From Thermodesulfobacteriota bacterium (GTDB lineage Bacteria > Desulfobacterota > Desulfobacteria > Desulfobacterales > C00003060), in the NCBI GenBank assembly GCA_034189385.1, contig JAXHVD010000004.1, forward strand, positions 1 to 64,000: a stretch of 64,000 nucleotides of DNA, given 5' to 3'. The notes below the pieces were generated by a model, which was not told the DNA's origin, did not search any database, and saw only the letters and a list, made by a program, of their open reading frames with translations. Shown piece after piece: positions 1 through 64,000 of the stretch. The position numbers and the translations under genes are program-made. Numbering within the stretch: the first letter of the stretch is position 1; each line of letters starts with the position of its first letter.

Positions 1-103
1 CTCCTCCTCTTCTACATACAAACCCTTGTCCAGGGGACGCACGAAGTCCTTCACCAACTCTCTTGACACCATCTTCGCCTGCTCCAAATGACCCCCTCCT
101 TTG

Positions 104-120
104 AGCAAGGGCCGTGCCAA
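104..120 (-). promoter_or_regulatory. Sigma-54 (-24/-12) promoter for a gene starting just left of the window
   Basis: Minus strand reads TTGGCACGGCCCTTGCT, a full TGGCAC-N5-TTGC consensus; an AGGAGGAG RBS-like sequence lies at 1-8 on the same strand. Confidence 0.8.
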
Positions 121-217
121 GATTCAACAGCCCTCTTTTCCCATAATAACTTGTTGGTATCTATAAGTTTATCCGTTATGGACACGCCGCCATATGCCAG
201 GTGAAGCTTACAGGCTT

Positions 218-251
218 GGCAACTTTTTGCCGTTGCCGGCACAACTTTGCC
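218..251. promoter_or_regulatory. Tandem palindromic enhancer-like sites (GGCA-N6-TGCC x2)
   Basis: GGCAACTTTTTGCC (218-231) and GGCACAACTTTGCC (238-251), 20 bp apart and about 100-130 bp upstream of the sigma-54 promoter. Confidence 0.55.
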
Positions 252-409
252 ATTTTGAAGCCCAATCACTGTGGCAACGGCAGGCTATTTTGGTGCACCG
301 TACCCCCCCGGCAGATCCTAGACGGAGCCGCACAGCAGGCCCCCTCCCTGTAAACAACAAGCGCTTCTGTCTTGACATAAGTCCCGGAAGTGATAAGTAA
401 ACTCCAGAA

Positions 410-1558
410 ATGAAAATCTCTCATATCATCCTTTTGGCCATAGCTCTGATGCTGCTCCTGGTGGTGAGCAATTACCAAGCTATCTCCAAGATATGGTCCC
501 CTTCCCCCATAACAGCCCCCTTTTCGCCTGAGGCGTCTGAGGCAGGCGACGCCCCCTGGTACACCATGCAACTCCCTGTCCTTGGACAAGGTTTTAACGT
601 GTTGGTCCTCGTGGCTATTGGGTTCTCCGTGGGCATCCTGGGACGGTTTTTCGGGATGTTCGGTACGTGGATTGTGACGCCAGCCCTGCACATATTCGGC
701 TTTCCTGCGGCCATGGCCGTGGGCACAGACCTCACGCGAATGACTGGTGAATCTTACGTCACGGCCTACAAATATGCTAACCGGGAAGACGTGGATCCCA
801 AGGTGATTGTTCTCTTTGTCATGGGCATGGCCGTGGGCATTGAGATCGGCGTTCGGACCCTCTTGTGGCTCACCGGCCTCGATGTGGCCGGGACCGTGAT
901 ACGGGTTGTATACATGGTCGTTCTCCTGGGACTGAGCTTTTTCATCATCCTCGACTATTTGAAATCAAAGAGACAAAATGCTGGGTCCGGGGAAGGCATG
1001 GGCTGGACTGCCCCACCTGAGGGAGGCACTGCCGTGGCGCGCAAGCTCCAAGCCACCAACCTTCCCCCCATGATGACCCTGTCGTCTGGTGTAAGGGTCT
1101 CGCTGTGGAGCGTCTTGTTCATTGTCATGCTCACAGGTTGGTTCTTTGGGCTTCTAGGGGTGGTGGGCGGCCTTCTGCTTCTGCCCGCCATGATCTATCT
1201 CATGGGGATGCTTCCGACAACTGCTACAGGCATCGACCTCTTCAGCAGAGTCCTTTCCGGTACTTACGCCTGTCTGACCTATGCCTTGAAGGGCCAGGTG
1301 GAATTCCTGGGGGTTCTATGGGTTTTCCTGGGTATCATCATAGGGGTACAGGTAAGTGCCCGAGGGGCCCACTATATCCGTGGACAAGGGGTCCGGCTCC
1401 TTTTCGCCATCATCATGGCCATGGTGGGATTGTCCGTTGCGCTGAGGCAATTTGGCGCAACAGGTCTGTCCCACGTGATTTTGCTAGTTGCCATCCTTAC
1501 CATCTGTGCCATCGTCATCATCAAGCCGATCCAGGGCTTTCTGCAAAACCGACATTGA
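410..1558 (+). CDS. Sulfite exporter TauE/SafE family membrane protein
   Basis: Many TM helices, two internal repeats (GILGRFFGMFGTWIVTPAL..AVGTDL; GLLGVVGGLLLLPAMIYL..ATGIDL). Confidence 0.8.
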   Translation: MKISHIILLAIALMLLLVVSNYQAISKIWSPSPITAPFSPEASEAGDAPWYTMQLPVLGQGFNVLVLVAIGFSVGILGRFFGMFGTWIVTPALHIFGFPAAMAVGTDLTRMTGESYVTAYKYANREDVDPKVIVLFVMGMAVGIEIGVRTLLWLTGLDVAGTVIRVVYMVVLLGLSFFIILDYLKSKRQNAGSGEGMGWTAPPEGGTAVARKLQATNLPPMMTLSSGVRVSLWSVLFIVMLTGWFFGLLGVVGGLLLLPAMIYLMGMLPTTATGIDLFSRVLSGTYACLTYALKGQVEFLGVLWVFLGIIIGVQVSARGAHYIRGQGVRLLFAIIMAMVGLSVALRQFGATGLSHVILLVAILTICAIVIIKPIQGFLQNRH

Positions 1559-1578
1559 CAGGATCATGGTTGAAAATC

Positions 1579-4176
1579 ATGGCCAAGTTAAGAACGTTTT
1601 TCAAGAAGGTCTTCAAAGGAACAGACAAACCTGAAGAGTCCCCAGAAGCCCTCAGGTCCATGTTCAAGGTGAGGTACTGGAGTTTCAAGACCCTCTTGAA
1701 CGCCAATAACGCCGCCCTAGAGATCATCTCTGACATGGAGCGTGCCATTCACGGCACCCAGGGCTTTGGCATGGCCTTTATTCGGGCCAACTGCACTGCT
1801 GTCTCGGTCAATGTGTACAAGATCGTAGAGAACATGAACGCCCTTGCCCCCAACGGGTACCAAGCGCTCTTTGGCATCTTTGAAAAAATCCGAAATAAAG
1901 TAGATGGTGTGTTGGGTGAGCAGCGGGAGTTTGGGACGGGGAAACTGATACTTCCCCTTGAGGAAGTCAACAAGGATATGGCCGACCAAGTGGGCAACAA
2001 AATGGCGAACCTGGGAGAGATCAAGAATCTAGCGGGCCTCCCAGTCCCCGAAGGCTTTGTCATGACGGCCTCCGCCTACAAACGCTTTCTGGAACATAAC
2101 AGTCTCCAGGATGAGATCAATCGTCGAGTTCAACAGTTAAACCTTGAAGATATGGAAAAACTCCACACGGCAAGCGCCGATATTCAACAACTTATTATTC
2201 GTGCCAAACTTCCTCCTGAGCTTGAAGAGGCCATCCTTTCTCACTACAGGGGCCTCGAAAGAAAAACAGAAGAAGGCATTAACGTGTCCCTCCGCAGCAG
2301 CGCCCTGGGTGAAGACACGGAAAGGTCCTCCTTTGCCGGTCAGTACCGTTCAGAACTTAACGTACACCGTCAATTCCTGGGCCACACCTATAAAGAGATC
2401 GTGGCAAGCAAGTATACGCCTCAAGCAATCAGCTACCGCTTGAGCATGGGTTTCAAGGATGAAGATATTGCCATGTCTGTGGGTTGCATGGCTATGGTGG
2501 ATGCTGTTTCCTCAGGCGTCATGTATTCTGTCGATCCAGGAAACATTCGCAATAACGTGGTCTTCATTAATGCCGTATGGGGCCTTGCCAAAGCAGTGGT
2601 GGACGGCACCGTATCTCCAGATCTCTTTGTGATCTCCAAAGACCAGCCAGGACAAATCCTGAAAAAGGAGATCAGCACCAAGGAGCAGAGGTTTTTGTGT
2701 TTTGCCGAGGAAGGGGTGTGTCGCATGGCCCTAGTGGAAGGGGACAAGGACAAGCCTGCTATTGCTGATGACCAGGTATTAGCCTTGGCAGAGTTGGCCG
2801 CTCGCCTGGAAGATTATTATGGAAGTCCTCAGGACATCGAGTGGTCCATTGGACAAGATGGTGTGATAAGAATCCTCCAAAGCCGGCCATTGAGACAACT
2901 GGATGTAGAAACAAAGGCCATTGATGAGGTGACTAAACTCAAATTGGAGGCCCCTATTATCCTGGAAGGCGGGATCACGGCCAGCGGCGGAGTTGCCAGT
3001 GGACCAGCCTTTGTAGTCAATACCACAGTGGATATGCTCCAGTTCCCTTCAGGGGCCGTCTTGGTTACCCAACACAGTCTACCCCAATGGGCAGCAGCCT
3101 TGAGTCGTGCTGCTGCTGTGATTACAGATCGTGGGGGCATTGCGGGACATCTCGCCACTGTTTCGAGAGAGTTCAGTGTTCCCGCCCTCTTCAACACATT
3201 GGAGGCCACCAAGAAGATTGAAAATGGCACGATCCTCACCGTTGATGCAGAGGGACGGAAGGTCTACGAGGGGAAGGTGGAAGCCCTGCTAGAGGAGGCG
3301 TCTACCGCAAAGGTGAACCTCATGAAGGGCAGCCCTGTCTACAATACCCTGGAAAAGACCCTTCAATATATTTCCCCCCTGAACCTGACCGATCCCGATG
3401 GACCCGATTTCAAGCCCGAGGCGTGTCAGACCTATCACGACATCACCCGCTTTTGCCATGAAAAGGCCGTCAAGGAGATGTTTAGCTTCGGAAAGAAGTA
3501 CCACTTTCCGGAGCGTTCGAGTAAACAACTGGTCTGTGACATCCCTGTAAGATATTGGGTCATTGACCTTGAGGATGGATTCAAGGAGCCAGTTGAGGGC
3601 AACAAGGTGAAGTTGGAAAACATAGCGTCCATTCCCATGTTGGCCTTGTGGGAAGGTATCACGGCCATACCGTGGGGAGGTCCCCCTCCGGTCGACGCAA
3701 AAGGGTTTGCCGCCATCATGTTCCGCTCGACCATGGACCCGTCCTTGGATCCTGCGAGACAATCTCGTTATGCTGATAAGAACTACTTCATGATCTCAAA
3801 AAACTTCTGCAATTTAGCCTCTCGTTTTGGATACCACTTTTCAACCGTGGAGGCATTCTTAAGCGACAGGTCTAAGGAAAACTATGCGAGCTTCACCTTC
3901 AAGGGCGGGGCGGCCGATTTAGAAAGGAGAGTTCGGAGAATCAAGTTCATTGAGTATATCTTGGAACAATTCGGTTTTCGGATTGAGATCAACAAAGACT
4001 GGATGGTGGCCCGCTTGGAAGGATGCGAAAAGGATTATCTCATAGAACGGCTCAAGGTGCTCGGCTATGTCACCATGCACACTAGACAACTCGACATGAT
4101 TATGGCCAACCAGGCCAAGGTAAACTACTATATAGAACAGCACCTAAAGGATATACGTTCTTTCGTCTCCCTGTGA
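1579..4176 (+). CDS. PEP synthase/pyruvate,water dikinase-like protein (ATP-grasp domain + phospho-His swivel domain + non-TIM-barrel C-terminal domain)
   Basis: VGNKMANLGE, VSLRSSALGED..SFAGQY, PQDIEW, ILQSRP, TDRGGIAGHLATVSREF; start moved from the 1105 ORF start to ATG 1579 (MAKLRTFF) just after the TauE stop. Confidence 0.85.
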   Translation: MAKLRTFFKKVFKGTDKPEESPEALRSMFKVRYWSFKTLLNANNAALEIISDMERAIHGTQGFGMAFIRANCTAVSVNVYKIVENMNALAPNGYQALFGIFEKIRNKVDGVLGEQREFGTGKLILPLEEVNKDMADQVGNKMANLGEIKNLAGLPVPEGFVMTASAYKRFLEHNSLQDEINRRVQQLNLEDMEKLHTASADIQQLIIRAKLPPELEEAILSHYRGLERKTEEGINVSLRSSALGEDTERSSFAGQYRSELNVHRQFLGHTYKEIVASKYTPQAISYRLSMGFKDEDIAMSVGCMAMVDAVSSGVMYSVDPGNIRNNVVFINAVWGLAKAVVDGTVSPDLFVISKDQPGQILKKEISTKEQRFLCFAEEGVCRMALVEGDKDKPAIADDQVLALAELAARLEDYYGSPQDIEWSIGQDGVIRILQSRPLRQLDVETKAIDEVTKLKLEAPIILEGGITASGGVASGPAFVVNTTVDMLQFPSGAVLVTQHSLPQWAAALSRAAAVITDRGGIAGHLATVSREFSVPALFNTLEATKKIENGTILTVDAEGRKVYEGKVEALLEEASTAKVNLMKGSPVYNTLEKTLQYISPLNLTDPDGPDFKPEACQTYHDITRFCHEKAVKEMFSFGKKYHFPERSSKQLVCDIPVRYWVIDLEDGFKEPVEGNKVKLENIASIPMLALWEGITAIPWGGPPPVDAKGFAAIMFRSTMDPSLDPARQSRYADKNYFMISKNFCNLASRFGYHFSTVEAFLSDRSKENYASFTFKGGAADLERRVRRIKFIEYILEQFGFRIEINKDWMVARLEGCEKDYLIERLKVLGYVTMHTRQLDMIMANQAKVNYYIEQHLKDIRSFVSL

Positions 4177-4535
4177 GTTGAACGCCCGGCTTGTGGGTGA
4201 ACCGAAGCATCGGTCATAAAAAAATCCAAAAAGACCATCGGCGTTTTATGACAAGGAGATATTTTTGTTTACCACGCTGGCCTGCATGCATGTGTTCAGT
4301 AGCCTGACACATCCAAGGCATCTGGGCGAGGCCTCCGATGACATCCCTACACCGAAAGTGCTTTTGTCATTCGTGACTTTCTTGGTTGTGAGGCCTACTT
4401 CGGACCCATTATACTTCCTTGAGCCATTTGGATGAGGTGAAGAAGCAATGTTTTTTTCGTGGTGGTCTTTTGGGTGCTGCCTTTGCAGTGCCTTTTCAAA
4501 CAACGGGACAGTGGGAATAGAGGGGAGGTAGAACT

Positions 4536-4976
4536 ATGGTGCCGCTCAGAGTCCTAGTGGTGGATGACGAGGATGATTTCCGTCAGACCCTAGTAATGCG
4601 ACTGCAAAAGCGAGAGCTAGATGTGGTGGGAGTCCGAAGCGGGGAAGAGGCCCTTGAGTTGTTAGGTAAGAAGGGCTTTGATGTCGTTACTCTGGGCGTC
4701 AAAATGCCAGGCATGGACGGCGTGGAAGTCCTGGGAGAGATAAAGAAGAAATGGCCTCTCCTAGAGGTCATTATGCTTAGCGGCTGTGCCTCGGTGGCAT
4801 GCGGAGTTGAAAGCATGAGGCTGGGTGCTTTCGATTACGTTGTGAAGCCACCGGACATGGATGAGTTGTATGAGAAGTTGCAAAAGGCGTATGAAAGGAA
4901 ATCCCTGCAGGAAGAACAAGCTCACCATGCCAGGGCTAACGAAGGCAACGATCATCCCCAAAAGGCCGCTGAGTAG
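4536..4976 (+). CDS. Single-domain response regulator, atypical (phospho-acceptor Asp replaced by Gly)
   Basis: VLVVDDE..FDVVTLGVKMPGMDG..GAFDYVVKP; GGAGG RBS. Confidence 0.85.
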   Translation: MVPLRVLVVDDEDDFRQTLVMRLQKRELDVVGVRSGEEALELLGKKGFDVVTLGVKMPGMDGVEVLGEIKKKWPLLEVIMLSGCASVACGVESMRLGAFDYVVKPPDMDELYEKLQKAYERKSLQEEQAHHARANEGNDHPQKAAE

Positions 4977-5101
4977 CATTCTTGTGGTGCCGAACACCGC
5001 AGAGTTTCCATGGAAAAATAGACAAGAACGTCAGTTTTGATGTAACGCCTCTTCAGCGTTGCCTATTAGGGATTTGTCTTTGGTGGAAAGGGGATTGATG
5101 G

Positions 5102-7621
5102 GTGAGCGATAAGGTAAAATGCTGGGAGTATTTTCAGTGTGACAAGGCCCAATGCCCGGCTTACCAGTCAGAAGAGGCGATGTGTTGGGTTGCCTCGGGC
5201 ACCCATTGTCGAGACGAGATCCAGGGCAGGTTTCTGGAGAAGATGGAGATGTGCCTTGAATGCAAGCTCTTTAAAGAGAACATGAGTGTGGATTCAATGG
5301 TAAAAACCCTGAAGGTAGTAAACAGGCAGTTCACGGAATTTAGAGCGAGGGTGGAGCAATGCGATAGAGAGGCGCAAGGTGTCAGTATGGAGTTGGCCCT
5401 GGGGTTATCAGAGGCCTTTGAAGCCCTAAAACGGATTTCCTCTGGAGATCCTTTGGTCAGAATTGCTGAGACCTCGGGGCTTGAATTGATTTCTAAACTG
5501 AAGCACATCGTCAACCTGACCGCGGAAAACCTTGGAGAGATGGTTGATCTTTCTCATGAGTTCGCCATGGGGCTTGCCGAACACTTTAATGTCCTGCACA
5601 GAGTCTCAAAAGGGGACCTCACTGCCCAGGTATTGGGAAGTTCGCAATTGGAGCTCCTGGAATGCCTTAAGCAAGTCACAAATCAGATGATCGAGAGTGT
5701 CGCCAGGGAGATCAGGGAGCGGAAGAACGCAGAGGAGGCCCTTCGTGAATCTGAAGCAAAATACAGCGGGCTTTTGGAAAACTCACTGACGGGCATCTAC
5801 ATCGACCAGGATGGAAGGATCGTCTTTGCCAACAGGCGATTTGCTGAAATTTATGGCTATTGGAGAAGAACATTGATCGGCATGGAATCGTGGCGATTGG
5901 TCCATCCCGATGACAGGGCACTCACAAACGAAATGCGGGCAAAACGGCTCAAGGGCCAGCCAGTTCCGTCGGAATACGAAGCCAAAGGCCTCACAAAAGA
6001 TGGCCGAACCATATGGATTATAAGGAGAAACAAGCGGATAGAGTACGAGGGACGGCCTGCTGTCTTGGGTAACATCGTGGATATCACACAAAGAAAACGG
6101 GCAGAACAGGCCCTGCGAGAACGGGAGGAAGAACTCAGAAAAAGACATCACGAGCTAGAGGCCGTAAACAGCATCCTTGTACGGGTCACAGAGCAATACG
6201 ATCTGAATGGTATGGGCCGTGTCCTCCAAGACACGATGGAAGAATTCTACCCAAAGATTCATACTCTCCTCTTCCTTCTTGTGCCAAACGGAGAGGGCTT
6301 TTACTTGCCCCAGGGAAGGCGGGGTCAGAGTAAACCAACCTGCTATGATCGAGCCACAGACAGAATCAAGGACCCCGACCTGGAGCACGATCTGCTTACC
6401 TTGTTAACCACTGAAAAGGTCCGGCCCCTTCACTCCGGGGAAAAGGCTCATGGCCCGGCCATCATCCAGCGTCTCGCCCAGGAATATAGGGCGTGGATGG
6501 CCGTCCCTATTGAAGTGGACGAGGTATGCTATGGACTTTTTCTGGTGGGATCACCGTTCAAAGACGTCCCAGTAGAGGAAGATTTGATCTTTATGGAATC
6601 CCTGATCCGCCGAATTTCCGGGGTAATCAAGAATCAGATTTCCAAGGAGCTTCGGGAGGAAGCATTTAAAAGGCAGCTGACCGGTCCGGACAAATTCATG
6701 GGCATCGTCGGCCAAAGTCAGCCTATGCAAAAGATCTACCGTATGATCGAGGCAGTGAGTGATTCAGAAAGTACGGTCCTTGTTACGGGCGAGAGTGGAA
6801 CGGGAAAAGAGCTCTTGGCCCGTGCCATTCACCAAGCAGGCAAATACAGGGGGACTCCGTTTTTGGCTGCCCATTGCTCTTCCTTTGTCCCCACGCTGGT
6901 CCACTCCGAGCTTTTTGGACACGAGAAAGGGGCGTTTACAGGGGCTTCTAAGCGCAAACTTGGACGGCTGGAGCGAGCTCAGGGCGGCATTCTCTTCTTG
7001 GATGAGGTCGCTGATTTGCCTCTTGAGACCCAGGTCCTCCTTCTTAGATTTCTGCAGGACAAGAGTTTCGAACGGGTGGGCGGTGAATATCCTGTTGAGG
7101 CCAATGTAAGGATTATTGCGGCTACCAATAGACAGGTTGAAAAGGAGTTGGAGTCCGGTCGTCTTAGAGAGGATTTCTATTATCGGTTAAATGTGGTGCG
7201 TATCCATGTGCCTCCCCTTCGCGAACGTATCATGGACGTACCTTTGCTGGCGAATCATTTCCTTCGGACCTACTGTCTCATTGAGGGAAAAGAGGTGGCG
7301 GGATTTGATACAGAGGCCATGCAATTGATCATGCATTATCACTGGCCCGGGAACGTGAGAGAGCTCCAAAACACCATCGCCAGATGTGTGGTGTTGTCCT
7401 CAGGGCCCTCTATCCGGGCCGAGGACCTGCCCCAGACCGTCCATACTCCCCACAGGGCTGCGACGGACTACTCGCTGGCAAAAAATGAAAGGGACCTCGT
7501 CTTGCAGGTACTCAATAAATGCAACTGGAACAAACACGAAACCGCCCGCGTACTCGGCATCAGCAGAACAACTCTATATAGTAAGCTGAAAAAACACAAC
7601 ATTCGACCACAAGCCATCTGA
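5102..7621 (+). CDS. Sigma-54-dependent activator: Cys-rich two-CW module, HAMP-like region, PAS, GAF-like, AAA+, Fis HTH
   Basis: GESGTGKE, SELFGHEKGAFTGA, LFLDEV, WPGNVRELQN, LGISRTTLYSKL. Confidence 0.92.
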   Translation: MSDKVKCWEYFQCDKAQCPAYQSEEAMCWVASGTHCRDEIQGRFLEKMEMCLECKLFKENMSVDSMVKTLKVVNRQFTEFRARVEQCDREAQGVSMELALGLSEAFEALKRISSGDPLVRIAETSGLELISKLKHIVNLTAENLGEMVDLSHEFAMGLAEHFNVLHRVSKGDLTAQVLGSSQLELLECLKQVTNQMIESVAREIRERKNAEEALRESEAKYSGLLENSLTGIYIDQDGRIVFANRRFAEIYGYWRRTLIGMESWRLVHPDDRALTNEMRAKRLKGQPVPSEYEAKGLTKDGRTIWIIRRNKRIEYEGRPAVLGNIVDITQRKRAEQALREREEELRKRHHELEAVNSILVRVTEQYDLNGMGRVLQDTMEEFYPKIHTLLFLLVPNGEGFYLPQGRRGQSKPTCYDRATDRIKDPDLEHDLLTLLTTEKVRPLHSGEKAHGPAIIQRLAQEYRAWMAVPIEVDEVCYGLFLVGSPFKDVPVEEDLIFMESLIRRISGVIKNQISKELREEAFKRQLTGPDKFMGIVGQSQPMQKIYRMIEAVSDSESTVLVTGESGTGKELLARAIHQAGKYRGTPFLAAHCSSFVPTLVHSELFGHEKGAFTGASKRKLGRLERAQGGILFLDEVADLPLETQVLLLRFLQDKSFERVGGEYPVEANVRIIAATNRQVEKELESGRLREDFYYRLNVVRIHVPPLRERIMDVPLLANHFLRTYCLIEGKEVAGFDTEAMQLIMHYHWPGNVRELQNTIARCVVLSSGPSIRAEDLPQTVHTPHRAATDYSLAKNERDLVLQVLNKCNWNKHETARVLGISRTTLYSKLKKHNIRPQAI

Positions 7622-7778
7622 CTGTGGGCATTATGCTGTATACACAAACCTTGTAATCGGCGTCCTGTTTTAGGCGGTCATCGGGATTCCGTCCCGTGTC
7701 GTATTCCAACCTTCCTTTTCCAGTTGGGCAACGCCCGCGCTCTGCTGCTCCTTTAGGGGCGTCATAAGACACCGCCGC

Positions 7779-8873
7779 CTAAGACCTTAGTCTTTTCTTA
7801 CAGGCACGAAGGGCTGTTTCCACATGCATCCGAACCCATCCGTTTTTGTCCTTTATAGCTTGACTAAGTGGACCGATGGCCCTTTCGTCGCCAATCTCGC
7901 CAAGGGCCTTTGCTGCCTGGACGCGCAAATTCTTATCTCCATCCCCTAAAGCTTGAACGAGTGCATCAACGGCCCTGGCATCCCCTATCTTGCCAAGGGC
8001 CCATGCTGCCTGGACTTGCACATGAGGTGTATCGTCGTCCGTTAAGACTTGAATCAGAGACCCCACGGCTCTCGGGTCCCCTATCGTCACAAGGGCCCAT
8101 GCTGCACGTTCTCGAGCAATACGGGCGTCATCATCCGTTAAGACTTTCATGAGTGATTCGATGGCTGCTGCATTCCCTATTTCACCGAGAGCATCTGCTG
8201 CTCCTGCCCTCACACTTGCCGCCTTATCCGCCAAGGCCTGGACGAGTGGATCAACAGCCCTCGGGTCTCCCACCTCGCCAAGAGAAATCCCTGCGTGATG
8301 TCGCACATCCTCATTTTCGTCTCCCAAAGCTTGGATGAGTGAGTCGACGGCTCTGGCATCCCTTATCTCACCAAGAATCTTCGCGGCCTCAACACGCACA
8401 TCTGCATTTTTGTCCCTTAGGGCCTGGATAAGGGGCTCCACTGCCCTTGCATCCCCTATCTTGACCACTGCTCGGGCTGCCTGACGTCGAACTTCACTGT
8501 CTTCATCCCTCAAGACCTGCACGAGGGGCTCCACCGCCCTTGCATCCCCTATTTCAACAAGAATCTTTGCGGCCTCAACGCGCACATCTGCATTTTCGTC
8601 CTCTAAGGCCTGGATGAGGGGCTCCACCGCCCTTGCATCCCCTATCTTGACCACTGCTCGGGCTGCTTGACGTCGGACACCACTGTCTTCATCCCTTAAG
8701 GCCTGGATGAGGGGCTCCACTGCCCTTGCATCCCCTATATCGCCAAGAATCCGTGCTGATATCTCTCTTATCTCTGCATCTTTCTTGTAACTAAGAGCCC
8801 GTATGAGCCCTTCACTGTCCTTCTTGTCCTTCAGTTTAGCCACATTAGGCGCAAACAAATCCTTGAATCCCAT
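7779..8873 (-). CDS. HEAT/PBS-lyase repeat protein
   Basis: About 10 repeats of ~31 aa: [29 protein letters not shown]. Confidence 0.9.
8380..8750. repeat. Intragenic 93-bp tandem repeat with a 186-bp higher-order unit
   Basis: gcccttgcatcccctat occurs exactly at 8443, 8536, 8629 and 8722. Confidence 0.85.
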
Positions 8874-8905
8874 TTTTCCTTATCCTTGCAGGACCAAGTG
8901 TTCAA

Positions 8906-10438
8906 TCAAGGTTTCTTGCTTGTTTGGGCGGTGCAAGGCACACGAATCGTAAAGGTTGACCCTCTTCCACGTTCCGAGTCAACAGACATTGTCCCTCCGT
9001 GTCTCTGGACTATCTTTTGCGTAATCAGGAGGCCGAGACCGGTACCTTTTGCTCCCTTGGTGCTGAAAAAACCGGCAGTGATCTTTTCCTGCACTGTCTG
9101 GCTCATACCGCAACCGTTGTCAGAAACCTGAAGTGCCAAGACTCCATCACTCCCACGCCTTGTGGTGACCCGCACAAGGTTTCCCTTCCCCTCCTCTTGC
9201 GCAGACGCACAGGCGTCAATCGCATTACAGACCAGATTTAGCAGGCACCGATGAATCCCTTTAGGGTCCAGAGATACCTTGCCTATGGTCGCATCCAGAC
9301 CCCTGACAATCTCTATACCCGATTCCTCTGCCTTGCGATTCATGAGCTCGCACACCTCATCTGCAATGGCGTTGGGATCGCACGCTTCATATTCAGGCTT
9401 ACATTCTTTGGAATAGTCCAGGAGATCCAACACTAGGCTAGAAATCCTGCCGATACTTGGTTGAACGATGTCCCAGCCAGCCCTGATTTTACGCATATCC
9501 TCTTTTTTGAGCCCCTTATCTACTACATTGACGCCACCCTTCAGGCCAATCAAGATATTTCTAATGCAGTGGGCAAGACCGGCCACAGTTTCTCCAGTAG
9601 CAGCTAACCTTTCGGACCTTACGAGTTCCTGTTGTAACCGCTTCATCTCCCTTAGGTCGTGGAGAAATCTGACGCTACCAATGACCTTCCCATTTCGATG
9701 GAGCAGGCTCCCTGAAAATCTTACCGGTATCTTCTTGCCGCCTTTGTCTAAAACAAAGGCCTCCCGCCAGCTTCCCACACCCTCTTTATGGTATTCTCCA
9801 ACGTCAACACTTTGCCCGATTTCTTCGGCTGTCCCAGGCGGGTAAAGACTGCCAATGTTCTTCTTTCCTATCACCTCATTCTCAGAATAGCCAAGGATCT
9901 TCTCGGCCCCTTGGTTAAAGGTTATGATAGTCCCCTCTTCATCAGTGGCTATGATACCGTCGATGGAATGGCGAATCAGGTTGCCTTCAAAATCGAACCT
10001 CTCCCTCAATGCTTCTGTGGCTTCCTTGACACTACTTTCCAGATTGTCAGTATATGCCTTGAGCTTCCTTCTGGTATCGAATCTCTCCTCAGCCCGCCTT
10101 ATGGCAACGGATAGGGCCTTATTGCCAACAGGCTTTGTGATAAAATCCGAAGCGTCAAGTTGGAGAGATTGAATGGACAGGTTCATATCTCCATGGCCGG
10201 TAATGACAATGACCTCCGTTTCCGGGCTGATTTCTTTAATCTCTTTTAGTACCTCTATGCCATCCATACCAGGCATCTTGATATCGGTCAGTACAATAGG
10301 AGGTCTTTCTTGCTGGAATAGCTCCATCCCCGTTTTCCCGTCGCCGGCCGTGATGACCTCGTAACCTTTACTGCGCAGGTATAATCCCACAATTTTTCTT
10401 ACAGGTTCCTCATCATCGATAATTAGAAGCTTCGGCAT
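8906..10438 (-). CDS. Hybrid receiver-PAS-histidine kinase
   Basis: LLIIDDE..LTDIKMPG; PAS; AGLAHCIRNIL H-box; NLVCNAID, DNGCGM, GTGLGL. Confidence 0.92.
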   Translation of the reverse strand: MPKLLIIDDEEPVRKIVGLYLRSKGYEVITAGDGKTGMELFQQERPPIVLTDIKMPGMDGIEVLKEIKEISPETEVIVITGHGDMNLSIQSLQLDASDFITKPVGNKALSVAIRRAEERFDTRRKLKAYTDNLESSVKEATEALRERFDFEGNLIRHSIDGIIATDEEGTIITFNQGAEKILGYSENEVIGKKNIGSLYPPGTAEEIGQSVDVGEYHKEGVGSWREAFVLDKGGKKIPVRFSGSLLHRNGKVIGSVRFLHDLREMKRLQQELVRSERLAATGETVAGLAHCIRNILIGLKGGVNVVDKGLKKEDMRKIRAGWDIVQPSIGRISSLVLDLLDYSKECKPEYEACDPNAIADEVCELMNRKAEESGIEIVRGLDATIGKVSLDPKGIHRCLLNLVCNAIDACASAQEEGKGNLVRVTTRRGSDGVLALQVSDNGCGMSQTVQEKITAGFFSTKGAKGTGLGLLITQKIVQRHGGTMSVDSERGRGSTFTIRVPCTAQTSKKP

Positions 10439-10477
10439 TGATTTTCAAAAACCTCTTCGGTATCAGTCTTAGGCCCC

Positions 10478-12538
10478 TTATCCGTCTTCTGGAGATCCAG
10501 GGAACCGCAATTCAAAGGTTGTCCCCTTGCCTACTTTACTTTCTACCCTGATAGTTCCGCCATAATCCTTGACAATCCCGTAGCTGATAGAAAGCCCCAG
10601 TCCGGTGCCTTTGCCTACTTCCTTAGTGGTAAAAAAGGGATCGAATATCCTGTCTATAATATCGTCTGGAATGCCACTACCCGTGTCCGATACGGTAACT
10701 GTGACGTCTCCGTTGTCAAGGAAGGATTTTATCTGCAATAGCCTAGTTGAACGGGGTGCTTTCTCCTCCATGGCATGCCTGGCATTGGTCACCAAGTTTA
10801 TAAAGACCTGTTCTAGTTTATTGCTATCTGCCATGATGGGAGGCAAATTTTCATCCAGGTCCAATTCTAATTCAATTTCACGCAGTTTCAGTTGCTGACC
10901 CAATATTTTAAAAACATCTCGGATCGGTTTGTTGACATCTACCTCTTCAGCTTTGGTGTCCGCTATCCTGGCAAAATCTCGCATATGCTTAATAATTGCA
11001 GAGGCTCTATCCACCTGGTTGCTCATTTCTTCAGTCACCGTATTGAGTTCTTCACCGGTCACCTTTTTGCCCTCGCTCGCCATCTCTCTGAGAAAGTCAC
11101 TGCCGATCTTCATAACATTAAGTGGTTGGTTCAATTCATGGGCAATGCCCGCCGCCATTTCCCCCAAGGTCGCAAGTTTGCTAGCCTGAATTAACTGGGC
11201 TTCTTTCTCCACACTCTCTGTCACATCGGTCGTGGTAGCAATCAGGGCATCTCTTTCCATATAGCTGCAGCCACATACATGGATGTTTGTATAGAACAGC
11301 CTGCCGTCTTTTCTGCGGTGTTGCTTCTTGGAAAAAACGATAGACCTATGATCCGTGACATCTTTGAAACGTACCATAATTTCTTGTGCATCTTCCTTAT
11401 AACCCAGATCTAGGAAAGACATGTTCAGAAGCTCTTCTTTCGAATAGCCATAATGGACCTCAGCCCTGCCATTTGCGTCCAGAATCTTCAGTGTTTCACG
11501 ATCCAGAATAAAAATAGGGTTCGGATCGCTATCAAATAGGAGCCTATATTTTTCCTCCGACTGCCTCAGCTCTTTCTCAGAGGCCTTTAACTTGTCAAGC
11601 ATATGTTTAAATGAATCGGCCAACTGAACCATTTCGTCGCCCACATGGCTTCTGTAGACCTTGCATTTTCGGCACTCCTCCAACTTTTCTGGGAAGCTTC
11701 CTGAAGCCTGGCCTTGACAGAGGGTCCCATCCTGGTACCAACAGAGCGTCTCAGGATTTCCATGTGCCGGGCAGTTCGTTTTGTCACATTTTTCCACTTC
11801 CCAGCATTTCAGCCTCCTACCAAATTCGAATCCTGGCTTTCCCCTACTGATCTCATCGGCCAGGTCGGTCAGGGTGCAAAGGGGTCGTGTAATGTATTTT
11901 GACAAGAATAGAGTCAGGAAAAAAGCCACAACGACGATAGAAACAACTCCCAAGGTAATCTCTCTATTCCTGAGGGCTGCGATCCTCTCCTCTATGGGGC
12001 CCCAGCTAATGCCTACGGTCAAGACGCCCAGTATTCTGTCTTCAGCCCAATGGCACTTATGACACGTTGTTTCATTGGCGATGGGCATGGCATGCTCAAG
12101 TATTTTTTCTCTTCCCTGCATCTCCAAGCCCTTTACGAGGGAATGCGTGCGTAACGCCTTCTTGGCAGCCTCAGAATGATCACGTTGGCCTATGTTGGCC
12201 GGTAATCCACTATATTTGATGGTACCCTTAAGATCGCAAAGATTTACCACTGTCACATTTTGCAAGGTGTACAAGCTCTCCAAGATGGCCTGGACGTCCT
12301 CCATCTCTCCGTCGAGCATGGGATACTCAATACTTCTCATGACGGTGTCACTAATCTCATAGGCTCGTTCTTCCTGTTTGTTAAAGTGGAACTTCGTGCG
12401 CGTCACCATGTCATAATAGGTGAAAAGGCCCATGACGACGGTCAGGATCGCGCTCACACCCAATATGACCTTAACCGTCAAGCTGGCTACATGGAGCCTA
12501 GACCGTAGCCTCTCCAAAAATCGCATCGTTCGTCCCAT
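10478..12538 (-). CDS. Membrane sensor histidine kinase: periplasmic CxxCH domain, HAMP interrupted by a two-CW module, PAS, kinase
   Basis: Two TM segments flanking [28 protein letters not shown]; start at ATG 12538 after GGAG (ORF track gives GTG 12568). Confidence 0.9.
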
Positions 12539-12589
12539 CTTCTTGACTCCCGATATGCCCACGCTCACAGCGGCAGGTCTGGCAACAGC

Positions 12590-13024
12590 TTAATATCCAG
12601 GATGCTTGTGGCCGCTGTGACAGGTTGTGCAAAGATTCTGTGGTATGCTCAATGTCTCCTGATGCTCCAACTTGGTAGGAGCTTTGAGGTGAAGGCTGGC
12701 CGGTCCGTGGCAACTTTCACACTGCTTGTTGACCATTCCCGGGGTCTCTTCCATACTGCTAAATCCTCCCGTCTTACCGTAGCCTGTCGTATGGCAAGGC
12801 AGACAGTTTGGGTCATGATCTTTTCTTCTCATCTGTATAATCCGAAAGTTTTTTGAGTATTTCCACGAGTAGTAGCTCTCCACATGTTCTGGATGGCACT
12901 CTTTGCACTTCTCCATGCCCACATAGGTGGCCTTCTCTTTTTCACTCCACACATAGGGTGCGAACAAGGCAAAGAGGCAAACAGCAAAAACCCCCATGGC
13001 CATGGTACAAATTAATTGTCTCAT
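12590..13024 (-). CDS. Periplasmic tetraheme cytochrome c (c554-like)
   Basis: Signal/anchor sequence then CKECH, CLPCH, CESCHGP, CTTCH; ATG 13024 with GGAGG RBS. Confidence 0.88.
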   Translation of the reverse strand: MRQLICTMAMGVFAVCLFALFAPYVWSEKEKATYVGMEKCKECHPEHVESYYSWKYSKNFRIIQMRRKDHDPNCLPCHTTGYGKTGGFSSMEETPGMVNKQCESCHGPASLHLKAPTKLEHQETLSIPQNLCTTCHSGHKHPGY

Positions 13025-13373
13025 CGGGACCTCCCATACTTCTTCCGTGGTATTATCATAACACATTAAAATAAAATGTTATTATTACGCAGAAACCGAC
13101 CCAGAAAAAAAGCAACCGTGTTTTCAATCCTTGTCCCTGTGCCATAAAACGTTTGACATCTACTAACAGGACGGGGTAAGATTTCTTTGCTTTAACTGGC
13201 TGGTATTGTACAACCTTTTTGCAGCGGCAAGCAACCTTCGGTTAACCCCTCCATCAGAAAATGGTAAACTAAATCTAAAGTAATCCACCAGTTCAACATG
13301 GCACGAGTCTCGTCAGATCAACTGATTTGCAAGGATTGATGCTGACCGATTTTCACAATTAAAGGAGCGAGGC

Positions 13374-13736
13374 ATGGAAAAATTCTTGTTCGTCATCTCC
13401 AAGGGATTTGAAAAATCAGGAGCTGCAACGCGAGCATTACAGTTAGCGAGCATTACAGCGGGAAAGGGTCTTCATGTGGAGATCTTCTTGATCGATGACG
13501 CCATCCATTGGGCTCAGTTAGGCATGGCTGAAGGCATCCGTGCCACGACAGGTGAACATATGAAAGACCTTCTGGACGAACTCATCAGTAAGAAGACCCC
13601 TATCCATGTTTGTGCAGCCTGTGCAAATAAGAGGCTTGTTTCACCAGATGACTGCATTGAAGGCTCTGTGGTCTCTGGGGCAGCTGTACTTGTGGACATG
13701 ATGATTGATCCCCAGTACAAAGTGTTTACCTTTTAG
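13374..13736 (+). CDS. DsrE family protein
   Basis: VEIFLIDDAIHW..HVCAACANKR, 120 aa, AAGGAG RBS. Confidence 0.8.
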   Translation: MEKFLFVISKGFEKSGAATRALQLASITAGKGLHVEIFLIDDAIHWAQLGMAEGIRATTGEHMKDLLDELISKKTPIHVCAACANKRLVSPDDCIEGSVVSGAAVLVDMMIDPQYKVFTF

Positions 13737-13767
13737 AGAATGACGAAGCGGTTTTGCCTTGCCTTAT

Positions 13768-14151
13768 TCAGGGCAACAAATCGTTTACCATTTTGAGAAC
13801 CGTCTCTGGGTTCATTGGCTTTTCAATATATCCCTCGGGCGCTGGGATGTCTTGATCTTGTCTTACCAATACGTCGTCAAATCCCCCACCTCTTGTAATC
13901 CCTGTAACAATGATAACGGGAATATTCTTGGTTTCATCGTCATGCTTCAGATTCTGATACATGCCAATGCCACCCTGTTCGGGCATCATGATATCCATCA
14001 ATATGAGATCTGGTTTCTCTGCCTTGGCCTTATTCATTCCTTCTCTGCCATCCATAGCAGTTATTAATGTGTGACCAGTTTCTTCCAATATGGTGGATGC
14101 AAAGTCTATTTGCTCAATTTCGTCATCAACGATGAGGATCTTTTTCGCCAT
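13768..14151 (-). CDS. Single-domain response regulator
   Basis: MAKKILIVDDE..LMDIMMPEQGG..YIEKP. Confidence 0.88.
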   Translation of the reverse strand: MAKKILIVDDEIEQIDFASTILEETGHTLITAMDGREGMNKAKAEKPDLILMDIMMPEQGGIGMYQNLKHDDETKNIPVIIVTGITRGGGFDDVLVRQDQDIPAPEGYIEKPMNPETVLKMVNDLLP

Positions 14152-14219
14152 AGCAGCCGTCTCCCTCCCATCTCTTTGCACCTTTTCCAGCCCCCTGGAC
14201 CATGCACCAAAGGTCTTCC

Positions 14220-15800
14220 TTAACTCTTGGGGGCCGTCCCATTGCCCGACCTTTCCTTATCGCAGGGGAAACGCATGGTAAAAGTTGTGCCCTTGCCAGG
14301 ACTTGACTTAAAAGAGATACGCCCCCTATGTTCATCAACGATCTTTCTCGTCACCAGCAACCCCAAACCAGTGCCCTTGGGACCCTTCGTAGAAAAAAAA
14401 CGTTCAAACAGTTTCTCCTGGACTTTGTCGGTCATGCCCGAGCCGTTGTCTACAACATCAAATCTCACACCCTCGTCTTCCTTCCTGGTCCTAATGATAA
14501 TAGAGAAATCCTTGTCTTCATCGGACTCCAAGGTACAGGCATCAATGGCGTTGGTGACCAAATTAAGGAGACACCGGTGCACCCCTGTTGGATCCATGTA
14601 GCAATGACTAATAGATGGATCCAGATCCTTGAATAGCTTCACCCTGTATTGCCTTTTGGTAAGATCATGCACTTTGGCGGCCTCGGCTTCAAGGGTCTCA
14701 TGCATGAGATTGTAGACCTCTTGGGCGATATCATTTGGGGAACAATCTACGTAATCCGGTTCACGTTCTTTGGAATAGATGAGCATATTCATGACCAGAT
14801 CAGAAATTCTGCCAACGTTGTTCTCTACCATGGCCCAGCCCTTGGGTAAAAGATCCGGCTTGTTTTTCTTTAGGCTTGTATTGACTATATAGACTCCGCC
14901 CTGCAGCCCATTTAAGATATTCTTGGTGTAATGGGCCATGCCCGCCACCGCCTGCCCAATAGCGGATAACCTTTCGCTTTGTATCAATTCTCTCTCCAGT
15001 CGTTTGATTTCCCGCAAATCCTGAAAAAAGCACACAATGCCTGTGGCCCTTCCCTCCTCAAAAAGGGCTGCTCCTGATATGCGTACAGGGATTTCTTTGC
15101 CGCTTTTTGAGAGTAGGGGGATCTCATAGTTGACAAGTCGGTTTTTCCCTCCATAGGCTTCAGCTGCAAACGTCTCATGGACAGTCTTACTAGCGCCCGG
15201 CGGGTATATGCTATCGATGTCCATCTTCCCGATAACCTCAGATGCTGTCCGGCCCGTCAACTCCTCCGCCCCCTGATTGAAAACCAGAATGGTGCCATCT
15301 TCGTCAGCGGCGATGATCCCGTCAATAGAGTTCTGGATCAGGTTTGTTTGAAAATCGTGGGCCTTTTGTAACTCCGCTGTGGCCTCCTTGACCATCACCT
15401 CCAGATTGTCTGTATACTCTTTCAGCCTCCTCCTTATTTCCATTCGTTCCTTGGCGCGTTTTAAGGCAACGGACAGGGCCTGATTGTCCACAGGCTTGGT
15501 GATAAAATCTGAGGCGTCGAGCTGAAGGGCTTGGACGGCCAGGTCCATGTCCCCGTGTCCGGTAATCACGATAATCTCAGTCTCAGGGTTCATCTCTTTA
15601 ACCCTTTTGAGCACCTCAATCCCGTCCATACCAGGCATTTTTATGTCTGTTAACACAACTGCGGGGCTTTCTTGCTGGAATGCCTCTATCCCCTCCCGGC
15701 CATCGGCTGCTGTGATGACCTCATAGTCTTTACTGCGCAAATACAGCCCCAACACCTTTCTTATGGGCTCCTCATCATCGATAAGCAAGATTTTCAACAT
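14220..15800 (-). CDS. Hybrid receiver-PAS-histidine kinase (paralog of 8906-10438)
   Basis: LLIDDE..LTDIKMPG; AGMAHYTKNIL; NLVTNAID; GTGLGL. Confidence 0.92.
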   Translation of the reverse strand: MLKILLIDDEEPIRKVLGLYLRSKDYEVITAADGREGIEAFQQESPAVVLTDIKMPGMDGIEVLKRVKEMNPETEIIVITGHGDMDLAVQALQLDASDFITKPVDNQALSVALKRAKERMEIRRRLKEYTDNLEVMVKEATAELQKAHDFQTNLIQNSIDGIIAADEDGTILVFNQGAEELTGRTASEVIGKMDIDSIYPPGASKTVHETFAAEAYGGKNRLVNYEIPLLSKSGKEIPVRISGAALFEEGRATGIVCFFQDLREIKRLERELIQSERLSAIGQAVAGMAHYTKNILNGLQGGVYIVNTSLKKNKPDLLPKGWAMVENNVGRISDLVMNMLIYSKEREPDYVDCSPNDIAQEVYNLMHETLEAEAAKVHDLTKRQYRVKLFKDLDPSISHCYMDPTGVHRCLLNLVTNAIDACTLESDEDKDFSIIIRTRKEDEGVRFDVVDNGSGMTDKVQEKLFERFFSTKGPKGTGLGLLVTRKIVDEHRGRISFKSSPGKGTTFTMRFPCDKERSGNGTAPKS

Positions 15801-15933
15801 CTATCTTCAATCTCCCGCGGGGCTTTTCTTCACGTTTCCCAAGAATCAATCGGCGGACGCACGTAATCATGCTCACAAGGCCGTTTCAATACCGGCACTA
15901 CTGCCTAACGTTATCATCAAAATCAGGGAAAGA

Positions 15934-16030
15934 TCAAGCCCCACCATAGTCCCAGATGATAGGATGGCTGATGGAAAGCCCAAGTCCGGTGCCCTTTCCT
16001 CCTTCCTCATAGCGAAAAACCTTTCAAATC
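15934..16030 (-). pseudogene. Decayed HATPase C-terminal fragment
   Basis: Minus strand encodes FERFF then, after a frameshift, [21 protein letters not shown]; compare [20 protein letters not shown] in the 10478 kinase. Confidence 0.6.
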
Positions 16031-16048
16031 GGCAGCCCGTCTCTACGA

Positions 16049-16351
16049 TTACACATGACGAACGAGCCTGAGCAGACTGTCTGCATTCACTGGTTTCTTG
16101 ATATATCCATCAGGGGCCGGGATGTCTTGACCCTCTCCCATCATAATGTCCTTGAACTGTCTGCCCAATGGACCGGAATCTATCTTCGCAATGGTCGTCA
16201 CAATAATGACGGGGATGTTCCTGGTTTCCTCGTCATGCTTGAGTTCATGATACATTGCAATGCCACCCCGTTCTGGCATCAATATATCCAAGAAGATGAG
16301 ATTGGGTTTGTCGGCCCTGACTTTCTTCATGCCTTCCTTCCCGTGGCACAC
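16049..16351 (-). pseudogene. 5'-truncated response regulator (paralog of 13768-14151)
   Basis: LIFLDILMPERGGIAMYHELKHDEETRNIPVIIVT..YIKKP but no N-terminal ILIVDDE strand. Confidence 0.6.
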
Positions 16352-16565
16352 CCCTCTTTTCGATCACGAAACCCCATCGGTTTGAGTCAAAGCTTCGCTA
16401 GACGAATGGCTCTCTGATAGGGCCATACTACGTTCCATGGCTATGGCCAAATTATAAGCCATCTCACTCATCTGCATACAGCGGGCGTTGGCCTGATAGG
16501 TGTTGGTTATGGGATCTGGTCAAAGTTAAGGCCAGTTTCAATTTCTAGAAGAATCGTAGGACTGG

Positions 16566-18059
16566 TCATAACTGTGGCACAGCGAATGCGATGATGTTGG
16601 ACAAAATCGCCTGATTGTACAGGCCTATCAGAATGATACCTAGGGCTATAGCAATGGTTGGAATTAACATGCTCAGGGGGGCCTCGTCTATTATGGCGCC
16701 GTGGCCCGCCGCGCTGTGGGTGTTTCCCCCGTGAGATGCCTGGAAGACGTATCCAATTTCAATCACGCGAAAAAAGAGAACCACGCTAATGAGACTCGAT
16801 AAAAGCAAGGCGATGAGAAAGGCCCAATGATCAGCTATGACGGCCCCCTGAATAAGATACCACTTGCTAAAAAATCCGCAGGTGGGGGGAACTCCGATGA
16901 TGGACAAGGCACCGACCACGAAAGCAAACATGGTAAAGGGCATCTTTTTGAAGAGGCCGTGAAAATCAGATATATCATGGGATTTCGTCTTGTACATGAT
17001 GATGCCAGCAACCGTAAAGAGCCCTACCGTCATCACGGCATCATTGAGGATATGAAGGACTGCTCCCTTCATGGCTATCGTGTTGGCCAATCCTACGCCA
17101 CCAACAATATAACCCACCTCTGCCACTACAACATAACAGAGCATCCTTTTGAAATCAGTCTGGGCAAGGGCCATTATGCCGCCCCCTAAAATGGCAACGA
17201 AGCCGGCCCAGACCATGATGTCCGTAATCGGTAGCAGCTCTATAGATAAGTGGGGCTTAAACACGCTAAAAAGGACTCTGATCATCACATAGAGCGATAT
17301 CTTGGTCATCAAGGGGGCAATCAGGGCGCTGGTAGCTGAAGGGGCCTTTGTATAGGCGTCCGGCAGCCACACATGGACAGGGAAAAGGGCCATCTTGACT
17401 GCTAACCCCGCAAGGAGGAATGCGATGGCTGTTAGAATGACCCTTGAATCGTACAATTGGGGAAGTAGTTGATAAACATCGGCCATATTAAGAGAACCGA
17501 TTGATATATAGATGTAGCCAACACCTAATAGATAAAAACAAGCGCCGATGGTTCCCATGACAATGTATCTGAAAGTGGCCAGGGGGGCCCCATCCTCGCC
17601 AATGGCGATCAGGGCATAGCCGGCCAGAGAGCCAATCTCCAAGAACACATAAAGATTGAAGAGATCTCCGGTGATGACGATGCCCAAAAAACCCGTCACC
17701 TGCAGCAAAAACACCGTGTAAAAGTAAACGACTCTTCCGGGCAATTCCTGTTCAACGGTTCGCTTCGAATACAAGGCCACAATCAGGCTGATCGAAGAGA
17801 CGATCACCAACATCATGGCATTGAGATGGTCCACCACATATTCGATCCCGAAGGGAGGGGCCCAGCCCCCCAGACGATAGTGAATAGTGCCGCTGGCTAT
17901 CACGGCAAACAGGGTGTTAATAGATGCCAGAACACACAATGAAAGGGCAACAATGGCCCAAAGGTAGCATAGGCCTCGCCTCCACAGTCCAATAAGGGGA
18001 CAAAAAAGGGAAGATACCAAAGGAATGACAACAATGAGGATGGGGATCTGCGCTATCAT
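16566..18059 (-). CDS. mrpD: Mrp cation/H+ antiporter subunit D (cluster 1)
   Basis: YRLGGWAPPFGIEY, DLFNLYVFLEI, KMALFPVHVWLPDAY, GFFSKWYL. Confidence 0.9.
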   Translation of the reverse strand: MIAQIPILIVVIPLVSSLFCPLIGLWRRGLCYLWAIVALSLCVLASINTLFAVIASGTIHYRLGGWAPPFGIEYVVDHLNAMMLVIVSSISLIVALYSKRTVEQELPGRVVYFYTVFLLQVTGFLGIVITGDLFNLYVFLEIGSLAGYALIAIGEDGAPLATFRYIVMGTIGACFYLLGVGYIYISIGSLNMADVYQLLPQLYDSRVILTAIAFLLAGLAVKMALFPVHVWLPDAYTKAPSATSALIAPLMTKISLYVMIRVLFSVFKPHLSIELLPITDIMVWAGFVAILGGGIMALAQTDFKRMLCYVVVAEVGYIVGGVGLANTIAMKGAVLHILNDAVMTVGLFTVAGIIMYKTKSHDISDFHGLFKKMPFTMFAFVVGALSIIGVPPTCGFFSKWYLIQGAVIADHWAFLIALLLSSLISVVLFFRVIEIGYVFQASHGGNTHSAAGHGAIIDEAPLSMLIPTIAIALGIILIGLYNQAILSNIIAFAVPQL

Positions 18060-18063
18060 CTTC

Positions 18064-18459
18064 TCAACCTCTCTTTATGCTCATGATGATTTCGTCTTCT
18101 TCTAATGTGTTATATCTCCTGTAAATCATGATGCAGACCGCTACGGCCACGCCCAGAGTAGCCACCATGACCACAATGGCCGTAAGCATGAGCACATGGG
18201 GTAAGGGATTGGCATATTGCATGATGTTAACGGCATGGTGAGCACCATGGCCTCCGTGGCCATGCTCCAGAATGGGAACGGTGACCCCACCCTTCTTGAC
18301 GGATGTGGAGATATAAAAAAGTATGATAGCAGACTGAAATATGTTCATCCCGATGATCTTCTTGATCAAATTCTTCTTTGCCATCATCGCGTAGAAGCCT
18401 ATCATCATTAGACCTACATAAGCCCAATAGTTATAATGGCTCACAACGAATTCAAACAT
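18064..18459 (-). CDS. mrpC: Mrp antiporter subunit C (cluster 1)
   Basis: NLIKKIIGMNI..NPLPHVLMLTAIVV..YNTLEEDEI. Confidence 0.9.
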   Translation of the reverse strand: MFEFVVSHYNYWAYVGLMMIGFYAMMAKKNLIKKIIGMNIFQSAIILFYISTSVKKGGVTVPILEHGHGGHGAHHAVNIMQYANPLPHVLMLTAIVVMVATLGVAVAVCIMIYRRYNTLEEDEIIMSIKRG

Positions 18460-18469
18460 GGCGCTTCTC

Positions 18470-18745
18470 CTACTTGCTACGTCCCCTTCTCAATAATAAT
18501 ATGCATGCCATGCCAGCCGTAAAGATAACCGTGGTCTCCCCCAGGGTGTCATAACCTCTGTAGTCAGCCAGGACCGAGGTCACCACATTAGGCGTTGCCG
18601 TTTGTTCCAGGCTGTGGTGAAGGTAATAGGCCGATACATGTGTACTGGCGGCAGAATGGGGGTCACCCCATTTGGGCATATCGAGGGTCCCATAGATGAG
18701 TCCGGCCCCGACAAGTACTCCGGTAATAACGCTTAAGGTTTTCAA
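18470..18745 (-). CDS. MbhE/MrpA-C-terminal-like small subunit (cluster 1)
   Basis: PNVVTSVLADYRGYDTLGETTVI. Confidence 0.85.
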   Translation of the reverse strand: MKTLSVITGVLVGAGLIYGTLDMPKWGDPHSAASTHVSAYYLHHSLEQTATPNVVTSVLADYRGYDTLGETTVIFTAGMACILLLRRGRSK

Positions 18746-18987
18746 TCTTTTGACCTCCTCTCCGTTTTACTCACTGCCCCGATCATGAGCACCGTTCCGA
18801 TACTGGCACTTACAGAGGCTTCTGTAAATGCCACATCAACGGCGGCCATTTGAGTCCAAAGGAGACACATCAGGAAGCTATAGGCACCCAGAATGACGAC
18901 TGCACTCAAAAGGTCTCTGATGGTAATAGCTGCCACGGCACAGATGAATACAAAAAGAATTAAGATGAGATCCAAGGGGAGAATCAT
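18742..18987 (-). CDS. DUF4040/MbhD-like Mrp subunit (cluster 1)
   Basis: AVDVAFTEASV motif; ATG 18987 overlaps the mrpG stop. Confidence 0.85.
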   Translation of the reverse strand: MILPLDLILILFVFICAVAAITIRDLLSAVVILGAYSFLMCLLWTQMAAVDVAFTEASVSASIGTVLMIGAVSKTERRSKD

Positions 18988-19304
18988 TTTTCGCCTCCTT
19001 TTGCCAGAGTCCACGGCCGGACATTACATCTGAAGGCCGCCCTTGAGATAGCGTGGGTGGCTGTGGGTTGTGCCAGGAATAAAAACACCGCTATAAAGAC
19101 AATCTTTGCGCTCGTGAGTGTAAATCCGTGGTATACGGCAAGCCCGGCAAGGGACCAAAGGGCCGCCAGGGTATCTCCCTTGCCAGTGGCATGGAGTCTG
19201 GTAAAAAAATCGGGTAAACGTAGCAGGCCCAAGGTGGCCGTGGCAAAGAAGAAGAAACCACCCAACATAAACAATACCGCTAGAATGTCTTTGACTGGCA
19301 TCAC
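18984..19304 (-). CDS. mrpG: Mrp antiporter subunit G (cluster 1)
   Basis: GLLRLPDFFTRLHATGKGDTL..PTATHAI. Confidence 0.9.
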   Translation of the reverse strand: MMPVKDILAVLFMLGGFFFFATATLGLLRLPDFFTRLHATGKGDTLAALWSLAGLAVYHGFTLTSAKIVFIAVFLFLAQPTATHAISRAAFRCNVRPWTLAKGGEK

Positions 19305-19567
19305 GCTTCTCCCGTTCTCTCGATATATTTTGCCAGGACCACCGTACCTATGAAATTCAAGAGGGCATACACCATGCTGATGTCGATAAACATGTCTATC
19401 CTGTCATAGATAACGCCCATGATGAGCAAGATGATCAATGTCTTGGTACCAATGGCAGAGATGCCGGCGGCCCTGTTTAAGACTCCTGGCCCATAGGTGG
19501 CCCGATAAAGACAACACAACACCAAGACGCACATTCCCACACTCAGGATCAAGAAGAAATCGATCAT
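19301..19567 (-). CDS. mrpF: Mrp antiporter subunit F (cluster 1)
   Basis: YRATYGP..DISMVYALLNFIGT. Confidence 0.88.
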   Translation of the reverse strand: MIDFFLILSVGMCVLVLCCLYRATYGPGVLNRAAGISAIGTKTLIILLIMGVIYDRIDMFIDISMVYALLNFIGTVVLAKYIERTGEA

Positions 19568-20028
19568 TTTCCACTCCGATCATCTTCCAGGGATTCACCC
19601 ACGGTGAATATGACAAAAAAGATGGTAAACATAACCGCCATGACGGCCAGGGCCACGCCGATCTCAACGCCCAAGATTCCCAGAGACCTCGCCTGGGCCG
19701 GTGTGACACGAAGGACCTTGCTCAGCTTGCCATAATCGAGATAGTTCCCCCCCAGAATGAGACAAAGGGCCCCGATGCCTGCATAGATAAAAACTCCGAT
19801 ACTGCTGATGACCCCTGCCACCTTTTCAGACATGCGTTTTCTCGTTTCTCCCAGGCCGTAACTGATACCCAGCAACACGAAACCTGCCGCCAAGATGACA
19901 CCCCCTTGAAAGCCTCCCCCCGGGCTGTGATGCCCGTGCATGACCACATAGAGGGCATAAACGATAATAAAGGGCATCAACAATCTGGCCAGTGTCTTCA
20001 CAATGACGTCTTGACTATCCCGTATCAT
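19564..20028 (-). CDS. mrpB: Mrp antiporter subunit B (cluster 1)
   Basis: HGHHSPGGGFQGG..EIGVALAV. Confidence 0.9.
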   Translation of the reverse strand: MIRDSQDVIVKTLARLLMPFIIVYALYVVMHGHHSPGGGFQGGVILAAGFVLLGISYGLGETRKRMSEKVAGVISSIGVFIYAGIGALCLILGGNYLDYGKLSKVLRVTPAQARSLGILGVEIGVALAVMAVMFTIFFVIFTVGESLEDDRSGK

Positions 20029-20070
20029 CCTCCCCCCTTGTTGATAACAACTTACCTGACATGAGACTAT

Positions 20071-20790
20071 TTATGCACGCAGTACGTCATATATGCGAGC
20101 AGCATCCAGCACATCCTGCACGTACAGATGATCCGCCTCCATGAATATGTGAGCCACCCTGTCTTCCATCTCACCTGCGTTCAGATCGTCTGCGACCTTC
20201 TGGTCTAAGGCATGCACGTAGTAGACACCGTCTTTGATATCCATGGTAATGGTTCCAGGCGTAAGCGTAATGGAATTTGCCAGGGTGACGCTGGAGATAT
20301 CAGTCTCCAGTTTTGTCTTGAATGTTACTATCTGAGGGTCTATCGGCATCTTGGGGCGCAGCACCACAGAGGCGACGTGGAGATTTGACAATACGATCTG
20401 TTGGATGAGCCACGGAATGTAGGCAATGAATCTTGCCGCTATCACGCGCATGTCTCCGACTCTCACGTTGGCGAACAACAGATCATGGAACAAGTAGGCG
20501 GCTACGGTACAACAAACAGCCCCAAGGGTGAGGTGAAAGGCGTCAAATTGGCCAGAAAGCAATATCCAGAAGGCAAAAAGGATCAGGGTCGTTCCCACAA
20601 AGTTCTGAAACCGCGTCTTCCTCCTCTGGGCTCCGGCGAAGAGCAACTCCCACCTTTTTTCTTCAAGAAATCTGGTCTGCTCGCCCGTAAACTGCACAGC
20701 CGTATCTAATACACCCAGAGCATGGACCCTGGCCTTTTCCATGATCCTGAAAGCGTTCTCTGTCGCTTCCAGCAATAGGGTCACCTCCAT
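20071..20790 (-). CDS. mrpE: Mrp antiporter subunit E with N- and C-terminal extensions (cluster 1)
   Basis: FWILLSG..LANSITLTPGTIT..VHALD. Confidence 0.88.
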   Translation of the reverse strand: MEVTLLLEATENAFRIMEKARVHALGVLDTAVQFTGEQTRFLEEKRWELLFAGAQRRKTRFQNFVGTTLILFAFWILLSGQFDAFHLTLGAVCCTVAAYLFHDLLFANVRVGDMRVIAARFIAYIPWLIQQIVLSNLHVASVVLRPKMPIDPQIVTFKTKLETDISSVTLANSITLTPGTITMDIKDGVYYVHALDQKVADDLNAGEMEDRVAHIFMEADHLYVQDVLDAARIYDVLRA

Positions 20791-20823
20791 TTTCGTCCTC
20801 CTTTGTGAAATGCCTCCCGGCGA

Positions 20824-21585
20824 TCAAGGAATGACCAGCGTGGGCACCACCGATGCCTCTGCCACCCGATAGGAATAGCTTTTAGATAGAAGCTCTTTCA
20901 GGAAAGACTTGCCAGTGGTCCCCATAACGATACAAGTGCCGCCATAATCCTGGGCCGCCAGCATGATCTCAGCGGCCGGCTCACCTGCATAGACATGGCC
21001 TTCGGCGTCTATGCCCTGATCCAAAAAGATCTTCCGTGTTTGAGAAAGCTTCTCTTTCAGATTTCCCATGTCTCTTACAGATAGTTTAGTGTCTAGAACA
21101 TAGACAATTTCAAGCTCCTTGATAAGTTCTTTAAAGTGCAGCAGATAACTGCGAGCCTTTTCAGAGGCAGCAGACCAGTCATCAGCAAACATGACATGTG
21201 AGAATATGCCTTCTTGTGCGGCCCCTGATGCTTGTGCATTTTCGGGTAAGATCATTACAGGGACAGGGGATGATCTGAGCAAATCTTTTATCAGAGCGCT
21301 ACGGACCCGGCCGCCTGCGTCCCCCTTGAGGCTGGCTGCGATCAGCGAGACTTTTTCCCGGTGAGCTACGTCCAAGATGCTATCGGCCATCTTCCCTTCC
21401 ATCACAAAGGTGCTGGCGCTTATGCCATGTTCAGCCATCCTTGTTTCCCAGTCTTCCACTTTGGTTGCATGCAAAAAGATGACTTCCTCAAGTCCAAGTG
21501 TGCGGAGCTCCATAAGGCGTTGCACCCTTGCAAACTGTGGCTCTCTCACACCTGTGGCATAGAGTAGTTTTTTTATCTGCATCAT
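20824..21585 (-). CDS. Tandem-domain universal stress protein
   Basis: Two USP-like halves ending SSPVPVMIL and IVMGTTGKS..ASVVPTLVIP. Confidence 0.8.
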   Translation of the reverse strand: MMQIKKLLYATGVREPQFARVQRLMELRTLGLEEVIFLHATKVEDWETRMAEHGISASTFVMEGKMADSILDVAHREKVSLIAASLKGDAGGRVRSALIKDLLRSSPVPVMILPENAQASGAAQEGIFSHVMFADDWSAASEKARSYLLHFKELIKELEIVYVLDTKLSVRDMGNLKEKLSQTRKIFLDQGIDAEGHVYAGEPAAEIMLAAQDYGGTCIVMGTTGKSFLKELLSKSYSYRVAEASVVPTLVIP

Positions 21586-22019
21586 TGCCCTACTTCGTCC
21601 CTGTCGTCAGATTTATCAGATGAGCCCGGGCTCAATATCTGTTTCACCGTGGCTGCCAGCCGCTCAGGTGTCACAGGTTTTTCCAGATAGCCATCTGGAT
21701 CCGGGACACTCCCACCCCTGCATTCCGTCTGGGCGGCCTGTGCGCGCAATGCGGTTCTCTTAGCCACTCCCGAATATATGATCACTGGAATGTCTTTCAA
21801 AGACTCAGAGGTCTTAAGCTTACGATAAAGCCTAATCCCGCTCTCTTTTGGCATCAGAATATCCAGAATAATTAAATCCGGTTTCTGTTGCCTGATAATA
21901 TCCAAAGCTTCCTCACCGTTTGTTGCCTGGATAGGCGTATATCCATTCTCTTCCAGCACAGTGGAAACAAATTCCCTCACATGGTCTTCGTCATCCACGC
22001 TGAGTACGGTCTTTAACAT
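21582..22019 (-). CDS. Single-domain response regulator
   Basis: VLSVDDE..ILDILMPKESG..YLEKP. Confidence 0.88.
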   Translation of the reverse strand: MLKTVLSVDDEDHVREFVSTVLEENGYTPIQATNGEEALDIIRQQKPDLIILDILMPKESGIRLYRKLKTSESLKDIPVIIYSGVAKRTALRAQAAQTECRGGSVPDPDGYLEKPVTPERLAATVKQILSPGSSDKSDDRDEVGQ

Positions 22020-22096
22020 CTAGATATCCTCCAAATAGCTCTTTGTACTGATAGGACCTTCGGTCTTCAATAATAACTAGGGGGGAAACCCCCACC

Positions 22097-23866
22097 TCAG
22101 CCCAAAAAGGCAAACACCACAAAGAGTAAAAACATAAAAACCAGACTCACAAATACCGGCACCCCCATAGCCATGAGACTGGTTGCCTCTGGGCTTGTCT
22201 CCTGTTCAAATTCCTCTATGGCAACACGATCCTTACCTATAGTCTTCATATAAAGGGATACCAAAGAGGTTAGTGGCCTCCTGCTAAAGCGCCCCACCCA
22301 TACCGGAATCCCCTGAGCAATGGCACGGTCAGCAAGTGCGTTAACGCCATTTAACACCTTGTCCACAACATAGTAAAAGTGACGTGCCCCCTTACGGTAA
22401 AACCAATCAGTGTCAAGATTGATGGCCCTCACTTGTGCCGGATAGTAGCCGGTCCGTATAAGTAGAAGAAAAGCTAGGCCGCCGAACATGAGCAACTGCA
22501 ATTCGTTCACGACGTGTGGGACAGTGTATGGGACAAAATCTACCGGGTAAGGAAGAATATCATAGAGGGCTCCTGGGAATAAGCCAGTAACAATGCATAA
22601 AAAGGCAGCACCCCCCATGGCAAAAAGCATATTCAGGGGGGGGTCTTTTGCCCTTATGCCGGAGTCCTTTCCAAAAAAGGTTAAGAAAGGAACCTTGATA
22701 CCAGCATGAAGAAAGACACCGGCTGAGGCAAATTGTAAAATGAGCCATATGACAGACAGTTTTTCATGGGCCGCGGCACTGACAATCATGGACTTGCTAA
22801 TGAAATCATTAAAGAGCGGAAAGCCGGAGATCGATGCCGCGCCTATCATGCAAAACAGGCATGTCAAAGGCATGGTTTTGTATAGACCGCCCAAGTCTGT
22901 ACATCTAATCTTCCCGGTCATGTGAAGCACAGATCCTGCAGCCATGAACAGGAGGCCCACATACAGGATATCGCAGAAGGCATGGGAGACAGCACCATTT
23001 ATGGCCAGTTGCGTCCCGATACCGATTCCCACCATCATGAATCCGACCTGATTGATGATGATGTAAGCAAGTACGCGCCTCACATCATTTTCAAGCATCC
23101 CGTATAAGAGAGGAACGACAGTCATAATGGCTCCGAGCCATATTAGAAGCTCCGTCCCCGGAAAGGTTCTTGCCATAAGATATACTGCGCTCTTGGTGGT
23201 AAGGGCACACATGAATACCGCACCTGTAACGGTTGCTTCAGGATAGGCGTCCTGAAGCCAAGCATGGAGAGGGGGGATTGCAGCGTTTAGGGCAATACCA
23301 ATGAATATAAGCCAGGAAGCTGTGCCACCCAATCCTATGTAGCTAAACTCTGTGGTACCTGAATCGTGGATATAGACTATGATGCCTGCCAGAAGACACA
23401 GACCTCCGAAGACATGGACCAGGATATACCTGAAGGCTGCAAGCTGTGATGCCGTTGTCCTGCGCGCCAGGATCAGGAACGTAGAGCTGATCGCCAGTAA
23501 TTCCCAAAATATGTAGAGAGAGAAAAAATCACCAGAAAAAGTAACACCCAAGGCGGCTCCAGCATACATCAGGGCTGAAACGTGCTGCAAATCGTCTCTT
23601 ACTTTCAAGGCAAAAAGAAGCCCTAAGAAGGATATGAACGTAAATATATATCCAAAGACCATGCTGAGACTGTCTACCCTGCCGAAGATAAGATCGTAAT
23701 CCAGAATCCTCACTATCCAGTACTTTCCTTCCGGCATCTTGACAAGGGTAGCAAAGGCAAGCAGGGGCAGGACCAACATGTATGCGGATTTGACCCTTCC
23801 CCTGATCAAGGGGACAAAAATGGCACCCACGATAAATATCGCTGCTGGGGGAATCACGTTAATCAT
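22097..23866 (-). CDS. MrpA'/D-like antiporter subunit (cluster 1)
   Basis: FWELLAISS, PPLHAWLQDAYPEAT, NLDTDWFYRK; start MINVIPP at 23866. Confidence 0.88.
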   Translation of the reverse strand: MINVIPPAAIFIVGAIFVPLIRGRVKSAYMLVLPLLAFATLVKMPEGKYWIVRILDYDLIFGRVDSLSMVFGYIFTFISFLGLLFALKVRDDLQHVSALMYAGAALGVTFSGDFFSLYIFWELLAISSTFLILARRTTASQLAAFRYILVHVFGGLCLLAGIIVYIHDSGTTEFSYIGLGGTASWLIFIGIALNAAIPPLHAWLQDAYPEATVTGAVFMCALTTKSAVYLMARTFPGTELLIWLGAIMTVVPLLYGMLENDVRRVLAYIIINQVGFMMVGIGIGTQLAINGAVSHAFCDILYVGLLFMAAGSVLHMTGKIRCTDLGGLYKTMPLTCLFCMIGAASISGFPLFNDFISKSMIVSAAAHEKLSVIWLILQFASAGVFLHAGIKVPFLTFFGKDSGIRAKDPPLNMLFAMGGAAFLCIVTGLFPGALYDILPYPVDFVPYTVPHVVNELQLLMFGGLAFLLLIRTGYYPAQVRAINLDTDWFYRKGARHFYYVVDKVLNGVNALADRAIAQGIPVWVGRFSRRPLTSLVSLYMKTIGKDRVAIEEFEQETSPEATSLMAMGVPVFVSLVFMFLLFVVFAFLG

Positions 23867-24101
23867 AATAGTCCTCATCCCTTTTAATAAATATACGCCA
23901 CGCCTTTGCTATGAAAACGAGCACTACACAGGAGCCAAATCCATAGGCTGCGAAAAAACCCGGAGCATCCTCCCATGGAAAGTCAGCATGCTTGTGGACA
24001 AAGAAGTCAACGATGAGGAGCACTATCAAAAATGCAGAAAAGAAACCCAGCAACCTTTTTACATTTTCTGGCTTGTCAAAAAGTTTCAGCTCTCTTTTCA
24101 T
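23859..24101 (-). CDS. Small membrane protein of Mrp cluster 1
   Basis: LFDKPENV..FPWE..GFFAAYGF..REDYYD-type end; paralog of 40070-40330. Confidence 0.8.
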   Translation of the reverse strand: MKRELKLFDKPENVKRLLGFFSAFLIVLLIVDFFVHKHADFPWEDAPGFFAAYGFGSCVVLVFIAKAWRIFIKRDEDYYD

Positions 24102-24154
24102 CTAAACCCGTCCCCTCTATTTGGTTACAAGGAAGGTTTAAGAAAAACGATGGC

Positions 24155-25636
24155 CTAGCCTCCTACTATGCTTTGCACTGCCATACCGGCCAGTCTAAAA
24201 AAGGGTTGGGGATAAAAAAACAGAAAGATAGAACCTGCTGCTGTCACCACCAGCGGGGCCACGCACCATATGGGGGCCTCTTCTACCTTGTCAGTAAACA
24301 TAGACTCTTCCTCCCGGCAGAAAAAAGCCCTATAAACAACGGGCAAAAAGTATGCAGCATTGAGCAATGAACTTGAAAGAAGCACGACTAGCATGGGCCA
24401 TTGGTCCGCCTGGAGCGTCCCCAAAACAAGATACCATTTACTCAAAAAACCACCGCATGGGGGAAGCCCGATCACACTCAAGGAACCGATAAAGAAAGCG
24501 ATCATTGTAACCGGCATTCTCTTGCCTATACCGACCATCTCGCTGATCTTCTTCTTCCCCGTGGCCACGAAGATCGCCCCTGCGCAAAAAAAGAGGGTGA
24601 TTTTCCCGAAAGCATGCATGGCGATGTGGGTCATGCCCCCTATCATCCCCTTAGGAGAAAGGAGTGCAACCCCGAGCACTATGTAAGAGAGTTGGCCGAT
24701 CGTTGAAAAGGCAAGACGCCGCTTCAGGCCGTCCTGGGAAAGGGCAATGAGTGAAGCGACTATTGTGGTAAAGGCGGCAACATAGCAAACCAAGGTGCCC
24801 AGATGAAGAGAAGCCAACAGGTCTGTTCCAAAGACGCCCGTCATGACACGAAGGACGCTAAAGGCGCCGACCTTGACAACAGCCACTGCATGCAACAAGG
24901 CGCTTACCGGTGTGGGTGCCACCATGGCCGCAGGAAGCCATGAATGAAAAGGCATAATCGCTACCTTGGCAAACCCGAACACAAACATAAGGAGAAGCGC
25001 CAACATCAAGTCCTTAGAACCGGTTCCTGCTAAGAAACCCTGCTTTCCAAACTCAAGGGTTCCGGCCAGATTGTAAGAGATAAGCATGGCTGGCAACACA
25101 AGTCCGATAGAGCCGCCCACGATGTAAAGGAGGTATTTTCGCCCTGAACTATGAGCCTCAAGGTCCTGGTGGTGTGTAACCAAAGGGTAGGTCGCGAATG
25201 ATAGCATTTCATAAAAGAGGTAAAGCGTTAGAAGGTTGGCCGAAAAGGCCACCCCAATGGTCGCTGACAGGGCCAGGGCAAAGAAACAGAAATACCGGGT
25301 TTGGCTATGCTCGTCCAAACCTCGCATATAACCGATAGAGTAAGCAGATGTAACGATCCAGAGTGAAGAGGACACAAGGGCAAAGAGAAGTCCGAGGCTG
25401 TCGACTCTGAATGCAATTCCCGCACCAGGGATGACATCTATGAAGTTGTAAACGATCTCGTGCCCCCCTGAGACCACGGGAATCATGGAAGCAACAATGC
25501 CAAATTTTACGATAGCGGCCAAGAAGGTCCAGCCTTCCCTCAAGTTTGGCCTCTTGCCGAAGACAATGATAAGGAAGGTGGCAACAAGAGAGACAGAAAC
25601 GGCTAATACTGGTTTAATAGACGTGATCGCTTCCAT
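24155..25636 (-). CDS. MrpD-family antiporter subunit (cluster 1)
   Basis: YSIGYMRGL, MPFHSWLPAAMVAPTPVSALLHAVAVVK, HAFGKITLFF. Confidence 0.9.
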   Translation of the reverse strand: MEAITSIKPVLAVSVSLVATFLIIVFGKRPNLREGWTFLAAIVKFGIVASMIPVVSGGHEIVYNFIDVIPGAGIAFRVDSLGLLFALVSSSLWIVTSAYSIGYMRGLDEHSQTRYFCFFALALSATIGVAFSANLLTLYLFYEMLSFATYPLVTHHQDLEAHSSGRKYLLYIVGGSIGLVLPAMLISYNLAGTLEFGKQGFLAGTGSKDLMLALLLMFVFGFAKVAIMPFHSWLPAAMVAPTPVSALLHAVAVVKVGAFSVLRVMTGVFGTDLLASLHLGTLVCYVAAFTTIVASLIALSQDGLKRRLAFSTIGQLSYIVLGVALLSPKGMIGGMTHIAMHAFGKITLFFCAGAIFVATGKKKISEMVGIGKRMPVTMIAFFIGSLSVIGLPPCGGFLSKWYLVLGTLQADQWPMLVVLLSSSLLNAAYFLPVVYRAFFCREEESMFTDKVEEAPIWCVAPLVVTAAGSIFLFFYPQPFFRLAGMAVQSIVGG

Positions 25637-25645
25637 ATTTTTGAC

Positions 25646-26008
25646 TCATATTCCCAGGGCTGATTCCACCATTTGTCTTACTTCTTGTTCACTCACGGGT
25701 CTATGGAGGCACCCAAATGCTCCCAGCCCCATGGCCTCTCTCACTTCTTCTTTCTTGTTGGTACGGGGCAGATACACTACTGGCCAGGCGGGGGCCTCGT
25801 TCAAAACCGTTTGCAAATCCATTAGACGTGGCAGGGAACAAATAGACGCGTCGATAAGGACCACACCCTGATCGTTGCCGCCAAAATTCTCGACAAAACC
25901 CGCACAGTTTTCGTAAAGGATAAGCTCGTAACCGAAATGGCTTGAGATCCTTTTCATTACTTTCTCAAGCCCCCGGTCCTGGGTGATGAGAACGAGACTG
26001 CAATCCAT
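25646..26008 (-). CDS. Degenerate receiver-like protein
   Basis: VVLIDAS..VVYL..GAFGCLHRPV pattern; lacks the acidic DD pair and the conserved Lys; GGAGG RBS before ATG 26008. Confidence 0.6.
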   Translation of the reverse strand: MDCSLVLITQDRGLEKVMKRISSHFGYELILYENCAGFVENFGGNDQGVVLIDASICSLPRLMDLQTVLNEAPAWPVVYLPRTNKKEEVREAMGLGAFGCLHRPVSEQEVRQMVESALGI

Positions 26009-26058
26009 GTGTTTTCCTTCCTCCCATAACAACATCTCAATATCTGGTCACACCTTCA

Positions 26059-26074
26059 TCAAGTTATGTGCCAA
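26059..26074 (-). promoter_or_regulatory. Variant sigma-54 promoter (GG-N10-GA) for Mrp cluster 1
   Basis: TTGGCACATAACTTGA; similar upstream motif and spacing to 31346. Confidence 0.5.
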
Positions 26075-26315
26075 AACCCAGGAGCTGTCTTAGGGCCCAA
26101 ACAACTTTACACAATCTATTGAAGTCATTTAGAATTATTTGATTTTTGGGGCGTGGGTCAAAAAGGAAAGATTGGCCGAGACAGGCACAGAGTGTTCAAT
26201 ATCCGGCGGGCAAGAACTTCAACACACCTTTACACGTGTCCATTCAATAAGTTAACGACTATGCAAAATACAACACAAACCGTGATACCGCACACTCCTC
26301 GCCCACGGCTGAGCT

Positions 26316-28577
26316 TCACGGTCGAATATCGTACTTCTTAAGCTTGCTGTAGAGGGTGCCTCGGCTTATGTCCAATAGGCGAGCAGCTTCATTCTTATTC
26401 CAATTGCACTCTCCCATGACAGTGGCAATTAGGGCCTTTTCATTTTTCCACAGAGAGAATTCCTTTGAAGTGCCCGCCTCGCTGCGAATCTTGTCAGGAA
26501 GCGTCTCCACGCCAATGTGGCGCCCAGGGGTTAGAACCACACATCTTGCTACCGTGTTCTCAAGTTCCCTCACGTTACCCGGCCAATCATAGTCCATCAT
26601 GAGTTTCATGGCCTGGGTATCAAACCCCGTGATTTCTTTTTTCTCGATCAGACCATACGTTCTCAGGAAATGATTGGCCAGTAGCGGCACATCCGTGATA
26701 CGCTCTCGTAAAGGAGGCAGGACTGTCGATATAACATTCAGACGGTAATAGAAATCTTCCCGTATGCGCCCGGCTTTCATCTCCTCTTCAATGTCCTTAT
26801 TCGTAGCGGCAATGACCCTGACATCGACCTCAACGAGACGTTCTCCTCCCACACGCTCGAAACTCCTTTCCTGCAAAAATCGCAGCAAAAGGACTTGCGT
26901 TTCCAGCGGCAAATCAGCCACTTCGTCCAAAAAAAGAATGCCCCCCTGGGCCCGTTCCAAACGTCCCCGCCTGCGGGTGAGAGCCCCGGTAAAGGCCCCT
27001 TTTTCATGGCCAAAGATTTCCGAGTGGACCAGGGTCGGGACAAAGGAGGAGCAATGCGCTACAATGAACGGCGTCTCTTTGTATCTACCTGACCTGTGGA
27101 TGGCGTGTGCCACAAGCTCTTTGCCCGTGCCGCTCTCTCCCATGATCAGGACCGTACTTCTTGAGTCGGCCACAGACTGGATGAGTCGGTAAATTGCCTG
27201 CATAGGCCGGCTTCGGCCAACAATCCCCATGAACTTATCGGGGCCAGTCAGCTGCTTTCTGAATGCCTCTTCCCTGACCTCTTTGGAAATCTGGTAACGG
27301 ATCACGCCGGAAATCTGCCTGATAAGGGTTTCAACAAAGATCAAATCGTCTTCCACTTCCATATCCAAAGAAGGTGACGCAAGCATGAAAAGGCCAAAGC
27401 ATTGGGCCTCCAGTTCGACGGGTGCAGCCATCCAAGTACGAAAGCCTGCTGCCAGTTCCTGGATCACTGCTGGGCAATCGTCCTTTTCCCTTCCTGAGCA
27501 GGTTGGCCTCATCCTTTCTCTGGTCAGAAGCCGTATCAGGGCCTCTTCCGACTCTAGGCGCCTCAATTTCCTCTCGGCTCGATCAAAGCAGGTTTCTCTG
27601 CTTTCCTCTTTCTCCACCCGAGGGAAATAGAAACTAGCTCGGTCTGGGCTTAGCAGGAAAACCCAGACATCAAAGCCAGGGTAAAACCCTTTCATGATGT
27701 CTTCTAGCACACGGCCCATACCGTTCAGATTGTATTCCCCGGTGACTCTCAACAGAACGCGGTTAATGGCTTCAAGTTCGTCATGCCTTCTTTTGAGTTC
27801 CCTCTCGCTCTGCCGCAGGGCTTCCTGCGCCAGCTTGCGCTTCGTAATGTCCTTAATGTGTTCAATGGTCCCTACCACGCGGCCAGTGGGATTCTTGAGA
27901 GGAAATGCGGAAACATCGATCCACCTTGTGGGATTCTCTGCTGAGGGGTAGGGAACCATCTCGCTGTGTGCCTCGCCTGTGGCAAGGGTACGGCGTGCTG
28001 GGCAATCAGGGCATGGTGACTCCCTTTTCTGGTAAGCCCTATAGCATTTCTTGCCAACGAGGGGCATCTGGGGTGCATACATCTTTTCCATCCAAGGGTT
28101 CGCCCGCACAATATTAAACTCGCAATCCAAAATGGTCATCCCATCCTGTATGGCCTCAAAAACGTCCTGGAGGAAGCGCCTGTCCTCTCGCAACGCCTTT
28201 TCAGCCCTCTCGCGCTCGGCAGTCCTTTCTTCTTCAGCATGGAAGACATCCCAGAAAAGGCGGGCAGTGACATGGTCCATGACTCGGACATGGTCTGGCT
28301 TGGTTTGAGAGATCTCGTTGGCGACCTCATCGCGACCCGTCATGTTGATGATCATATCCAGGTTTTTTAGTTTGTACAGATCCCGGTAGTCTTGTGTGGT
28401 ATAAATACCCTGTTCCTGGGCGTAACGTCGAGCCACAGTGTCCGAACTGACATCGGCTACCCCTATGAGATTCATTCGAAGCTTTTTGAATTTTGCGGCA
28501 AGGATTAGACCCATGATCCCCTTGCAACCTGACCCGCCACCCACAATGGCTACATTGAGGGCCCTATCCTCCTTCAT
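26316..28577 (-). CDS. Sigma-54-dependent activator: Rossmann-like N-domain, Cys-PAS, GAF-like, AAA+, HTH
   Basis: VAIVGGGSG; KCY..PCPDCP; GESGTGKE; GHEKGAFTGA; LDISRGTLYSKL. Confidence 0.92.
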   Translation of the reverse strand: MKEDRALNVAIVGGGSGCKGIMGLILAAKFKKLRMNLIGVADVSSDTVARRYAQEQGIYTTQDYRDLYKLKNLDMIINMTGRDEVANEISQTKPDHVRVMDHVTARLFWDVFHAEEERTAERERAEKALREDRRFLQDVFEAIQDGMTILDCEFNIVRANPWMEKMYAPQMPLVGKKCYRAYQKRESPCPDCPARRTLATGEAHSEMVPYPSAENPTRWIDVSAFPLKNPTGRVVGTIEHIKDITKRKLAQEALRQSERELKRRHDELEAINRVLLRVTGEYNLNGMGRVLEDIMKGFYPGFDVWVFLLSPDRASFYFPRVEKEESRETCFDRAERKLRRLESEEALIRLLTRERMRPTCSGREKDDCPAVIQELAAGFRTWMAAPVELEAQCFGLFMLASPSLDMEVEDDLIFVETLIRQISGVIRYQISKEVREEAFRKQLTGPDKFMGIVGRSRPMQAIYRLIQSVADSRSTVLIMGESGTGKELVAHAIHRSGRYKETPFIVAHCSSFVPTLVHSEIFGHEKGAFTGALTRRRGRLERAQGGILFLDEVADLPLETQVLLLRFLQERSFERVGGERLVEVDVRVIAATNKDIEEEMKAGRIREDFYYRLNVISTVLPPLRERITDVPLLANHFLRTYGLIEKKEITGFDTQAMKLMMDYDWPGNVRELENTVARCVVLTPGRHIGVETLPDKIRSEAGTSKEFSLWKNEKALIATVMGECNWNKNEAARLLDISRGTLYSKLKKYDIRP

Positions 28578-29101
28578 TGTTCACTCCTCAATCAATCAAA
28601 CATACACAAGACCGCAGCACTTGTAAGCTATGAGGCAAGGGGTCGGTGAGGCGAGAAAGAGGCCTCTAGGATCACTCGAAAATCCCTGGTCCTATGTTCG
28701 GTTGTGAAATGACATAACACGGGACAACGCCATTTCAAAGCCCAAATGGGCGTAGGAAAAACCCTTGTTAAGGTGCCAAACCGAACCGATTTGCACAGAA
28801 AACCTTCAAGTTTTTGGGAAGATGACAAAGGCGTCAGAACAAAGGCAAGAAATACAGTTTGGAAGAAGAATAGGCCCGAGGCTGAAATAGAAGGTATCAA
28901 CCCTCCCCTGAACCGGGATCCACAGGCCAACGATTCAAAAAAAGGGATAAGACGATGGAGAAATGATCTATGCCTTGATTGCCTGGCACCCGCCACTTGT
29001 CCGAACAGAGTGGCCTAGGGCTTCGCTCATTGCCTGAATCCCTTTGCTGCACACTGCTTGGCTTTGGCAATCATGCCATGATCCAATATCCCAGGATGCT
29101 C

Positions 29102-30256
29102 TCACGACACCGGGATTCGCACTTTAAAAGTCGTGCCGACCCCCACCTTGCTGTCAAAAGTGATCTCTCCTCCGAGGCTTCTAACAACGTTCTGCGAGAT
29201 GGGAAGCCCTAAGCCCGTCCCTTTGCCAGGGGGCTTCGTCGTGTAAAAGAGTTCAAAGATCTTTCCCTGATGCTCTTGTGGGATTCCACCGGCGTTATCC
29301 TCAACGCTTATCTCAACCTCCGAGTCCTTTCTGACAGTCCCCAGCTCGATCTGTTTGTCATCTTCGCCTTTTTCCAGCAAGGCGTGAATAGCGTTGCCAA
29401 TGAGGTTCACAAAGACCTGTTCCAACAATCTCGGGTCCGAATTCACCAAGAGAGGCCCCTCGGCAAAGGCAAGCTCGATCTTAATGGTGGTGTGTTTGAG
29501 TTGAGGTGCCAGAAAAGCGATGGTTTCTTTTAGCAGTCCGTGGATGTCCACCTCGCTTCTGCTTGGACGCGACTCCCGAGCAAAGCCGAGAAGTTTGTGG
29601 GTGATGTTACCACAGCGCTCGGTCTGGGCGCTGATTCTCTCCATCACCTCTTCCAGCTCTTGCCGGTCATCGGCACCTAGGCCCTTAGCGTCTGCAACGA
29701 CCTCACCTGCCCAAGCAGCCGCCTCTCTAATCACTGCTACCGGATTGTTGATCTCATGGGCCACACCAGCAGCTATCCGGCCTATCTCTGCCAGCCTGTC
29801 GACCTGGACCAGGTCCTCCTGGAGCCTTTTCCACCGGGTAATATCCTGGCATATTCCCACCGTACCGACCCGTTGGCCTTCCCTGTTGATCAGGTCCATC
29901 AACGAAGCATTACAATAAACCGTTTTCCCCTCCTTGTGTCTAAAGGGAACGTCCAGCGCCAGCGCACAACCGTCTTTCAGGCAACTGGCCATGGCGGGCT
30001 CAAACAATTCCGGGTCTTCGGCAAAATCCTTGACGGGCCTCCCCACGGCCTCTATCCAAGAATAGCCCAGGACCTTTTCGCCTCCCTTGCTAAGAGAAAC
30101 CAACGTTCCCTCTGCGTCGGTGGCAAAGATTAAGTCACTCGTGTTTTGCAATATACACTGAAGGTAGGACCTTGTTTGGTGCAGTTCTATCTTGTAGCTC
30201 GCCAGCTCCCTGGTAACCCTTCTGAGCTCGGCCGATAACGAGCTATCCAACCCCAT
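29102..30256 (-). CDS. Cytoplasmic PAS histidine kinase
   Basis: [27 protein letters not shown]. Confidence 0.9.
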   Translation of the reverse strand: MGLDSSLSAELRRVTRELASYKIELHQTRSYLQCILQNTSDLIFATDAEGTLVSLSKGGEKVLGYSWIEAVGRPVKDFAEDPELFEPAMASCLKDGCALALDVPFRHKEGKTVYCNASLMDLINREGQRVGTVGICQDITRWKRLQEDLVQVDRLAEIGRIAAGVAHEINNPVAVIREAAAWAGEVVADAKGLGADDRQELEEVMERISAQTERCGNITHKLLGFARESRPSRSEVDIHGLLKETIAFLAPQLKHTTIKIELAFAEGPLLVNSDPRLLEQVFVNLIGNAIHALLEKGEDDKQIELGTVRKDSEVEISVEDNAGGIPQEHQGKIFELFYTTKPPGKGTGLGLPISQNVVRSLGGEITFDSKVGVGTTFKVRIPVS

Positions 30257-30737
30257 AGATTTTCCGGAGATCGGCAAGCGCCTTCCTCATGCCATGTGCC
30301 CCCATGCCTGACGCTTGGATTCTTTGTACCTCTTCTTGAAATTTGGCGCCCTGCAGCTTCTGTTTCTTATCGAACGCATCCTTGATGCTAGCCACGAGGG
30401 CGTCGTAATCGACAGGCTTGAGGAGATACTGAAAAGCGTCTTCCTGGCCGCTTTCTAGCGCCGACTCAATGGAACCGTGGCCTGTCAGTACGATACACTG
30501 AAGGAATGGTTGGGCCTCCCTAAGCTTTCTCTGGGTCTCCACCCCATCCATCCCGGGCATTTTGAGATCCACCACGGCCACGTCATAGTGATCCCTCTCT
30601 GCCGCCTCAAGGGCTTGCTCGCCAGAAAAGGTGGCCTTCACTGTAAAGCCCTTTTTCAGGAGCCGTTTGGCAATGTATTCAACCAGATTCTCCTCATCAT
30701 CCACCAAAAGAATACGAATGTCTTGCAGATCGCCCAT
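30243..30737 (-). CDS. Response regulator with C-terminal helical extension
   Basis: ILLVDDE..VVDLKMPG..LTGHG..YLLKP; AAGGAG RBS before ATG 30737. Confidence 0.9.
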   Translation of the reverse strand: MGDLQDIRILLVDDEENLVEYIAKRLLKKGFTVKATFSGEQALEAAERDHYDVAVVDLKMPGMDGVETQRKLREAQPFLQCIVLTGHGSIESALESGQEDAFQYLLKPVDYDALVASIKDAFDKKQKLQGAKFQEEVQRIQASGMGAHGMRKALADLRKIYGVG

Positions 30738-30877
30738 AAGCTTCTCCTTGCACTTGATAAACGGCCTTTCCAGGCTCCTGGTTAATAAGGAATTGGGGAA
30801 AATGATATTTTCTCCCAAACCGTCCGAATACCATGGCCTGTTATCAGTTTACCACCGAGCCGTCAAGGAGTTTTACC

Positions 30878-31132
30878 ATGTCTTCAGGGCCCTTCATCCG
30901 GGCCGAGGACCTGCCCAAGACCAGCCACAGGCCACGTAGGGACGTAACAGAATACTTGCTGGCGAAGAATGAAAGGACCCTCATTTTGCAGGTACTGCAG
31001 AAATGCAACTGGAACAAACACGAAATGGCTCCCGTACTCGGTATCAGCAGAACAAGTGTATATAGTAAGTTGAAAAAACACGAGAACCACCACAACGGAG
31101 GCAGCTGTGGAGATGAGGCTGATGATGAATAG
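30878..31132 (+). CDS. Stand-alone Fis-type HTH, a copy of the C-terminus of the 5102-7621 activator (small protein or remnant)
   Basis: SSGPFIRAEDLP..AKNERTLILQVLQKCNWNKHEMAPVLGISRTSVYSKLKKH; AAGGAG 7 nt before ATG 30878. Confidence 0.6.
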   Translation: MSSGPFIRAEDLPKTSHRPRRDVTEYLLAKNERTLILQVLQKCNWNKHEMAPVLGISRTSVYSKLKKHENHHNGGSCGDEADDE

Positions 31133-31345
31133 GGTTTTTATGGGACGGATTCTGTACAGCTAGCATCTTATTGTTTTTATAATAAATAGTGCCATATAAG
31201 CTGCCACGTGGGTCCGATTTTGAACATTCCCCGTCATCTCCCTCAAGTATTTCTATTCCTCTTCTTGACCGTTAACGAAGACAACTTGTAATAAATTAAG
31301 TTGATTATGCCTCTATTCTTCGAACTTCACAAAAAATCGGCGTCA

Positions 31346-31360
31346 TGGCATGCTTTTTGA
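31346..31360 (+). promoter_or_regulatory. Variant sigma-54 promoter (GG-N10-GA) upstream of the OrpR-like gene
   Basis: TGGCATGCTTTTTGA; motif GTCCGATTTTGAACA ends 120 bp upstream. Confidence 0.5.
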
Positions 31361-31525
31361 TTGTTACTATTTTGCAACACGGCAACAGTCTCTTCGACGC
31401 TCAATCTATCTTTCCCAATCGGAAGCTGGATATCACGACTCTGGTTTCGCATCTAGTATCGTACGGGCTTTCGCCCCGTTGTAGTGCCGCCCTGGCGCAT
31501 GGGGCAAAACTGCCAGGCAATAGCC

Positions 31526-32935
31526 ATGAAAATTTTAAATGAGTATAGCGTAATGGACACGACCCAAAATGCGTCTCACCATCAAAGCGTACTCAATAGT
31601 CTGCCCCTAGGCATTTTCACGGTGGACACCGATTGGCGGATCACGTTCGTAAATAGGCAAGCAGAGAAGGTCACCGGATTCAAAAAGACAGACGCCGTGG
31701 GCTGCAAATGTTACGAGATCTTCCGGGCTGAACTTTGCTATGGCGGCTGTCACCTGAAACAAGCCATAAAGACTGGAAGAAACATCGTGCAAGTGAGAAA
31801 CCGGATCTTGACCAAGAGCAACAGAGAGGTTCCGGTCTCCATTACGGCCGCCGTATTGCGAGATGGTCGAGGAAGAGTCTTGGGGGGAGTGGGATCATTT
31901 CTGGACGACTCAGTTCGTGTAGCCCTAGAGAAAAAAATTAAGGAATCCTATACCTTTGGCGACATCATTGGAAAAGACGAAAAGATTGCTAGACTCTTTG
32001 ACATCCTTCCCGTAGTGGCCGAGTCAGATGCATCCATCCTCGTTGTGGGTGAAACAGGGACCGGCAAGGACATGTTTGCCCGGGCCACCCACAACATGAG
32101 TCACCGCAAAGGAGGCCCATTCGTAAAGGTCAATTGTGCTGCGGTGCCTGACAATCTTCTAGAGTCGGAGCTCTTTGGGTATAGACAGGGGGCCTTCACC
32201 GACGCCAAAAGGGACAAACCCGGAAGGTTTCAGCTGGCCGAAGGAGGCACCATCTTCCTTGATGAAATCGGTGACCTCTCTCAAAATCTCCAGGCAAAGC
32301 TGCTTCAGGTGTTGGACGAGAAAGAGTTTTACCCTTTAGGATCCAGGCAGCCCGCCAAGGTCGATGTGAAGGTCGTGGCCTCGACCAACAGAAATTTGCC
32401 TGAGATGGTGCAAGAGGGGACCTTCCGAGCGGACCTCTACTATCGACTCCGGGTCATCGAACTCGAGATCCCACCTCTGCGGGAGAGGGCCTCGGACATC
32501 CCCCTGCTGATCGATCACTTTATCGCAGAGATTGGATCCAGCCTAGGGAAAGAGATCTCAGGTGTAAGGACGGATGCCATGAAGGTTCTTCTCAACTATG
32601 CCTATCCGGGAAATGTCCGGCAGCTGAAGAATATGATCGAACATGCAGTGATCCTTTGCCAGCAAGGAGACATATGCAAGGACCATCTCCCTGAATATGT
32701 TTTTGATGCCCACGCAAACAAAGCGCCCCCTTCGGCCGCCCTGCCTCATTTTCACGGTGCCCCTACGCAACTGCTGCAAGCAAAAGAAAGAGAGGCCCTC
32801 TTTGAGGCCCTCGCCACCCACGGATGGAATATCCAGAAGACGTCAAAGTCCCTCCACATTAATCGCACCACCCTCTGGCGCAAGATGAAAAAGCATGGCC
32901 TGTCTTCGAGGCAAACACCGGCAACGGCTGTTTAA
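31526..32935 (+). CDS. OrpR-like PAS sigma-54 activator (CX8CX3C in PAS)
   Basis: CYEIFRAELCYGGC; GETGTGKD; ESELFGYRQGAFTDA; INRTTLWRKM; start uncertain (31526 or 31553). Confidence 0.88.
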   Translation: MKILNEYSVMDTTQNASHHQSVLNSLPLGIFTVDTDWRITFVNRQAEKVTGFKKTDAVGCKCYEIFRAELCYGGCHLKQAIKTGRNIVQVRNRILTKSNREVPVSITAAVLRDGRGRVLGGVGSFLDDSVRVALEKKIKESYTFGDIIGKDEKIARLFDILPVVAESDASILVVGETGTGKDMFARATHNMSHRKGGPFVKVNCAAVPDNLLESELFGYRQGAFTDAKRDKPGRFQLAEGGTIFLDEIGDLSQNLQAKLLQVLDEKEFYPLGSRQPAKVDVKVVASTNRNLPEMVQEGTFRADLYYRLRVIELEIPPLRERASDIPLLIDHFIAEIGSSLGKEISGVRTDAMKVLLNYAYPGNVRQLKNMIEHAVILCQQGDICKDHLPEYVFDAHANKAPPSAALPHFHGAPTQLLQAKEREALFEALATHGWNIQKTSKSLHINRTTLWRKMKKHGLSSRQTPATAV

Positions 32936-32939
32936 TCCT

Positions 32940-32955
32940 TGCAACATAAGTTGCA
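32940..32955. promoter_or_regulatory. Inverted repeat, candidate activator binding site
   Basis: TGCAAC-ataa-GTTGCA about 170 bp upstream of the 33124 promoter. Confidence 0.4.
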
Positions 32956-33122
32956 TCACCCACCGTTGTTGCGAATGCTTTGTTTTTTCTCTTTAAAACG
33001 GACATCATCCAGCCGTTTCGTTTCATATGTGCGACACTGAAACGGAGCGCAGGGTCTCCGTAATGTTCGTCCTCCTTACCATATCCAACTGAGTTTACAC
33101 CGTTTTGCTTCGTTAAACCAGA

Positions 33123-33139
33123 TTGGCATGACGTTTGCT
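33123..33139 (+). promoter_or_regulatory. Sigma-54 promoter
   Basis: TTGGCATGACGTTTGCT, correct GG-N10-GC spacing. Confidence 0.7.
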
Positions 33140-33151
33140 CTAGGGAAAGAC

Positions 33152-33484
33152 ATGGCAAGTAAACTCGCAGTGTGTCAGCTGAACGATCGCATTGCTCCAC
33201 GGTTCGACCAGTGTCCAGAACTCGTGTTGGTGACCCTGGACAACAGTGGCGCAGTCAAGGAAAAGAAGGTGCTTCCCATAGCCAATCTGAAACCTCAGGA
33301 CGTGGCAGATCTTTTGAGCCGGCTAGACGTAAAGACATTAATCTGCGGCGGCGTGAAGGAAGATTCCCAACAAGCTTTGAAAAAATTCAACATCGAATTA
33401 ATCGACAATATCATCGGAAATGTGCAGGATGTTCTCACACGTTATAGCAAAGGAAAGCTGAACCGGGGAAATACACTACAATAA
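33152..33484 (+). CDS. NifB/NifX (dinitrogenase FeMo-cofactor-binding / ORP-like) family protein
   Basis: IAPRFDQC..LICGGV pattern, about 110 aa; start MASKLAV downstream of the promoter. Confidence 0.8.
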   Translation: MASKLAVCQLNDRIAPRFDQCPELVLVTLDNSGAVKEKKVLPIANLKPQDVADLLSRLDVKTLICGGVKEDSQQALKKFNIELIDNIIGNVQDVLTRYSKGKLNRGNTLQ

Positions 33485-33530
33485 AGAAATGTCGCCATGA
33501 ATCGTCAACCCCAGCGGGAAGGGGAAAGCC

Positions 33531-34025
33531 ATGAGCGAAAGAGAAACCATCCGAGTTCTTCTGGTAGACGATGAGGAGCAGTTGACCGAATACCTCTCGA
33601 AACGGCTCTTGAAAAAAGGCTTCACCGTAAAGGCCACATTCTCTGGAGAAGAGGCCGTCGATGCCGCGCTGGAAGAGCATTATGACGTGGCAGTAGTGGA
33701 CCTGAAGATGCCCGAGATGGACGGAGTAGAGTGCCAAAAGAGGCTCAAGAAGATCCAACCCTTCCTTCAGTGCGTCGTACTCACAGGCCATGGGTCCATA
33801 GAGACAGCCTTAGAAAGCGGCCAGGAGGATGCATTTCAGTATCTCCTTAAGCCGGTTGATTACGAGAATCTGCTGGCTGTTATTAATGAAGCCTACAGCA
33901 AAAAAGTGGAGTTGCAGCGCAGCAAGTTCAGCGAGCAAGTCGCGGAAATCCAGAGTGCAGGGCTGGGGCCGCGTGGCTTAAGAAGGGCCATAAAAGAGTT
34001 GCGCCAGATCTATGGGATCGAATAG
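33531..34025 (+). CDS. Response regulator (close paralog of 30243-30737)
   Basis: VLLVDDE..VVDLKMPE..LTGHG..YLLKP; same C-terminal LRxIYG tail. Confidence 0.9.
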   Translation: MSERETIRVLLVDDEEQLTEYLSKRLLKKGFTVKATFSGEEAVDAALEEHYDVAVVDLKMPEMDGVECQKRLKKIQPFLQCVVLTGHGSIETALESGQEDAFQYLLKPVDYENLLAVINEAYSKKVELQRSKFSEQVAEIQSAGLGPRGLRRAIKELRQIYGIE

Positions 34026-34120
34026 CTCGGCATTGGCCTTGGTATTGAGGCTGACGTAAGAACTGCAGGGCTATGAAACGGAGTTAGAGCAAACCATAAA
34101 CTCATGAGGATGATAACCCT

Positions 34121-34699
34121 ATGGATGAAGACGGCCAATTAGGTATACAAGCCTCGAAGGGGCCTGATGGGGCCCCCACCGCCTTTCAAACGGCCCAAGG
34201 CAGAAGATTTTTCATTTACCCTTTCGCTCTTACTTTCATCATTATGTTGGGCATCTGGGTCCTTCTTTCCGGGAAGTTTGATCCCTTTCATATGAGCCTT
34301 GGGCTCATCTCTTGTGGAATTGTCTCCTTTCTTTCTTCTGACCTGTTGTTCGATTCTCCGAAAATTAGGGGGCTTCTGCGTCAGTGGGGTCGGTTCATAA
34401 GATACCTCCCCTGGCTAATGCTTGAAATCATCAAGGCCAATCTTCACGTGACCTATCTGGTATTTCATCCCAGGATGATGGAGCTCATCGACCCGAGGAT
34501 TGTCAAGTTTCGAAGCAAGCTGAAAAGCGACTTAGCTCTGGTGACCTTTGCCAATTCAATTACACTCACCCCCGGCACCATTACGGTTTATGTGTCGATT
34601 GATGGAGATTTTAAGGTCCATGCCATCGACAAGGCCTCTGGCGATCCCTTGCCGGGGGCCATGGAAGCAAACATTGCCAAGGCATTCGGTGAGGTCTAA
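34121..34699 (+). CDS. mrpE: Mrp antiporter subunit E (cluster 2)
   Basis: WVLLSG..FANSITLTPGTITV..VHAID. Confidence 0.9.
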   Translation: MDEDGQLGIQASKGPDGAPTAFQTAQGRRFFIYPFALTFIIMLGIWVLLSGKFDPFHMSLGLISCGIVSFLSSDLLFDSPKIRGLLRQWGRFIRYLPWLMLEIIKANLHVTYLVFHPRMMELIDPRIVKFRSKLKSDLALVTFANSITLTPGTITVYVSIDGDFKVHAIDKASGDPLPGAMEANIAKAFGEV

Positions 34700-34986
34700 T
34701 GGATAACGTCTTCTTGTATGCAGGTCTTTATTTGGCTTTTTTGATGCTCCTTTCTCTTTACCGCCCTGTATTTGGCCCCACGGTCGTGGACCGCATGATC
34801 GGCGTCAACGCCATTGGGAGCAAGACCACGGTATTACTGATCTTGATCGGCCTTATCTTTCATAGGGTGGATATGTTTGTGGACATTGCGCTGGCTTACG
34901 CCATGCTAAACTTCCTCGCGGTGCTGGCCGCTTCCAGATACTTCCAAAAGCGCAAGGGATTGTACGATGAACCACCCTATAGGTAG
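34699..34986 (+). CDS. mrpF: Mrp antiporter subunit F (cluster 2)
   Basis: GPTVVDRMIG..DIALAYAMLNF. Confidence 0.9.
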   Translation: MDNVFLYAGLYLAFLMLLSLYRPVFGPTVVDRMIGVNAIGSKTTVLLILIGLIFHRVDMFVDIALAYAMLNFLAVLAASRYFQKRKGLYDEPPYR

Positions 34987-35053
34987 AAGCTCTTCAGATC
35001 AAAGTAAAACAAGGTCATGGGATCCGGACCATAGACTTGGGAGATTCTGAACA

Positions 35054-35377
35054 ATGGATGTTATTGTATGCTTGCTTTTAGTTGCCGGTCTGTTCTTCTT
35101 TACCGGCGGCGCTGTGGGGATTCTGCGGTTCCCTGATTTTTATTCCAGGCTCCATCCAGCCGGCAAACTCGACACCTTGGGCTCTCTTTTGGCCATGATC
35201 GCCCTTGCCCTGTTCAACCTGCACCATTTTTCTCTGGGCACCGTCCTGACCAGCCTCAAGATCATGTTGATCTTGGTCTTTGTGTTTCTGGCCAGCCCCA
35301 CGGCCACCCACGCCATTGTGGACGCGGGGGTCAGGGCCGGTCTGGCGCCTTGGACCAAAGGAGAGGAGAGGAGATAG
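35054..35377 (+). CDS. mrpG: Mrp antiporter subunit G (cluster 2)
   Basis: RFPDFYSRLHPAGKLDTLG..PTATHAI. Confidence 0.9.
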   Translation: MDVIVCLLLVAGLFFFTGGAVGILRFPDFYSRLHPAGKLDTLGSLLAMIALALFNLHHFSLGTVLTSLKIMLILVFVFLASPTATHAIVDAGVRAGLAPWTKGEERR

Positions 35378-35380
35378 CCC

Positions 35381-35626
35381 ATGATCTGGCAGTTGGATTT
35401 GGCCATTCTCACTTTGGTCGTCATAGCAGGAATCGCCGCCATCACGGTCAAGGATCTTCTGGGGGCTGCTATCCTGTTTGGGGCTTACAGCTTCATGATG
35501 TGTCTGCTCTGGTCCATCATGGGGGCGGTAGACGTCTCCTTTACCGAGGCCTCCGTGGGGGCCGGTGTGAGTACAGTCTTTTTTGTTGCGGCTGTTTTTC
35601 GTACGACGAGGAGGACAAGAGATTGA
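35381..35626 (+). CDS. DUF4040/MbhD-like Mrp subunit (cluster 2)
   Basis: GAVDVSFTEASVGAG. Confidence 0.85.
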   Translation: MIWQLDLAILTLVVIAGIAAITVKDLLGAAILFGAYSFMMCLLWSIMGAVDVSFTEASVGAGVSTVFFVAAVFRTTRRTRD

Positions 35627-36450
35627 AGATCATAGGACTCATCATTGCACTTTCAACAGGCGTATTGTTGATTTGCGCTACGGGCGACTTCCCAAGGTGG
35701 GCCGACCCGGCCTCTCCTGCTAGTACACATCTGTCTCCGCACTTCATTGAAAAGACCATGGAGGAAACCTCCGTTCCCAACATCGTCACCGCAGTCCTTG
35801 CGGACTACCGAGGTTATGACACCATGTATGAAACGGCGGTGATTTTTACGGCAGGGCTGGCCTGTTTTATCCTGCTCCGCATCTTTGTGAAAGAAGAGCC
35901 CGGCGATAGGCTTTATCGCCATCTTCTGACCGGCGTGACCGTTCGGGTCAAAGAGGGCACAAAGCTGCCGCCGTCTGAGGACTTTGAGAGGATCGACGCC
36001 ACGTGGACCCCGCCCGATCTGATCATCAAAACGATTTGCCGGTTCCTCATCCCTTTTATTCAGCTTTTTGCCTTGTACGTCATTGCCCATGGACACCACA
36101 GCCCCGGCGGAGGGTTCCAGGGCGGTGTTATCCTCGGAGCCAGTATCATCCTGCTGGCTATCTCCCAGGATCTGAGAACGTCTGTACGACGGATGCGCGA
36201 AAAGCTGGATGCTGTTCTTTGTGCTGTCGGTGTGATCATCTATGCAGGTACAGGGGCCCTTTGTCTCCTGTTAGGACTCAATTTCCTAGATTACAGTGCG
36301 CTCGCCTCCGTGCTCCATTGCGACCCCGTTACCGCGCGATCCCATGGCATTCTCATTGTTGAGATCGGTGTGGGAATTGCTGTCATGTGCACGATGATAT
36401 GGATCTATAACAATGTCTCATCCATCGGTAAATATGATGAAGGGCTTTAA
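35623..36450 (+). CDS. mrpB: Mrp antiporter subunit B, MbhE-like + MnhB fusion (cluster 2)
   Basis: PNIVTAVLADYRGYDT and HGHHSPGGGFQGG in one frame; TTG start 35623 overlaps the upstream stop. Confidence 0.85.
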   Translation: MKIIGLIIALSTGVLLICATGDFPRWADPASPASTHLSPHFIEKTMEETSVPNIVTAVLADYRGYDTMYETAVIFTAGLACFILLRIFVKEEPGDRLYRHLLTGVTVRVKEGTKLPPSEDFERIDATWTPPDLIIKTICRFLIPFIQLFALYVIAHGHHSPGGGFQGGVILGASIILLAISQDLRTSVRRMREKLDAVLCAVGVIIYAGTGALCLLLGLNFLDYSALASVLHCDPVTARSHGILIVEIGVGIAVMCTMIWIYNNVSSIGKYDEGL

Positions 36451-36453
36451 GTT

Positions 36454-36858
36454 ATGGGTGATCTAATTCAAATCGTTGTCGCCAAGTACAATTACTGGAT
36501 CTATATCACTCTCATGATGATCGGCCTCTATGCCATGATCGCGAAAAATAACCTGGTCAAGAAGATCGTGGGTATGAATATCTTTCAAACAGCTATCATC
36601 TTGTTCTACGTGTCCACCGGTGCAAAAAGAGGGGCCACCATCCCTATCTTAGAGCATGGCCATGGCGAGCACGGTGCCGGGGCGCATGTGGTGCATGCTG
36701 TGGACTACATCAATCCACTGCCCCATGTGCTCATGCTTACCGCCATCGTGGTGGCCGTGGCCACCCTTGGCGTGGCCCTGGCCCTGGCTATAAGAGTCTA
36801 TAACCGGTATGACACCTTGGAAGAAGATGAAATCTTAGCGAAGATAAGGGAAAAATGA
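36454..36858 (+). CDS. mrpC: Mrp antiporter subunit C (cluster 2)
   Basis: NLVKKIVGMNI..NPLPHVLMLTAIVV. Confidence 0.9.
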   Translation: MGDLIQIVVAKYNYWIYITLMMIGLYAMIAKNNLVKKIVGMNIFQTAIILFYVSTGAKRGATIPILEHGHGEHGAGAHVVHAVDYINPLPHVLMLTAIVVAVATLGVALALAIRVYNRYDTLEEDEILAKIREK

Positions 36859-38351
36859 GCCAACAATATCCTGCACTACTTGTCATTGTGCCCCTCCTTT
36901 CGGCCTTAGTTATCAGTGCTGCCGGATGGATAAACAAAAGACTCTGTTTTCCAATTGCCGTTGCAGCCCTGGGCGTGGCGGCCTATTCATCCATTGGCCT
37001 GCTATTAAGGGTCTTAGACGAAGGGGCGATCGTTTATCGGTTGGGAGGATGGGACCCGCCAATGGGGATTGCCTATTATGTGGATCATCTCAACGGGCTG
37101 GTTCTGGCAGTGGTTTCAGTCGTTGCCTTCCTTAATCTGATAGCGAGCAAAAAGAGCATTGAACTCGAGTTGCCGGACAAAACAGCTCCCTTTTACGCAT
37201 TGTATGTCTTACAGGTCACCGGTCTTTTAGGTATCGTGGCCACCGGAGATGCCTTCAACCTGTACGTGCTGCTGGAGATTACGGCGCTCAGCGGCTACGC
37301 CATGCTTGCCATGGGGAAGGACCGCGCTCAGCTTTCCACGCTCAATTATCTCTACATGGGTACTATTGGGGCGTGCTTCTATCTGTTGGGCGTTGGTTAT
37401 CTCTATATTGTCACTGGTTCGCTGAACATGGTAGACATTGCCAATATTTTGCCTTCCCTTTATGAGTCCAAGGCCGTGCTGGGCGCTTTTATCATCTGTT
37501 TGGTCGGTGTCTGGGTCAAGATGGCCTTCTTCCCGCTCCATGCCTGGCTCCCCAATGCGTATACACACGGCCCTTCTGCGGCCAGCAGTTTGATTGCCCC
37601 CTTGGTAACCAAGGTGATGATCTATGTGATGATTCGCCTCATTTTGACTGTTTTTACGCCGGAGTTTGCCTTCAACATCCTGGCCATAAGCAAGCCCATT
37701 GTCTGGCTTGCCTGCATTGCCATTTTTATGGGGGCCATCCTTGCCCTGGCAGAGCGCAATCTGAAGAAGATGTTGACCTACATCATTGTGGCAGAAGTGG
37801 GCTACATGGTTGGTGGGGCGTGGCTTGGGAATCGGGCGGGCATGACCGGGGCCATCCTCCACATCGTTAACGACGCCCTCATGACCTTGTGCGCCTTTTT
37901 GGTCGTAAGCAACATTGCCTACAAACTCAAAGGATATGCCTTTGACGATATCAAAGGGTTGGTCCGAAAGATGCCCTTCACTATGGGGGCCCTAGTGATC
38001 GGGGCCTTGTCCATTATCGGGGTGCCCCCCACGTGCGGGTTTTTTAGCAAATGGTATCTCATCTCTGGGGCGATTCAGGCCAGCCAATATGCCTTTATGG
38101 TAGCATTGCTGTTTAGCAGTCTGGTGAATGTGGTGCTTTTTTTCAGGGTCATAGAGATTTGTTACTATGAGCCTTTTAGCGACGATGGGGCCCATGGGCA
38201 CGGGCCTCCTTCAGAACCCATGGCAGAGGCCCCGCTCACCATGCTGGTCCCCCTTTTCATCGTTGCCGCAGGGCTGGTCTTGGTGGGTATTTATACGGGC
38301 GACATTGTAAACAAGATTATCGAATTTGCCATACCACAAGGTATTGTTTAG
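36855..38351 (+). CDS. mrpD: Mrp antiporter subunit D (cluster 2)
   Basis: YRLGGWDPPMGI, DAFNLYVLLEI, PLHAWLPNAY. Confidence 0.9.
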   Translation: MSQQYPALLVIVPLLSALVISAAGWINKRLCFPIAVAALGVAAYSSIGLLLRVLDEGAIVYRLGGWDPPMGIAYYVDHLNGLVLAVVSVVAFLNLIASKKSIELELPDKTAPFYALYVLQVTGLLGIVATGDAFNLYVLLEITALSGYAMLAMGKDRAQLSTLNYLYMGTIGACFYLLGVGYLYIVTGSLNMVDIANILPSLYESKAVLGAFIICLVGVWVKMAFFPLHAWLPNAYTHGPSAASSLIAPLVTKVMIYVMIRLILTVFTPEFAFNILAISKPIVWLACIAIFMGAILALAERNLKKMLTYIIVAEVGYMVGGAWLGNRAGMTGAILHIVNDALMTLCAFLVVSNIAYKLKGYAFDDIKGLVRKMPFTMGALVIGALSIIGVPPTCGFFSKWYLISGAIQASQYAFMVALLFSSLVNVVLFFRVIEICYYEPFSDDGAHGHGPPSEPMAEAPLTMLVPLFIVAAGLVLVGIYTGDIVNKIIEFAIPQGIV

Positions 38352-38405
38352 TGAAGGAAAGGCATATCAGACTTGCATCCTACTAACTATTAACAAGGCA
38401 TTGAT

Positions 38406-39884
38406 ATGGAAACGATGATATCCATAAAGCCCCTGCTAGCTGTCCTTGTCTCCTTGTTGATCACGCCTATCCTGGTCTCCAGCCGAGCGCCGAATGTCCG
38501 GGAAGCATGGACCTTTGTGGCAGCCGTTGCAAAGTTCTTGATTGTCCTATCTATGCTTCCCACCATCATGAAAGGGACAGAGATCGTCTACACGGTAGCG
38601 GAGTTTCTGCCCGGGGCAGCAATCAAGTTCAGGGTTGATGCCTTGGGGATGCTCTTTGCCCTTGTCTCTTCCTCCCTCTGGATCATCACTTCCGCATACT
38701 CCATCGGCTACATGCGAGGGCTGAAGGAACACAGCCAGACCCGCTATTTTGTCTTCTTTGCCTTCGCCCTTTCAGCGACTGTTGGTGTGGCTTTTTCAGC
38801 AAACTTGTTAACCATGTACCTGTTTTACGAGATGCTGTCTCTGGCGACTTATCCTTTGGTCACGCACCATCAGGACCATGAGGCTCGAAGCTCAGGGCGA
38901 AAATATCTCCTTTACATCGTGGGTACGTCTATCGGCCTTGCATTGCCGGCCATGCTGATATCGTACAACCTGGCCGGCACCCTGGAGTTTGGAAAACAAG
39001 GCTTCTTGGCGGGAACGGCCTCCAAGCCCTTGATTGGTCTCCTTCTTTTCATGTTCCTTTTTGGGTTTGCCAAGGCAGCGATTATGCCCTTTCACTCCTG
39101 GTTGCCTGCAGCCATGGTGGCACCCACGCCTGTCAGCGCCTTGTTGCATGCAGTGGCCGTTGTAAAGGTAGGTGTTTTTAGCGTTGTTCGCGTGCTCACC
39201 GGGGTCTTCGGAACAGACCTATTGTTTTCCCTTGATTTCGGCCCCGTCATTCTCTTGGTTGCATCGGCCACGATTCTTATCGGCTCATTCATTGCCCTTT
39301 CTCAAGACGGCTTGAAGCGGCTTCTCGCCTATTCGACCATTGCGCAATTGTCGTATATCGTACTCGGCGTGGGCCTGCTCTCCCCAAAGGGGATCACCGG
39401 CGGCATGGTCCATATTGCCATGCACGCCTTTGGTAAGATCACCCTCTTTTTCTGTGCAGGCGCCATCTTTGTGGCCACGGGCAAGAAGAACATCAGCGAG
39501 ATGGTGGGCATCGGCAGGAGGATGCCCGTGACCATGGCGGCCTTTTTTATTGCCTCATTGAGTATCATCGGGATGCCCCCTTGCGGGGGTTTCGTCAGCA
39601 AATGGTACCTTGTCCTGGGATCGCTCGAAGCCCACCAGATGCCGATCCTCTATGTCTTGCTCTTCAGTTCCCTGCTGAATGCGGCTTACTTCATGCCTAT
39701 TGTTTACAGGGCCTTCTTCTGCAGGCCCGAAGAGGCCATGTTTGAAAATACCGTACAAGAGGCCCCGCCATTTTGCGTGGTGCCCTTGGTGATCACCGCC
39801 GTGATCTCCGTGATACTGCTTTTTTACCCCCAACCTTTTTTCAACTTGGCCAGTATGATGGTACAGCAAATAACAGGGACGTAA
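38406..39884 (+). CDS. MrpD-family antiporter subunit (cluster 2)
   Basis: Close paralog of 24155-25636 (APTPVSALLHAVAVVK). Confidence 0.9.
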   Translation: METMISIKPLLAVLVSLLITPILVSSRAPNVREAWTFVAAVAKFLIVLSMLPTIMKGTEIVYTVAEFLPGAAIKFRVDALGMLFALVSSSLWIITSAYSIGYMRGLKEHSQTRYFVFFAFALSATVGVAFSANLLTMYLFYEMLSLATYPLVTHHQDHEARSSGRKYLLYIVGTSIGLALPAMLISYNLAGTLEFGKQGFLAGTASKPLIGLLLFMFLFGFAKAAIMPFHSWLPAAMVAPTPVSALLHAVAVVKVGVFSVVRVLTGVFGTDLLFSLDFGPVILLVASATILIGSFIALSQDGLKRLLAYSTIAQLSYIVLGVGLLSPKGITGGMVHIAMHAFGKITLFFCAGAIFVATGKKNISEMVGIGRRMPVTMAAFFIASLSIIGMPPCGGFVSKWYLVLGSLEAHQMPILYVLLFSSLLNAAYFMPIVYRAFFCRPEEAMFENTVQEAPPFCVVPLVITAVISVILLFYPQPFFNLASMMVQQITGT

Positions 39885-39887
39885 GTC

Positions 39888-40028
39888 ATGATTGAAGAAA
39901 GAAGCGACGAGATAGAAGGAAAGATGGAACTGGGTCACGAGCCCATCCCGCCGTACAAGACAGTCTTTTTCATAGCCATTACCATCGGCGTCCTGTACCT
40001 TGGTTTTATTCTCTTTAAGACGCTTTGA
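39888..40028 (+). CDS. 46-aa single-TM microprotein inside Mrp cluster 2 (not in the ORF track)
   Basis: MIEERSDEIEGKMELGHEPIPPYKTVFFIAITIGVLYLGFILFKTL; starts 3 nt after the upstream stop and fills the gap. Confidence 0.7.
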   Translation: MIEERSDEIEGKMELGHEPIPPYKTVFFIAITIGVLYLGFILFKTL

Positions 40029-40069
40029 TCAAGAAACGATGCCACATACTGGATAGGAGAACACTCATA

Positions 40070-40330
40070 ATGAAGGAAGAAGGCCAGAACGAAAAGAAAT
40101 ATCTTTTCGATAATCCCAGAAACGTTAATAGACTCCTTGGGTGTTTCTTTTCATCCCTGGGTGTCTTGCTCATTATTGACCTTTTTGTCCACAAGCACCC
40201 CCATTTTCCTTGGGAGGGTTGGCTGGAATTTTATGCTACCTATGGATTTGTGGCCTGCGTGGCACTTGTTCTCGCAGCAAAATACATCCTGCGGCCCATC
40301 ATGAAGAGACGAGAGGATTACTATGATTAG
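40070..40330 (+). CDS. Small membrane protein of Mrp cluster 2
   Basis: LFDNPRNV..HFPWE..FYATYGF..REDYYD; AGGAG RBS. Confidence 0.8.
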   Translation: MKEEGQNEKKYLFDNPRNVNRLLGCFFSSLGVLLIIDLFVHKHPHFPWEGWLEFYATYGFVACVALVLAAKYILRPIMKRREDYYD

Positions 40331-42095
40331 CACCGTTCCTCCAGCATTCATATTTATCATCGGGGGCTTGCTGGTTCCCTTCATCAAGGGTAGGTGGAAG
40401 AGTGCCTATTTGCTGCTCATCCCTGTCATCGGGTTCATCAACCTGATCAGCATCCCTGAAGGGACCCACTGGGTTGTGAGGTTCCTTGATTGGGAGCTCG
40501 TTTTTGGCAAGATAGACAGACTGAGCCTCCTTTTTGGTTACATTTTCCATCTCATATCCTTTATAGCCCTTCTTTATGCCCTTCACGTAAAAGATGACCT
40601 CCAGCATGTGGCAGGGCTTGTTTACGCCGGTAGCGCCCTAGGGGTTGTCTTTGCAGGAGACATTTTTTCTTTCTTTGTCTTCTGGGAGATGCTCACCGTC
40701 AGCTCTATATTCTTGATCTGGGCCCGCAGGACAAGGGCAGCGCAAGCAGCAGGATTCCGTTATCTTCTCGTTCATGCCGCCGGAGGCCTCTGCCTTCTGG
40801 CAGGGATTGTTCTCTATGTGAATCAAACAGGGTCCCTTGAATTCGGGTATATAGGATTGAACGGATTGGCCACTTACCTTATATTTTTTGGTTTTGGCCT
40901 GAATTGCGCGTGGCCCATACTTCATCCGTGGCTCACGGACGCCTATCCCGAGGCAACGATTACCGGGGTCATATTTATGAGCGCCTTTACCACAAAGTGT
41001 GCGGTCTATGCCCTGGCAAGGGCCTTCCCGGGCACAGAGGCCTTGATATGGATCGGGGCGATCATGACCGGATTCCCTATATTCTATGCCGTCATTGAGA
41101 ATGACCTCAGGAGAGTGCTTGCCTACAGCCTGATCAACCAAGTCGGATTCATGGTGTGCGGCATCGGCATCGGGACGGCTCTGGCCATCAATGGCGCCGT
41201 GGCCCATGTCTTTAATGATGTTCTCTTCAAGGCCCTCCTTTTCATGTCCATGGGCGCAGTCATGTATCGCACAGGAAAAATCAATGGCACGGCCCTGGGG
41301 GGCTTGTACAGGACCATGCCGTTTACCTGTATATGCTGCATGGTAGGGGCTGCGTCCATCTCTGCCTTCCCCCTTTTTAGTGGTTTTGTCAGCAAGTCCA
41401 TGGTGATGGACGCGGCGGCCGGGGGGCATATGAGGATCATATGGTTTATTCTGCTCTTTGCCTCAGCCGGTGTATTCCACCATGCAGGCATCAAGATCCC
41501 CTTTTTCGCATTTTTCGGCCACGACTCTGGTATGAGGCCAAAGGAGGCACCCCTGAATATGCTCCTTGCCATGGGCATTGCCGCTTTCCTATGTATCTTC
41601 ATCGGCTCATTCCCCGGACCCCTGTATAGCCTCCTCCCATACCCTGTTGATTATGTGCCGTACACAGCGCCCCACGTGGTGGGTCAAACCCAGCTCCTCT
41701 TCTTTTCTGCCTTGGCCTTCTCGCTTCTGCTACTCTCCGGCATTTATCCGGGCGAGCAAAGGTGTGTCAACCTTGATTCTGATTGGTTTTACCGCAAGGG
41801 AGGGCGCCTTTTTTACTATGTCATCGATAAAGTTTTTAACAGTCTAACCAGGGCCTCAGAAAGAACCTTTGTTGGGGGGGTGGCCGGATATCTTGGCCGT
41901 GTCTCTAGAGACGGTCCCACCAGAGTGGCACTGTTAGGCTTGGTCCCTGCGTGGATGATAGGCGGCAAAACGGGGGGAAAACTGGAACTTAAGAAAATCA
42001 GCCTTCGTGGAGCTTTGCAGACAGGCACCTTGCCCGTCGGAATCAGTGCAGCAGTAGCCACTGTTTTTCTGATAGTCGTTTTTCTCTTAATGTAA
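40323..42095 (+). CDS. MrpA'/D-like antiporter subunit (cluster 2)
   Basis: Paralog of 22097-23866; LHPWLTDAYPEAT, NLDSDWFYRK. Confidence 0.88.
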   Translation: MISTVPPAFIFIIGGLLVPFIKGRWKSAYLLLIPVIGFINLISIPEGTHWVVRFLDWELVFGKIDRLSLLFGYIFHLISFIALLYALHVKDDLQHVAGLVYAGSALGVVFAGDIFSFFVFWEMLTVSSIFLIWARRTRAAQAAGFRYLLVHAAGGLCLLAGIVLYVNQTGSLEFGYIGLNGLATYLIFFGFGLNCAWPILHPWLTDAYPEATITGVIFMSAFTTKCAVYALARAFPGTEALIWIGAIMTGFPIFYAVIENDLRRVLAYSLINQVGFMVCGIGIGTALAINGAVAHVFNDVLFKALLFMSMGAVMYRTGKINGTALGGLYRTMPFTCICCMVGAASISAFPLFSGFVSKSMVMDAAAGGHMRIIWFILLFASAGVFHHAGIKIPFFAFFGHDSGMRPKEAPLNMLLAMGIAAFLCIFIGSFPGPLYSLLPYPVDYVPYTAPHVVGQTQLLFFSALAFSLLLLSGIYPGEQRCVNLDSDWFYRKGGRLFYYVIDKVFNSLTRASERTFVGGVAGYLGRVSRDGPTRVALLGLVPAWMIGGKTGGKLELKKISLRGALQTGTLPVGISAAVATVFLIVVFLLM

Positions 42096-42142
42096 TGTGA
42101 ACTTTAAGGGATGCCAAGCTTCAGTGCTGAGAGGAGAGATAT

Positions 42143-42637
42143 ATGGCTTTGACAGAAGATTTGAGAAAGGTCGCGCTCTTTGAGGACTTGACGGGCCAGA
42201 TGCTTGAACAGTTGGTTCCTATGGTGGAAGCAAAGTCATATGCGGAAAGAGAGATCATTTTTGAGGCAGGCGATAAGGCCGACTGTTTTTATGCGCTCAA
42301 AAGAGGAAAGGTGTTGCTTGAAGCAGAACTTGCTCCAGCTTTCATTATTTCCCTTGGTGCCATAAAGCCAGGATACTCTTTTGGCTGGTCTGCGCTGCTT
42401 CCAGTCGCATCTCATACCTCCTATGCTGTTTCTGCGGAACCATCCGAAATCTTCATCCTACCTGGAGACAAGCTTACGGCCCTGCTCGACCGCGATCACA
42501 CCATGGGATATCTGGTGATGCAAAAGGCGACAACTATCCTTGAGAACCGCTTGGAACGCCGGACGGCTCAGTTTCTCAAGGTCATAACCAGACATCCCGA
42601 GATAGGGACGCTCCTCGGCCTGGAAACTGCCACGTAG
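42143..42637 (+). CDS. Stand-alone cyclic-nucleotide-binding (Crp-N) domain protein
   Basis: LFEDL..IIFEAGDKADCFY..G..FGWSALL; no HTH. Confidence 0.8.
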   Translation: MALTEDLRKVALFEDLTGQMLEQLVPMVEAKSYAEREIIFEAGDKADCFYALKRGKVLLEAELAPAFIISLGAIKPGYSFGWSALLPVASHTSYAVSAEPSEIFILPGDKLTALLDRDHTMGYLVMQKATTILENRLERRTAQFLKVITRHPEIGTLLGLETAT

Positions 42638-42879
42638 GGGCCTGGCCAGGACCATCTTGGGCACGCGGCTCAAGGGCCTGTTGAAGTAAAGCTTGTTCCA
42701 TTGCCCCACACTTAGCTTCATCCTTAACGGGACCGGAACAAGAGGCAGCCTGCTGTCTGGAAAAGGTATTTGCCAAGGCAAAACAGCCGGGCTGTGGGGC
42801 TGTTTCCCTGTGAGACGGCCTAAGCATGACGTCAATAACGGCAGCCCCCTGATTCTGTGACCCCCTGAGATTCCATTAC

Positions 42880-44322
42880 GTGGGGAGATGTTCATTGAAT
42901 AGACAATCTCAATACGCTAGTAAAGGGCCGAGTCTCTGTTTAATTGCCGTTGTTATGGTGATTCTCCTTGGTAGCTTCATCCTCTTGGAGGTCCAGTCAG
43001 TCAGGCAAATGGAAACAATGACGACCATCAGAGAACTGAAAGGTTTCCTCGACGCTTCATATTTCAAGCGCCTTGCCCTACGGAGCCTCTTGGCAGCCAC
43101 AGTGGTCGTCGTACTTGTTTTCTTCATTGCAAGGGAAAGGGCCCGATTTCGAGGTCTGGAACAGGAGGTAAAAGCCACAACCACGAACCTGGCACGCTAT
43201 GCCAAAAGACTCAAGCGCTCTGAGGAAAAACATCGCTCCCTTGTTGAACTGGCAGATGACATCATCTACACTGCCGATCAGTATGGAAATATTCTGTCAA
43301 TCAATCGATGCTTTTCCGGCCTTATTGGGCAACCTCCTGCAGAGGTGATCGGAAAGAATATCACGGATGTTGTCAAACATGAGTCCTCCCTGGACGTTAC
43401 GGCAGTCATCGAAAGGATGTTACGGCAATCCGAGACAGTGGTTCAAGAAGAACATGTGACCATAGGAACGAGAGGTTATTGGCTCCATACAAAATATCAG
43501 ACAGTGGGATCTGATCCAGACGTAGCACCATTGGTTCTTGTGATTTCTCGTGATATTACAGAACACAAACGAATGCAGCAACAGCTTTTTCAGACGGAAA
43601 AGCTCGCATCCCTGGGGGCTTTATCTGCCGGTGTGGCCCATGAAATTAATAACCCCATTGCGGTTATTCTGGGTTTTGCGGAATTACTACTAGATAAGCT
43701 TCCTGAGGGGTTCAAAGAACGCGGAATTTATGAAGCCATTCAAAGGCAAGGGAACAACTGCAAACGGGTGGTTGAAAACCTTCTCGCTTTTTCCCGGATT
43801 CCCGAACAGAAGACATCAGAGACAGACATGATCCAAGACCTTCAAAGGGTAGTCGACCTGGTCAGGAACACCTTGCTCACCGAGAAGGTAGACCTCAGAA
43901 GGGATATAGAAAAGAATCTACCTAAGGTGAGAGCCGACGGCCAGCAGCTGCAACAGGCATTTCTCAATATCATCAACAATGCCGTGGCCGCCATGGAGGA
44001 CGGAGGGACATTGACCATCTCAGCATTTCGGTCCAATGACACAGTTAGTATTGCCTTTGCGGACACGGGCGAGGGTATATTGCCGGAAAACAGGGACAAG
44101 GTTTTTGAACCGTTTTTCACGACCAGAGAGGTTGGAGAAGGAACAGGGTTGGGTTTGTCTGTCAGTTACGGCATCGTGAAGATGTTTGGGGGAAATATTT
44201 CAGTCAGGAGCCAAACCAGAGCGGAAGGCAAAGAACCGGGAACCACATTCACGGTAGTGCTCCCTGTGGCAGATGGTGGCAAGATTGCTCCAAAAGGGGA
44301 AGGAGATGAGCGCGGTCACTGA
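42880..44322 (+). CDS. Membrane PAS histidine kinase
   Basis: Two TM segments with a short loop; PAS; AGVAHEINNP; GEGTGLGL; start uncertain. Confidence 0.85.
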   Translation: MGRCSLNRQSQYASKGPSLCLIAVVMVILLGSFILLEVQSVRQMETMTTIRELKGFLDASYFKRLALRSLLAATVVVVLVFFIARERARFRGLEQEVKATTTNLARYAKRLKRSEEKHRSLVELADDIIYTADQYGNILSINRCFSGLIGQPPAEVIGKNITDVVKHESSLDVTAVIERMLRQSETVVQEEHVTIGTRGYWLHTKYQTVGSDPDVAPLVLVISRDITEHKRMQQQLFQTEKLASLGALSAGVAHEINNPIAVILGFAELLLDKLPEGFKERGIYEAIQRQGNNCKRVVENLLAFSRIPEQKTSETDMIQDLQRVVDLVRNTLLTEKVDLRRDIEKNLPKVRADGQQLQQAFLNIINNAVAAMEDGGTLTISAFRSNDTVSIAFADTGEGILPENRDKVFEPFFTTREVGEGTGLGLSVSYGIVKMFGGNISVRSQTRAEGKEPGTTFTVVLPVADGGKIAPKGEGDERGH

Positions 44323-44593
44323 TTGCAGGCAACGGGCCCAGCGGGTGATGAGTGAAGACGCTTTTCTGTATTGACGGTCGGGAAAGGCCCTTTGACGGCC
44401 GTCTGCTTGGCAGCCAGGCTCCTTTGCGCCAAACATGATGAAGCCACCCAAAAAGCTGCGCCCATGGTAAGAGATGAGAGTTTGCCGCCATTTGCTTTAA
44501 GGATTTTAGGAAAGGGCTTTTTGTGCTATATATTTGTGCGGGTGATCATTGAGTCATAGGGTTGTTGGCATGAACATAGAAAGGAGGGGAAGG

Positions 44594-45025
44594 ATGGCTA
44601 AGAAAATACTTATCGTGGACGACGAGCCCGATATCGTTACCTTTCTGGGTGCGATTCTCGAAGAAAATGGCTATGCAAGCGTGAGCGCCAAAGACGGCGT
44701 TGAGGGACTAGAGGTGCTGTATAGGGAACATCCAGACCTGGTGCTTCTGGACCTGATGATGCCAAAAAAGAGCGGGATTAGCATGTTTCAGGAGTTGAGA
44801 AAGGACCCGAAGATGAGCCAGACTCCAGTAGTAGTGGTGACTGGTGTCTCTGAGGTGACAGGTGTCGATTTCAGAAATTTCATGTACAAGCAACCGCTGA
44901 AGGATGAGAAGAAATTCGTCGAGAGCACTGGATTAACGAAATACACCATACCCGATGGTTACGTGGAAAAACCCATCGATCCAGACGAATTGATCAAGGT
45001 CGTTAAGAAGGCTTTGGAAGAATAG
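44594..45025 (+). CDS. Single-domain response regulator
   Basis: MAKKILIVDDE..LLDLMMPKKSG..YVEKP; AGGAGG RBS. Confidence 0.9.
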   Translation: MAKKILIVDDEPDIVTFLGAILEENGYASVSAKDGVEGLEVLYREHPDLVLLDLMMPKKSGISMFQELRKDPKMSQTPVVVVTGVSEVTGVDFRNFMYKQPLKDEKKFVESTGLTKYTIPDGYVEKPIDPDELIKVVKKALEE

Positions 45026-45450
45026 AATCTGGCACCGCTCAAAAAAGGGATGGCTGGCACTGGAAAAGAGAGGTCTCGGCATGCACGTCTTGCCCGCAGG
45101 CGGGGATGCTGCTCCTTTTTCCCTCGGCTAGATCAAAGAAGCATCCAGCCCTCTAGAGTGATCACAAGTCCCTGTCCTGGCAAGACCGATTTCCCCTCAA
45201 AACTGACAAGGGTGTGGTGGAGAAGCTCGACCTGTTGGGTTCTCAACGGGGGAGGGCTTCGTCTTCTGGCATGTCTGTTTGACCGCCCCCCCGGTTCTTG
45301 GTAGGACATAATGAAAGTGGGGAAATGATGGCTTTGCAGGGGCTGTGCGCAGACCGTTTGAAAGTGAGGAATGGTTCCAGGTACCCGTGAGGGAACTTGA
45401 GCGCCAATTCTCAGAGATTTCCTCCTTCGCTTTAGCACAAAGGACTTAGA

Positions 45451-48093
45451 ATGGTGAAAGAGAAAATCAAATGCTGGGAGTTTTTCCATTGCAACGAGGT
45501 GGACTGCCCAGTTTTTAAAGCAAAGGAGGTGATGTGTTGGCTCATCTCCGGAACCCATTGTCGAAATGAGATCCAGGGCAAGTTTCTGGAGAAAATGGAG
45601 ATGTGCCTCGAATGCGAGGCCTTTAAGGCAAACATAGATGTGGATTCGATGGAAGCGACCCTAAAGGTGCTCAATGGGCAGCTTAGAAAATTCAGAAAAA
45701 TGGTGGAGGAGCGCGATAGAGAGTTACAGGGCATCAGTCTGGAGTTGGCCTTGGGTTTGTCGGAAGTCTTTGATGCGTTGAAGGAGATTTCCTCAGGAGA
45801 CCCTTTGGTGAGGATACCCGAGACCTCAGAACTCGAGTTGATCTCTAAGTTGAAACACCTGGTGAACCTGACGGCAGAAAACCTTGGAGAAATCGTTGAT
45901 CTTTCTCATGAATTCGCCATAGGTCTTGCTGAGCACTTCAATGTGCTGCACCGGGTCTCAAAAGGGGACCTGACCGCCCGGGTGGCTGGGACTTCCCAAT
46001 TGGAACTCTTGGAATCCCTGAAGGAGGTCACCAACGATACCATCGGTAGTGTGTTCACGGCTATCTCCGAGTGCAAGATTGCACAGGAAGAGTTGCTAGA
46101 GAGCCAGGAGAGATATCGGACGGTTCTGGAGGCCTGTCCGGACCCACTGGTTGTTTATGATATGGAGGGTAAGGTTATCTATATCAATCCGGCATTCACC
46201 TGGATCTTCGGATGGACCCCAGAAGAACTTTTGGGGACAAAAATTGACTATGTTCCAGATGAGAACTGGCCGGAGACCCAAATGATGATCGACAAGGTTC
46301 TGGCAGGGGAAAGTTTCTCCGGGGTTGAAAGCCGTCGATATAACAAAGAAAGAAACATCCTCAACGTCAGTATAAGCGCAACGATCTACCTAAATCGTGA
46401 GAGAGTTCCATGGGGAAGTGTCCATATCCTGCGAGACATTACCGACCAGAAGCGGGCTGAAGCAGCGCTTTTGGAATCAGAGGACAAGTACAAGACCCTT
46501 GTTGAAAACTCCCTGACGGGCATCTTCATCCACCAAGAGGGAAGGTATGTGTTTGTCACTGACAGATTTGCAAGCATGCATGGTTATACACAGGAGGAAT
46601 TGCTGGGAAAGGAATACTTGTCGCTAATTCATCCCGACGACAGGGAAGCCCTTGCCCAGACCGTATCGGCGAGGCTGGAGGGAGAAGTGGTTCCTCAACA
46701 CTACGAGGTTCGGAGACTCAAAAAGGGCGGAAAGACCGTCTGGTGCGAAATGATAGCAACCCGCATCGACTATGGGGGCAGGCCTGCTATCATGGGAAAC
46801 ATTATAGACATTACTGAGCGGAAACAGGCAGAGCAGGCCCTGCGAGAGGCTCGCAACGGATTGGAGCTGCGCGTGAAGGAGCGCACGGCGGAATTGACCA
46901 AAGCAAACGAACAACTAAAACACGAAATAGAAGAGCGGAAGCGGGCTGAGCAAGAAGTAAAGTTGAGCGAGGAAAAATATCGTCTTCTGTTTAGTAAGGA
47001 CCCCAATTCTCTCTTCTTGGTTGACGGCGATTCTGGCAACATCCTAGATGTGAACAATGCAGCCACCTTGACATACCAATATGCGCGCGAGGAACTGATG
47101 CAGATGTCCTTTCTGGATTTGTTCGATGCCGACGAAGCCCGAGAGATCCAGAACGAACTGCAAGACTATCACAAGGATGTGTACGTCTTCATACCCAGGA
47201 CATCGGCAAAAAAAAAGGACGGGCGTCATTTCTTTATTCATCTCCACGCCGGTGCAGTCCAGTTTGAAAAACAGGGGACAGAAGAACTGGGGCGGGCCTT
47301 GATTATCAGGACTGTGGATATTACCCGGCGGCTTGAACAGGAGGCTATGCTCGCCCAAGCCGGCAAAATGGCAACGCTTGGCGAGATGGCAACAGGTGTT
47401 GCCCATGAACTGAATCAGCCATTAAATGTCATACAGGTAGGGACCGATTTCCTGACCAAAACGATCAATAGAGGTCGAAAGTTTTCTCACGACGAGCTTT
47501 TGAAGGTGAGCCGGAACATCAGTGAACAGGTAGAGCGGGCCACGAACATCGTCGACCACCTTCGGGAGTTTGGCCGCAAGAGCGACCTGGAGGTCTACCC
47601 TGTGGACGTGAATGAGCCTATCCGAAGTGTGTTTACGCTCTTAGGCCAGCAGCTGAACTTACGAAACATCGTGGTTGATCTCAAGCTGGCCCCCAACCTG
47701 TCCAAAATCTTGGCCGACAAGAACCGGCTGGAGCAAATCTTTCTGAACCTGGTCACCAATGCCAGAGATGCCATGGAGGCGAAGGGGCCTGGGGCTGTCA
47801 AAAAGCTCACCATTGCCACCTACCAGGAAGGAAGAAGGGTGGCGGCTACGGTCTCGGACACAGGCAAAGGGATGGAAAAAGGGATTCTGAAAAAGATATT
47901 TGATCCCTTTTTTACCACCAAAAAGGCGGGTAAAGGGACTGGCCTGGGGCTGTCCATCAGCTACAACCTGGTGAAGGACTTCAGGGGACACATAGACGTG
48001 GAATCGACTCCTGATGTAGGCACCACCTTTACGGTTAGTTTCCCGGTGTATGATGAACAAGGAGATCATAGTGATGAAGCTACTCGTTATTGA
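45451..48093 (+). CDS. Histidine kinase: two-CW module, HAMP-like region, 3 PAS
   Basis: [40 protein letters not shown]. Confidence 0.92.
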
Positions 48094-49246
48094 TGACGAG
48101 CGGTCTATCTTGGAGATGTTGGAGCTTTCGCTCTCTAAGGAAGGCTACGAGGTCTTGACTGCTGAAAATGGAGAGGAAGGCGTCAAGCGTTTTCAGGAGC
48201 AAAGGCCAAAGCTTGTTCTAACTGATGTTAAGATGCCGGGAATCGACGGGATAGAAGTACTTAAAAGGATCAAGGCTATGGACGCCGAAGCGGAGGTGAT
48301 CGTCATCACTGGCCACGGTGACATGGACACAGCCATTGCTGCCCTCCAGAACCAAGCGTCGGATTTTGTCACCAAGCCGATACGGGATGATGTCCTCATG
48401 GTTTCGCTCCAGAGAGCTGAAAAAAGGGTGGCCATGAGCGAACAGTTGAAGAATTACACCGAGAATCTGGAACGGCAAATGGAAGAGTGTAAGCTGGGCC
48501 TCATGCAGGCGCAGGCCGAATTGATCGCGACCGAGCGCCGTGCCTCCATTGGTGAAACGGTGTCAGCGTTGGCCCATTGTGTAAAAAATATCTTGACTGG
48601 ACTCGGCGGGGGCATGTACATGGTCCACGTCGGCATGGCCCGGGAGAAAGCCGGAGTGTTGGAAGACGGCTGGGCCATGTTCCAGCGAAACATGGAAAGA
48701 GTCTCGGATCTGGTCCTGGACTTGCTGAGATATTCGAGAGAAATAAGACCTGAACGACGTATATGTCGGCCTAATAGGATTGCTTCAGAGGCCATGGAAG
48801 ACCTCAGAAAAAGGGCTGAGGAGCACCATGTCATGCTACATTCAGTCTTGGACCCAGGTCTCAAAGCAGCCTACCTGGACCGAGATGGCATCTACAAGGT
48901 CTTGTCGAATCTGATCGCAAACGCCGTGGAGGCCTGCGTCTATGATACGGCTACTTCCAAGACTTGGGAGGTAACGATTAAGACCAAGCTGGAAACAGAG
49001 GCCGACTCTGAGGAGACCATCCTATTTGAAGTAACTGACAACGGATGTGGGATGACCGATGAGGTCAAGGAACAGATTTTTCACAAGTTCTTTACTACCA
49101 AGCCAGGGCAGGGCATAGGTCTTGACCTCCTTCTCGCGCAGAAGATTGTTCGCGAACATGACGGAGAGATCATGGTAGAATCAAAGGTCGGGAAGGGAAC
49201 GACCTGTTCAGTGCGACTGAACTGCCAGATACCTGAGGAACAATAA
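48074..49246 (+). CDS. Hybrid receiver-histidine kinase with degenerate G2 box
   Basis: LLVIDDE; ALAHCVKNIL; TKPGQGIGLDL. Confidence 0.88.
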   Translation: MKLLVIDDERSILEMLELSLSKEGYEVLTAENGEEGVKRFQEQRPKLVLTDVKMPGIDGIEVLKRIKAMDAEAEVIVITGHGDMDTAIAALQNQASDFVTKPIRDDVLMVSLQRAEKRVAMSEQLKNYTENLERQMEECKLGLMQAQAELIATERRASIGETVSALAHCVKNILTGLGGGMYMVHVGMAREKAGVLEDGWAMFQRNMERVSDLVLDLLRYSREIRPERRICRPNRIASEAMEDLRKRAEEHHVMLHSVLDPGLKAAYLDRDGIYKVLSNLIANAVEACVYDTATSKTWEVTIKTKLETEADSEETILFEVTDNGCGMTDEVKEQIFHKFFTTKPGQGIGLDLLLAQKIVREHDGEIMVESKVGKGTTCSVRLNCQIPEEQ

Positions 49247-49359
49247 CCTCCGTTTCTGATCCATCTAAGGTTCGCTTCAGACAGCTTGAAAAGGGCCCCT
49301 TCGGGCTCCAACAGGTCAAAGGGCTTATCTCTTGCTGCGCCACGGACAAGGAGGGCGGT

Positions 49360-50571
49360 GTGAGCAAGTTATTAGTTATTGATGATGAACGGCCCATCCT
49401 GGACGTATTGGAGATGTCCCTGGCCGGTGAAGGATATGAGGTAATGACGGCCGAAAACGGCCAACAGGGTCTCAAGATTTTTCAAGAGTTCAGCCCCAAG
49501 CTAGTCCTCACAGACATCAAGATGCCGGGAATGGACGGGATAGAAGTGCTCAAGAGGATTAAGGTCATGGACAACGAGGCAGAGGTCATCGTCATCACCG
49601 GTCACGGCGACATGGACTCGGCCGTAGCTGCTCTGCAGCACGGAGCCTCCGACTTCATCAACAAGCCTATACGCGGAGAGGTGCTAACCCTTGCCCTTGA
49701 AAGGGCTGAGAAAAAATTGGAGATAAGTCAACGACTCAGGGACTATACGGAAAACTTGGAGCAAAAGGTAGAAGAGTGCACGATTGAACTGAGGCAGGCA
49801 CACGAGGAACTGCTCAGAAGTGAGCGTCTGGCCACCATTGGGGAGACCGTGGCGGGTCTGGCCCATTACATCAAGAATATCCTGAGCGGGCTGCGGGGAG
49901 GCTTGTACATGGTCAACACAGGGGTCGCCAAGAATAGCAGCCGGATGTTCAAAGAGGGAAGCTCCATGGTGGAGCGAAATGTCGAAAGGATATCGGACTT
50001 GGCCCTTGATCTACTGAGCTATTCCAAGGAAAGAACACCAGAGCGAACCGTATGTAAGCCCAATGAGATTGTCACAGAGGCTGTGGGAATCTTCAAGGAA
50101 AAGGCCAAGGAACACCGAGTCACGCTGGACACCGTCCTATCTCCGGGTCTGGAAGAGGCTTACCTGGACCGCGAAGGCATTCACAACGTGTTGTTGAACC
50201 TTATCTCAAATGCCATCGACGCTTGCATCTATGATGAGGACACGTCCAAGGCATGGGAGGTCACAGTCAAGACTAGTCTAGAAACGGAAAGGGACTCTGG
50301 GAAGACCCTCCTCTTTCAGGTGAGTGACAATGGATCCGGGATGACTGACGAAGTGAAGGAGAAGCTCTTCACGAAGTTTTTCAGTACTAAGTCGGGGCGG
50401 GGTACAGGCCTCGGCCTCCTCATCACCCAGAAGATCATTCATGAACACGGTGGGAAGATCTCTGTGGAGTCTGAGGCCGGGCAGGGAACGATTTTTTCGG
50501 TTCGACTCCCGACACAGATGCCAGAAGGCAAGCCGGCCTCTGGTCACAGGACCCATGAAGAGGTTGACTAG
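49360..50571 (+). CDS. Hybrid receiver-histidine kinase (tandem paralog of 48074)
   Basis: [25 protein letters not shown]. Confidence 0.9.
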   Translation: MSKLLVIDDERPILDVLEMSLAGEGYEVMTAENGQQGLKIFQEFSPKLVLTDIKMPGMDGIEVLKRIKVMDNEAEVIVITGHGDMDSAVAALQHGASDFINKPIRGEVLTLALERAEKKLEISQRLRDYTENLEQKVEECTIELRQAHEELLRSERLATIGETVAGLAHYIKNILSGLRGGLYMVNTGVAKNSSRMFKEGSSMVERNVERISDLALDLLSYSKERTPERTVCKPNEIVTEAVGIFKEKAKEHRVTLDTVLSPGLEEAYLDREGIHNVLLNLISNAIDACIYDEDTSKAWEVTVKTSLETERDSGKTLLFQVSDNGSGMTDEVKEKLFTKFFSTKSGRGTGLGLLITQKIIHEHGGKISVESEAGQGTIFSVRLPTQMPEGKPASGHRTHEEVD

Positions 50572-51157
50572 TCTATCTGGCTCTGCAGAAATCAGTTTCC
50601 CGCCAGTTCAATAGACTAGCAGCAAAAAACATGGCGTGCGCTCCGTTCGTTTAGGCGTTTCAGACAGACCTATCCAAAACCACTATTGGTTCCCCCGACT
50701 ATGGAGTTGCCTTCAAGACGTTTTTTCAACTCCTTCACTGCAAAGATCTAGTGACGCTGGGTCTTTTTCCTTGACGACAGCCCTGCCAATGCGGCATCTG
50801 AAGGAATTGGAGTCGCAAATTTTGGCCAAGGTTGTCCTGTCACTAAAAAATCTGTCATAAGATGACTTGGGGCATGGCCATCACTTCTGGCAAAAGCATG
50901 AGAAAGCAACTGTTTTTTCTGCCTGAGCGTCCTTCAATAACCTGTGCGCTTTTTTGAAGTCGAGCCGTCAATGGCTTTTGGAGTGCTACGTTGACGATCC
51001 CCATTAGGTTTCCGCACCATCGGCCGCAGGTCATGCCGACTGTTTTGCTGGCGGCAGACAGATAGCCCTCTGTGACGGGTGAAAGATCCCTATGTTGTTT
51101 CAGAGATGTCCCTGCTCTGGATCTTTCGTGTCTTCGGGGGGACTGGGAGATTTGCCC

Positions 51158-53740
51158 ATGACTGAGAAACCGAGCTATGAGGAATTGGAGCGTAAGATTA
51201 AGGAATTATTGACGGAAGTGCTTGAGAACAGGCAGGCAACGGCGGCCTTGGAAGCAGCAAAAAAACAATACACCGCGCTTGTCGAAAACTCTCCTGACAT
51301 CATATACATCCTGGATCCTCAGGGCCATTTCACCTTTGTCGGAGGGGCTGTTGAACGTCTTCTTGGATTCACACCAGAGGAGTTGCGGGGGGAGCACTTT
51401 ACATCCATTGTCTGGACAGAGGATGGCGAAAAGGCAGATTGGCATTTCAATGAGCGAAGGACCGGAGAGCGCGCTACTAATGGGGTTGAGGTACGCCTTG
51501 CCACAAGGGGGGGGCAAAGAAAGTATTTTGAAATCAAATGTCTGCCCTTTCAGCTTTATGCCATTGGGGTTTACGACAAGCCTGCTTCAGCAAAAGACAA
51601 GACATTTCTTGGCACCTATGGAGTGGCCAGAGATGCCACCGATCGCAAGCGTGCCGAGGAGGAACTCCTGGAGAGTACGCGCCAACTCCAAGTGGCTTAT
51701 GAACAATCTATGATGTATGCCCAAGAACTCAAGGAAGAAATCGCTGAACGCAAGCGCGTTGAGGCGGCCCTGCGTGAATCTGAGGCGAAATACAGCGGGC
51801 TTGTAGAAAACTCACTGACAGGCATCTACATCGACCAGGATGGGAAGATAGTCTTTGCCAACAGGCGATTTGCCCAGATTTATGGCTATTCAAAAGAGAG
51901 TCTCATAGGGCTAGAATCTTGGCGGTTGGTGCATCCTGATGACAGGGGCCTGACCGACGAGATAAGAACGAAACGACTTAAAGGGAAAGATGTTCCGTCC
52001 GAATACGTGGCCCGGGCTTTGACCAAAAGCGGCAAGACCAGATGGGTTGCTAGAAGAAACAGTCGAATAGAATATGGGGGAAGGCCTGCCATATTGGGTA
52101 ACATCGCCGACGTCACGGAACAGAAGAAGGCAGAGGAGCAGTTGCGGGACAGCCAAGAGCGATATTATACGGTCCTGGAGGCCTCTCCAGATCCCGTGGT
52201 TGTCTACGACATGCAAGGGAACAGTATCTACATCAACCCCGCATTTACGAGGGTCTTCGGGTGGACACCGGGGGAGCTTTTGGGCATGAAAATTGGCTAT
52301 GTTCCCGATGAAAACTGGCCAGAAACCCAAATCATGATTGACAAGGTGCAAAAGGGAGAAAAATTCTCCGGCATTGAAAGCCGCCGATATGTGAAAGGAG
52401 GGGAGATTCTTGACGTAAGCATCAGCGCGGCCAGTTATTTGAATCGTGACGGGATTCCGGAGGGAAGTGTCCACATTTTACGGGACATTACCTACCGCAA
52501 GCGAGCAGAGGAGGCCCTGCAAAAGGCGTACGATGAACTGGAGGCGCGGGTTCAGGAGCGCACGGCAGAATTGATCAAAGCAAACGAACAACTGAAACGG
52601 GAAGTAGAAGACCGGAAACGGGCAGAGAAAAAAGTGAAGGCGAGTGAAGAGAGATATCGCCTCGTGTTTGGCTACGATCCAAATCCCCTTTTCTTAGTGG
52701 ATCTGGATTCCGGGAAAATCCTGGATGTGAATGAACCGGCCACGGTGGCCTATCAATACAAGCGCCAAGAAATGCTGGAGATGTCTTTTTTGGATCTGTT
52801 CGATGTAGACGAAGCAGACAGGGTGTGGAACGAACTGGAAGATACTCATAAGGATGTTTATGTCTTCATGCCTAGGCTATGGGCCCAGAAAAAGGATGGC
52901 CGCCATTTCTTTATTCATCTGCACGCCCGTGCTGGCAGATTTGAGGAACTGGAACGGGCAGGTCTTGCCAACTTTTTGATTATCAGGACTGTGGACATCA
53001 CCCGACGCCTTGAACAAGAGGCCCAACTCACACAGGCTAGCAAGATGGCTACCCTCGGTGAGATGGCAACTGGCATTGCCCATGAGCTGAATCAGCCCTT
53101 GAATGTGATGCGGGTGGGGGCAGATTTTTTTACTAAGATGATAAACCGGGGCGAAAAGATCTCGAAGGAAGACCTGTTGAAGGTGAGCCGCAACATGAAT
53201 GCGCAGGTAGACCGTGCTACCAAAATCATCAACCACCTCCGAGATTTCGGCAGAAAGAGCGACTTCCAGGTCACCCCAGTGGACCTGAATGAGCCGATTC
53301 GAGATGTGTTCACCCTGATGGGCCAGCAGCTCAAATTGCAGAATATAAAACTGAACCTTAGGCTGGCCCAAAGGCTGCCCAAGATCCTTTCCGACAAGAA
53401 CCGGTTGGAGCAAGTCTTTCTGAACCTGGTCACAAATGCCAGGGATGCCATGGAACCAAAAGGGCCAGAATGGACTAAAGAGCTGACCATTACGACCCAC
53501 CAGGAAGGAGACAGGGTTGTGGCCAGAGTTTCCGATACGGGCACAGGTATGCCCAAGGAGATCCTTCGAAAAATCTTCGAGCCCTTCTTTACCACTAAAG
53601 AGGTTGGAAGGGGAACGGGTTTAGGGTTGTCCATTACCTATAGTCTGGTGAAAGACTTAAAAGGGGATATCGATGTAGAATCGATCCCTGATGTTGGAAC
53701 CACATTCACCGCGAGCTTTCCGGAATATCAAGAAAAATAA
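51158..53740 (+). CDS. Cytoplasmic histidine kinase with 4 PAS domains
   Basis: [11 protein letters not shown] start after [24 protein letters not shown]. Confidence 0.92.
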
Positions 53741-53747
53741 GATCACC

Positions 53748-53807
53748 ATGGAAAGGTTCTTGTCCATTGATGACAAACCGGTTCTTTGCACGTTCCTGGT
53801 GCCCTGA
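53748..53807 (+). pseudogene. Remnant of a receiver-domain N-terminus
   Basis: MERFLSIDDKPVLCTFLVP*, in the same position as the 48074 hybrid ([13 protein letters not shown]) behind the paralogous kinase. Confidence 0.4.
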
Positions 53808-53883
53808 GGATGTCTTGCTCCAAGCTTAGGGGCTAGGTTTCATGTTGCAATGCAGGTACGAATGTGACCATGTTAGGAATGCG

Positions 53884-55746
53884 ATGAAAAGAGCAGCCCC
53901 CCTACTTCGGAAGCGCGTTGCCTTGGTTTCCACGCCTTGGCCCCTTTACAGCCGGCCGTCCATTCAGTTGGGCACGCTGAAGGCCTATCTAAAGACCCAG
54001 TTCCCCGAATTAGAGGTCCATGCCCTTCACTTCTACCTTAAGATAGCAGAAGGGATCGGATTTAGAACCTATCAAGCCATTTCAGAAAGGACTTGGCTGG
54101 CAGAGTGCGTCTTCGGTGCCCTTCTATTTCCTGAACGAAGCAAGGACATCGAAAAGCTGTTTTACCGCGAGGCAAGGGGGAAACCTCATCTTCGTAAAAT
54201 AGACTTTCAGGGTCTCGTCTCCCAGGTCAAGGCCATATCAGAGAGGCTCATGGATGGTGTAGAATGGCAGCATTTCGGGCTTGTCGGTGTATCCATCTGT
54301 CTTTGTCAACTTACCTCATCTCTTTACTATATCAAAAGTATCAAACAACGCATCCCCAGTCTTCCCGTTGTCGTGGGGGGCTCCATGTTTTCAGGGAAAG
54401 CCACTGCTGGATTGTTGCAAGCCTTTCCCGAAGTGGACTTCGTGGTCAATGGGGAAGGGGAGCATCCGCTGAGCCTGTTGATTCGACAGATGAGAAACGG
54501 AGATGTAACTGGCGAGTTTTCCTCCATCCCTGGAGTGGTCACAAGGCGATCAGACACGACCAAATCGCCACCAGCCTTCTGCCAAATGGCAGATTTGGGC
54601 GCTTTGCCTGCTCCCGACTATGATGACTATTTTGGCCTCCTCAGAACCTTAGACCCGAAGAGAAGATTCTTCCCCACCCTGCCTGCAGAGATATCGAGAG
54701 GATGCTGGTGGCGGTCCACCAAAGGCTCTTCACAACAGGCTGGATGCGCCTTCTGCAACCTGAACCTTCAGTGGGATGGATACAGATCAAAGGCCGTTTC
54801 GCAAGTGGTTTCAGAGGTGGACCATCTCACCTCCAAGTACAAGACCCTTTCCATTTCCTTCACAGACAACCTCGTACCACTGCGCCACTCTAAAGAGATA
54901 TTCCTTCAACTCCGTGGACTGGAAAAGGGTCTCCGCCTCTTTGCAGAAATCAGGGCCACGACGCCGGTCAAGTTGCTCAAGGCCATGGGGGCCGCAGGCA
55001 TGCACAAGGTCCAAATCGGCATTGAGGCCTTGAGTACGAGCCTCCTGAAAAAACTGAACAAGGGCACCACCGCCATCCAGAATCTGGAAATCATGAAACA
55101 CTGTGAAGAGCTGGGGATCGCAAACATCTCAAATCTCATCCTCCACTTTCCCGGCAGCGATTGGCAAGATGTCAACGAAACCCTCCGTACCCTCGAATTC
55201 GCCCAGCCCTTTCGCCCTTTAAGATTTGTCCATTTCTGGCTTGGCCTGGAAAGCCCGGTGTGGCAAGACCCTCGTGCCTTTGGGTTGAAGGCGATCTCGA
55301 ATCATCCCAATTATGCCGTGCTGTTTCCACCAGATATTTGCCAGTCCATACAGTTTATGATCCAGTCATACAGGGGTGATCGTGGATTCCAAAAGAAGCT
55401 GTGGCAGCCGGTGAAAAAAAGGGTAAGGACCTGGAACAGGATCTACAGGGAACTACATTGCGGGCCTTCACGGTCGCCTATCCTAAGCTATGGCGACGGA
55501 AGAGACTTCTTGATCATCCGGGAAAGGCGTCTCAAGGCAGAGCCCTTGACACACCGACTCGAAGGAACATCAAGGTCCATATACCTTTTTTGCCAAAAAC
55601 ACCGCTCTCTCAAACGCATTGTGTCCCAGTTCCCAAAAGTTGGAGAAGATAGGATCGTTCCCTTTCTGAGGATGATGGAGGAAAAGAGACTGATGTTTGC
55701 GGAAAAGGGCAGATACCTCAGTCTGGCCGTGCCGGCGCGCTCCTAG
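53884..55746 (+). CDS. Cobalamin-dependent radical SAM enzyme, RiPP-maturation C-methyltransferase type
   Basis: LVSTPW..RPSIQLGTLKAYL, VVVGG, GEGE, EISRGCWW..CAFCNLN, VQIGIEALS. Confidence 0.82.
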   Translation: MKRAAPLLRKRVALVSTPWPLYSRPSIQLGTLKAYLKTQFPELEVHALHFYLKIAEGIGFRTYQAISERTWLAECVFGALLFPERSKDIEKLFYREARGKPHLRKIDFQGLVSQVKAISERLMDGVEWQHFGLVGVSICLCQLTSSLYYIKSIKQRIPSLPVVVGGSMFSGKATAGLLQAFPEVDFVVNGEGEHPLSLLIRQMRNGDVTGEFSSIPGVVTRRSDTTKSPPAFCQMADLGALPAPDYDDYFGLLRTLDPKRRFFPTLPAEISRGCWWRSTKGSSQQAGCAFCNLNLQWDGYRSKAVSQVVSEVDHLTSKYKTLSISFTDNLVPLRHSKEIFLQLRGLEKGLRLFAEIRATTPVKLLKAMGAAGMHKVQIGIEALSTSLLKKLNKGTTAIQNLEIMKHCEELGIANISNLILHFPGSDWQDVNETLRTLEFAQPFRPLRFVHFWLGLESPVWQDPRAFGLKAISNHPNYAVLFPPDICQSIQFMIQSYRGDRGFQKKLWQPVKKRVRTWNRIYRELHCGPSRSPILSYGDGRDFLIIRERRLKAEPLTHRLEGTSRSIYLFCQKHRSLKRIVSQFPKVGEDRIVPFLRMMEEKRLMFAEKGRYLSLAVPARS

Positions 55747-55812
55747 ACGGTCTGATTGCCCTTAAACCGTCCGTGTTTTCAGTGCGGCCCGAACTATCCG
55801 TCAGGAGAACTG

Positions 55813-56160
55813 ATGAGTAAACACATGCAGCTTACGGTAAGAGTCCGCCCTTACTATAAGAAGGGCTTTAGGGAGGTTTACCCCCTAATTGCTAAGCGCC
55901 TCAGCTATCTGGATCCAACATGGGTGGAGGAAGGCCCTTCCCTTTTTGAGATTGTCGGAAGACTGGACAAACTCCTCTATGCATTGGAAGGAGACCCTCC
56001 CTTTAGAGAAATTCTTCTTGATCACAGGGCAAAGCTTCATGAGCTTTACGAGCACACGGAAGAGCAGATTGCAGACTGGCACCTGGCCCAGGCAGACAAG
56101 CATCTGTATACAATGGAAGACATCTTTGATGAAATAGAACGGGAGTTGGGCAAGATATAG
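55813..56160 (+). CDS. Hypothetical helical protein
   Basis: AGGAG RBS before ATG 55813; 115-aa ORF. Confidence 0.7.
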   Translation: MSKHMQLTVRVRPYYKKGFREVYPLIAKRLSYLDPTWVEEGPSLFEIVGRLDKLLYALEGDPPFREILLDHRAKLHELYEHTEEQIADWHLAQADKHLYTMEDIFDEIERELGKI

Positions 56161-56180
56161 GGGTTGAATGTCATCGGAAA

Positions 56181-56217
56181 CCGGGGGAGAAACCTTGGGA
56201 AACGATTCCTCCCCCGG
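56181..56217. terminator. GC-rich hairpin between convergent genes
   Basis: ccgggggag-N19-ctcccccgg; no clear U-tract. Confidence 0.45.
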
Positions 56218-56255
56218 GAAGGAGATTGGATCTTATCTGGGCACCACCATTGGCC

Positions 56256-57569
56256 CTAGTCGTCTGTCACCAGGAGACTCCTGATATCCTCGAGTTCATC
56301 TACTACCATAAATGTGTAGGCTTTTCCGTCTTCCAGGTGTTCAGGTGTAGAGAAAGGCCCTCCGATGAGGACAACGCTCGTTCCTGCCTCGTACACCTCA
56401 AAGTCGTGATCACCCTGCCAGAACTCAATATAGCTTGAAACACCTTTAAAGGGGACATCACTCACTTTTACTGTGCCATCTACTAGAAAATCCACATTGG
56501 GGGGGTCCAGGTCCGGGTCAGGTGATGCATGAATAAACCGGACCTTGGCCTTGTTTGCAGCAGGAGGAGTGGTGTCGTCTTCCAGCAACATGGCCTCAAT
56601 GGCCGCCTCGAAATTCATCAAGAGAAATGTGTAATTCTTACCACCCTCCAGAGTTATGGTTCCGTCGATCAGGGTAAGGCCGCTACTGCCTTCTTCGACC
56701 TTGATATTTCGGGTGCCTGACTTGACCACCTCGTAATCAGAGGCGCTTCTAAACTGCACCGTTGAGATGACCTCTGTGTCGTCCAACAGAACATCCACAA
56801 AAGACGCGTCCGGGGAGGCGTGGATCAGCCGAAGCGTACATCGTGCATCGGGGACCTCAACAACTGGTTCGTCTGAATCATCGGTGAGCGCTACCAGCGT
56901 AAGGGGTGAACCACCGCTGGCAGCGTCAAGAATGGCAACTGTGGAGATAGAACCTTCTTCCAGCGTAACCGTTCCGGAATCATATATGGGCTCCATTTCC
57001 CCAGACAGGGTAATCCGAATTTGATATTCTCCCTCTTCCAGTTCGAGAAAAGAGGAGAACTCCTGAAATTCAAAGTCCTGTAAAGTGGGCACGGCAAATT
57101 CCATGGGCACGTCTGGTTCAGTGATGTAAACATCTATCGCCGGCTGGCTGGGCGAGGCGTCCACAATGCGGAGCCTGCCGTATCCATCATTTGGCTCTGT
57201 GTCGTCGTCTTCTAGGAGCAGTAGCTCCATATTGGCTGCAACCCCCAGCACAATCAAAGAATAGGGCGTCCGCTTTTCAACAAAGAAGGATTCGTCCACA
57301 AGGGTCTGAGAGGTGCCACTGACATTAACCTCAACATCCACCTCGTCTGGCGGCAAATTCTCATACCCGGAACCCTCTTGATAAGCAAGATTGGCCCATT
57401 CCACGTCGTCATTAACCACTATGTCCAGATCAGGCCCGTCTGGTGATGCATGCAGTATTCGAACCTGCGCCGTCTTGTACAGCGCCCCCTTGTGACTGCT
57501 GTCACTACACCCAGTTATGTAACCCAACATGGGCAAAAGGAGCAGAAGGGCTAAAAGCGACTTTCTCAT
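56256..57569 (-). CDS. DUF4397-domain acidic lipoprotein
   Basis: Lipobox ITGC; four xRxxHASPD-type repeats. Confidence 0.8.
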   Translation of the reverse strand: MRKSLLALLLLLPMLGYITGCSDSSHKGALYKTAQVRILHASPDGPDLDIVVNDDVEWANLAYQEGSGYENLPPDEVDVEVNVSGTSQTLVDESFFVEKRTPYSLIVLGVAANMELLLLEDDDTEPNDGYGRLRIVDASPSQPAIDVYITEPDVPMEFAVPTLQDFEFQEFSSFLELEEGEYQIRITLSGEMEPIYDSGTVTLEEGSISTVAILDAASGGSPLTLVALTDDSDEPVVEVPDARCTLRLIHASPDASFVDVLLDDTEVISTVQFRSASDYEVVKSGTRNIKVEEGSSGLTLIDGTITLEGGKNYTFLLMNFEAAIEAMLLEDDTTPPAANKAKVRFIHASPDPDLDPPNVDFLVDGTVKVSDVPFKGVSSYIEFWQGDHDFEVYEAGTSVVLIGGPFSTPEHLEDGKAYTFMVVDELEDIRSLLVTDD

Positions 57570-57741
57570 CTCCGTAGCCTCCTTTCCCAAAAGGGAAGCA
57601 AGTATTCAACACACGTGACCCCGTAAAATCACCTTCAAATAGACCCATTTAATATACGATATTTTTATTTAATTAGCAATACTTTTATTAAATTTTAGGT
57701 GTTCGTCGAAAAAATAAACCCCAGATCTATTGATTTGCCCT

Positions 57742-59178
57742 CTATTCAACCCTCTTTTTCACCGTATATTTTATGGTAATTCTATCGTCTGAATCAGGGG
57801 AAATCTGTAAGGATGCAGGGTTGAGTGCCAGGCCCACGGTCATGGCCCCTGTTTCATGTATATTGTCTAAGGGGACTTTTTCGGTATAAATAGTTGAGAT
57901 TCCATCAACTATTTGAGCCCCTCCCACGACACGTATCCTTTTAGGAGAGACTTTTGCCTCCGCAAGGATCAAATCCTTGCGCAACTTCCCAACCCAATCA
58001 ACCTGCACGGGCAATTCTTTCTTCATGGGAACGTCCAAGGTGACTTCGACTGTTGGTGGTTCGACGGTCTTTAAGACCACCCCCGGGGGAAGACTGATGT
58101 TCTCGTGGGTGATGTTGAAGGTATTAGGCCCCACAACCCCCTTGCTCAAGTCCAACCTCACCTTGACCTGTTCCGGTCGAATGGATTTGACAAGAGCCCC
58201 TGACCCGCTGAGATCAAGACGGACAGCATTGACAGAGGTGTCCAGGATCTCCATTCCGGCCATCACATCCGTATATTCGACGGGAATCTCAAGCGTGGTG
58301 AGAGTGTACATCCCTCTCGTAAAACTGAACCAAACGCCTGCAATAAACAAAAAAGAAGCCAAGGCCGCTATGCCGAGCCGAAGAATCTGTTTCTTCGGAT
58401 ACCCTTCCTCCACCAGCGGAAGGCCCATATGATGCCGCAATATCCGGGCAAGTTCTTCCTTTCGCCCCACGACATCAAACTCAGCTCCCTTGGCCACTGC
58501 CACATCGCCCCTTTCCTCTGAAACAATAATGACCAAGGCATCGGTGGCCTCAGCCAATCCGGCTGCCGCCCTGTGACGGGTCCCATAATAGGAAGGCAAA
58601 TCCTCTCTCCGTGACAGGGGAAGGATGGCACCCACCTCTATGATTCTGTCTCCTTGGATGATGGCAGCACCGTCGTGGACAGGGTTATCGTGCCAGAATA
58701 TGCTCAGAATCATTTCTTTGGACACCAAACCACGCCACGGTATACCGCTATGGACTACTTCCTCCAAATCGTCTTTGCCCGGAAAGACAATGAGGGCGCC
58801 AATCTTCTTTCGGGCAAGTTCATAGGCACTCTCTATGATTCTTTCTACAGGCGTGCTCATAGAGACATAGCGGAATCCCCAAAGTATGCTTTTCAGATTC
58901 TTTGCCTGAAGCACAGAGCGGATCTCGTTTCTAAAGACAACGATGATGATAAAGGCAGCGACTGCAGTAATGCCCTGAATCCCCCAGCTGGTGACAATCA
59001 ACCCCAATGAAACAGCTATGCGTTGGGAAAACCAGAGCAAGGCGATCCCGATGAGCACCCTGAACACATGGGTTCCTCTGAAGAGGAAATAAAGACGAAA
59101 GAGAATATAGCTACTCAGGGTAACGTCGACGAGGTCTTGCCACCGAACACTCGAAAGAAAGATCAGAAGTTCACTCAT
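57742..59178 (-). CDS. cdaA: Diadenylate cyclase (CdaA/DisA_N) fused to YbbR/CdaR-like domains
   Basis: 3 N-terminal TMs, VHDGAAII, GTRHRAA, further TM, beta-rich YbbR-like C-terminus. Confidence 0.85.
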   Translation of the reverse strand: MSELLIFLSSVRWQDLVDVTLSSYILFRLYFLFRGTHVFRVLIGIALLWFSQRIAVSLGLIVTSWGIQGITAVAAFIIIVVFRNEIRSVLQAKNLKSILWGFRYVSMSTPVERIIESAYELARKKIGALIVFPGKDDLEEVVHSGIPWRGLVSKEMILSIFWHDNPVHDGAAIIQGDRIIEVGAILPLSRREDLPSYYGTRHRAAAGLAEATDALVIIVSEERGDVAVAKGAEFDVVGRKEELARILRHHMGLPLVEEGYPKKQILRLGIAALASFLFIAGVWFSFTRGMYTLTTLEIPVEYTDVMAGMEILDTSVNAVRLDLSGSGALVKSIRPEQVKVRLDLSKGVVGPNTFNITHENISLPPGVVLKTVEPPTVEVTLDVPMKKELPVQVDWVGKLRKDLILAEAKVSPKRIRVVGGAQIVDGISTIYTEKVPLDNIHETGAMTVGLALNPASLQISPDSDDRITIKYTVKKRVE

Positions 59179-59184
59179 AGAAAA

Positions 59185-59622
59185 TCAATCCGTAATGCTA
59201 AACCTTAAGACATGAAGAAGGTTGCCTCCCTGGTCCGTGACCTCGACTCGCCACGGCCCCTTGTCCGCTTCACGTAGCTGTATACTGCTGAAGGTTGACC
59301 AACGAGGCGGTTGAAGGAACAGCTTTATCTTTGTACTGAGCCTATCCCGGTGAAACCAGTTCTGGTAGATAAACATCTTTTCAGGCACAGGATCAAAAGA
59401 CGTGAAGCACGAGACCTTGCCGATGGTCCTGGAAAAAACAACCGCCTCATTGTAGGGATTGTAGTCCTTTATCCCTTCACACATGGCCGCCTGAACCAAG
59501 GTCAATTTCTCATCAGCTACGGCAGGTGAAGGTCCTTCGTTCTTTTCTGCCAGTGCCTGGGAATACAGAAAAACACCGAGACACAACACCGCGAAGAGGT
59601 ATGCAAACGGTTTCCGCTTCAT
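59185..59622 (-). CDS. Exported DUF2914-like protein
   Basis: Signal peptide; RWSTFSS..GPWRVEV. Confidence 0.7.
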   Translation of the reverse strand: MKRKPFAYLFAVLCLGVFLYSQALAEKNEGPSPAVADEKLTLVQAAMCEGIKDYNPYNEAVVFSRTIGKVSCFTSFDPVPEKMFIYQNWFHRDRLSTKIKLFLQPPRWSTFSSIQLREADKGPWRVEVTDQGGNLLHVLRFSITD

Positions 59623-59960
59623 CGTCGTCTCCCTCACGGTCCACATCCTTTCGATTCACACACCTGCCACTAAGCCAGGCCCGATGTCGTCCTCACGACA
59701 CTGTTCTCCTTGTTGACACGATCAATGCTTCCAGTTTATCAAGATGGATCATTGACAGATCTTTAAAAAAATACCAAAGGAAGGGGTTTTTGTCAAGGAT
59801 TCTGAATGCTAACAAGCCTCCCGGACAAGAAGAGAGGATTGTATTGCCATGGCATGAAATTGCCTGGTATAAGAAGGCCAGGAACCTGATCCACAGCCTT
59901 AGATGGAATGCTATGGACATCCATAGACAATAGACGCACCATGAGAAGGGAGTCCGGAAG

Positions 59961-61664
59961 ATGGCTATCGCTGATTCTACACCCCGATTAGACTTCATTC
60001 GCAGCATCATTGCGGAGGATCTCAAAGCAGGCAAGCACCAGGGGCAAGTGGTGACCCGATTCCCACCGGAGCCTAACGGCTACCTCCATATTGGACACGC
60101 CAAATCGATTTGTCTCAATTTCGGCATTGCCGCGGAATTTGGAGGCATTTGCCATTTGCGGTTCGACGACACCAATCCGAGCAAAGAAGAAATGGAATAC
60201 ATCGAGTCCATCCAATCAGATGTCAGATGGCTTGGATTCCATTGGGGGGATCATCTCTACTATACGTCTGATTACTTCCACCAATTGTATCAATACGCCG
60301 TAGAGTTGATCAAGAAAGGAAAGGCCTATGTTTGCAGCCTGAGTCCCAAGGAGATCAGGGAGTACCGAGGCACCTTGACCGAGCCGGGCAGGGACAGTCC
60401 CTATCGCACGCGGACCGTTGAAGAGAATCTGGACCTCTTTGAGCGGATGCGGTCCGGAGAGTTCGACGAGGGCTCCCATGTGCTTCGAGCAAAGATCGAC
60501 ATGGCCTCTCCCAATCTGAATATGCGCGACCCCACCCTCTATCGGATTCGACGGGTGCCACACCACAGAACAGGAGACACCTGGTGCATCTACCCCATGT
60601 ACGACTTCAGCCACTGTCTCTCTGATTCCATCGAAGGCATTACCCATTCCATCTGCACCCTGGAATTTGAAGACAATCGTCCCCTCTACGACTGGGTCCT
60701 TGATGAACTGGAGGTCAGTTGTCATCCCCAGCAGATCGAGTTTGCCCGTCTGAATCTGAGCTATACGGTCATGAGCAAGCGCAAGCTTCTGCAGCTCGTG
60801 GACCAGGGCTACGTTACGGGATGGGACGATCCGAGAATGCCCACGCTCTCGGGTTTGCGGAGACGGGGGTACACACCAGAGTCGATCCGAGATTTCTGTG
60901 AACGCATTGGGGTGGCCAAGCGTGACAGCGTGGTAGACATGGCCTTCCTTGAACATTGCATCCGAAAAGACTTGAACAAGCGGGCCCCCCGCATGATGGC
61001 TGTGTTGCGTCCGCTGAAGGTCGTCATAGAAAACTACCCAGAAGACCGGGTAGAAGAACTGGAGGCAGTGAACAACCCGGAAGATCCCAGCATGGGAACC
61101 CGCAGGGTCCCCTTTTCACGGGTTCTCTATATCGAAGAGGACGATTTTCGTGAAGATCCGCCAAAGAAGTTCTACCGGCTGGCCCCAGGTCGGGAAGTCC
61201 GCCTGCGGTATGCCTACTATGTGAAATGTATAGGAGTCGTTAAGGACGAGCAAACGGGTCACATAAAGGAGCTACGCTGCACCTACGATCCCCAAACCCG
61301 GGGAGGCGGTTCGCCAGATGGCCGAAAGGTGAAGGCGACCCTCCATTGGGTCTCCGCTGCCCACTCCCTGGGCGCCGAGGTGCGCCTCTACGATTATCTC
61401 ATGACAAGAGAAAACCCCGGCGATGAGAAGGATGGTGCCGGCTTCATGAGTTGCCTGAATCCCCAATCTTTGGAAACGTTGACATCGTGCCGTGTGGAAC
61501 CGAATCTGGCAGGGGCGCCATTGGGAAGTAGATACCAGTTCGAGAGACTGGGTTACTTCACTGTTGATCCAGTGGACTCCTCTGATCGGGCACTGGTCTT
61601 CAATCGGATCGTGTCACTGCGTGACACGTGGGCCAAGATCCAGAAGGCCCAGAAGGACAAGTAG
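59961..61664 (+). CDS. glnS: Glutamine--tRNA ligase
   Basis: [39 protein letters not shown]. Confidence 0.96.
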
Positions 61665-61732
61665 GCAGGTCATGACGCAGGAAGGCCTCCCGTCCGCGGG
61701 GCATGCAGAAGCATCACCACAGAACATGGAGT

Positions 61733-62104
61733 CTAAGGGAGATAGTAGGTGGCGCAGGAGTGTTCAGACTCCCAGATGGTCACGCTACGCACTCTGATGG
61801 CAGGGTCCTCTAGCAGCCCGGTCAGTCCTTCGGCCACATGGCGTGCGATGTTCTCTGAAGAGGGGTTCTGATGTGTGAAGGGCTCCAGGTCGTTGAGAAA
61901 GGCATGGTCCAGCCTATCGGTGATCTGGGCGACATGGCCCTTTAGCTTCCCAAAATCGATGGCTATGCCGGCCTTATCCAGGGTGTCAGTCATCACGCAG
62001 ACCTCCACCTTGTAGTTGTGGCCGTGCAAATCCTCACAGGGCCCCTTGAACTCCCTTAGCTGGTGGGCAGCAGAAAAATAGGTGATGACTTTCAGTTCGT
62101 ACAT
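61733..62104 (-). CDS. queD: 6-carboxytetrahydropterin synthase
   Basis: FSAAHQL..CEDLHGHNY..LDHAFLN..NPSSENIA..WES. Confidence 0.92.
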   Translation of the reverse strand: MYELKVITYFSAAHQLREFKGPCEDLHGHNYKVEVCVMTDTLDKAGIAIDFGKLKGHVAQITDRLDHAFLNDLEPFTHQNPSSENIARHVAEGLTGLLEDPAIRVRSVTIWESEHSCATYYLP

Positions 62105-62160
62105 CTAGCGTGCCTCATGTGCGCAAGACAGTGCCAACCTGCCTGGAAATGACTACTCTC

Positions 62161-62415
62161 CTACTCTGCTTCTCCAGTGTAGGGTTTGCCGCATTCACTG
62201 CACACACCATGTTCGTTGATGACGCCAATGCAGTTGCCGTCACTGCAAAGGGTGCGCTTGGAAAAATCGATGGTGTCTTCATCCGCCTTGTTATCGGCAA
62301 GATCTGGGATGGCCGATCCACAGTAGCAGCAAAATTTGCCGAAAACAGGGATACTTTCATCACATTCAGGGCATTTTCTCGACGGCAAGTCGCAATGGCA
62401 TTCGGGACACTTCAT
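62161..62415 (-). CDS. Small Cys-rich zinc-ribbon protein
   Basis: CPEC x2, FCCYCG, CSDGNCIG, CSECGKP; sits between moaA and queD. Confidence 0.75.
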   Translation of the reverse strand: MKCPECHCDLPSRKCPECDESIPVFGKFCCYCGSAIPDLADNKADEDTIDFSKRTLCSDGNCIGVINEHGVCSECGKPYTGEAE

Positions 62416-62423
62416 GAGCCGTT

Positions 62424-63413
62424 CTATCCTCCAATAGCTGACATGGGCCGTTTGGACGCCCCTGTCTTAAAGATGGTGGCCTGGTGCTCCTTTGGTTTTC
62501 TGGCAATGGCCGTCTTAAACAACGCCTTCAGGTCTTCCCCGCTGCAGCCCCTTCTAAGAGGGCCCCTGATGTCTATCTCGTCATCAGAAAAAAGGCAGGG
62601 CCGAAGCTTGCCATCGGCTGTCAGCCTGAGGCGGTTGCAGGAAGTGCAAAAGTGGTGGCTCATGGCCGTGATAAAACCAATCTCTCCTGCTGCAGAGGGC
62701 AGACGATATCGACTGGCCGGCCCGTCATGCACTGATCGCGGGACTTTGTGAAGCGGACCCAAGGGTTCGATTTTCGATCTTATCTCATCTGAAGATATAT
62801 ATCGTTCCCGCTCCCACGGGCTATGCTTTCCCACCGGCATGTACTCGATGAATCGAACATGATAGGGCTTTTCCAAAGACAATTTGGCAAAGGCCATCAG
62901 TTCATCGTCATTGAAACCCCTCATGGCCACCACGTTTACCTTGATGGGCGAAAACCCGACCGCCTCAGCCTCCTGAAGACCTTCCCAGACATTGTCGAAG
63001 TAATCTCGGCCTGTGATCTTTATGTACTTTAGACGGTTGAGCGTGTCCAAGCTTACGTTGATTCGATGAACACCTGCTTGGAAAATCTCTTTGGCCTTCT
63101 TCTTCAAGCGCACGCCATTGGTGGTGATGCTCACGTCTTTCAGACCGGGCACCTTACATACAGATTCAACAAGGTGAACGAAGTGCTTACGCACCAGAGG
63201 CTCGCCCCCGGTGAGGCGCACTTTTGTAATTCCAATTCCAGTGCCAGCCTCAATGATCGGCAGGATCTCTTCATATCTTAAGATCTCATCATGATGCACC
63301 AGCTCCAGATCCTTTACGAGTCGGCAGTATATGCAACGAAGGTTGCACCGGTCTGTGACAGAGATCCTAAGGTAGGTGATCCTGCGATGGTAACGATCTA
63401 TGTTTGAAGCCAC
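62424..63413 (-). CDS. moaA: GTP 3',8-cyclase
   Basis: YLRISVTDRCNLRCIYC, FCTSCNRLRLTADG, C-terminal IGG. Confidence 0.95.
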   Translation of the reverse strand: MASNIDRYHRRITYLRISVTDRCNLRCIYCRLVKDLELVHHDEILRYEEILPIIEAGTGIGITKVRLTGGEPLVRKHFVHLVESVCKVPGLKDVSITTNGVRLKKKAKEIFQAGVHRINVSLDTLNRLKYIKITGRDYFDNVWEGLQEAEAVGFSPIKVNVVAMRGFNDDELMAFAKLSLEKPYHVRFIEYMPVGKHSPWERERYISSDEIRSKIEPLGPLHKVPRSVHDGPASRYRLPSAAGEIGFITAMSHHFCTSCNRLRLTADGKLRPCLFSDDEIDIRGPLRRGCSGEDLKALFKTAIARKPKEHQATIFKTGASKRPMSAIGG

Positions 63414-64000
63414 AGGGGAATCCCGCTTTCAAGGCCTTTTTCCTGGGCCAGCATGTCGAGATGCAACGTCGAGACCTGCTCCACATAAGGATGCATGGGT
63501 CGCTGCATCTTCCTGGTGTCAATGGTCTTGATATATTTCTGGCATTGATCACACACATCCACCCGGCGATCCTTTTCTTCTTCGCTAAAGAAATAGTGCA
63601 TCGTCTTCTGATCTCTATTTTCGCAAAAGGGACAGTACACTCGATGTGTCCACCATTCGTGGCCACAGAAGCTACACAGGAGAAACCGCTCTCCTTCACC
63701 CCGGAGTATGGACAGGGCTGGGGGACTTCCGCAAATGGGACAATATCCTTTTGCCCAAGGTTTGTCTTTGTGAAGATACGCGGCCAGCTGGTCAGAACAC
63801 ATATGAAGCGATGGCCTTATACTGCTATAGGCAACAAAGGCAAGGATCTTCTTGTCAACATCAAGCCTTCTTTCCATCTCGTCCCAATAGGTGTCATCTT
63901 CTGCCAAGATCTTTGAGAACAGGTCAGAAAGCTCCAACTCTCCCTGATCCAAGGAAGCGACAATCTTCTTGGCGGCCTTGGCCAGGACTTCGTTTGACTC
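63398..64000 (-). CDS. fdhE: Formate dehydrogenase accessory protein FdhE-like (5' part beyond the window)
   Basis: CPICGSPP, CSFCGHEW, CPFC, CDQCQKYIK; frame open to base 64000. Confidence 0.82.
   Translation of the reverse strand, partial: ESNEVLAKAAKKIVASLDQGELELSDLFSKILAEDDTYWDEMERRLDVDKKILAFVAYSSIRPSLHMCSDQLAAYLHKDKPWAKGYCPICGSPPALSILRGEGERFLLCSFCGHEWWTHRVYCPFCENRDQKTMHYFFSEEEKDRRVDVCDQCQKYIKTIDTRKMQRPMHPYVEQVSTLHLDMLAQEKGLESGIPLWLQT

Follow-up and report, generated by a model that had tools for sequence, protein, structure and literature searches.

The window analysed here is a stretch of 64,000 nucleotides from a Thermodesulfobacteriota bacterium whose genome amounts to 4.13 Mb and is 90% complete, and the start of the window is the end of a contig (C34). 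Close to this end, a permease, a dikinase-like enzyme and a receiver are encoded in a row, with the following features.

410..1558, + strand: TauE/TSUP-family anion permease gene, 382 aa (PF01925, E 2.5e-30)
1579..4176, + strand: PEP-synthase-like swivelling-His protein, 865 aa, with a module predicted to be split between its N- and C-terminal parts (Pfam, homologues, model)
1642..1914, + strand: N-extension helices 22–58, 65–89 and 96–112, predicted as three of the four helices of a composite bundle (model, covariation)
1942..2922, + strand: ATP-grasp domain (PPDK_N), residues 136–448, with K141, R239, E421, Q434 and R436 (PF01326, E 6.4e-96)
2941..3288, + strand: swivel phospho-His domain (PEP-utilizers), residues 489–558 (PF00391, E 1.9e-16)
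3316..4176, + strand: C-terminal alpha/beta domain, without a clear match among solved structures (model, fold searches)
3433..3498, + strand: helix 619–640, carrying H620-D621-x-x-R624-x-x-H627-E628, predicted as the fourth bundle helix (model, covariation)
4177..4535, no strand: 359-nt spacer (contig comparison)
4536..4976, + strand: stand-alone receiver in which Gly takes the place of Asp54, a degenerating pseudo-receiver (PF00072, E 2.7e-26)

The permease scores 106 bits against PF01925 (cut-off 32.6), which places it in TAUE/TSUP, and it is of the solo type, without the gene for a 228-aa partner; it is 50–52% identical to the TauE encoded directly upstream of the orthologous enzymes in loci L001, L029 and L052. 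A second TauE gene together with the 228-aa partner lies on the same contig outside the window (G000:C34:91734–93907), and this partner usually flanks the enzyme family in other genomes. The 865-aa gene begins with the ATG at 1579, 20 nt past the TauE stop (end at 1558), as the first-pass annotation had read it. The ORF caller set the start of this frame at an upstream GTG at 1105, within tauE; the five nearest homologues, of 865–867 aa and covering 98–100% of the protein, favour the ATG.

Positions 1–121 of the window are identical (121/121) to the end of contig C1, which holds the start of a sigma-54 activator gene whose orthologue lies upstream of tauE in relatives, and they contain a gene start at about 72; this segment is probably a duplicated divergent operon that was collapsed in the assembly. 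A perfect sigma-54 consensus (one match) is found at 105–119 on the minus strand, sites with one mismatch numbered 5 versus 5.1 expected, and no significant sigma-54 signal was found upstream of tauE. With a pattern of our own, a sigma-54 site was assigned to 8 of 70 TauE genes and to 2 of 140 family genes.

The enzyme has kept both the ATP-grasp domain and the phospho-His motif ascribed to it in the first-pass annotation: PPDK_N spans residues 136–448, the swivel motif GGIAGHLATVSRE contains His524 (codon 3148–3150), and the modelled ATP-grasp domain superimposes on rifampin phosphotransferase (RPH; 5hv1) over 315 residues with an rmsd of 1.9 (Z 39). Among 146 diverse full-length members of the family, K141 is conserved in 137, R239 in 145, E421 in 139, R436 in 143 and His524 in 135, and 128 of the 147 family genes in the fetched loci keep K141, R239, E421, R436 and H524 together. 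Given this conservation of the nucleotide-site residues and of the swivel His, the 865-aa protein is likely to undergo ATP-dependent His phosphorylation, by analogy with the chemistry of PEP synthase (PPS) and RPH.

The order of ATP-grasp and swivel-His domains and the conserved residues of the nucleotide site are shared with PpsA (TIGR01418, NF005057; PDB entries 2ols, 8a8e and 9dae) and PPDK (TIGR01828). The sources label the homologues 'pyruvate, water dikinase', and the best PDB sequence matches of the 865-aa protein, over residues 123–580, are PEP synthases. The reading implied by the database names, an ordinary PEP synthase whose barrel has diverged, is nevertheless very improbable and is already contradicted in silico. 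The PEP synthase models match through only their first 60%, TIGR01418 aligning only profile positions 1–472 of 784 with 379 bits against a cut-off of 739.75 and NF005057 scoring 395 against 598, so that the protein falls outside the full-length PEP synthase equivalog. No PF02896 match was found in the window protein or in 58 family members. In residues 581–865, neither PEP-utilizers_C nor any other Pfam family was found above cut-off (E<=1), bearing out the earlier remark that the C-terminal part lacks the PEP/pyruvate barrel, and residues 1–124 gave no Pfam family above cut-off. A (beta/alpha)8 TIM barrel was likewise rejected for the C-terminal domain, the model of which shows consecutive antiparallel strands. 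Complete PEP synthase and PPDK proteins, each scoring above the NCBIfam cut-off, are encoded elsewhere in the genome beside two Kinase-PPPase regulators, the true PPS lying at G000:C4 with PF02896 at E 2.3e-66; on the absence of PF02896, the non-barrel model and this separate PPS, the earlier judgement that the protein is no pyruvate-using PPS or PPDK holds. The genome's PPS has Thr two residues before its His, which we take to be the regulatory site, whereas the window protein has Ala, and among the 146 members this position is Ala in 86 and Thr in 44.

The model of the C-terminal domain (pLDDT 91.5, pTM 0.82) consists of helices and an antiparallel sheet, and the conserved residues of the domain are H753, G776-G777, R783, R787, D807, R836-Q837 and D839. 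Foldseek gave no match for this model at E<=0.001, and the best match in the VIA fold search was coproporphyrinogen oxidase 1tk1 (Z 6.0, rmsd 5.0, 134 aligned), followed by MotA and bilin reductases with Z of 4–5. Judged from the model, these scores are at background level and demonstrate neither kinship nor a new fold; the RIF-binding-domain fold was absent from the matches, an absence compatible with likeness to it. A PDB sequence search with the domain gave nothing under E 0.17, and an ESM Atlas search gave only unnamed clusters of the same family.

In the full-length model (pLDDT 88.7, pTM 0.81), the N-extension is helical, as previously described, and its three helices are predicted to pack with helix 619–640 into one four-helix bundle. 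Many four-helix-bundle matches span model residues of about 25–640 with 115–135 residues aligned, for example 5w93 (Z 11.1, rmsd 3.0, 123 aligned). Covariation over 391 sequences (effective number 270), which overlap those given to AlphaFold and are thus not fully independent of the model, ranked Y94–F625, I82–C626, M53–L595 and S76–Y619 within the top nine pairs, and M634–M840 and A779–Q837 connect the R836-Q837-L-D839 motif with helix 619–640 and the Gly-Gly loop. Y619, I622, F625 and C626 are thereby set against the N-extension, which would leave the H620/H627 pair on another face of the bundle. The bundle is predicted to sit beside a conserved site of His, Asp, Arg and Gly-Gly residues along the edge of the C-terminal sheet, the closeness of the conserved residues being deduced from topology and covariation. 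For docking of the swivel, covariation gave no clear signal (best I547–I791, z 6.9, and G59–G523, z 5.8).

The N-extension is present in 219 of 219 full-length proteins, and 37 natural variants, dominated by one close clade, consist of the N-extension and the C-terminal domain without the ATP-grasp. D621, H753, G776, G777, R783, R787 and D807 are kept in 37/37 of these variants, H620 in 34/37 and H627 in only 11/37, and the swivel His is gone in 26 of the 27 that still bear a swivel. From the modelled bundle, the covariation and these variants, in which both parts persist without the ATP-grasp, we infer that the N-extension and the C-terminal domain constitute a single module, interrupted by the inserted ATP-grasp and swivel domains. 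Unlike PpsA and PPDK, the family would thus combine the absence of a PEP/pyruvate barrel with a single module made of the N-extension and an unrelated C-terminal domain.

The use of ATP-grasp and swivel domains on a non-pyruvate acceptor is also a feature of RPH (NF041857) and the related PigC and HpeI. According to the available part of PMC4844700, RPH joins the same two domains to a separate substrate domain and needs an Arg-Glu pair for the second transfer, but its substrate domain is central and its His domain C-terminal (His825). The His domain of the window protein is central (489–558) with 300 residues after it, so that the domain order is not that of RPH, and the protein scores 249 against a cut-off of 999 for NF041857. 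The RPH precedent lends itself to a small-molecule dikinase that would phosphorylate or activate an anion or organic acid carried by the adjacent permease, the receivers and kinases regulating operon expression only; we consider this doubtful. The Arg/His/Gly-rich conserved set of the C-terminal domain would suit anions. In Dissulfuribacter thermophilus, moreover, consecutive tags for a TauE, a membrane partner and a 'PEP synthase' are co-induced in thiosulfate disproportionation (log2 1.56, 1.79 and 3.40, respectively; PMC13490349, as far as the accessible portion of that report goes). Against a small-molecule substrate stand the many paralogues per genome, the absence of a recurring metabolic enzyme from the neighbour clusters, and the ATP-grasp-less variants, which keep the C-terminal residues, although one close clade dominates that set. 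The authors of that study interpreted the rise of the 'PEP synthase' as gluconeogenesis (PMC13490349, same portion); the protein is likely a misnamed member of the present family, and thus a likely example of how members named pyruvate, water dikinase can be misread in physiology papers. An RPH-order dikinase-like protein of 726 aa, with PPDK_N, an unknown middle part and a C-terminal His domain, is encoded elsewhere in the genome (L138:668–2845, G000:C23) and overlaps a PNPOx-like gene. A 747-aa candidate for a nitrate-cluster gene in L101 was rejected, since its domain order is that of RPH and its neighbours are UbiA and AcrB genes.

The C-terminal 285 residues retrieved at least 1210 representatives (50% identity clusters, E<=0.001) among 1.84 billion sequences. 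Counting the present genome, the family occurs in 31 of 41 related genomes and in 44 of 121 genomes of the phylum, and a single genome can have as many as 9 matches; named records are mostly from Desulfobacterales, Syntrophobacteraceae and Desulfovibrionaceae, with single ones from Anaeromyxobacter, Gaiellales and Bacteroidales. No published description of it was found in the open literature, that is, outside subscription journals and bioRxiv supplements. This is a real, mis-annotated and uncharacterised family of swivelling-His dikinases, typical of anaerobes of the sulfur cycle, with an unrecognised acceptor module. Its multiple copies and catalytically degenerate paralogues suggest a pattern more typical of signalling than of metabolism.

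Of the 133 family genes with enough flank, 74 have a stand-alone receiver no more than 450 nt away, versus 17 of 361 long ORFs of the present genome. Within 4 kb of 106 family genes, a receiver is found for 94, a kinase for 71, a TauE for 62 and another family member for 44, and 73 of them have any TauE/DASS/CitMHS permease; the neighbour labels come from profiles built here and checked against Pfam, and the loci were chosen by us and include kin that are not independent. The recurrent neighbour clusters comprise permeases, kinases, receivers, Usp and CBS proteins. The identity matrices of the enzymes and their adjacent receivers correlate (rho 0.43, shuffled maximum 0.17, shared ancestry not removed), and in a quick tree the receivers next to the enzymes do not form a single clade (51 rows required 27 changes, at least 9 of them forced). 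The neighbourhood analysis suggested at the outset has thus revealed a link to TauE-type permeases and stand-alone receivers that is kept across the phylum. Receiver–PPDK fusion response regulators are on record (Galperin et al. 2018, PMC5847659, in the part available) and likewise link a receiver to a dikinase-like enzyme; those are fusions, whereas separate genes are found here, and the comparison concerns the linkage of receiver and enzyme. No genuine receiver fusion was seen in the family, and none over 1514 aa occurred among 469 candidates, which is weak evidence. A row of a SulP-like transporter, a cytidylate-kinase-like/receiver fusion, a kinase and receivers at L067:9650–16812 (G000:C7; labels by sequence likeness) has the neighbour types of the dikinase module without a dikinase-like gene.

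At the window locus itself, a receiver gene does follow the enzyme, as the first-pass annotation stated; that it starts 359 nt on and has Gly at the acceptor position had both been missed. Contigs of related organisms (one each from X1 and X3, from the same study) join 4178 to 4514 without 335 nt of the spacer, and blastx against the fetched loci found no protein remnant in it. The Gly54 codon, GGC at 4695–4697, is covered by the X1 contig with 0 differences, X1 possibly being the source sample. The receiver thus lacks the canonical phospho-acceptor Asp after beta3, which 95 of the 97 receivers from the initial loci retain, as do 38 of 41 stand-alone receivers of the same genome. It is 59–64% identical to four of its nearest orthologues, versus 75–88% among those, while the enzyme is 69–72% identical to its orthologues, versus 72–77% among those. 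In the nearest orthologous loci (L001, L002, L003, L051 and L052), TauE, enzyme and receiver occur together, usually with a dCache kinase that the window locus lacks. Given the Gly at the acceptor position, the receiver is unable to serve as a phospho-acceptor at this locus, and the earlier proposal that the enzyme donates His-phosphate to receivers finds no support here. The missing kinase, Gly54 and the faster divergence of the receiver indicate that the signalling half is decaying at this locus while the enzyme and permease persist, and, as the enzyme is conserved while the receiver decays, coupling to the receiver appears to be dispensable here.

The conserved bundle nonetheless raises a phosphorelay as an alternative, which we regard as possible but unlikely. 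The family would then be a sensor kinase built on PEP-synthase chemistry and not on GHKL, in which the phosphoryl group would pass from His524 to H620 or H627 on an HPt/DHp-like composite bundle and then to stand-alone receivers at their Asp. Paralogues with a dead ATP-grasp, encoded downstream of the receiver, would take the group back as relay stations, and the resulting His-His-Asp-His relay would control sulfur-anion permeases in sulfate reducers. Kinase H-boxes have a His followed by an acidic residue, and an acidic residue follows each bundle His (H620-D621, H627-E628). Among the 128 intact copies, H620 is kept in 127, D621 in 128, R624 in 127, H627 in 128, H753 in 126, R787 in 125 and D839 in 125; the His pair, as deduced from covariation, would face away from the N-extension. 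Six loci (L061, L087 and L124–L127) encode a paralogue with an eroded ATP-grasp and an intact swivel His and C-terminal site, with a receiver called directly beside it in five, the typical order being TauE, Alph_Pro_TM, intact copy, receiver, dead copy and third copy; 6 of the 19 genes flagged as degenerate (P.H.C rows), which seem to be truncated by contig ends or frameshifts, were left out of this point. The resemblance to HPt/DHp is limited to a predicted four-helix bundle with a conserved His, since its matches are generic (Z under 12), its parts are separated by about 500 residues in the sequence, and no Hpt or HisKA Pfam match was found in 58 family members at E<=0.1. A relay is further opposed by the window receiver, which has Gly at the acceptor position beside an intact enzyme, by the bundle Z-scores, which at under 13 are generic, by the sheet-edge residues H753, GG, R783, R787 and D839, which exceed the needs of an HPt, and by the loss of H627 from most ATP-grasp-less variants. 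As 71 of the 106 family genes have a sensor kinase within 4 kb, the receivers usually have an ordinary donor at hand.

Genetic evidence comes from the Desulfovibrio nitrate cluster (DVU0251–DVU0245 / Dde_0597–0605), which, in the available part of the report of Korte et al. 2014 (PMC4001038), consists in order of a permease, a small protein, a PtxB-like protein, a kinase, a 119-aa receiver, a dikinase annotated with ATP-grasp and mobile domains only, and a DSP phosphatase. According to that part, mutants with insertions in the TauE DVU0251, the receiver DVU0247 and the dikinase DVU0246 were resistant to nitrate; the phosphatase mutant of DvH (DVU0245) was not, whereas the G20 phosphatase mutant was (+2.08); and the DvH kinase DVU0248 is annotated as a pseudogene, its mutant having little advantage in preliminary data (PMC4001038). 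Transposon polarity may contribute to these phenotypes. Resistance of the receiver mutant despite a pseudogene kinase speaks for a relay and fits receiver phosphorylation by something else. Leaky thiosulfate transport was proposed by the authors (PMC4001038, same part), and action of the dikinase on the permease, or together with it, is no less compatible with the genetics than gating by the transporter.

In Desulfovibrionaceae, L131 and L134 show the complete nitrate-cluster order from TauE onwards (the receiver and phosphatase of L131 being seen in the overlapping locus L128), L133 and L135 show it from the PtxB-like gene onwards, and L136 has its TauE, kinase, receiver and dikinase. The dikinases of these syntenic loci carry the N-extension, almost all of the key residues and the C-terminal domain (31–34% identity, E 1e-35 to 8e-44), and synteny would place DVU0246 in the family; at a stated length of 2235 bp, this gene falls short of the 816–857-aa ORFs of the syntenic loci. 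With a TauE and a stand-alone receiver beside a barrel-less dikinase, the window locus resembles the nitrate cluster, but the cluster belongs to a distant subclade, and the PtxB-like binding protein, kinase and DSP phosphatase of its operon are all absent from the window locus, where the receiver is degenerate. As a partner, the DSP phosphatase was found in one subclade only, with 3 ORFs among the loci fetched first, and the present genome, at 90% completeness, yielded no full-length homologue of it. In the nitrate-cluster-type phosphatases, an intact CX5R motif is fused to a Cys-rich C-terminal domain:

L132:15018–16100, CX5R/Cys-rich phosphatase
L133:13766–14806, CX5R/Cys-rich phosphatase
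L134:11532–12671, CX5R/Cys-rich phosphatase
L135:5985–7076, CX5R/Cys-rich phosphatase

The conserved receiver, kinase and permease neighbourhood, the separate true PPS and PPDK and the genetics of Korte et al. lead us to favour, with slightly less than even confidence, a receiver-controlled swivelling-His phosphotransferase that acts on a protein target and switches an anion permease. The family protein would be the output enzyme of a module of sensor kinase and stand-alone receiver controlling TauE- or DASS-type permeases. ATP and water would charge His524 with release of AMP and Pi, and the swivel would bring the phosphoryl group to a second site, formed by the conserved residues at the sheet edge of the C-terminal domain. 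The receiver, phosphorylated by the neighbouring kinase, would dock on the bundle and switch the reaction, and the acceptor would be a protein, the permease or its partner, and not pyruvate. At the window locus, since the adjacent receiver can no longer be phosphorylated, the enzyme may run unregulated or use another receiver of the genome. The favoured reading is weakened by the restriction of the DSP partner to one subclade, by the decay of the window receiver, by the different outcomes of the phosphatase mutants in G20 and DvH, by the annotation of the DvH kinase as a pseudogene, by the shorter length given for DVU0246 and by possible transposon polarity.

The family bears on the uptake and gating of sulfate, thiosulfate and inhibitory nitrate in sulfate reducers, and the favoured reading would offer a candidate mechanism for the nitrate-resistance genes of Desulfovibrio. 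The split-bundle model names H524, H620/D621, H627, H753 and D839, and together with the natural dead variants makes the question directly testable.

Further along the window, two Mrp-like antiporter operons (16566–25636 and 34121–42095), in which MNHE and Proton_antipo_M were confirmed for one gene each, lie among many kinases and receivers, and a HEAT-repeat protein with about ten PBS-lyase-like repeats is encoded at 7779–8873. Kinases and a sigma-54 activator at 5102–7621, 10478–12568 and 45451–48093 share the Cys-rich motif CWE..CD...CP...CW...GT.C...C.EC, which is possibly an Fe–S or metal sensor.

Follow-up and report, generated by a model that had tools for sequence, protein, structure and literature searches.

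In the 64,000-nucleotide window, by which we mean the whole stretch of DNA analysed here, three signalling proteins carry copies of the two-CW module, and these copies are real additions to a domain family that has a name but no characterisation. What would be new is the cofactor and signal of the two-CW domain, not the domain itself. The feature added to the catalogued domain is a soluble cassette, expanded within one lineage, in which the domain heads a pair of HAMP-like repeats. Judging from sequence, we regard it as quite possible, if somewhat short of probable, that the two-CW domain is a cytoplasmic metal-thiolate sensor, with a putative Fe–S (or like) site for redox or small-molecule sensing.

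Three two-CW copies in the window

A six-frame motif scan found exactly three copies of the motif in the window. The initial annotation had placed it in three signalling proteins, and the Pfam domains of the hosts are as it described. Copy 1 (5117..5278, + strand) lies at the N-terminus of a sigma-54 activator, copy 2 (45469..45630, + strand) at that of a soluble kinase and copy 3 (11648..11809, − strand) in the HAMP connector of a membrane kinase. All three passed the NCBI model NF045718, ‘two-CW domain-containing protein’ (cut-off 35 bits), with 40.2, 39.3 and 41.9 bits, respectively, so that the name given in the initial annotation was right. Given E-values from 1e-10 to 7e-10, with model positions 2–76 covered, the copies are not chance matches. 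Each copy has seven cysteines, two Cys-Trp dipeptides and a closing CxxC, with identical spacing in 3/3 copies, CW-x4-C-x4-CP-x8-CW-x3-GTxC-x7-FxEKxExCxxC. The variable spacings ‘8/9’ and ‘6/7’ proposed earlier are thus not needed; the earlier count of seven cysteines holds, while the ‘six’ used as a title fits the invariant set alone. In copy 1 the cysteines are Cys7, 13, 18, 28, 36, 51 and 54 of the activator, and the first bases of the cysteine codons run from 5120 to 5261 (+) in copy 1, from 45472 to 45613 (+) in copy 2 and from 11806 to 11665 (−) in copy 3. The domains of copies 1 and 2 share 67% identity; copy 3 is 40–46% identical to these two and falls on another branch of the tree.

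NF045718 already names relatives in Nitrospirota and Thorarchaeota at NCBI. It is an 80-position model, against which the window copies represent a short form of about 54 residues with a 4-residue C2–C3 loop, and it offers no description beyond its name; neither the cassette with its tandem HAMP-like repeats nor the sigma-54 fusion is covered by the model. Searches for a characterised relative bore out the uncharacterised status claimed at the outset, in the literature, in the PDB and by fold comparison. We found no paper describing the domain; subscription journals and supplements were outside the scope of this search, so that a listing in a supplementary table is possible. Pfam gave no family for the three window copies and, over 101 diverse members, scattered matches at E 0.01–0.09 with at most two members per family. 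By sequence, the PDB returned two non-significant matches for query A1 (E 0.65 and 1.8) and none for query A3, and the ESM Atlas held nothing for the window copy and only unnamed clusters for a stand-alone relative. The AF2 model of the domain is compact and poor in secondary structure (pLDDT 80.1, pTM 0.63). Compared with PDB structures, it gave a single Foldseek match at E 6.6, and VIA-align placed none of 48161 chains at Z of at least 2; for a loop-rich model of 66 residues, such a missing match is no proof of a new fold.

Two N-terminal copies head one soluble cassette

The activator (839 aa; 5102..7621, + strand) consists of the cassette, a PAS domain, an unassigned region that looks GAF-like by eye, an AAA+ domain and a Fis HTH, with Pfam matches to PF00158, PF02954 and PAS. 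It is intact, with Walker A at 563, GAFTGA at 610, Walker B at 632 and a C-terminal HTH, and by these features is a sigma-54 enhancer-binding protein. A scan for its sigma-54 promoter targets gave five one-mismatch matches versus 5.1 expected, and no target emerged. The soluble histidine kinase (880 aa; 45451..48093, + strand) has no hydrophobic segment and carries the cassette (to about 46074), three PAS domains, HisKA (His652) and HATPase.

In copy 1 the rest of the cassette (5288..5719, + strand) comprises a coiled coil (about residues 63–97) and two HAMP-like repeats (about 98–147 and 154–206), and the tail of the soluble-kinase cassette is 76% identical to it. Both N-terminal copies therefore belong to one duplicated cassette of about 205 aa, and of the three placements proposed before, two are independent. 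An activator paralogue without the cassette (26316–28577) shows 64% identity over residues 324–836 (about 514 residues), and the kinase at 51092–53740 is a paralogue of the soluble kinase with another N-terminus, again without the cassette. Because these paralogues carry other N-termini and the parts are separable, the two-CW domain fills a slot used by other sensors, which supports the position of an input domain.

We then searched the whole genome (4.13 Mb) with a profile seeded with the three window copies, which match by construction. Nine ORFs scored 80–125 bits, the six others among them 80–101 bits, and the next best 13.7. All nine pass the NF045718 cut-off, two of the six non-window copies only when neighbouring residues are included. 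They come in two wirings: two of the nine interrupt the HAMP connector in membrane kinases with a heme-c sensor, and seven are N-terminal and head the cassette of about 205 aa. The seven cassettes share 63–74% identity over 200 residues, and their proteins have no hydrophobic segment. Besides the sigma-54 activator and the kinase with three PAS domains, their outputs are two hybrid kinases, of which one carries two REC and Hpt, a kinase of the HisKA_3 type, a minimal kinase of HisKA and HATPase at G000:C11:52756-51251 and a protein with HisKA only. A dsrA gene scores above cut-off in the genome, and named relatives of the membrane kinase come mostly from Deltaproteobacteria/Desulfobacterales assemblies, so the host would be a sulfate-reducer-type anaerobe.

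Among the best 120 of 806 longer homologues, the domain lies within the first 40 residues in 119 and the whole cassette is aligned in 108. The outputs in these 120 include five sigma-54 activators (one being the window's own), five GGDEF proteins and one HD-GYP protein; the remainder are kinases or fragments. With the window cassette as query, near-full-length cassettes turned up in 14 of the 24 congeneric genomes, often more than once per genome, and in 0 of 16 further genomes from the order. By the source names of homologues, the cassette is also present in Nitrospirota and Desulfobulbaceae. The HAMP pair is also found without two-CW, behind periplasmic or PAS input.

Predicted structure of the cassette

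The two repeats of the cassette show a 56-residue period, with 20/61 identities at offset 56 versus 2–8 at offsets 48–61. AF2 modelled long helices (63–113, 128–169 and 184–206) with two connector breaks; in this first model the two-CW part reached a pLDDT of only 37–60 on a shallow alignment. Assignment of the repeats to HAMP by sequence was less clear. They stayed below the Pfam cut-off (PF18947, 13.4 versus 24.3 bits), and the isolated repeats gave no match; among 70 cassette members at E of at most 0.05, HAMP_2 was matched by 12 and HAMP by nine, with best E-values of 0.0004–0.002. An hhalign comparison of the repeats to one intact HAMP returned a probability of 0.3%. Foldseek matched the cassette model weakly to 3lnr, 4i44, 2y0t and 2y20 (E 1.3–2.4, none significant), and a PDB sequence search found no useful match for the helical part. 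A reading of the helix following the domain as a leftover HAMP AS2 found no support, its register lying about 1.2 SD above the mean and outside the best eight.

A homodimer of the cassette was predicted with an ipSAE of 0.49, against 0.00 for the best control; 20 out of 30 solved homodimers attain this mark, as does one of 23 single chains. The runs agreed in at least 93% of contacts with pLDDT of at least 80. Predicted contacts join 102–113 with 129–143′ and 165 with 193′, with like-with-like pairs at 70, 77 and 84. They fit a parallel arrangement of both the coiled coil and the two HAMP bundles, and the predicted form of the cassette is thus a HAMP-like, parallel dimer; the dimer may have passed owing to likeness to solved HAMP dimers. 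Residues 45–58 of the two-CW domain lie within the predicted interface.

The initial annotation had put the module next to HAMP-like helices in all hosts. In the soluble pair the HAMP-like repeats begin about 40 residues downstream and remain below Pfam cut-offs; in the membrane kinase the module lies inside a HAMP domain.

A two-CW insert in the HAMP domain of a membrane kinase

The membrane histidine kinase (696 aa; 10478..12568, − strand) is arranged as TM, heme-c Cache/PAS-type sensor, TM, HAMP with the two-CW insert, PAS, HisKA (His477) and HATPase. The insert sits on the − strand between AS1 (about 11905–11840) and the DE of AS2 (11641 onward). PF00672 scores 26.3 bits on a 127-aa fragment (cut-off 25) and 21.2 bits on the whole protein, and the match is split by the insert, lying on both of its flanks. 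The DE motif of AS2 stands eight residues past the last cysteine in 44/44 distinct sequences, which were chosen by the DE motif itself. An insert-free paralogue (G000:C3:16923-16069) has the same heme motif, 45% identity over the sensor and an intact HAMP of 53.5 bits; since its HAMP is uninterrupted, the insertion point can be assigned to the connector end.

The heme motif CxxCH (12064–12050, − strand; residues 169–173) lies between the two TM segments. The periplasmic domain passed PF21563 (32.7 bits, cut-off 27) and gave no match to PF11845 (Tll0287-like, cut-off 24.1), to which two paralogues scored 19.5 and 20.7 bits. Heme-c Cache domains fused to signalling modules are described, in the examined sections of PMC12889525, as having properties typical of NO sensors. 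The periplasmic CxxCH and the PF21563 match of the membrane kinase resemble the sCache_heme or GSU0582-GSU0935-type sensors as presented there; the window domain differs in missing PF11845, the Pfam family used in those sections of PMC12889525, and in the same sections we found no two-CW insert in the HAMP that follows.

A tetraheme cytochrome c gene (12590..13066, − strand; four CxxCH, PF13435) lies directly upstream of the membrane kinase, and a REC-PAS-kinase hybrid by Pfam (8906..10438, − strand), likely its relay partner, directly downstream. We examined 30 related loci, several of which end early and which, being kin, are not independent. The heme motif was present in 24/30 kinases, a four-heme cytochrome homologue adjoined the kinase in 17/30 and a REC-kinase hybrid stood within two genes downstream in 22/30. 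The window locus has all three.

Hosts and distribution of the family

A profile built from 101 diverse domains retrieved 2734 clusters at 50% identity. Of the top 150 representatives, 75 are at most 130 aa long. Among the 52 of at least 180 aa, 43 had a Pfam match, all 43 being signalling proteins, and nine had none. The 43 hosts comprise 15 histidine kinases, 12 chemoreceptors, four GGDEF, three HD-GYP, three PAS-only and two REC proteins, and one each of a Ser/Thr kinase with PP2C, a nucleotide cyclase, a Cache-HAMP-PAS receptor and a hemerythrin protein. The mobility suggested earlier is therefore supported, with nine genome copies and HK, MCP, GGDEF, HD-GYP, Ser/Thr kinase, HTH and REC hosts. 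The proposal of an undescribed sensory system gives way to a widespread, catalogued domain, which here sits in three genes, separate from one another, within a signalling island. Some copies stand at the C-terminus of kinases and chemoreceptors, and stand-alone and tandem copies are also many.

Of the 301 genomes searched in the phylum, 110 matched NF045718, against none of 14 control genomes, Methanosarcina and Methanocaldococcus among them. In a tree of 101 rows and 70 columns built by a quick method, HTH fusions formed a clade of their own (SH-aLRT 98), as did the cassettes (SH-aLRT 99), both firm; grouping of the cassette with the HAMP-inserted form (SH-aLRT 81) was too weak for inferring origin.

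Hydropathy places the domain after TM2 in both membrane kinases; of the 26 representatives with predicted TM, 21 have it behind two or four segments at the N-terminus, so by hydropathy the two-CW domain is cytoplasmic. Structural disulfides are unlikely in the cytoplasm and, given this location, unlikely in two-CW.

Cysteine conservation and candidate metal sites

We examined the cysteines in 168 domains of the top 150 representatives. C1–C4 and C6 were Cys at every non-gap position and C7 in 166/167, while C5 was Cys in 161, Ser in six and Arg in one. In a second set drawn from loci and close homologues (domains below 30 bits dropped), C5 was Cys in 232 of 237 distinct domains, and in the copy on contig C3 of the genome, at G000:C3:16065-14017, it is Phe. 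Both sets were gathered with Cys-rich profiles, so that cysteine conservation is partly selected; the weakness of C5 survives this bias. A conserved eighth ligand, either a His before C5 or an extra Cys, was rejected as clade-specific only, 49 of 161 domains having no His and at most seven Cys. Because no eighth ligand is conserved, two independent four-ligand sites are not general, and a bridged two-metal site, or one cluster plus an extra Cys, would fit better.

The modal cysteine spacings are 5, 4/7/14, 9/10/20, 7, 14 and 2. Bacterial 2[4Fe-4S] ferredoxins show CxxCxxCxxxCP and Zn2Cys6 binuclear clusters CX2CX6CX5-12CX2CX6-8C; the two-CW modal spacings agree with neither. In a domain of 50 residues, a closing CxxC is equally typical of Zn sites. 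It is possible, though rather doubtful, that the domain is a structural Zn module, in which six or seven Cys might bridge two Zn, and that it stabilises dimers or docks a partner and acts on output through partner binding rather than through chemical sensing of its own. Small size, the closing CxxC and six invariant Cys without an eighth ligand fit such a bridged binuclear site, as do the many stand-alone, tandem and C-terminal copies and the presence of domain residues 45–58 in the predicted dimer interface. However, the domain is swapped as input before many outputs and sits inside the HAMP connector, a position coupled to signalling; the spacing of Zn2Cys6 is unmatched, and the domain is absent from the 14 control genomes.

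The replaceable C5 bears on a second alternative, a Zn-thiolate or thiol switch. In such a switch Zn would hold the fold together, and its release, with a change of output, would follow when the CxxC or an exposed fifth Cys is oxidised or persulfidated or exchanges its metal. One replaceable Cys against six fixed ones would suit such a switch, as would the sulfur-related window neighbours by Pfam (DsrE, 13374–13736; TauE, 410–1558) and the sharing of proteins with other oxidant/O2 sensors, CZB in three chemoreceptors and hemerythrin in one. We nevertheless hold this switch to be unlikely: loss of a reactive fifth Cys in intact-looking kinases (the C3 copy; 7/168) would be odd, and DsrE stands beside the kinase in 0/30 related loci.

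Regarding the Fe–S sensor, the observations in its favour include the cysteine conservation, the cytoplasmic location, the anaerobic hosts seen, the heme-c and tetraheme neighbours, the NreB precedent, a compact model poor in secondary structure as is typical of metal-organised folds, and the occurrence of the same outputs with other inputs. Against it, the domain has no CxxCxxC motif of the ferredoxin type, none of the 43 annotated representatives is fused to an electron-transfer enzyme, no structural relative by Foldseek or VIA-align points to a cofactor, and the domain is missing from two of the controls, Methanosarcina and Methanocaldococcus. Many short stand-alone copies and C-terminal ones would equally fit a docking or partner-binding role rather than a sensor.

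A putative mechanism and its precedents

As a metal-thiolate sensor, the domain could act through its last helix, which is predicted to run into the coiled coil of the cassette dimer. Oxidation, cluster loss or ligand binding at an exchangeable fifth-Cys position might serve as the trigger at the putative metal site, and the resulting change would alter helix packing in the HAMP relay and so tune kinase or AAA+ activity. The membrane kinase would join a periplasmic heme signal with the cytoplasmic two-CW signal, and through the soluble cassette a single state of the cytoplasm would reach several kinases as well as sigma-54 transcription. With domains 67% identical, the activator and the soluble kinase plausibly read one signal.

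This layout of a soluble sensor, tandem HAMP-like bundles and an output recalls Aer2-type poly-HAMP receptors and the HAMP of Af1503, to which the Foldseek matches were non-significant. The input of Aer2 is PAS-heme, whereas the cassette has two-CW as input and kinases, a bEBP, GGDEF or HD-GYP as outputs. For the metal site the nearest likeness is to NreB, in which, according to the sections examined of PMC13478379, three Cys inside a PAS domain hold a [2Fe-2S] cluster with an exchangeable ligand. As far as those sections go, the likeness lies in a cytoplasmic Cys-ligated cofactor, proposed for two-CW, that governs a histidine kinase and has an exchangeable ligand position; in contrast to NreB, two-CW is not a PAS domain and has six or seven Cys and a putative metal site. 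Neither a PAS nor any other Pfam match, nor a PAS-like fold match, was found for the two-CW module.

Taken further, the sequence features could describe an undescribed fold with an unusual six-/seven-Cys Fe–S site that would let anaerobes in general sense redox state or sulfide in the cytoplasm. One genus of sulfate reducers would then have packaged it with tandem HAMPs, so that a single signal would govern a sigma-54 activator as well as kinases and cyclic-di-GMP enzymes; this whole reading we deem improbable. Such a site might combine a cluster with a pair of redox-active Cys, or take the form of a multi-iron cluster that is bridged and has a single exchangeable ligand.

Little is known of the means by which strict anaerobes, sulfate reducers included, sense the redox or sulfur state inside the cell. 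With its 2734 clusters the two-CW family reaches nearly every kind of signalling output, with no structure or paper found for it. As an object for tests, the soluble cassette is small and free of the membrane, and its own genome supplies natural controls, namely outputs with and without the cassette, HAMP domains with and without the insert, and a copy without the fifth Cys.

Conserved residues of the cassette and a short cassette protein

In the second HAMP-like repeat of the cassette, the N-terminal unit in which a two-CW domain and a coiled coil are combined with two such repeats, His and Glu residues are strongly conserved (window 5552-5600 and 45904-45950). Conservation reached 99% for His152 and 92% for His161, figures that are inflated by the closeness of the homologues. 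Several of these His/Glu residues fall within the predicted dimer interface, and they could form a second metal site.

One cassette protein of the same genome (L132, G000:C7:50560-49649; 304 aa) stops after HisKA and carries no ATPase domain. Since a form of about 300 aa was seen repeatedly among homologues, L132 is possibly not a broken gene but a natural partner with a phosphotransfer or phosphatase role. A possible heterodimer partner was found for the second HAMP-inserted two-CW kinase, in whose two-CW domain the fifth Cys is replaced by Phe: the gene directly upstream (L135, G000:C3:16923-16069) encodes a heme-c sensor with an intact HAMP and without output domain.

Genomic context

Single-domain response regulators at 44549-45025 (+) and 13768-14181 (-) lie near two of the two-CW kinases, and homologues were found again among the 30 related loci compared. 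The former resembles the DVU0259 family, below the cut-off (104 vs 160). The dense signalling island of the window encloses two Mrp-type Na+/H+ antiporter operons, apart from each other, at 16566-25636 (-) and 34121-42095 (+). MrpD-like genes near the membrane kinase also occur in several of the 30 related loci.

The two-CW sigma-54 activator is directly preceded by genes for a TauE-family membrane protein, a PEP-synthase-like protein and a single REC protein (410-4976, +). The PEP-synthase-like protein, with PPDK_N and mobile domain, scored under every NCBIfam cut-off, and the GTG listed for it at 1105 probably lies ahead of its true start. An exact sigma-54 -24/-12 consensus at 105-119 (-) points off the left contig end; one-mismatch matches across the window were at chance level in number. 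Elsewhere, a B12-binding radical SAM protein (53842-55746, +) exceeded the TIGR03975 cut-off (RiPP maturation C-methyltransferase).

Other two-CW architectures

The two-CW domain is also joined to a cNMP-binding domain and a Ser/Thr kinase (L018-L029; P0128), a fusion of which one form adds a second two-CW copy and a PP2C phosphatase. In Thorarchaeota, proteins of ~186 aa bearing the two-CW name score as tandem copies (P0271, P0277-P0279, P0284). An HTH and two-CW pair is found N-terminally on PAS kinases of about 755 aa, and small proteins of about 130-160 aa made of the same pair (L090-L107, L075-L078, L128), common across the phylum, are candidate one-component regulators.
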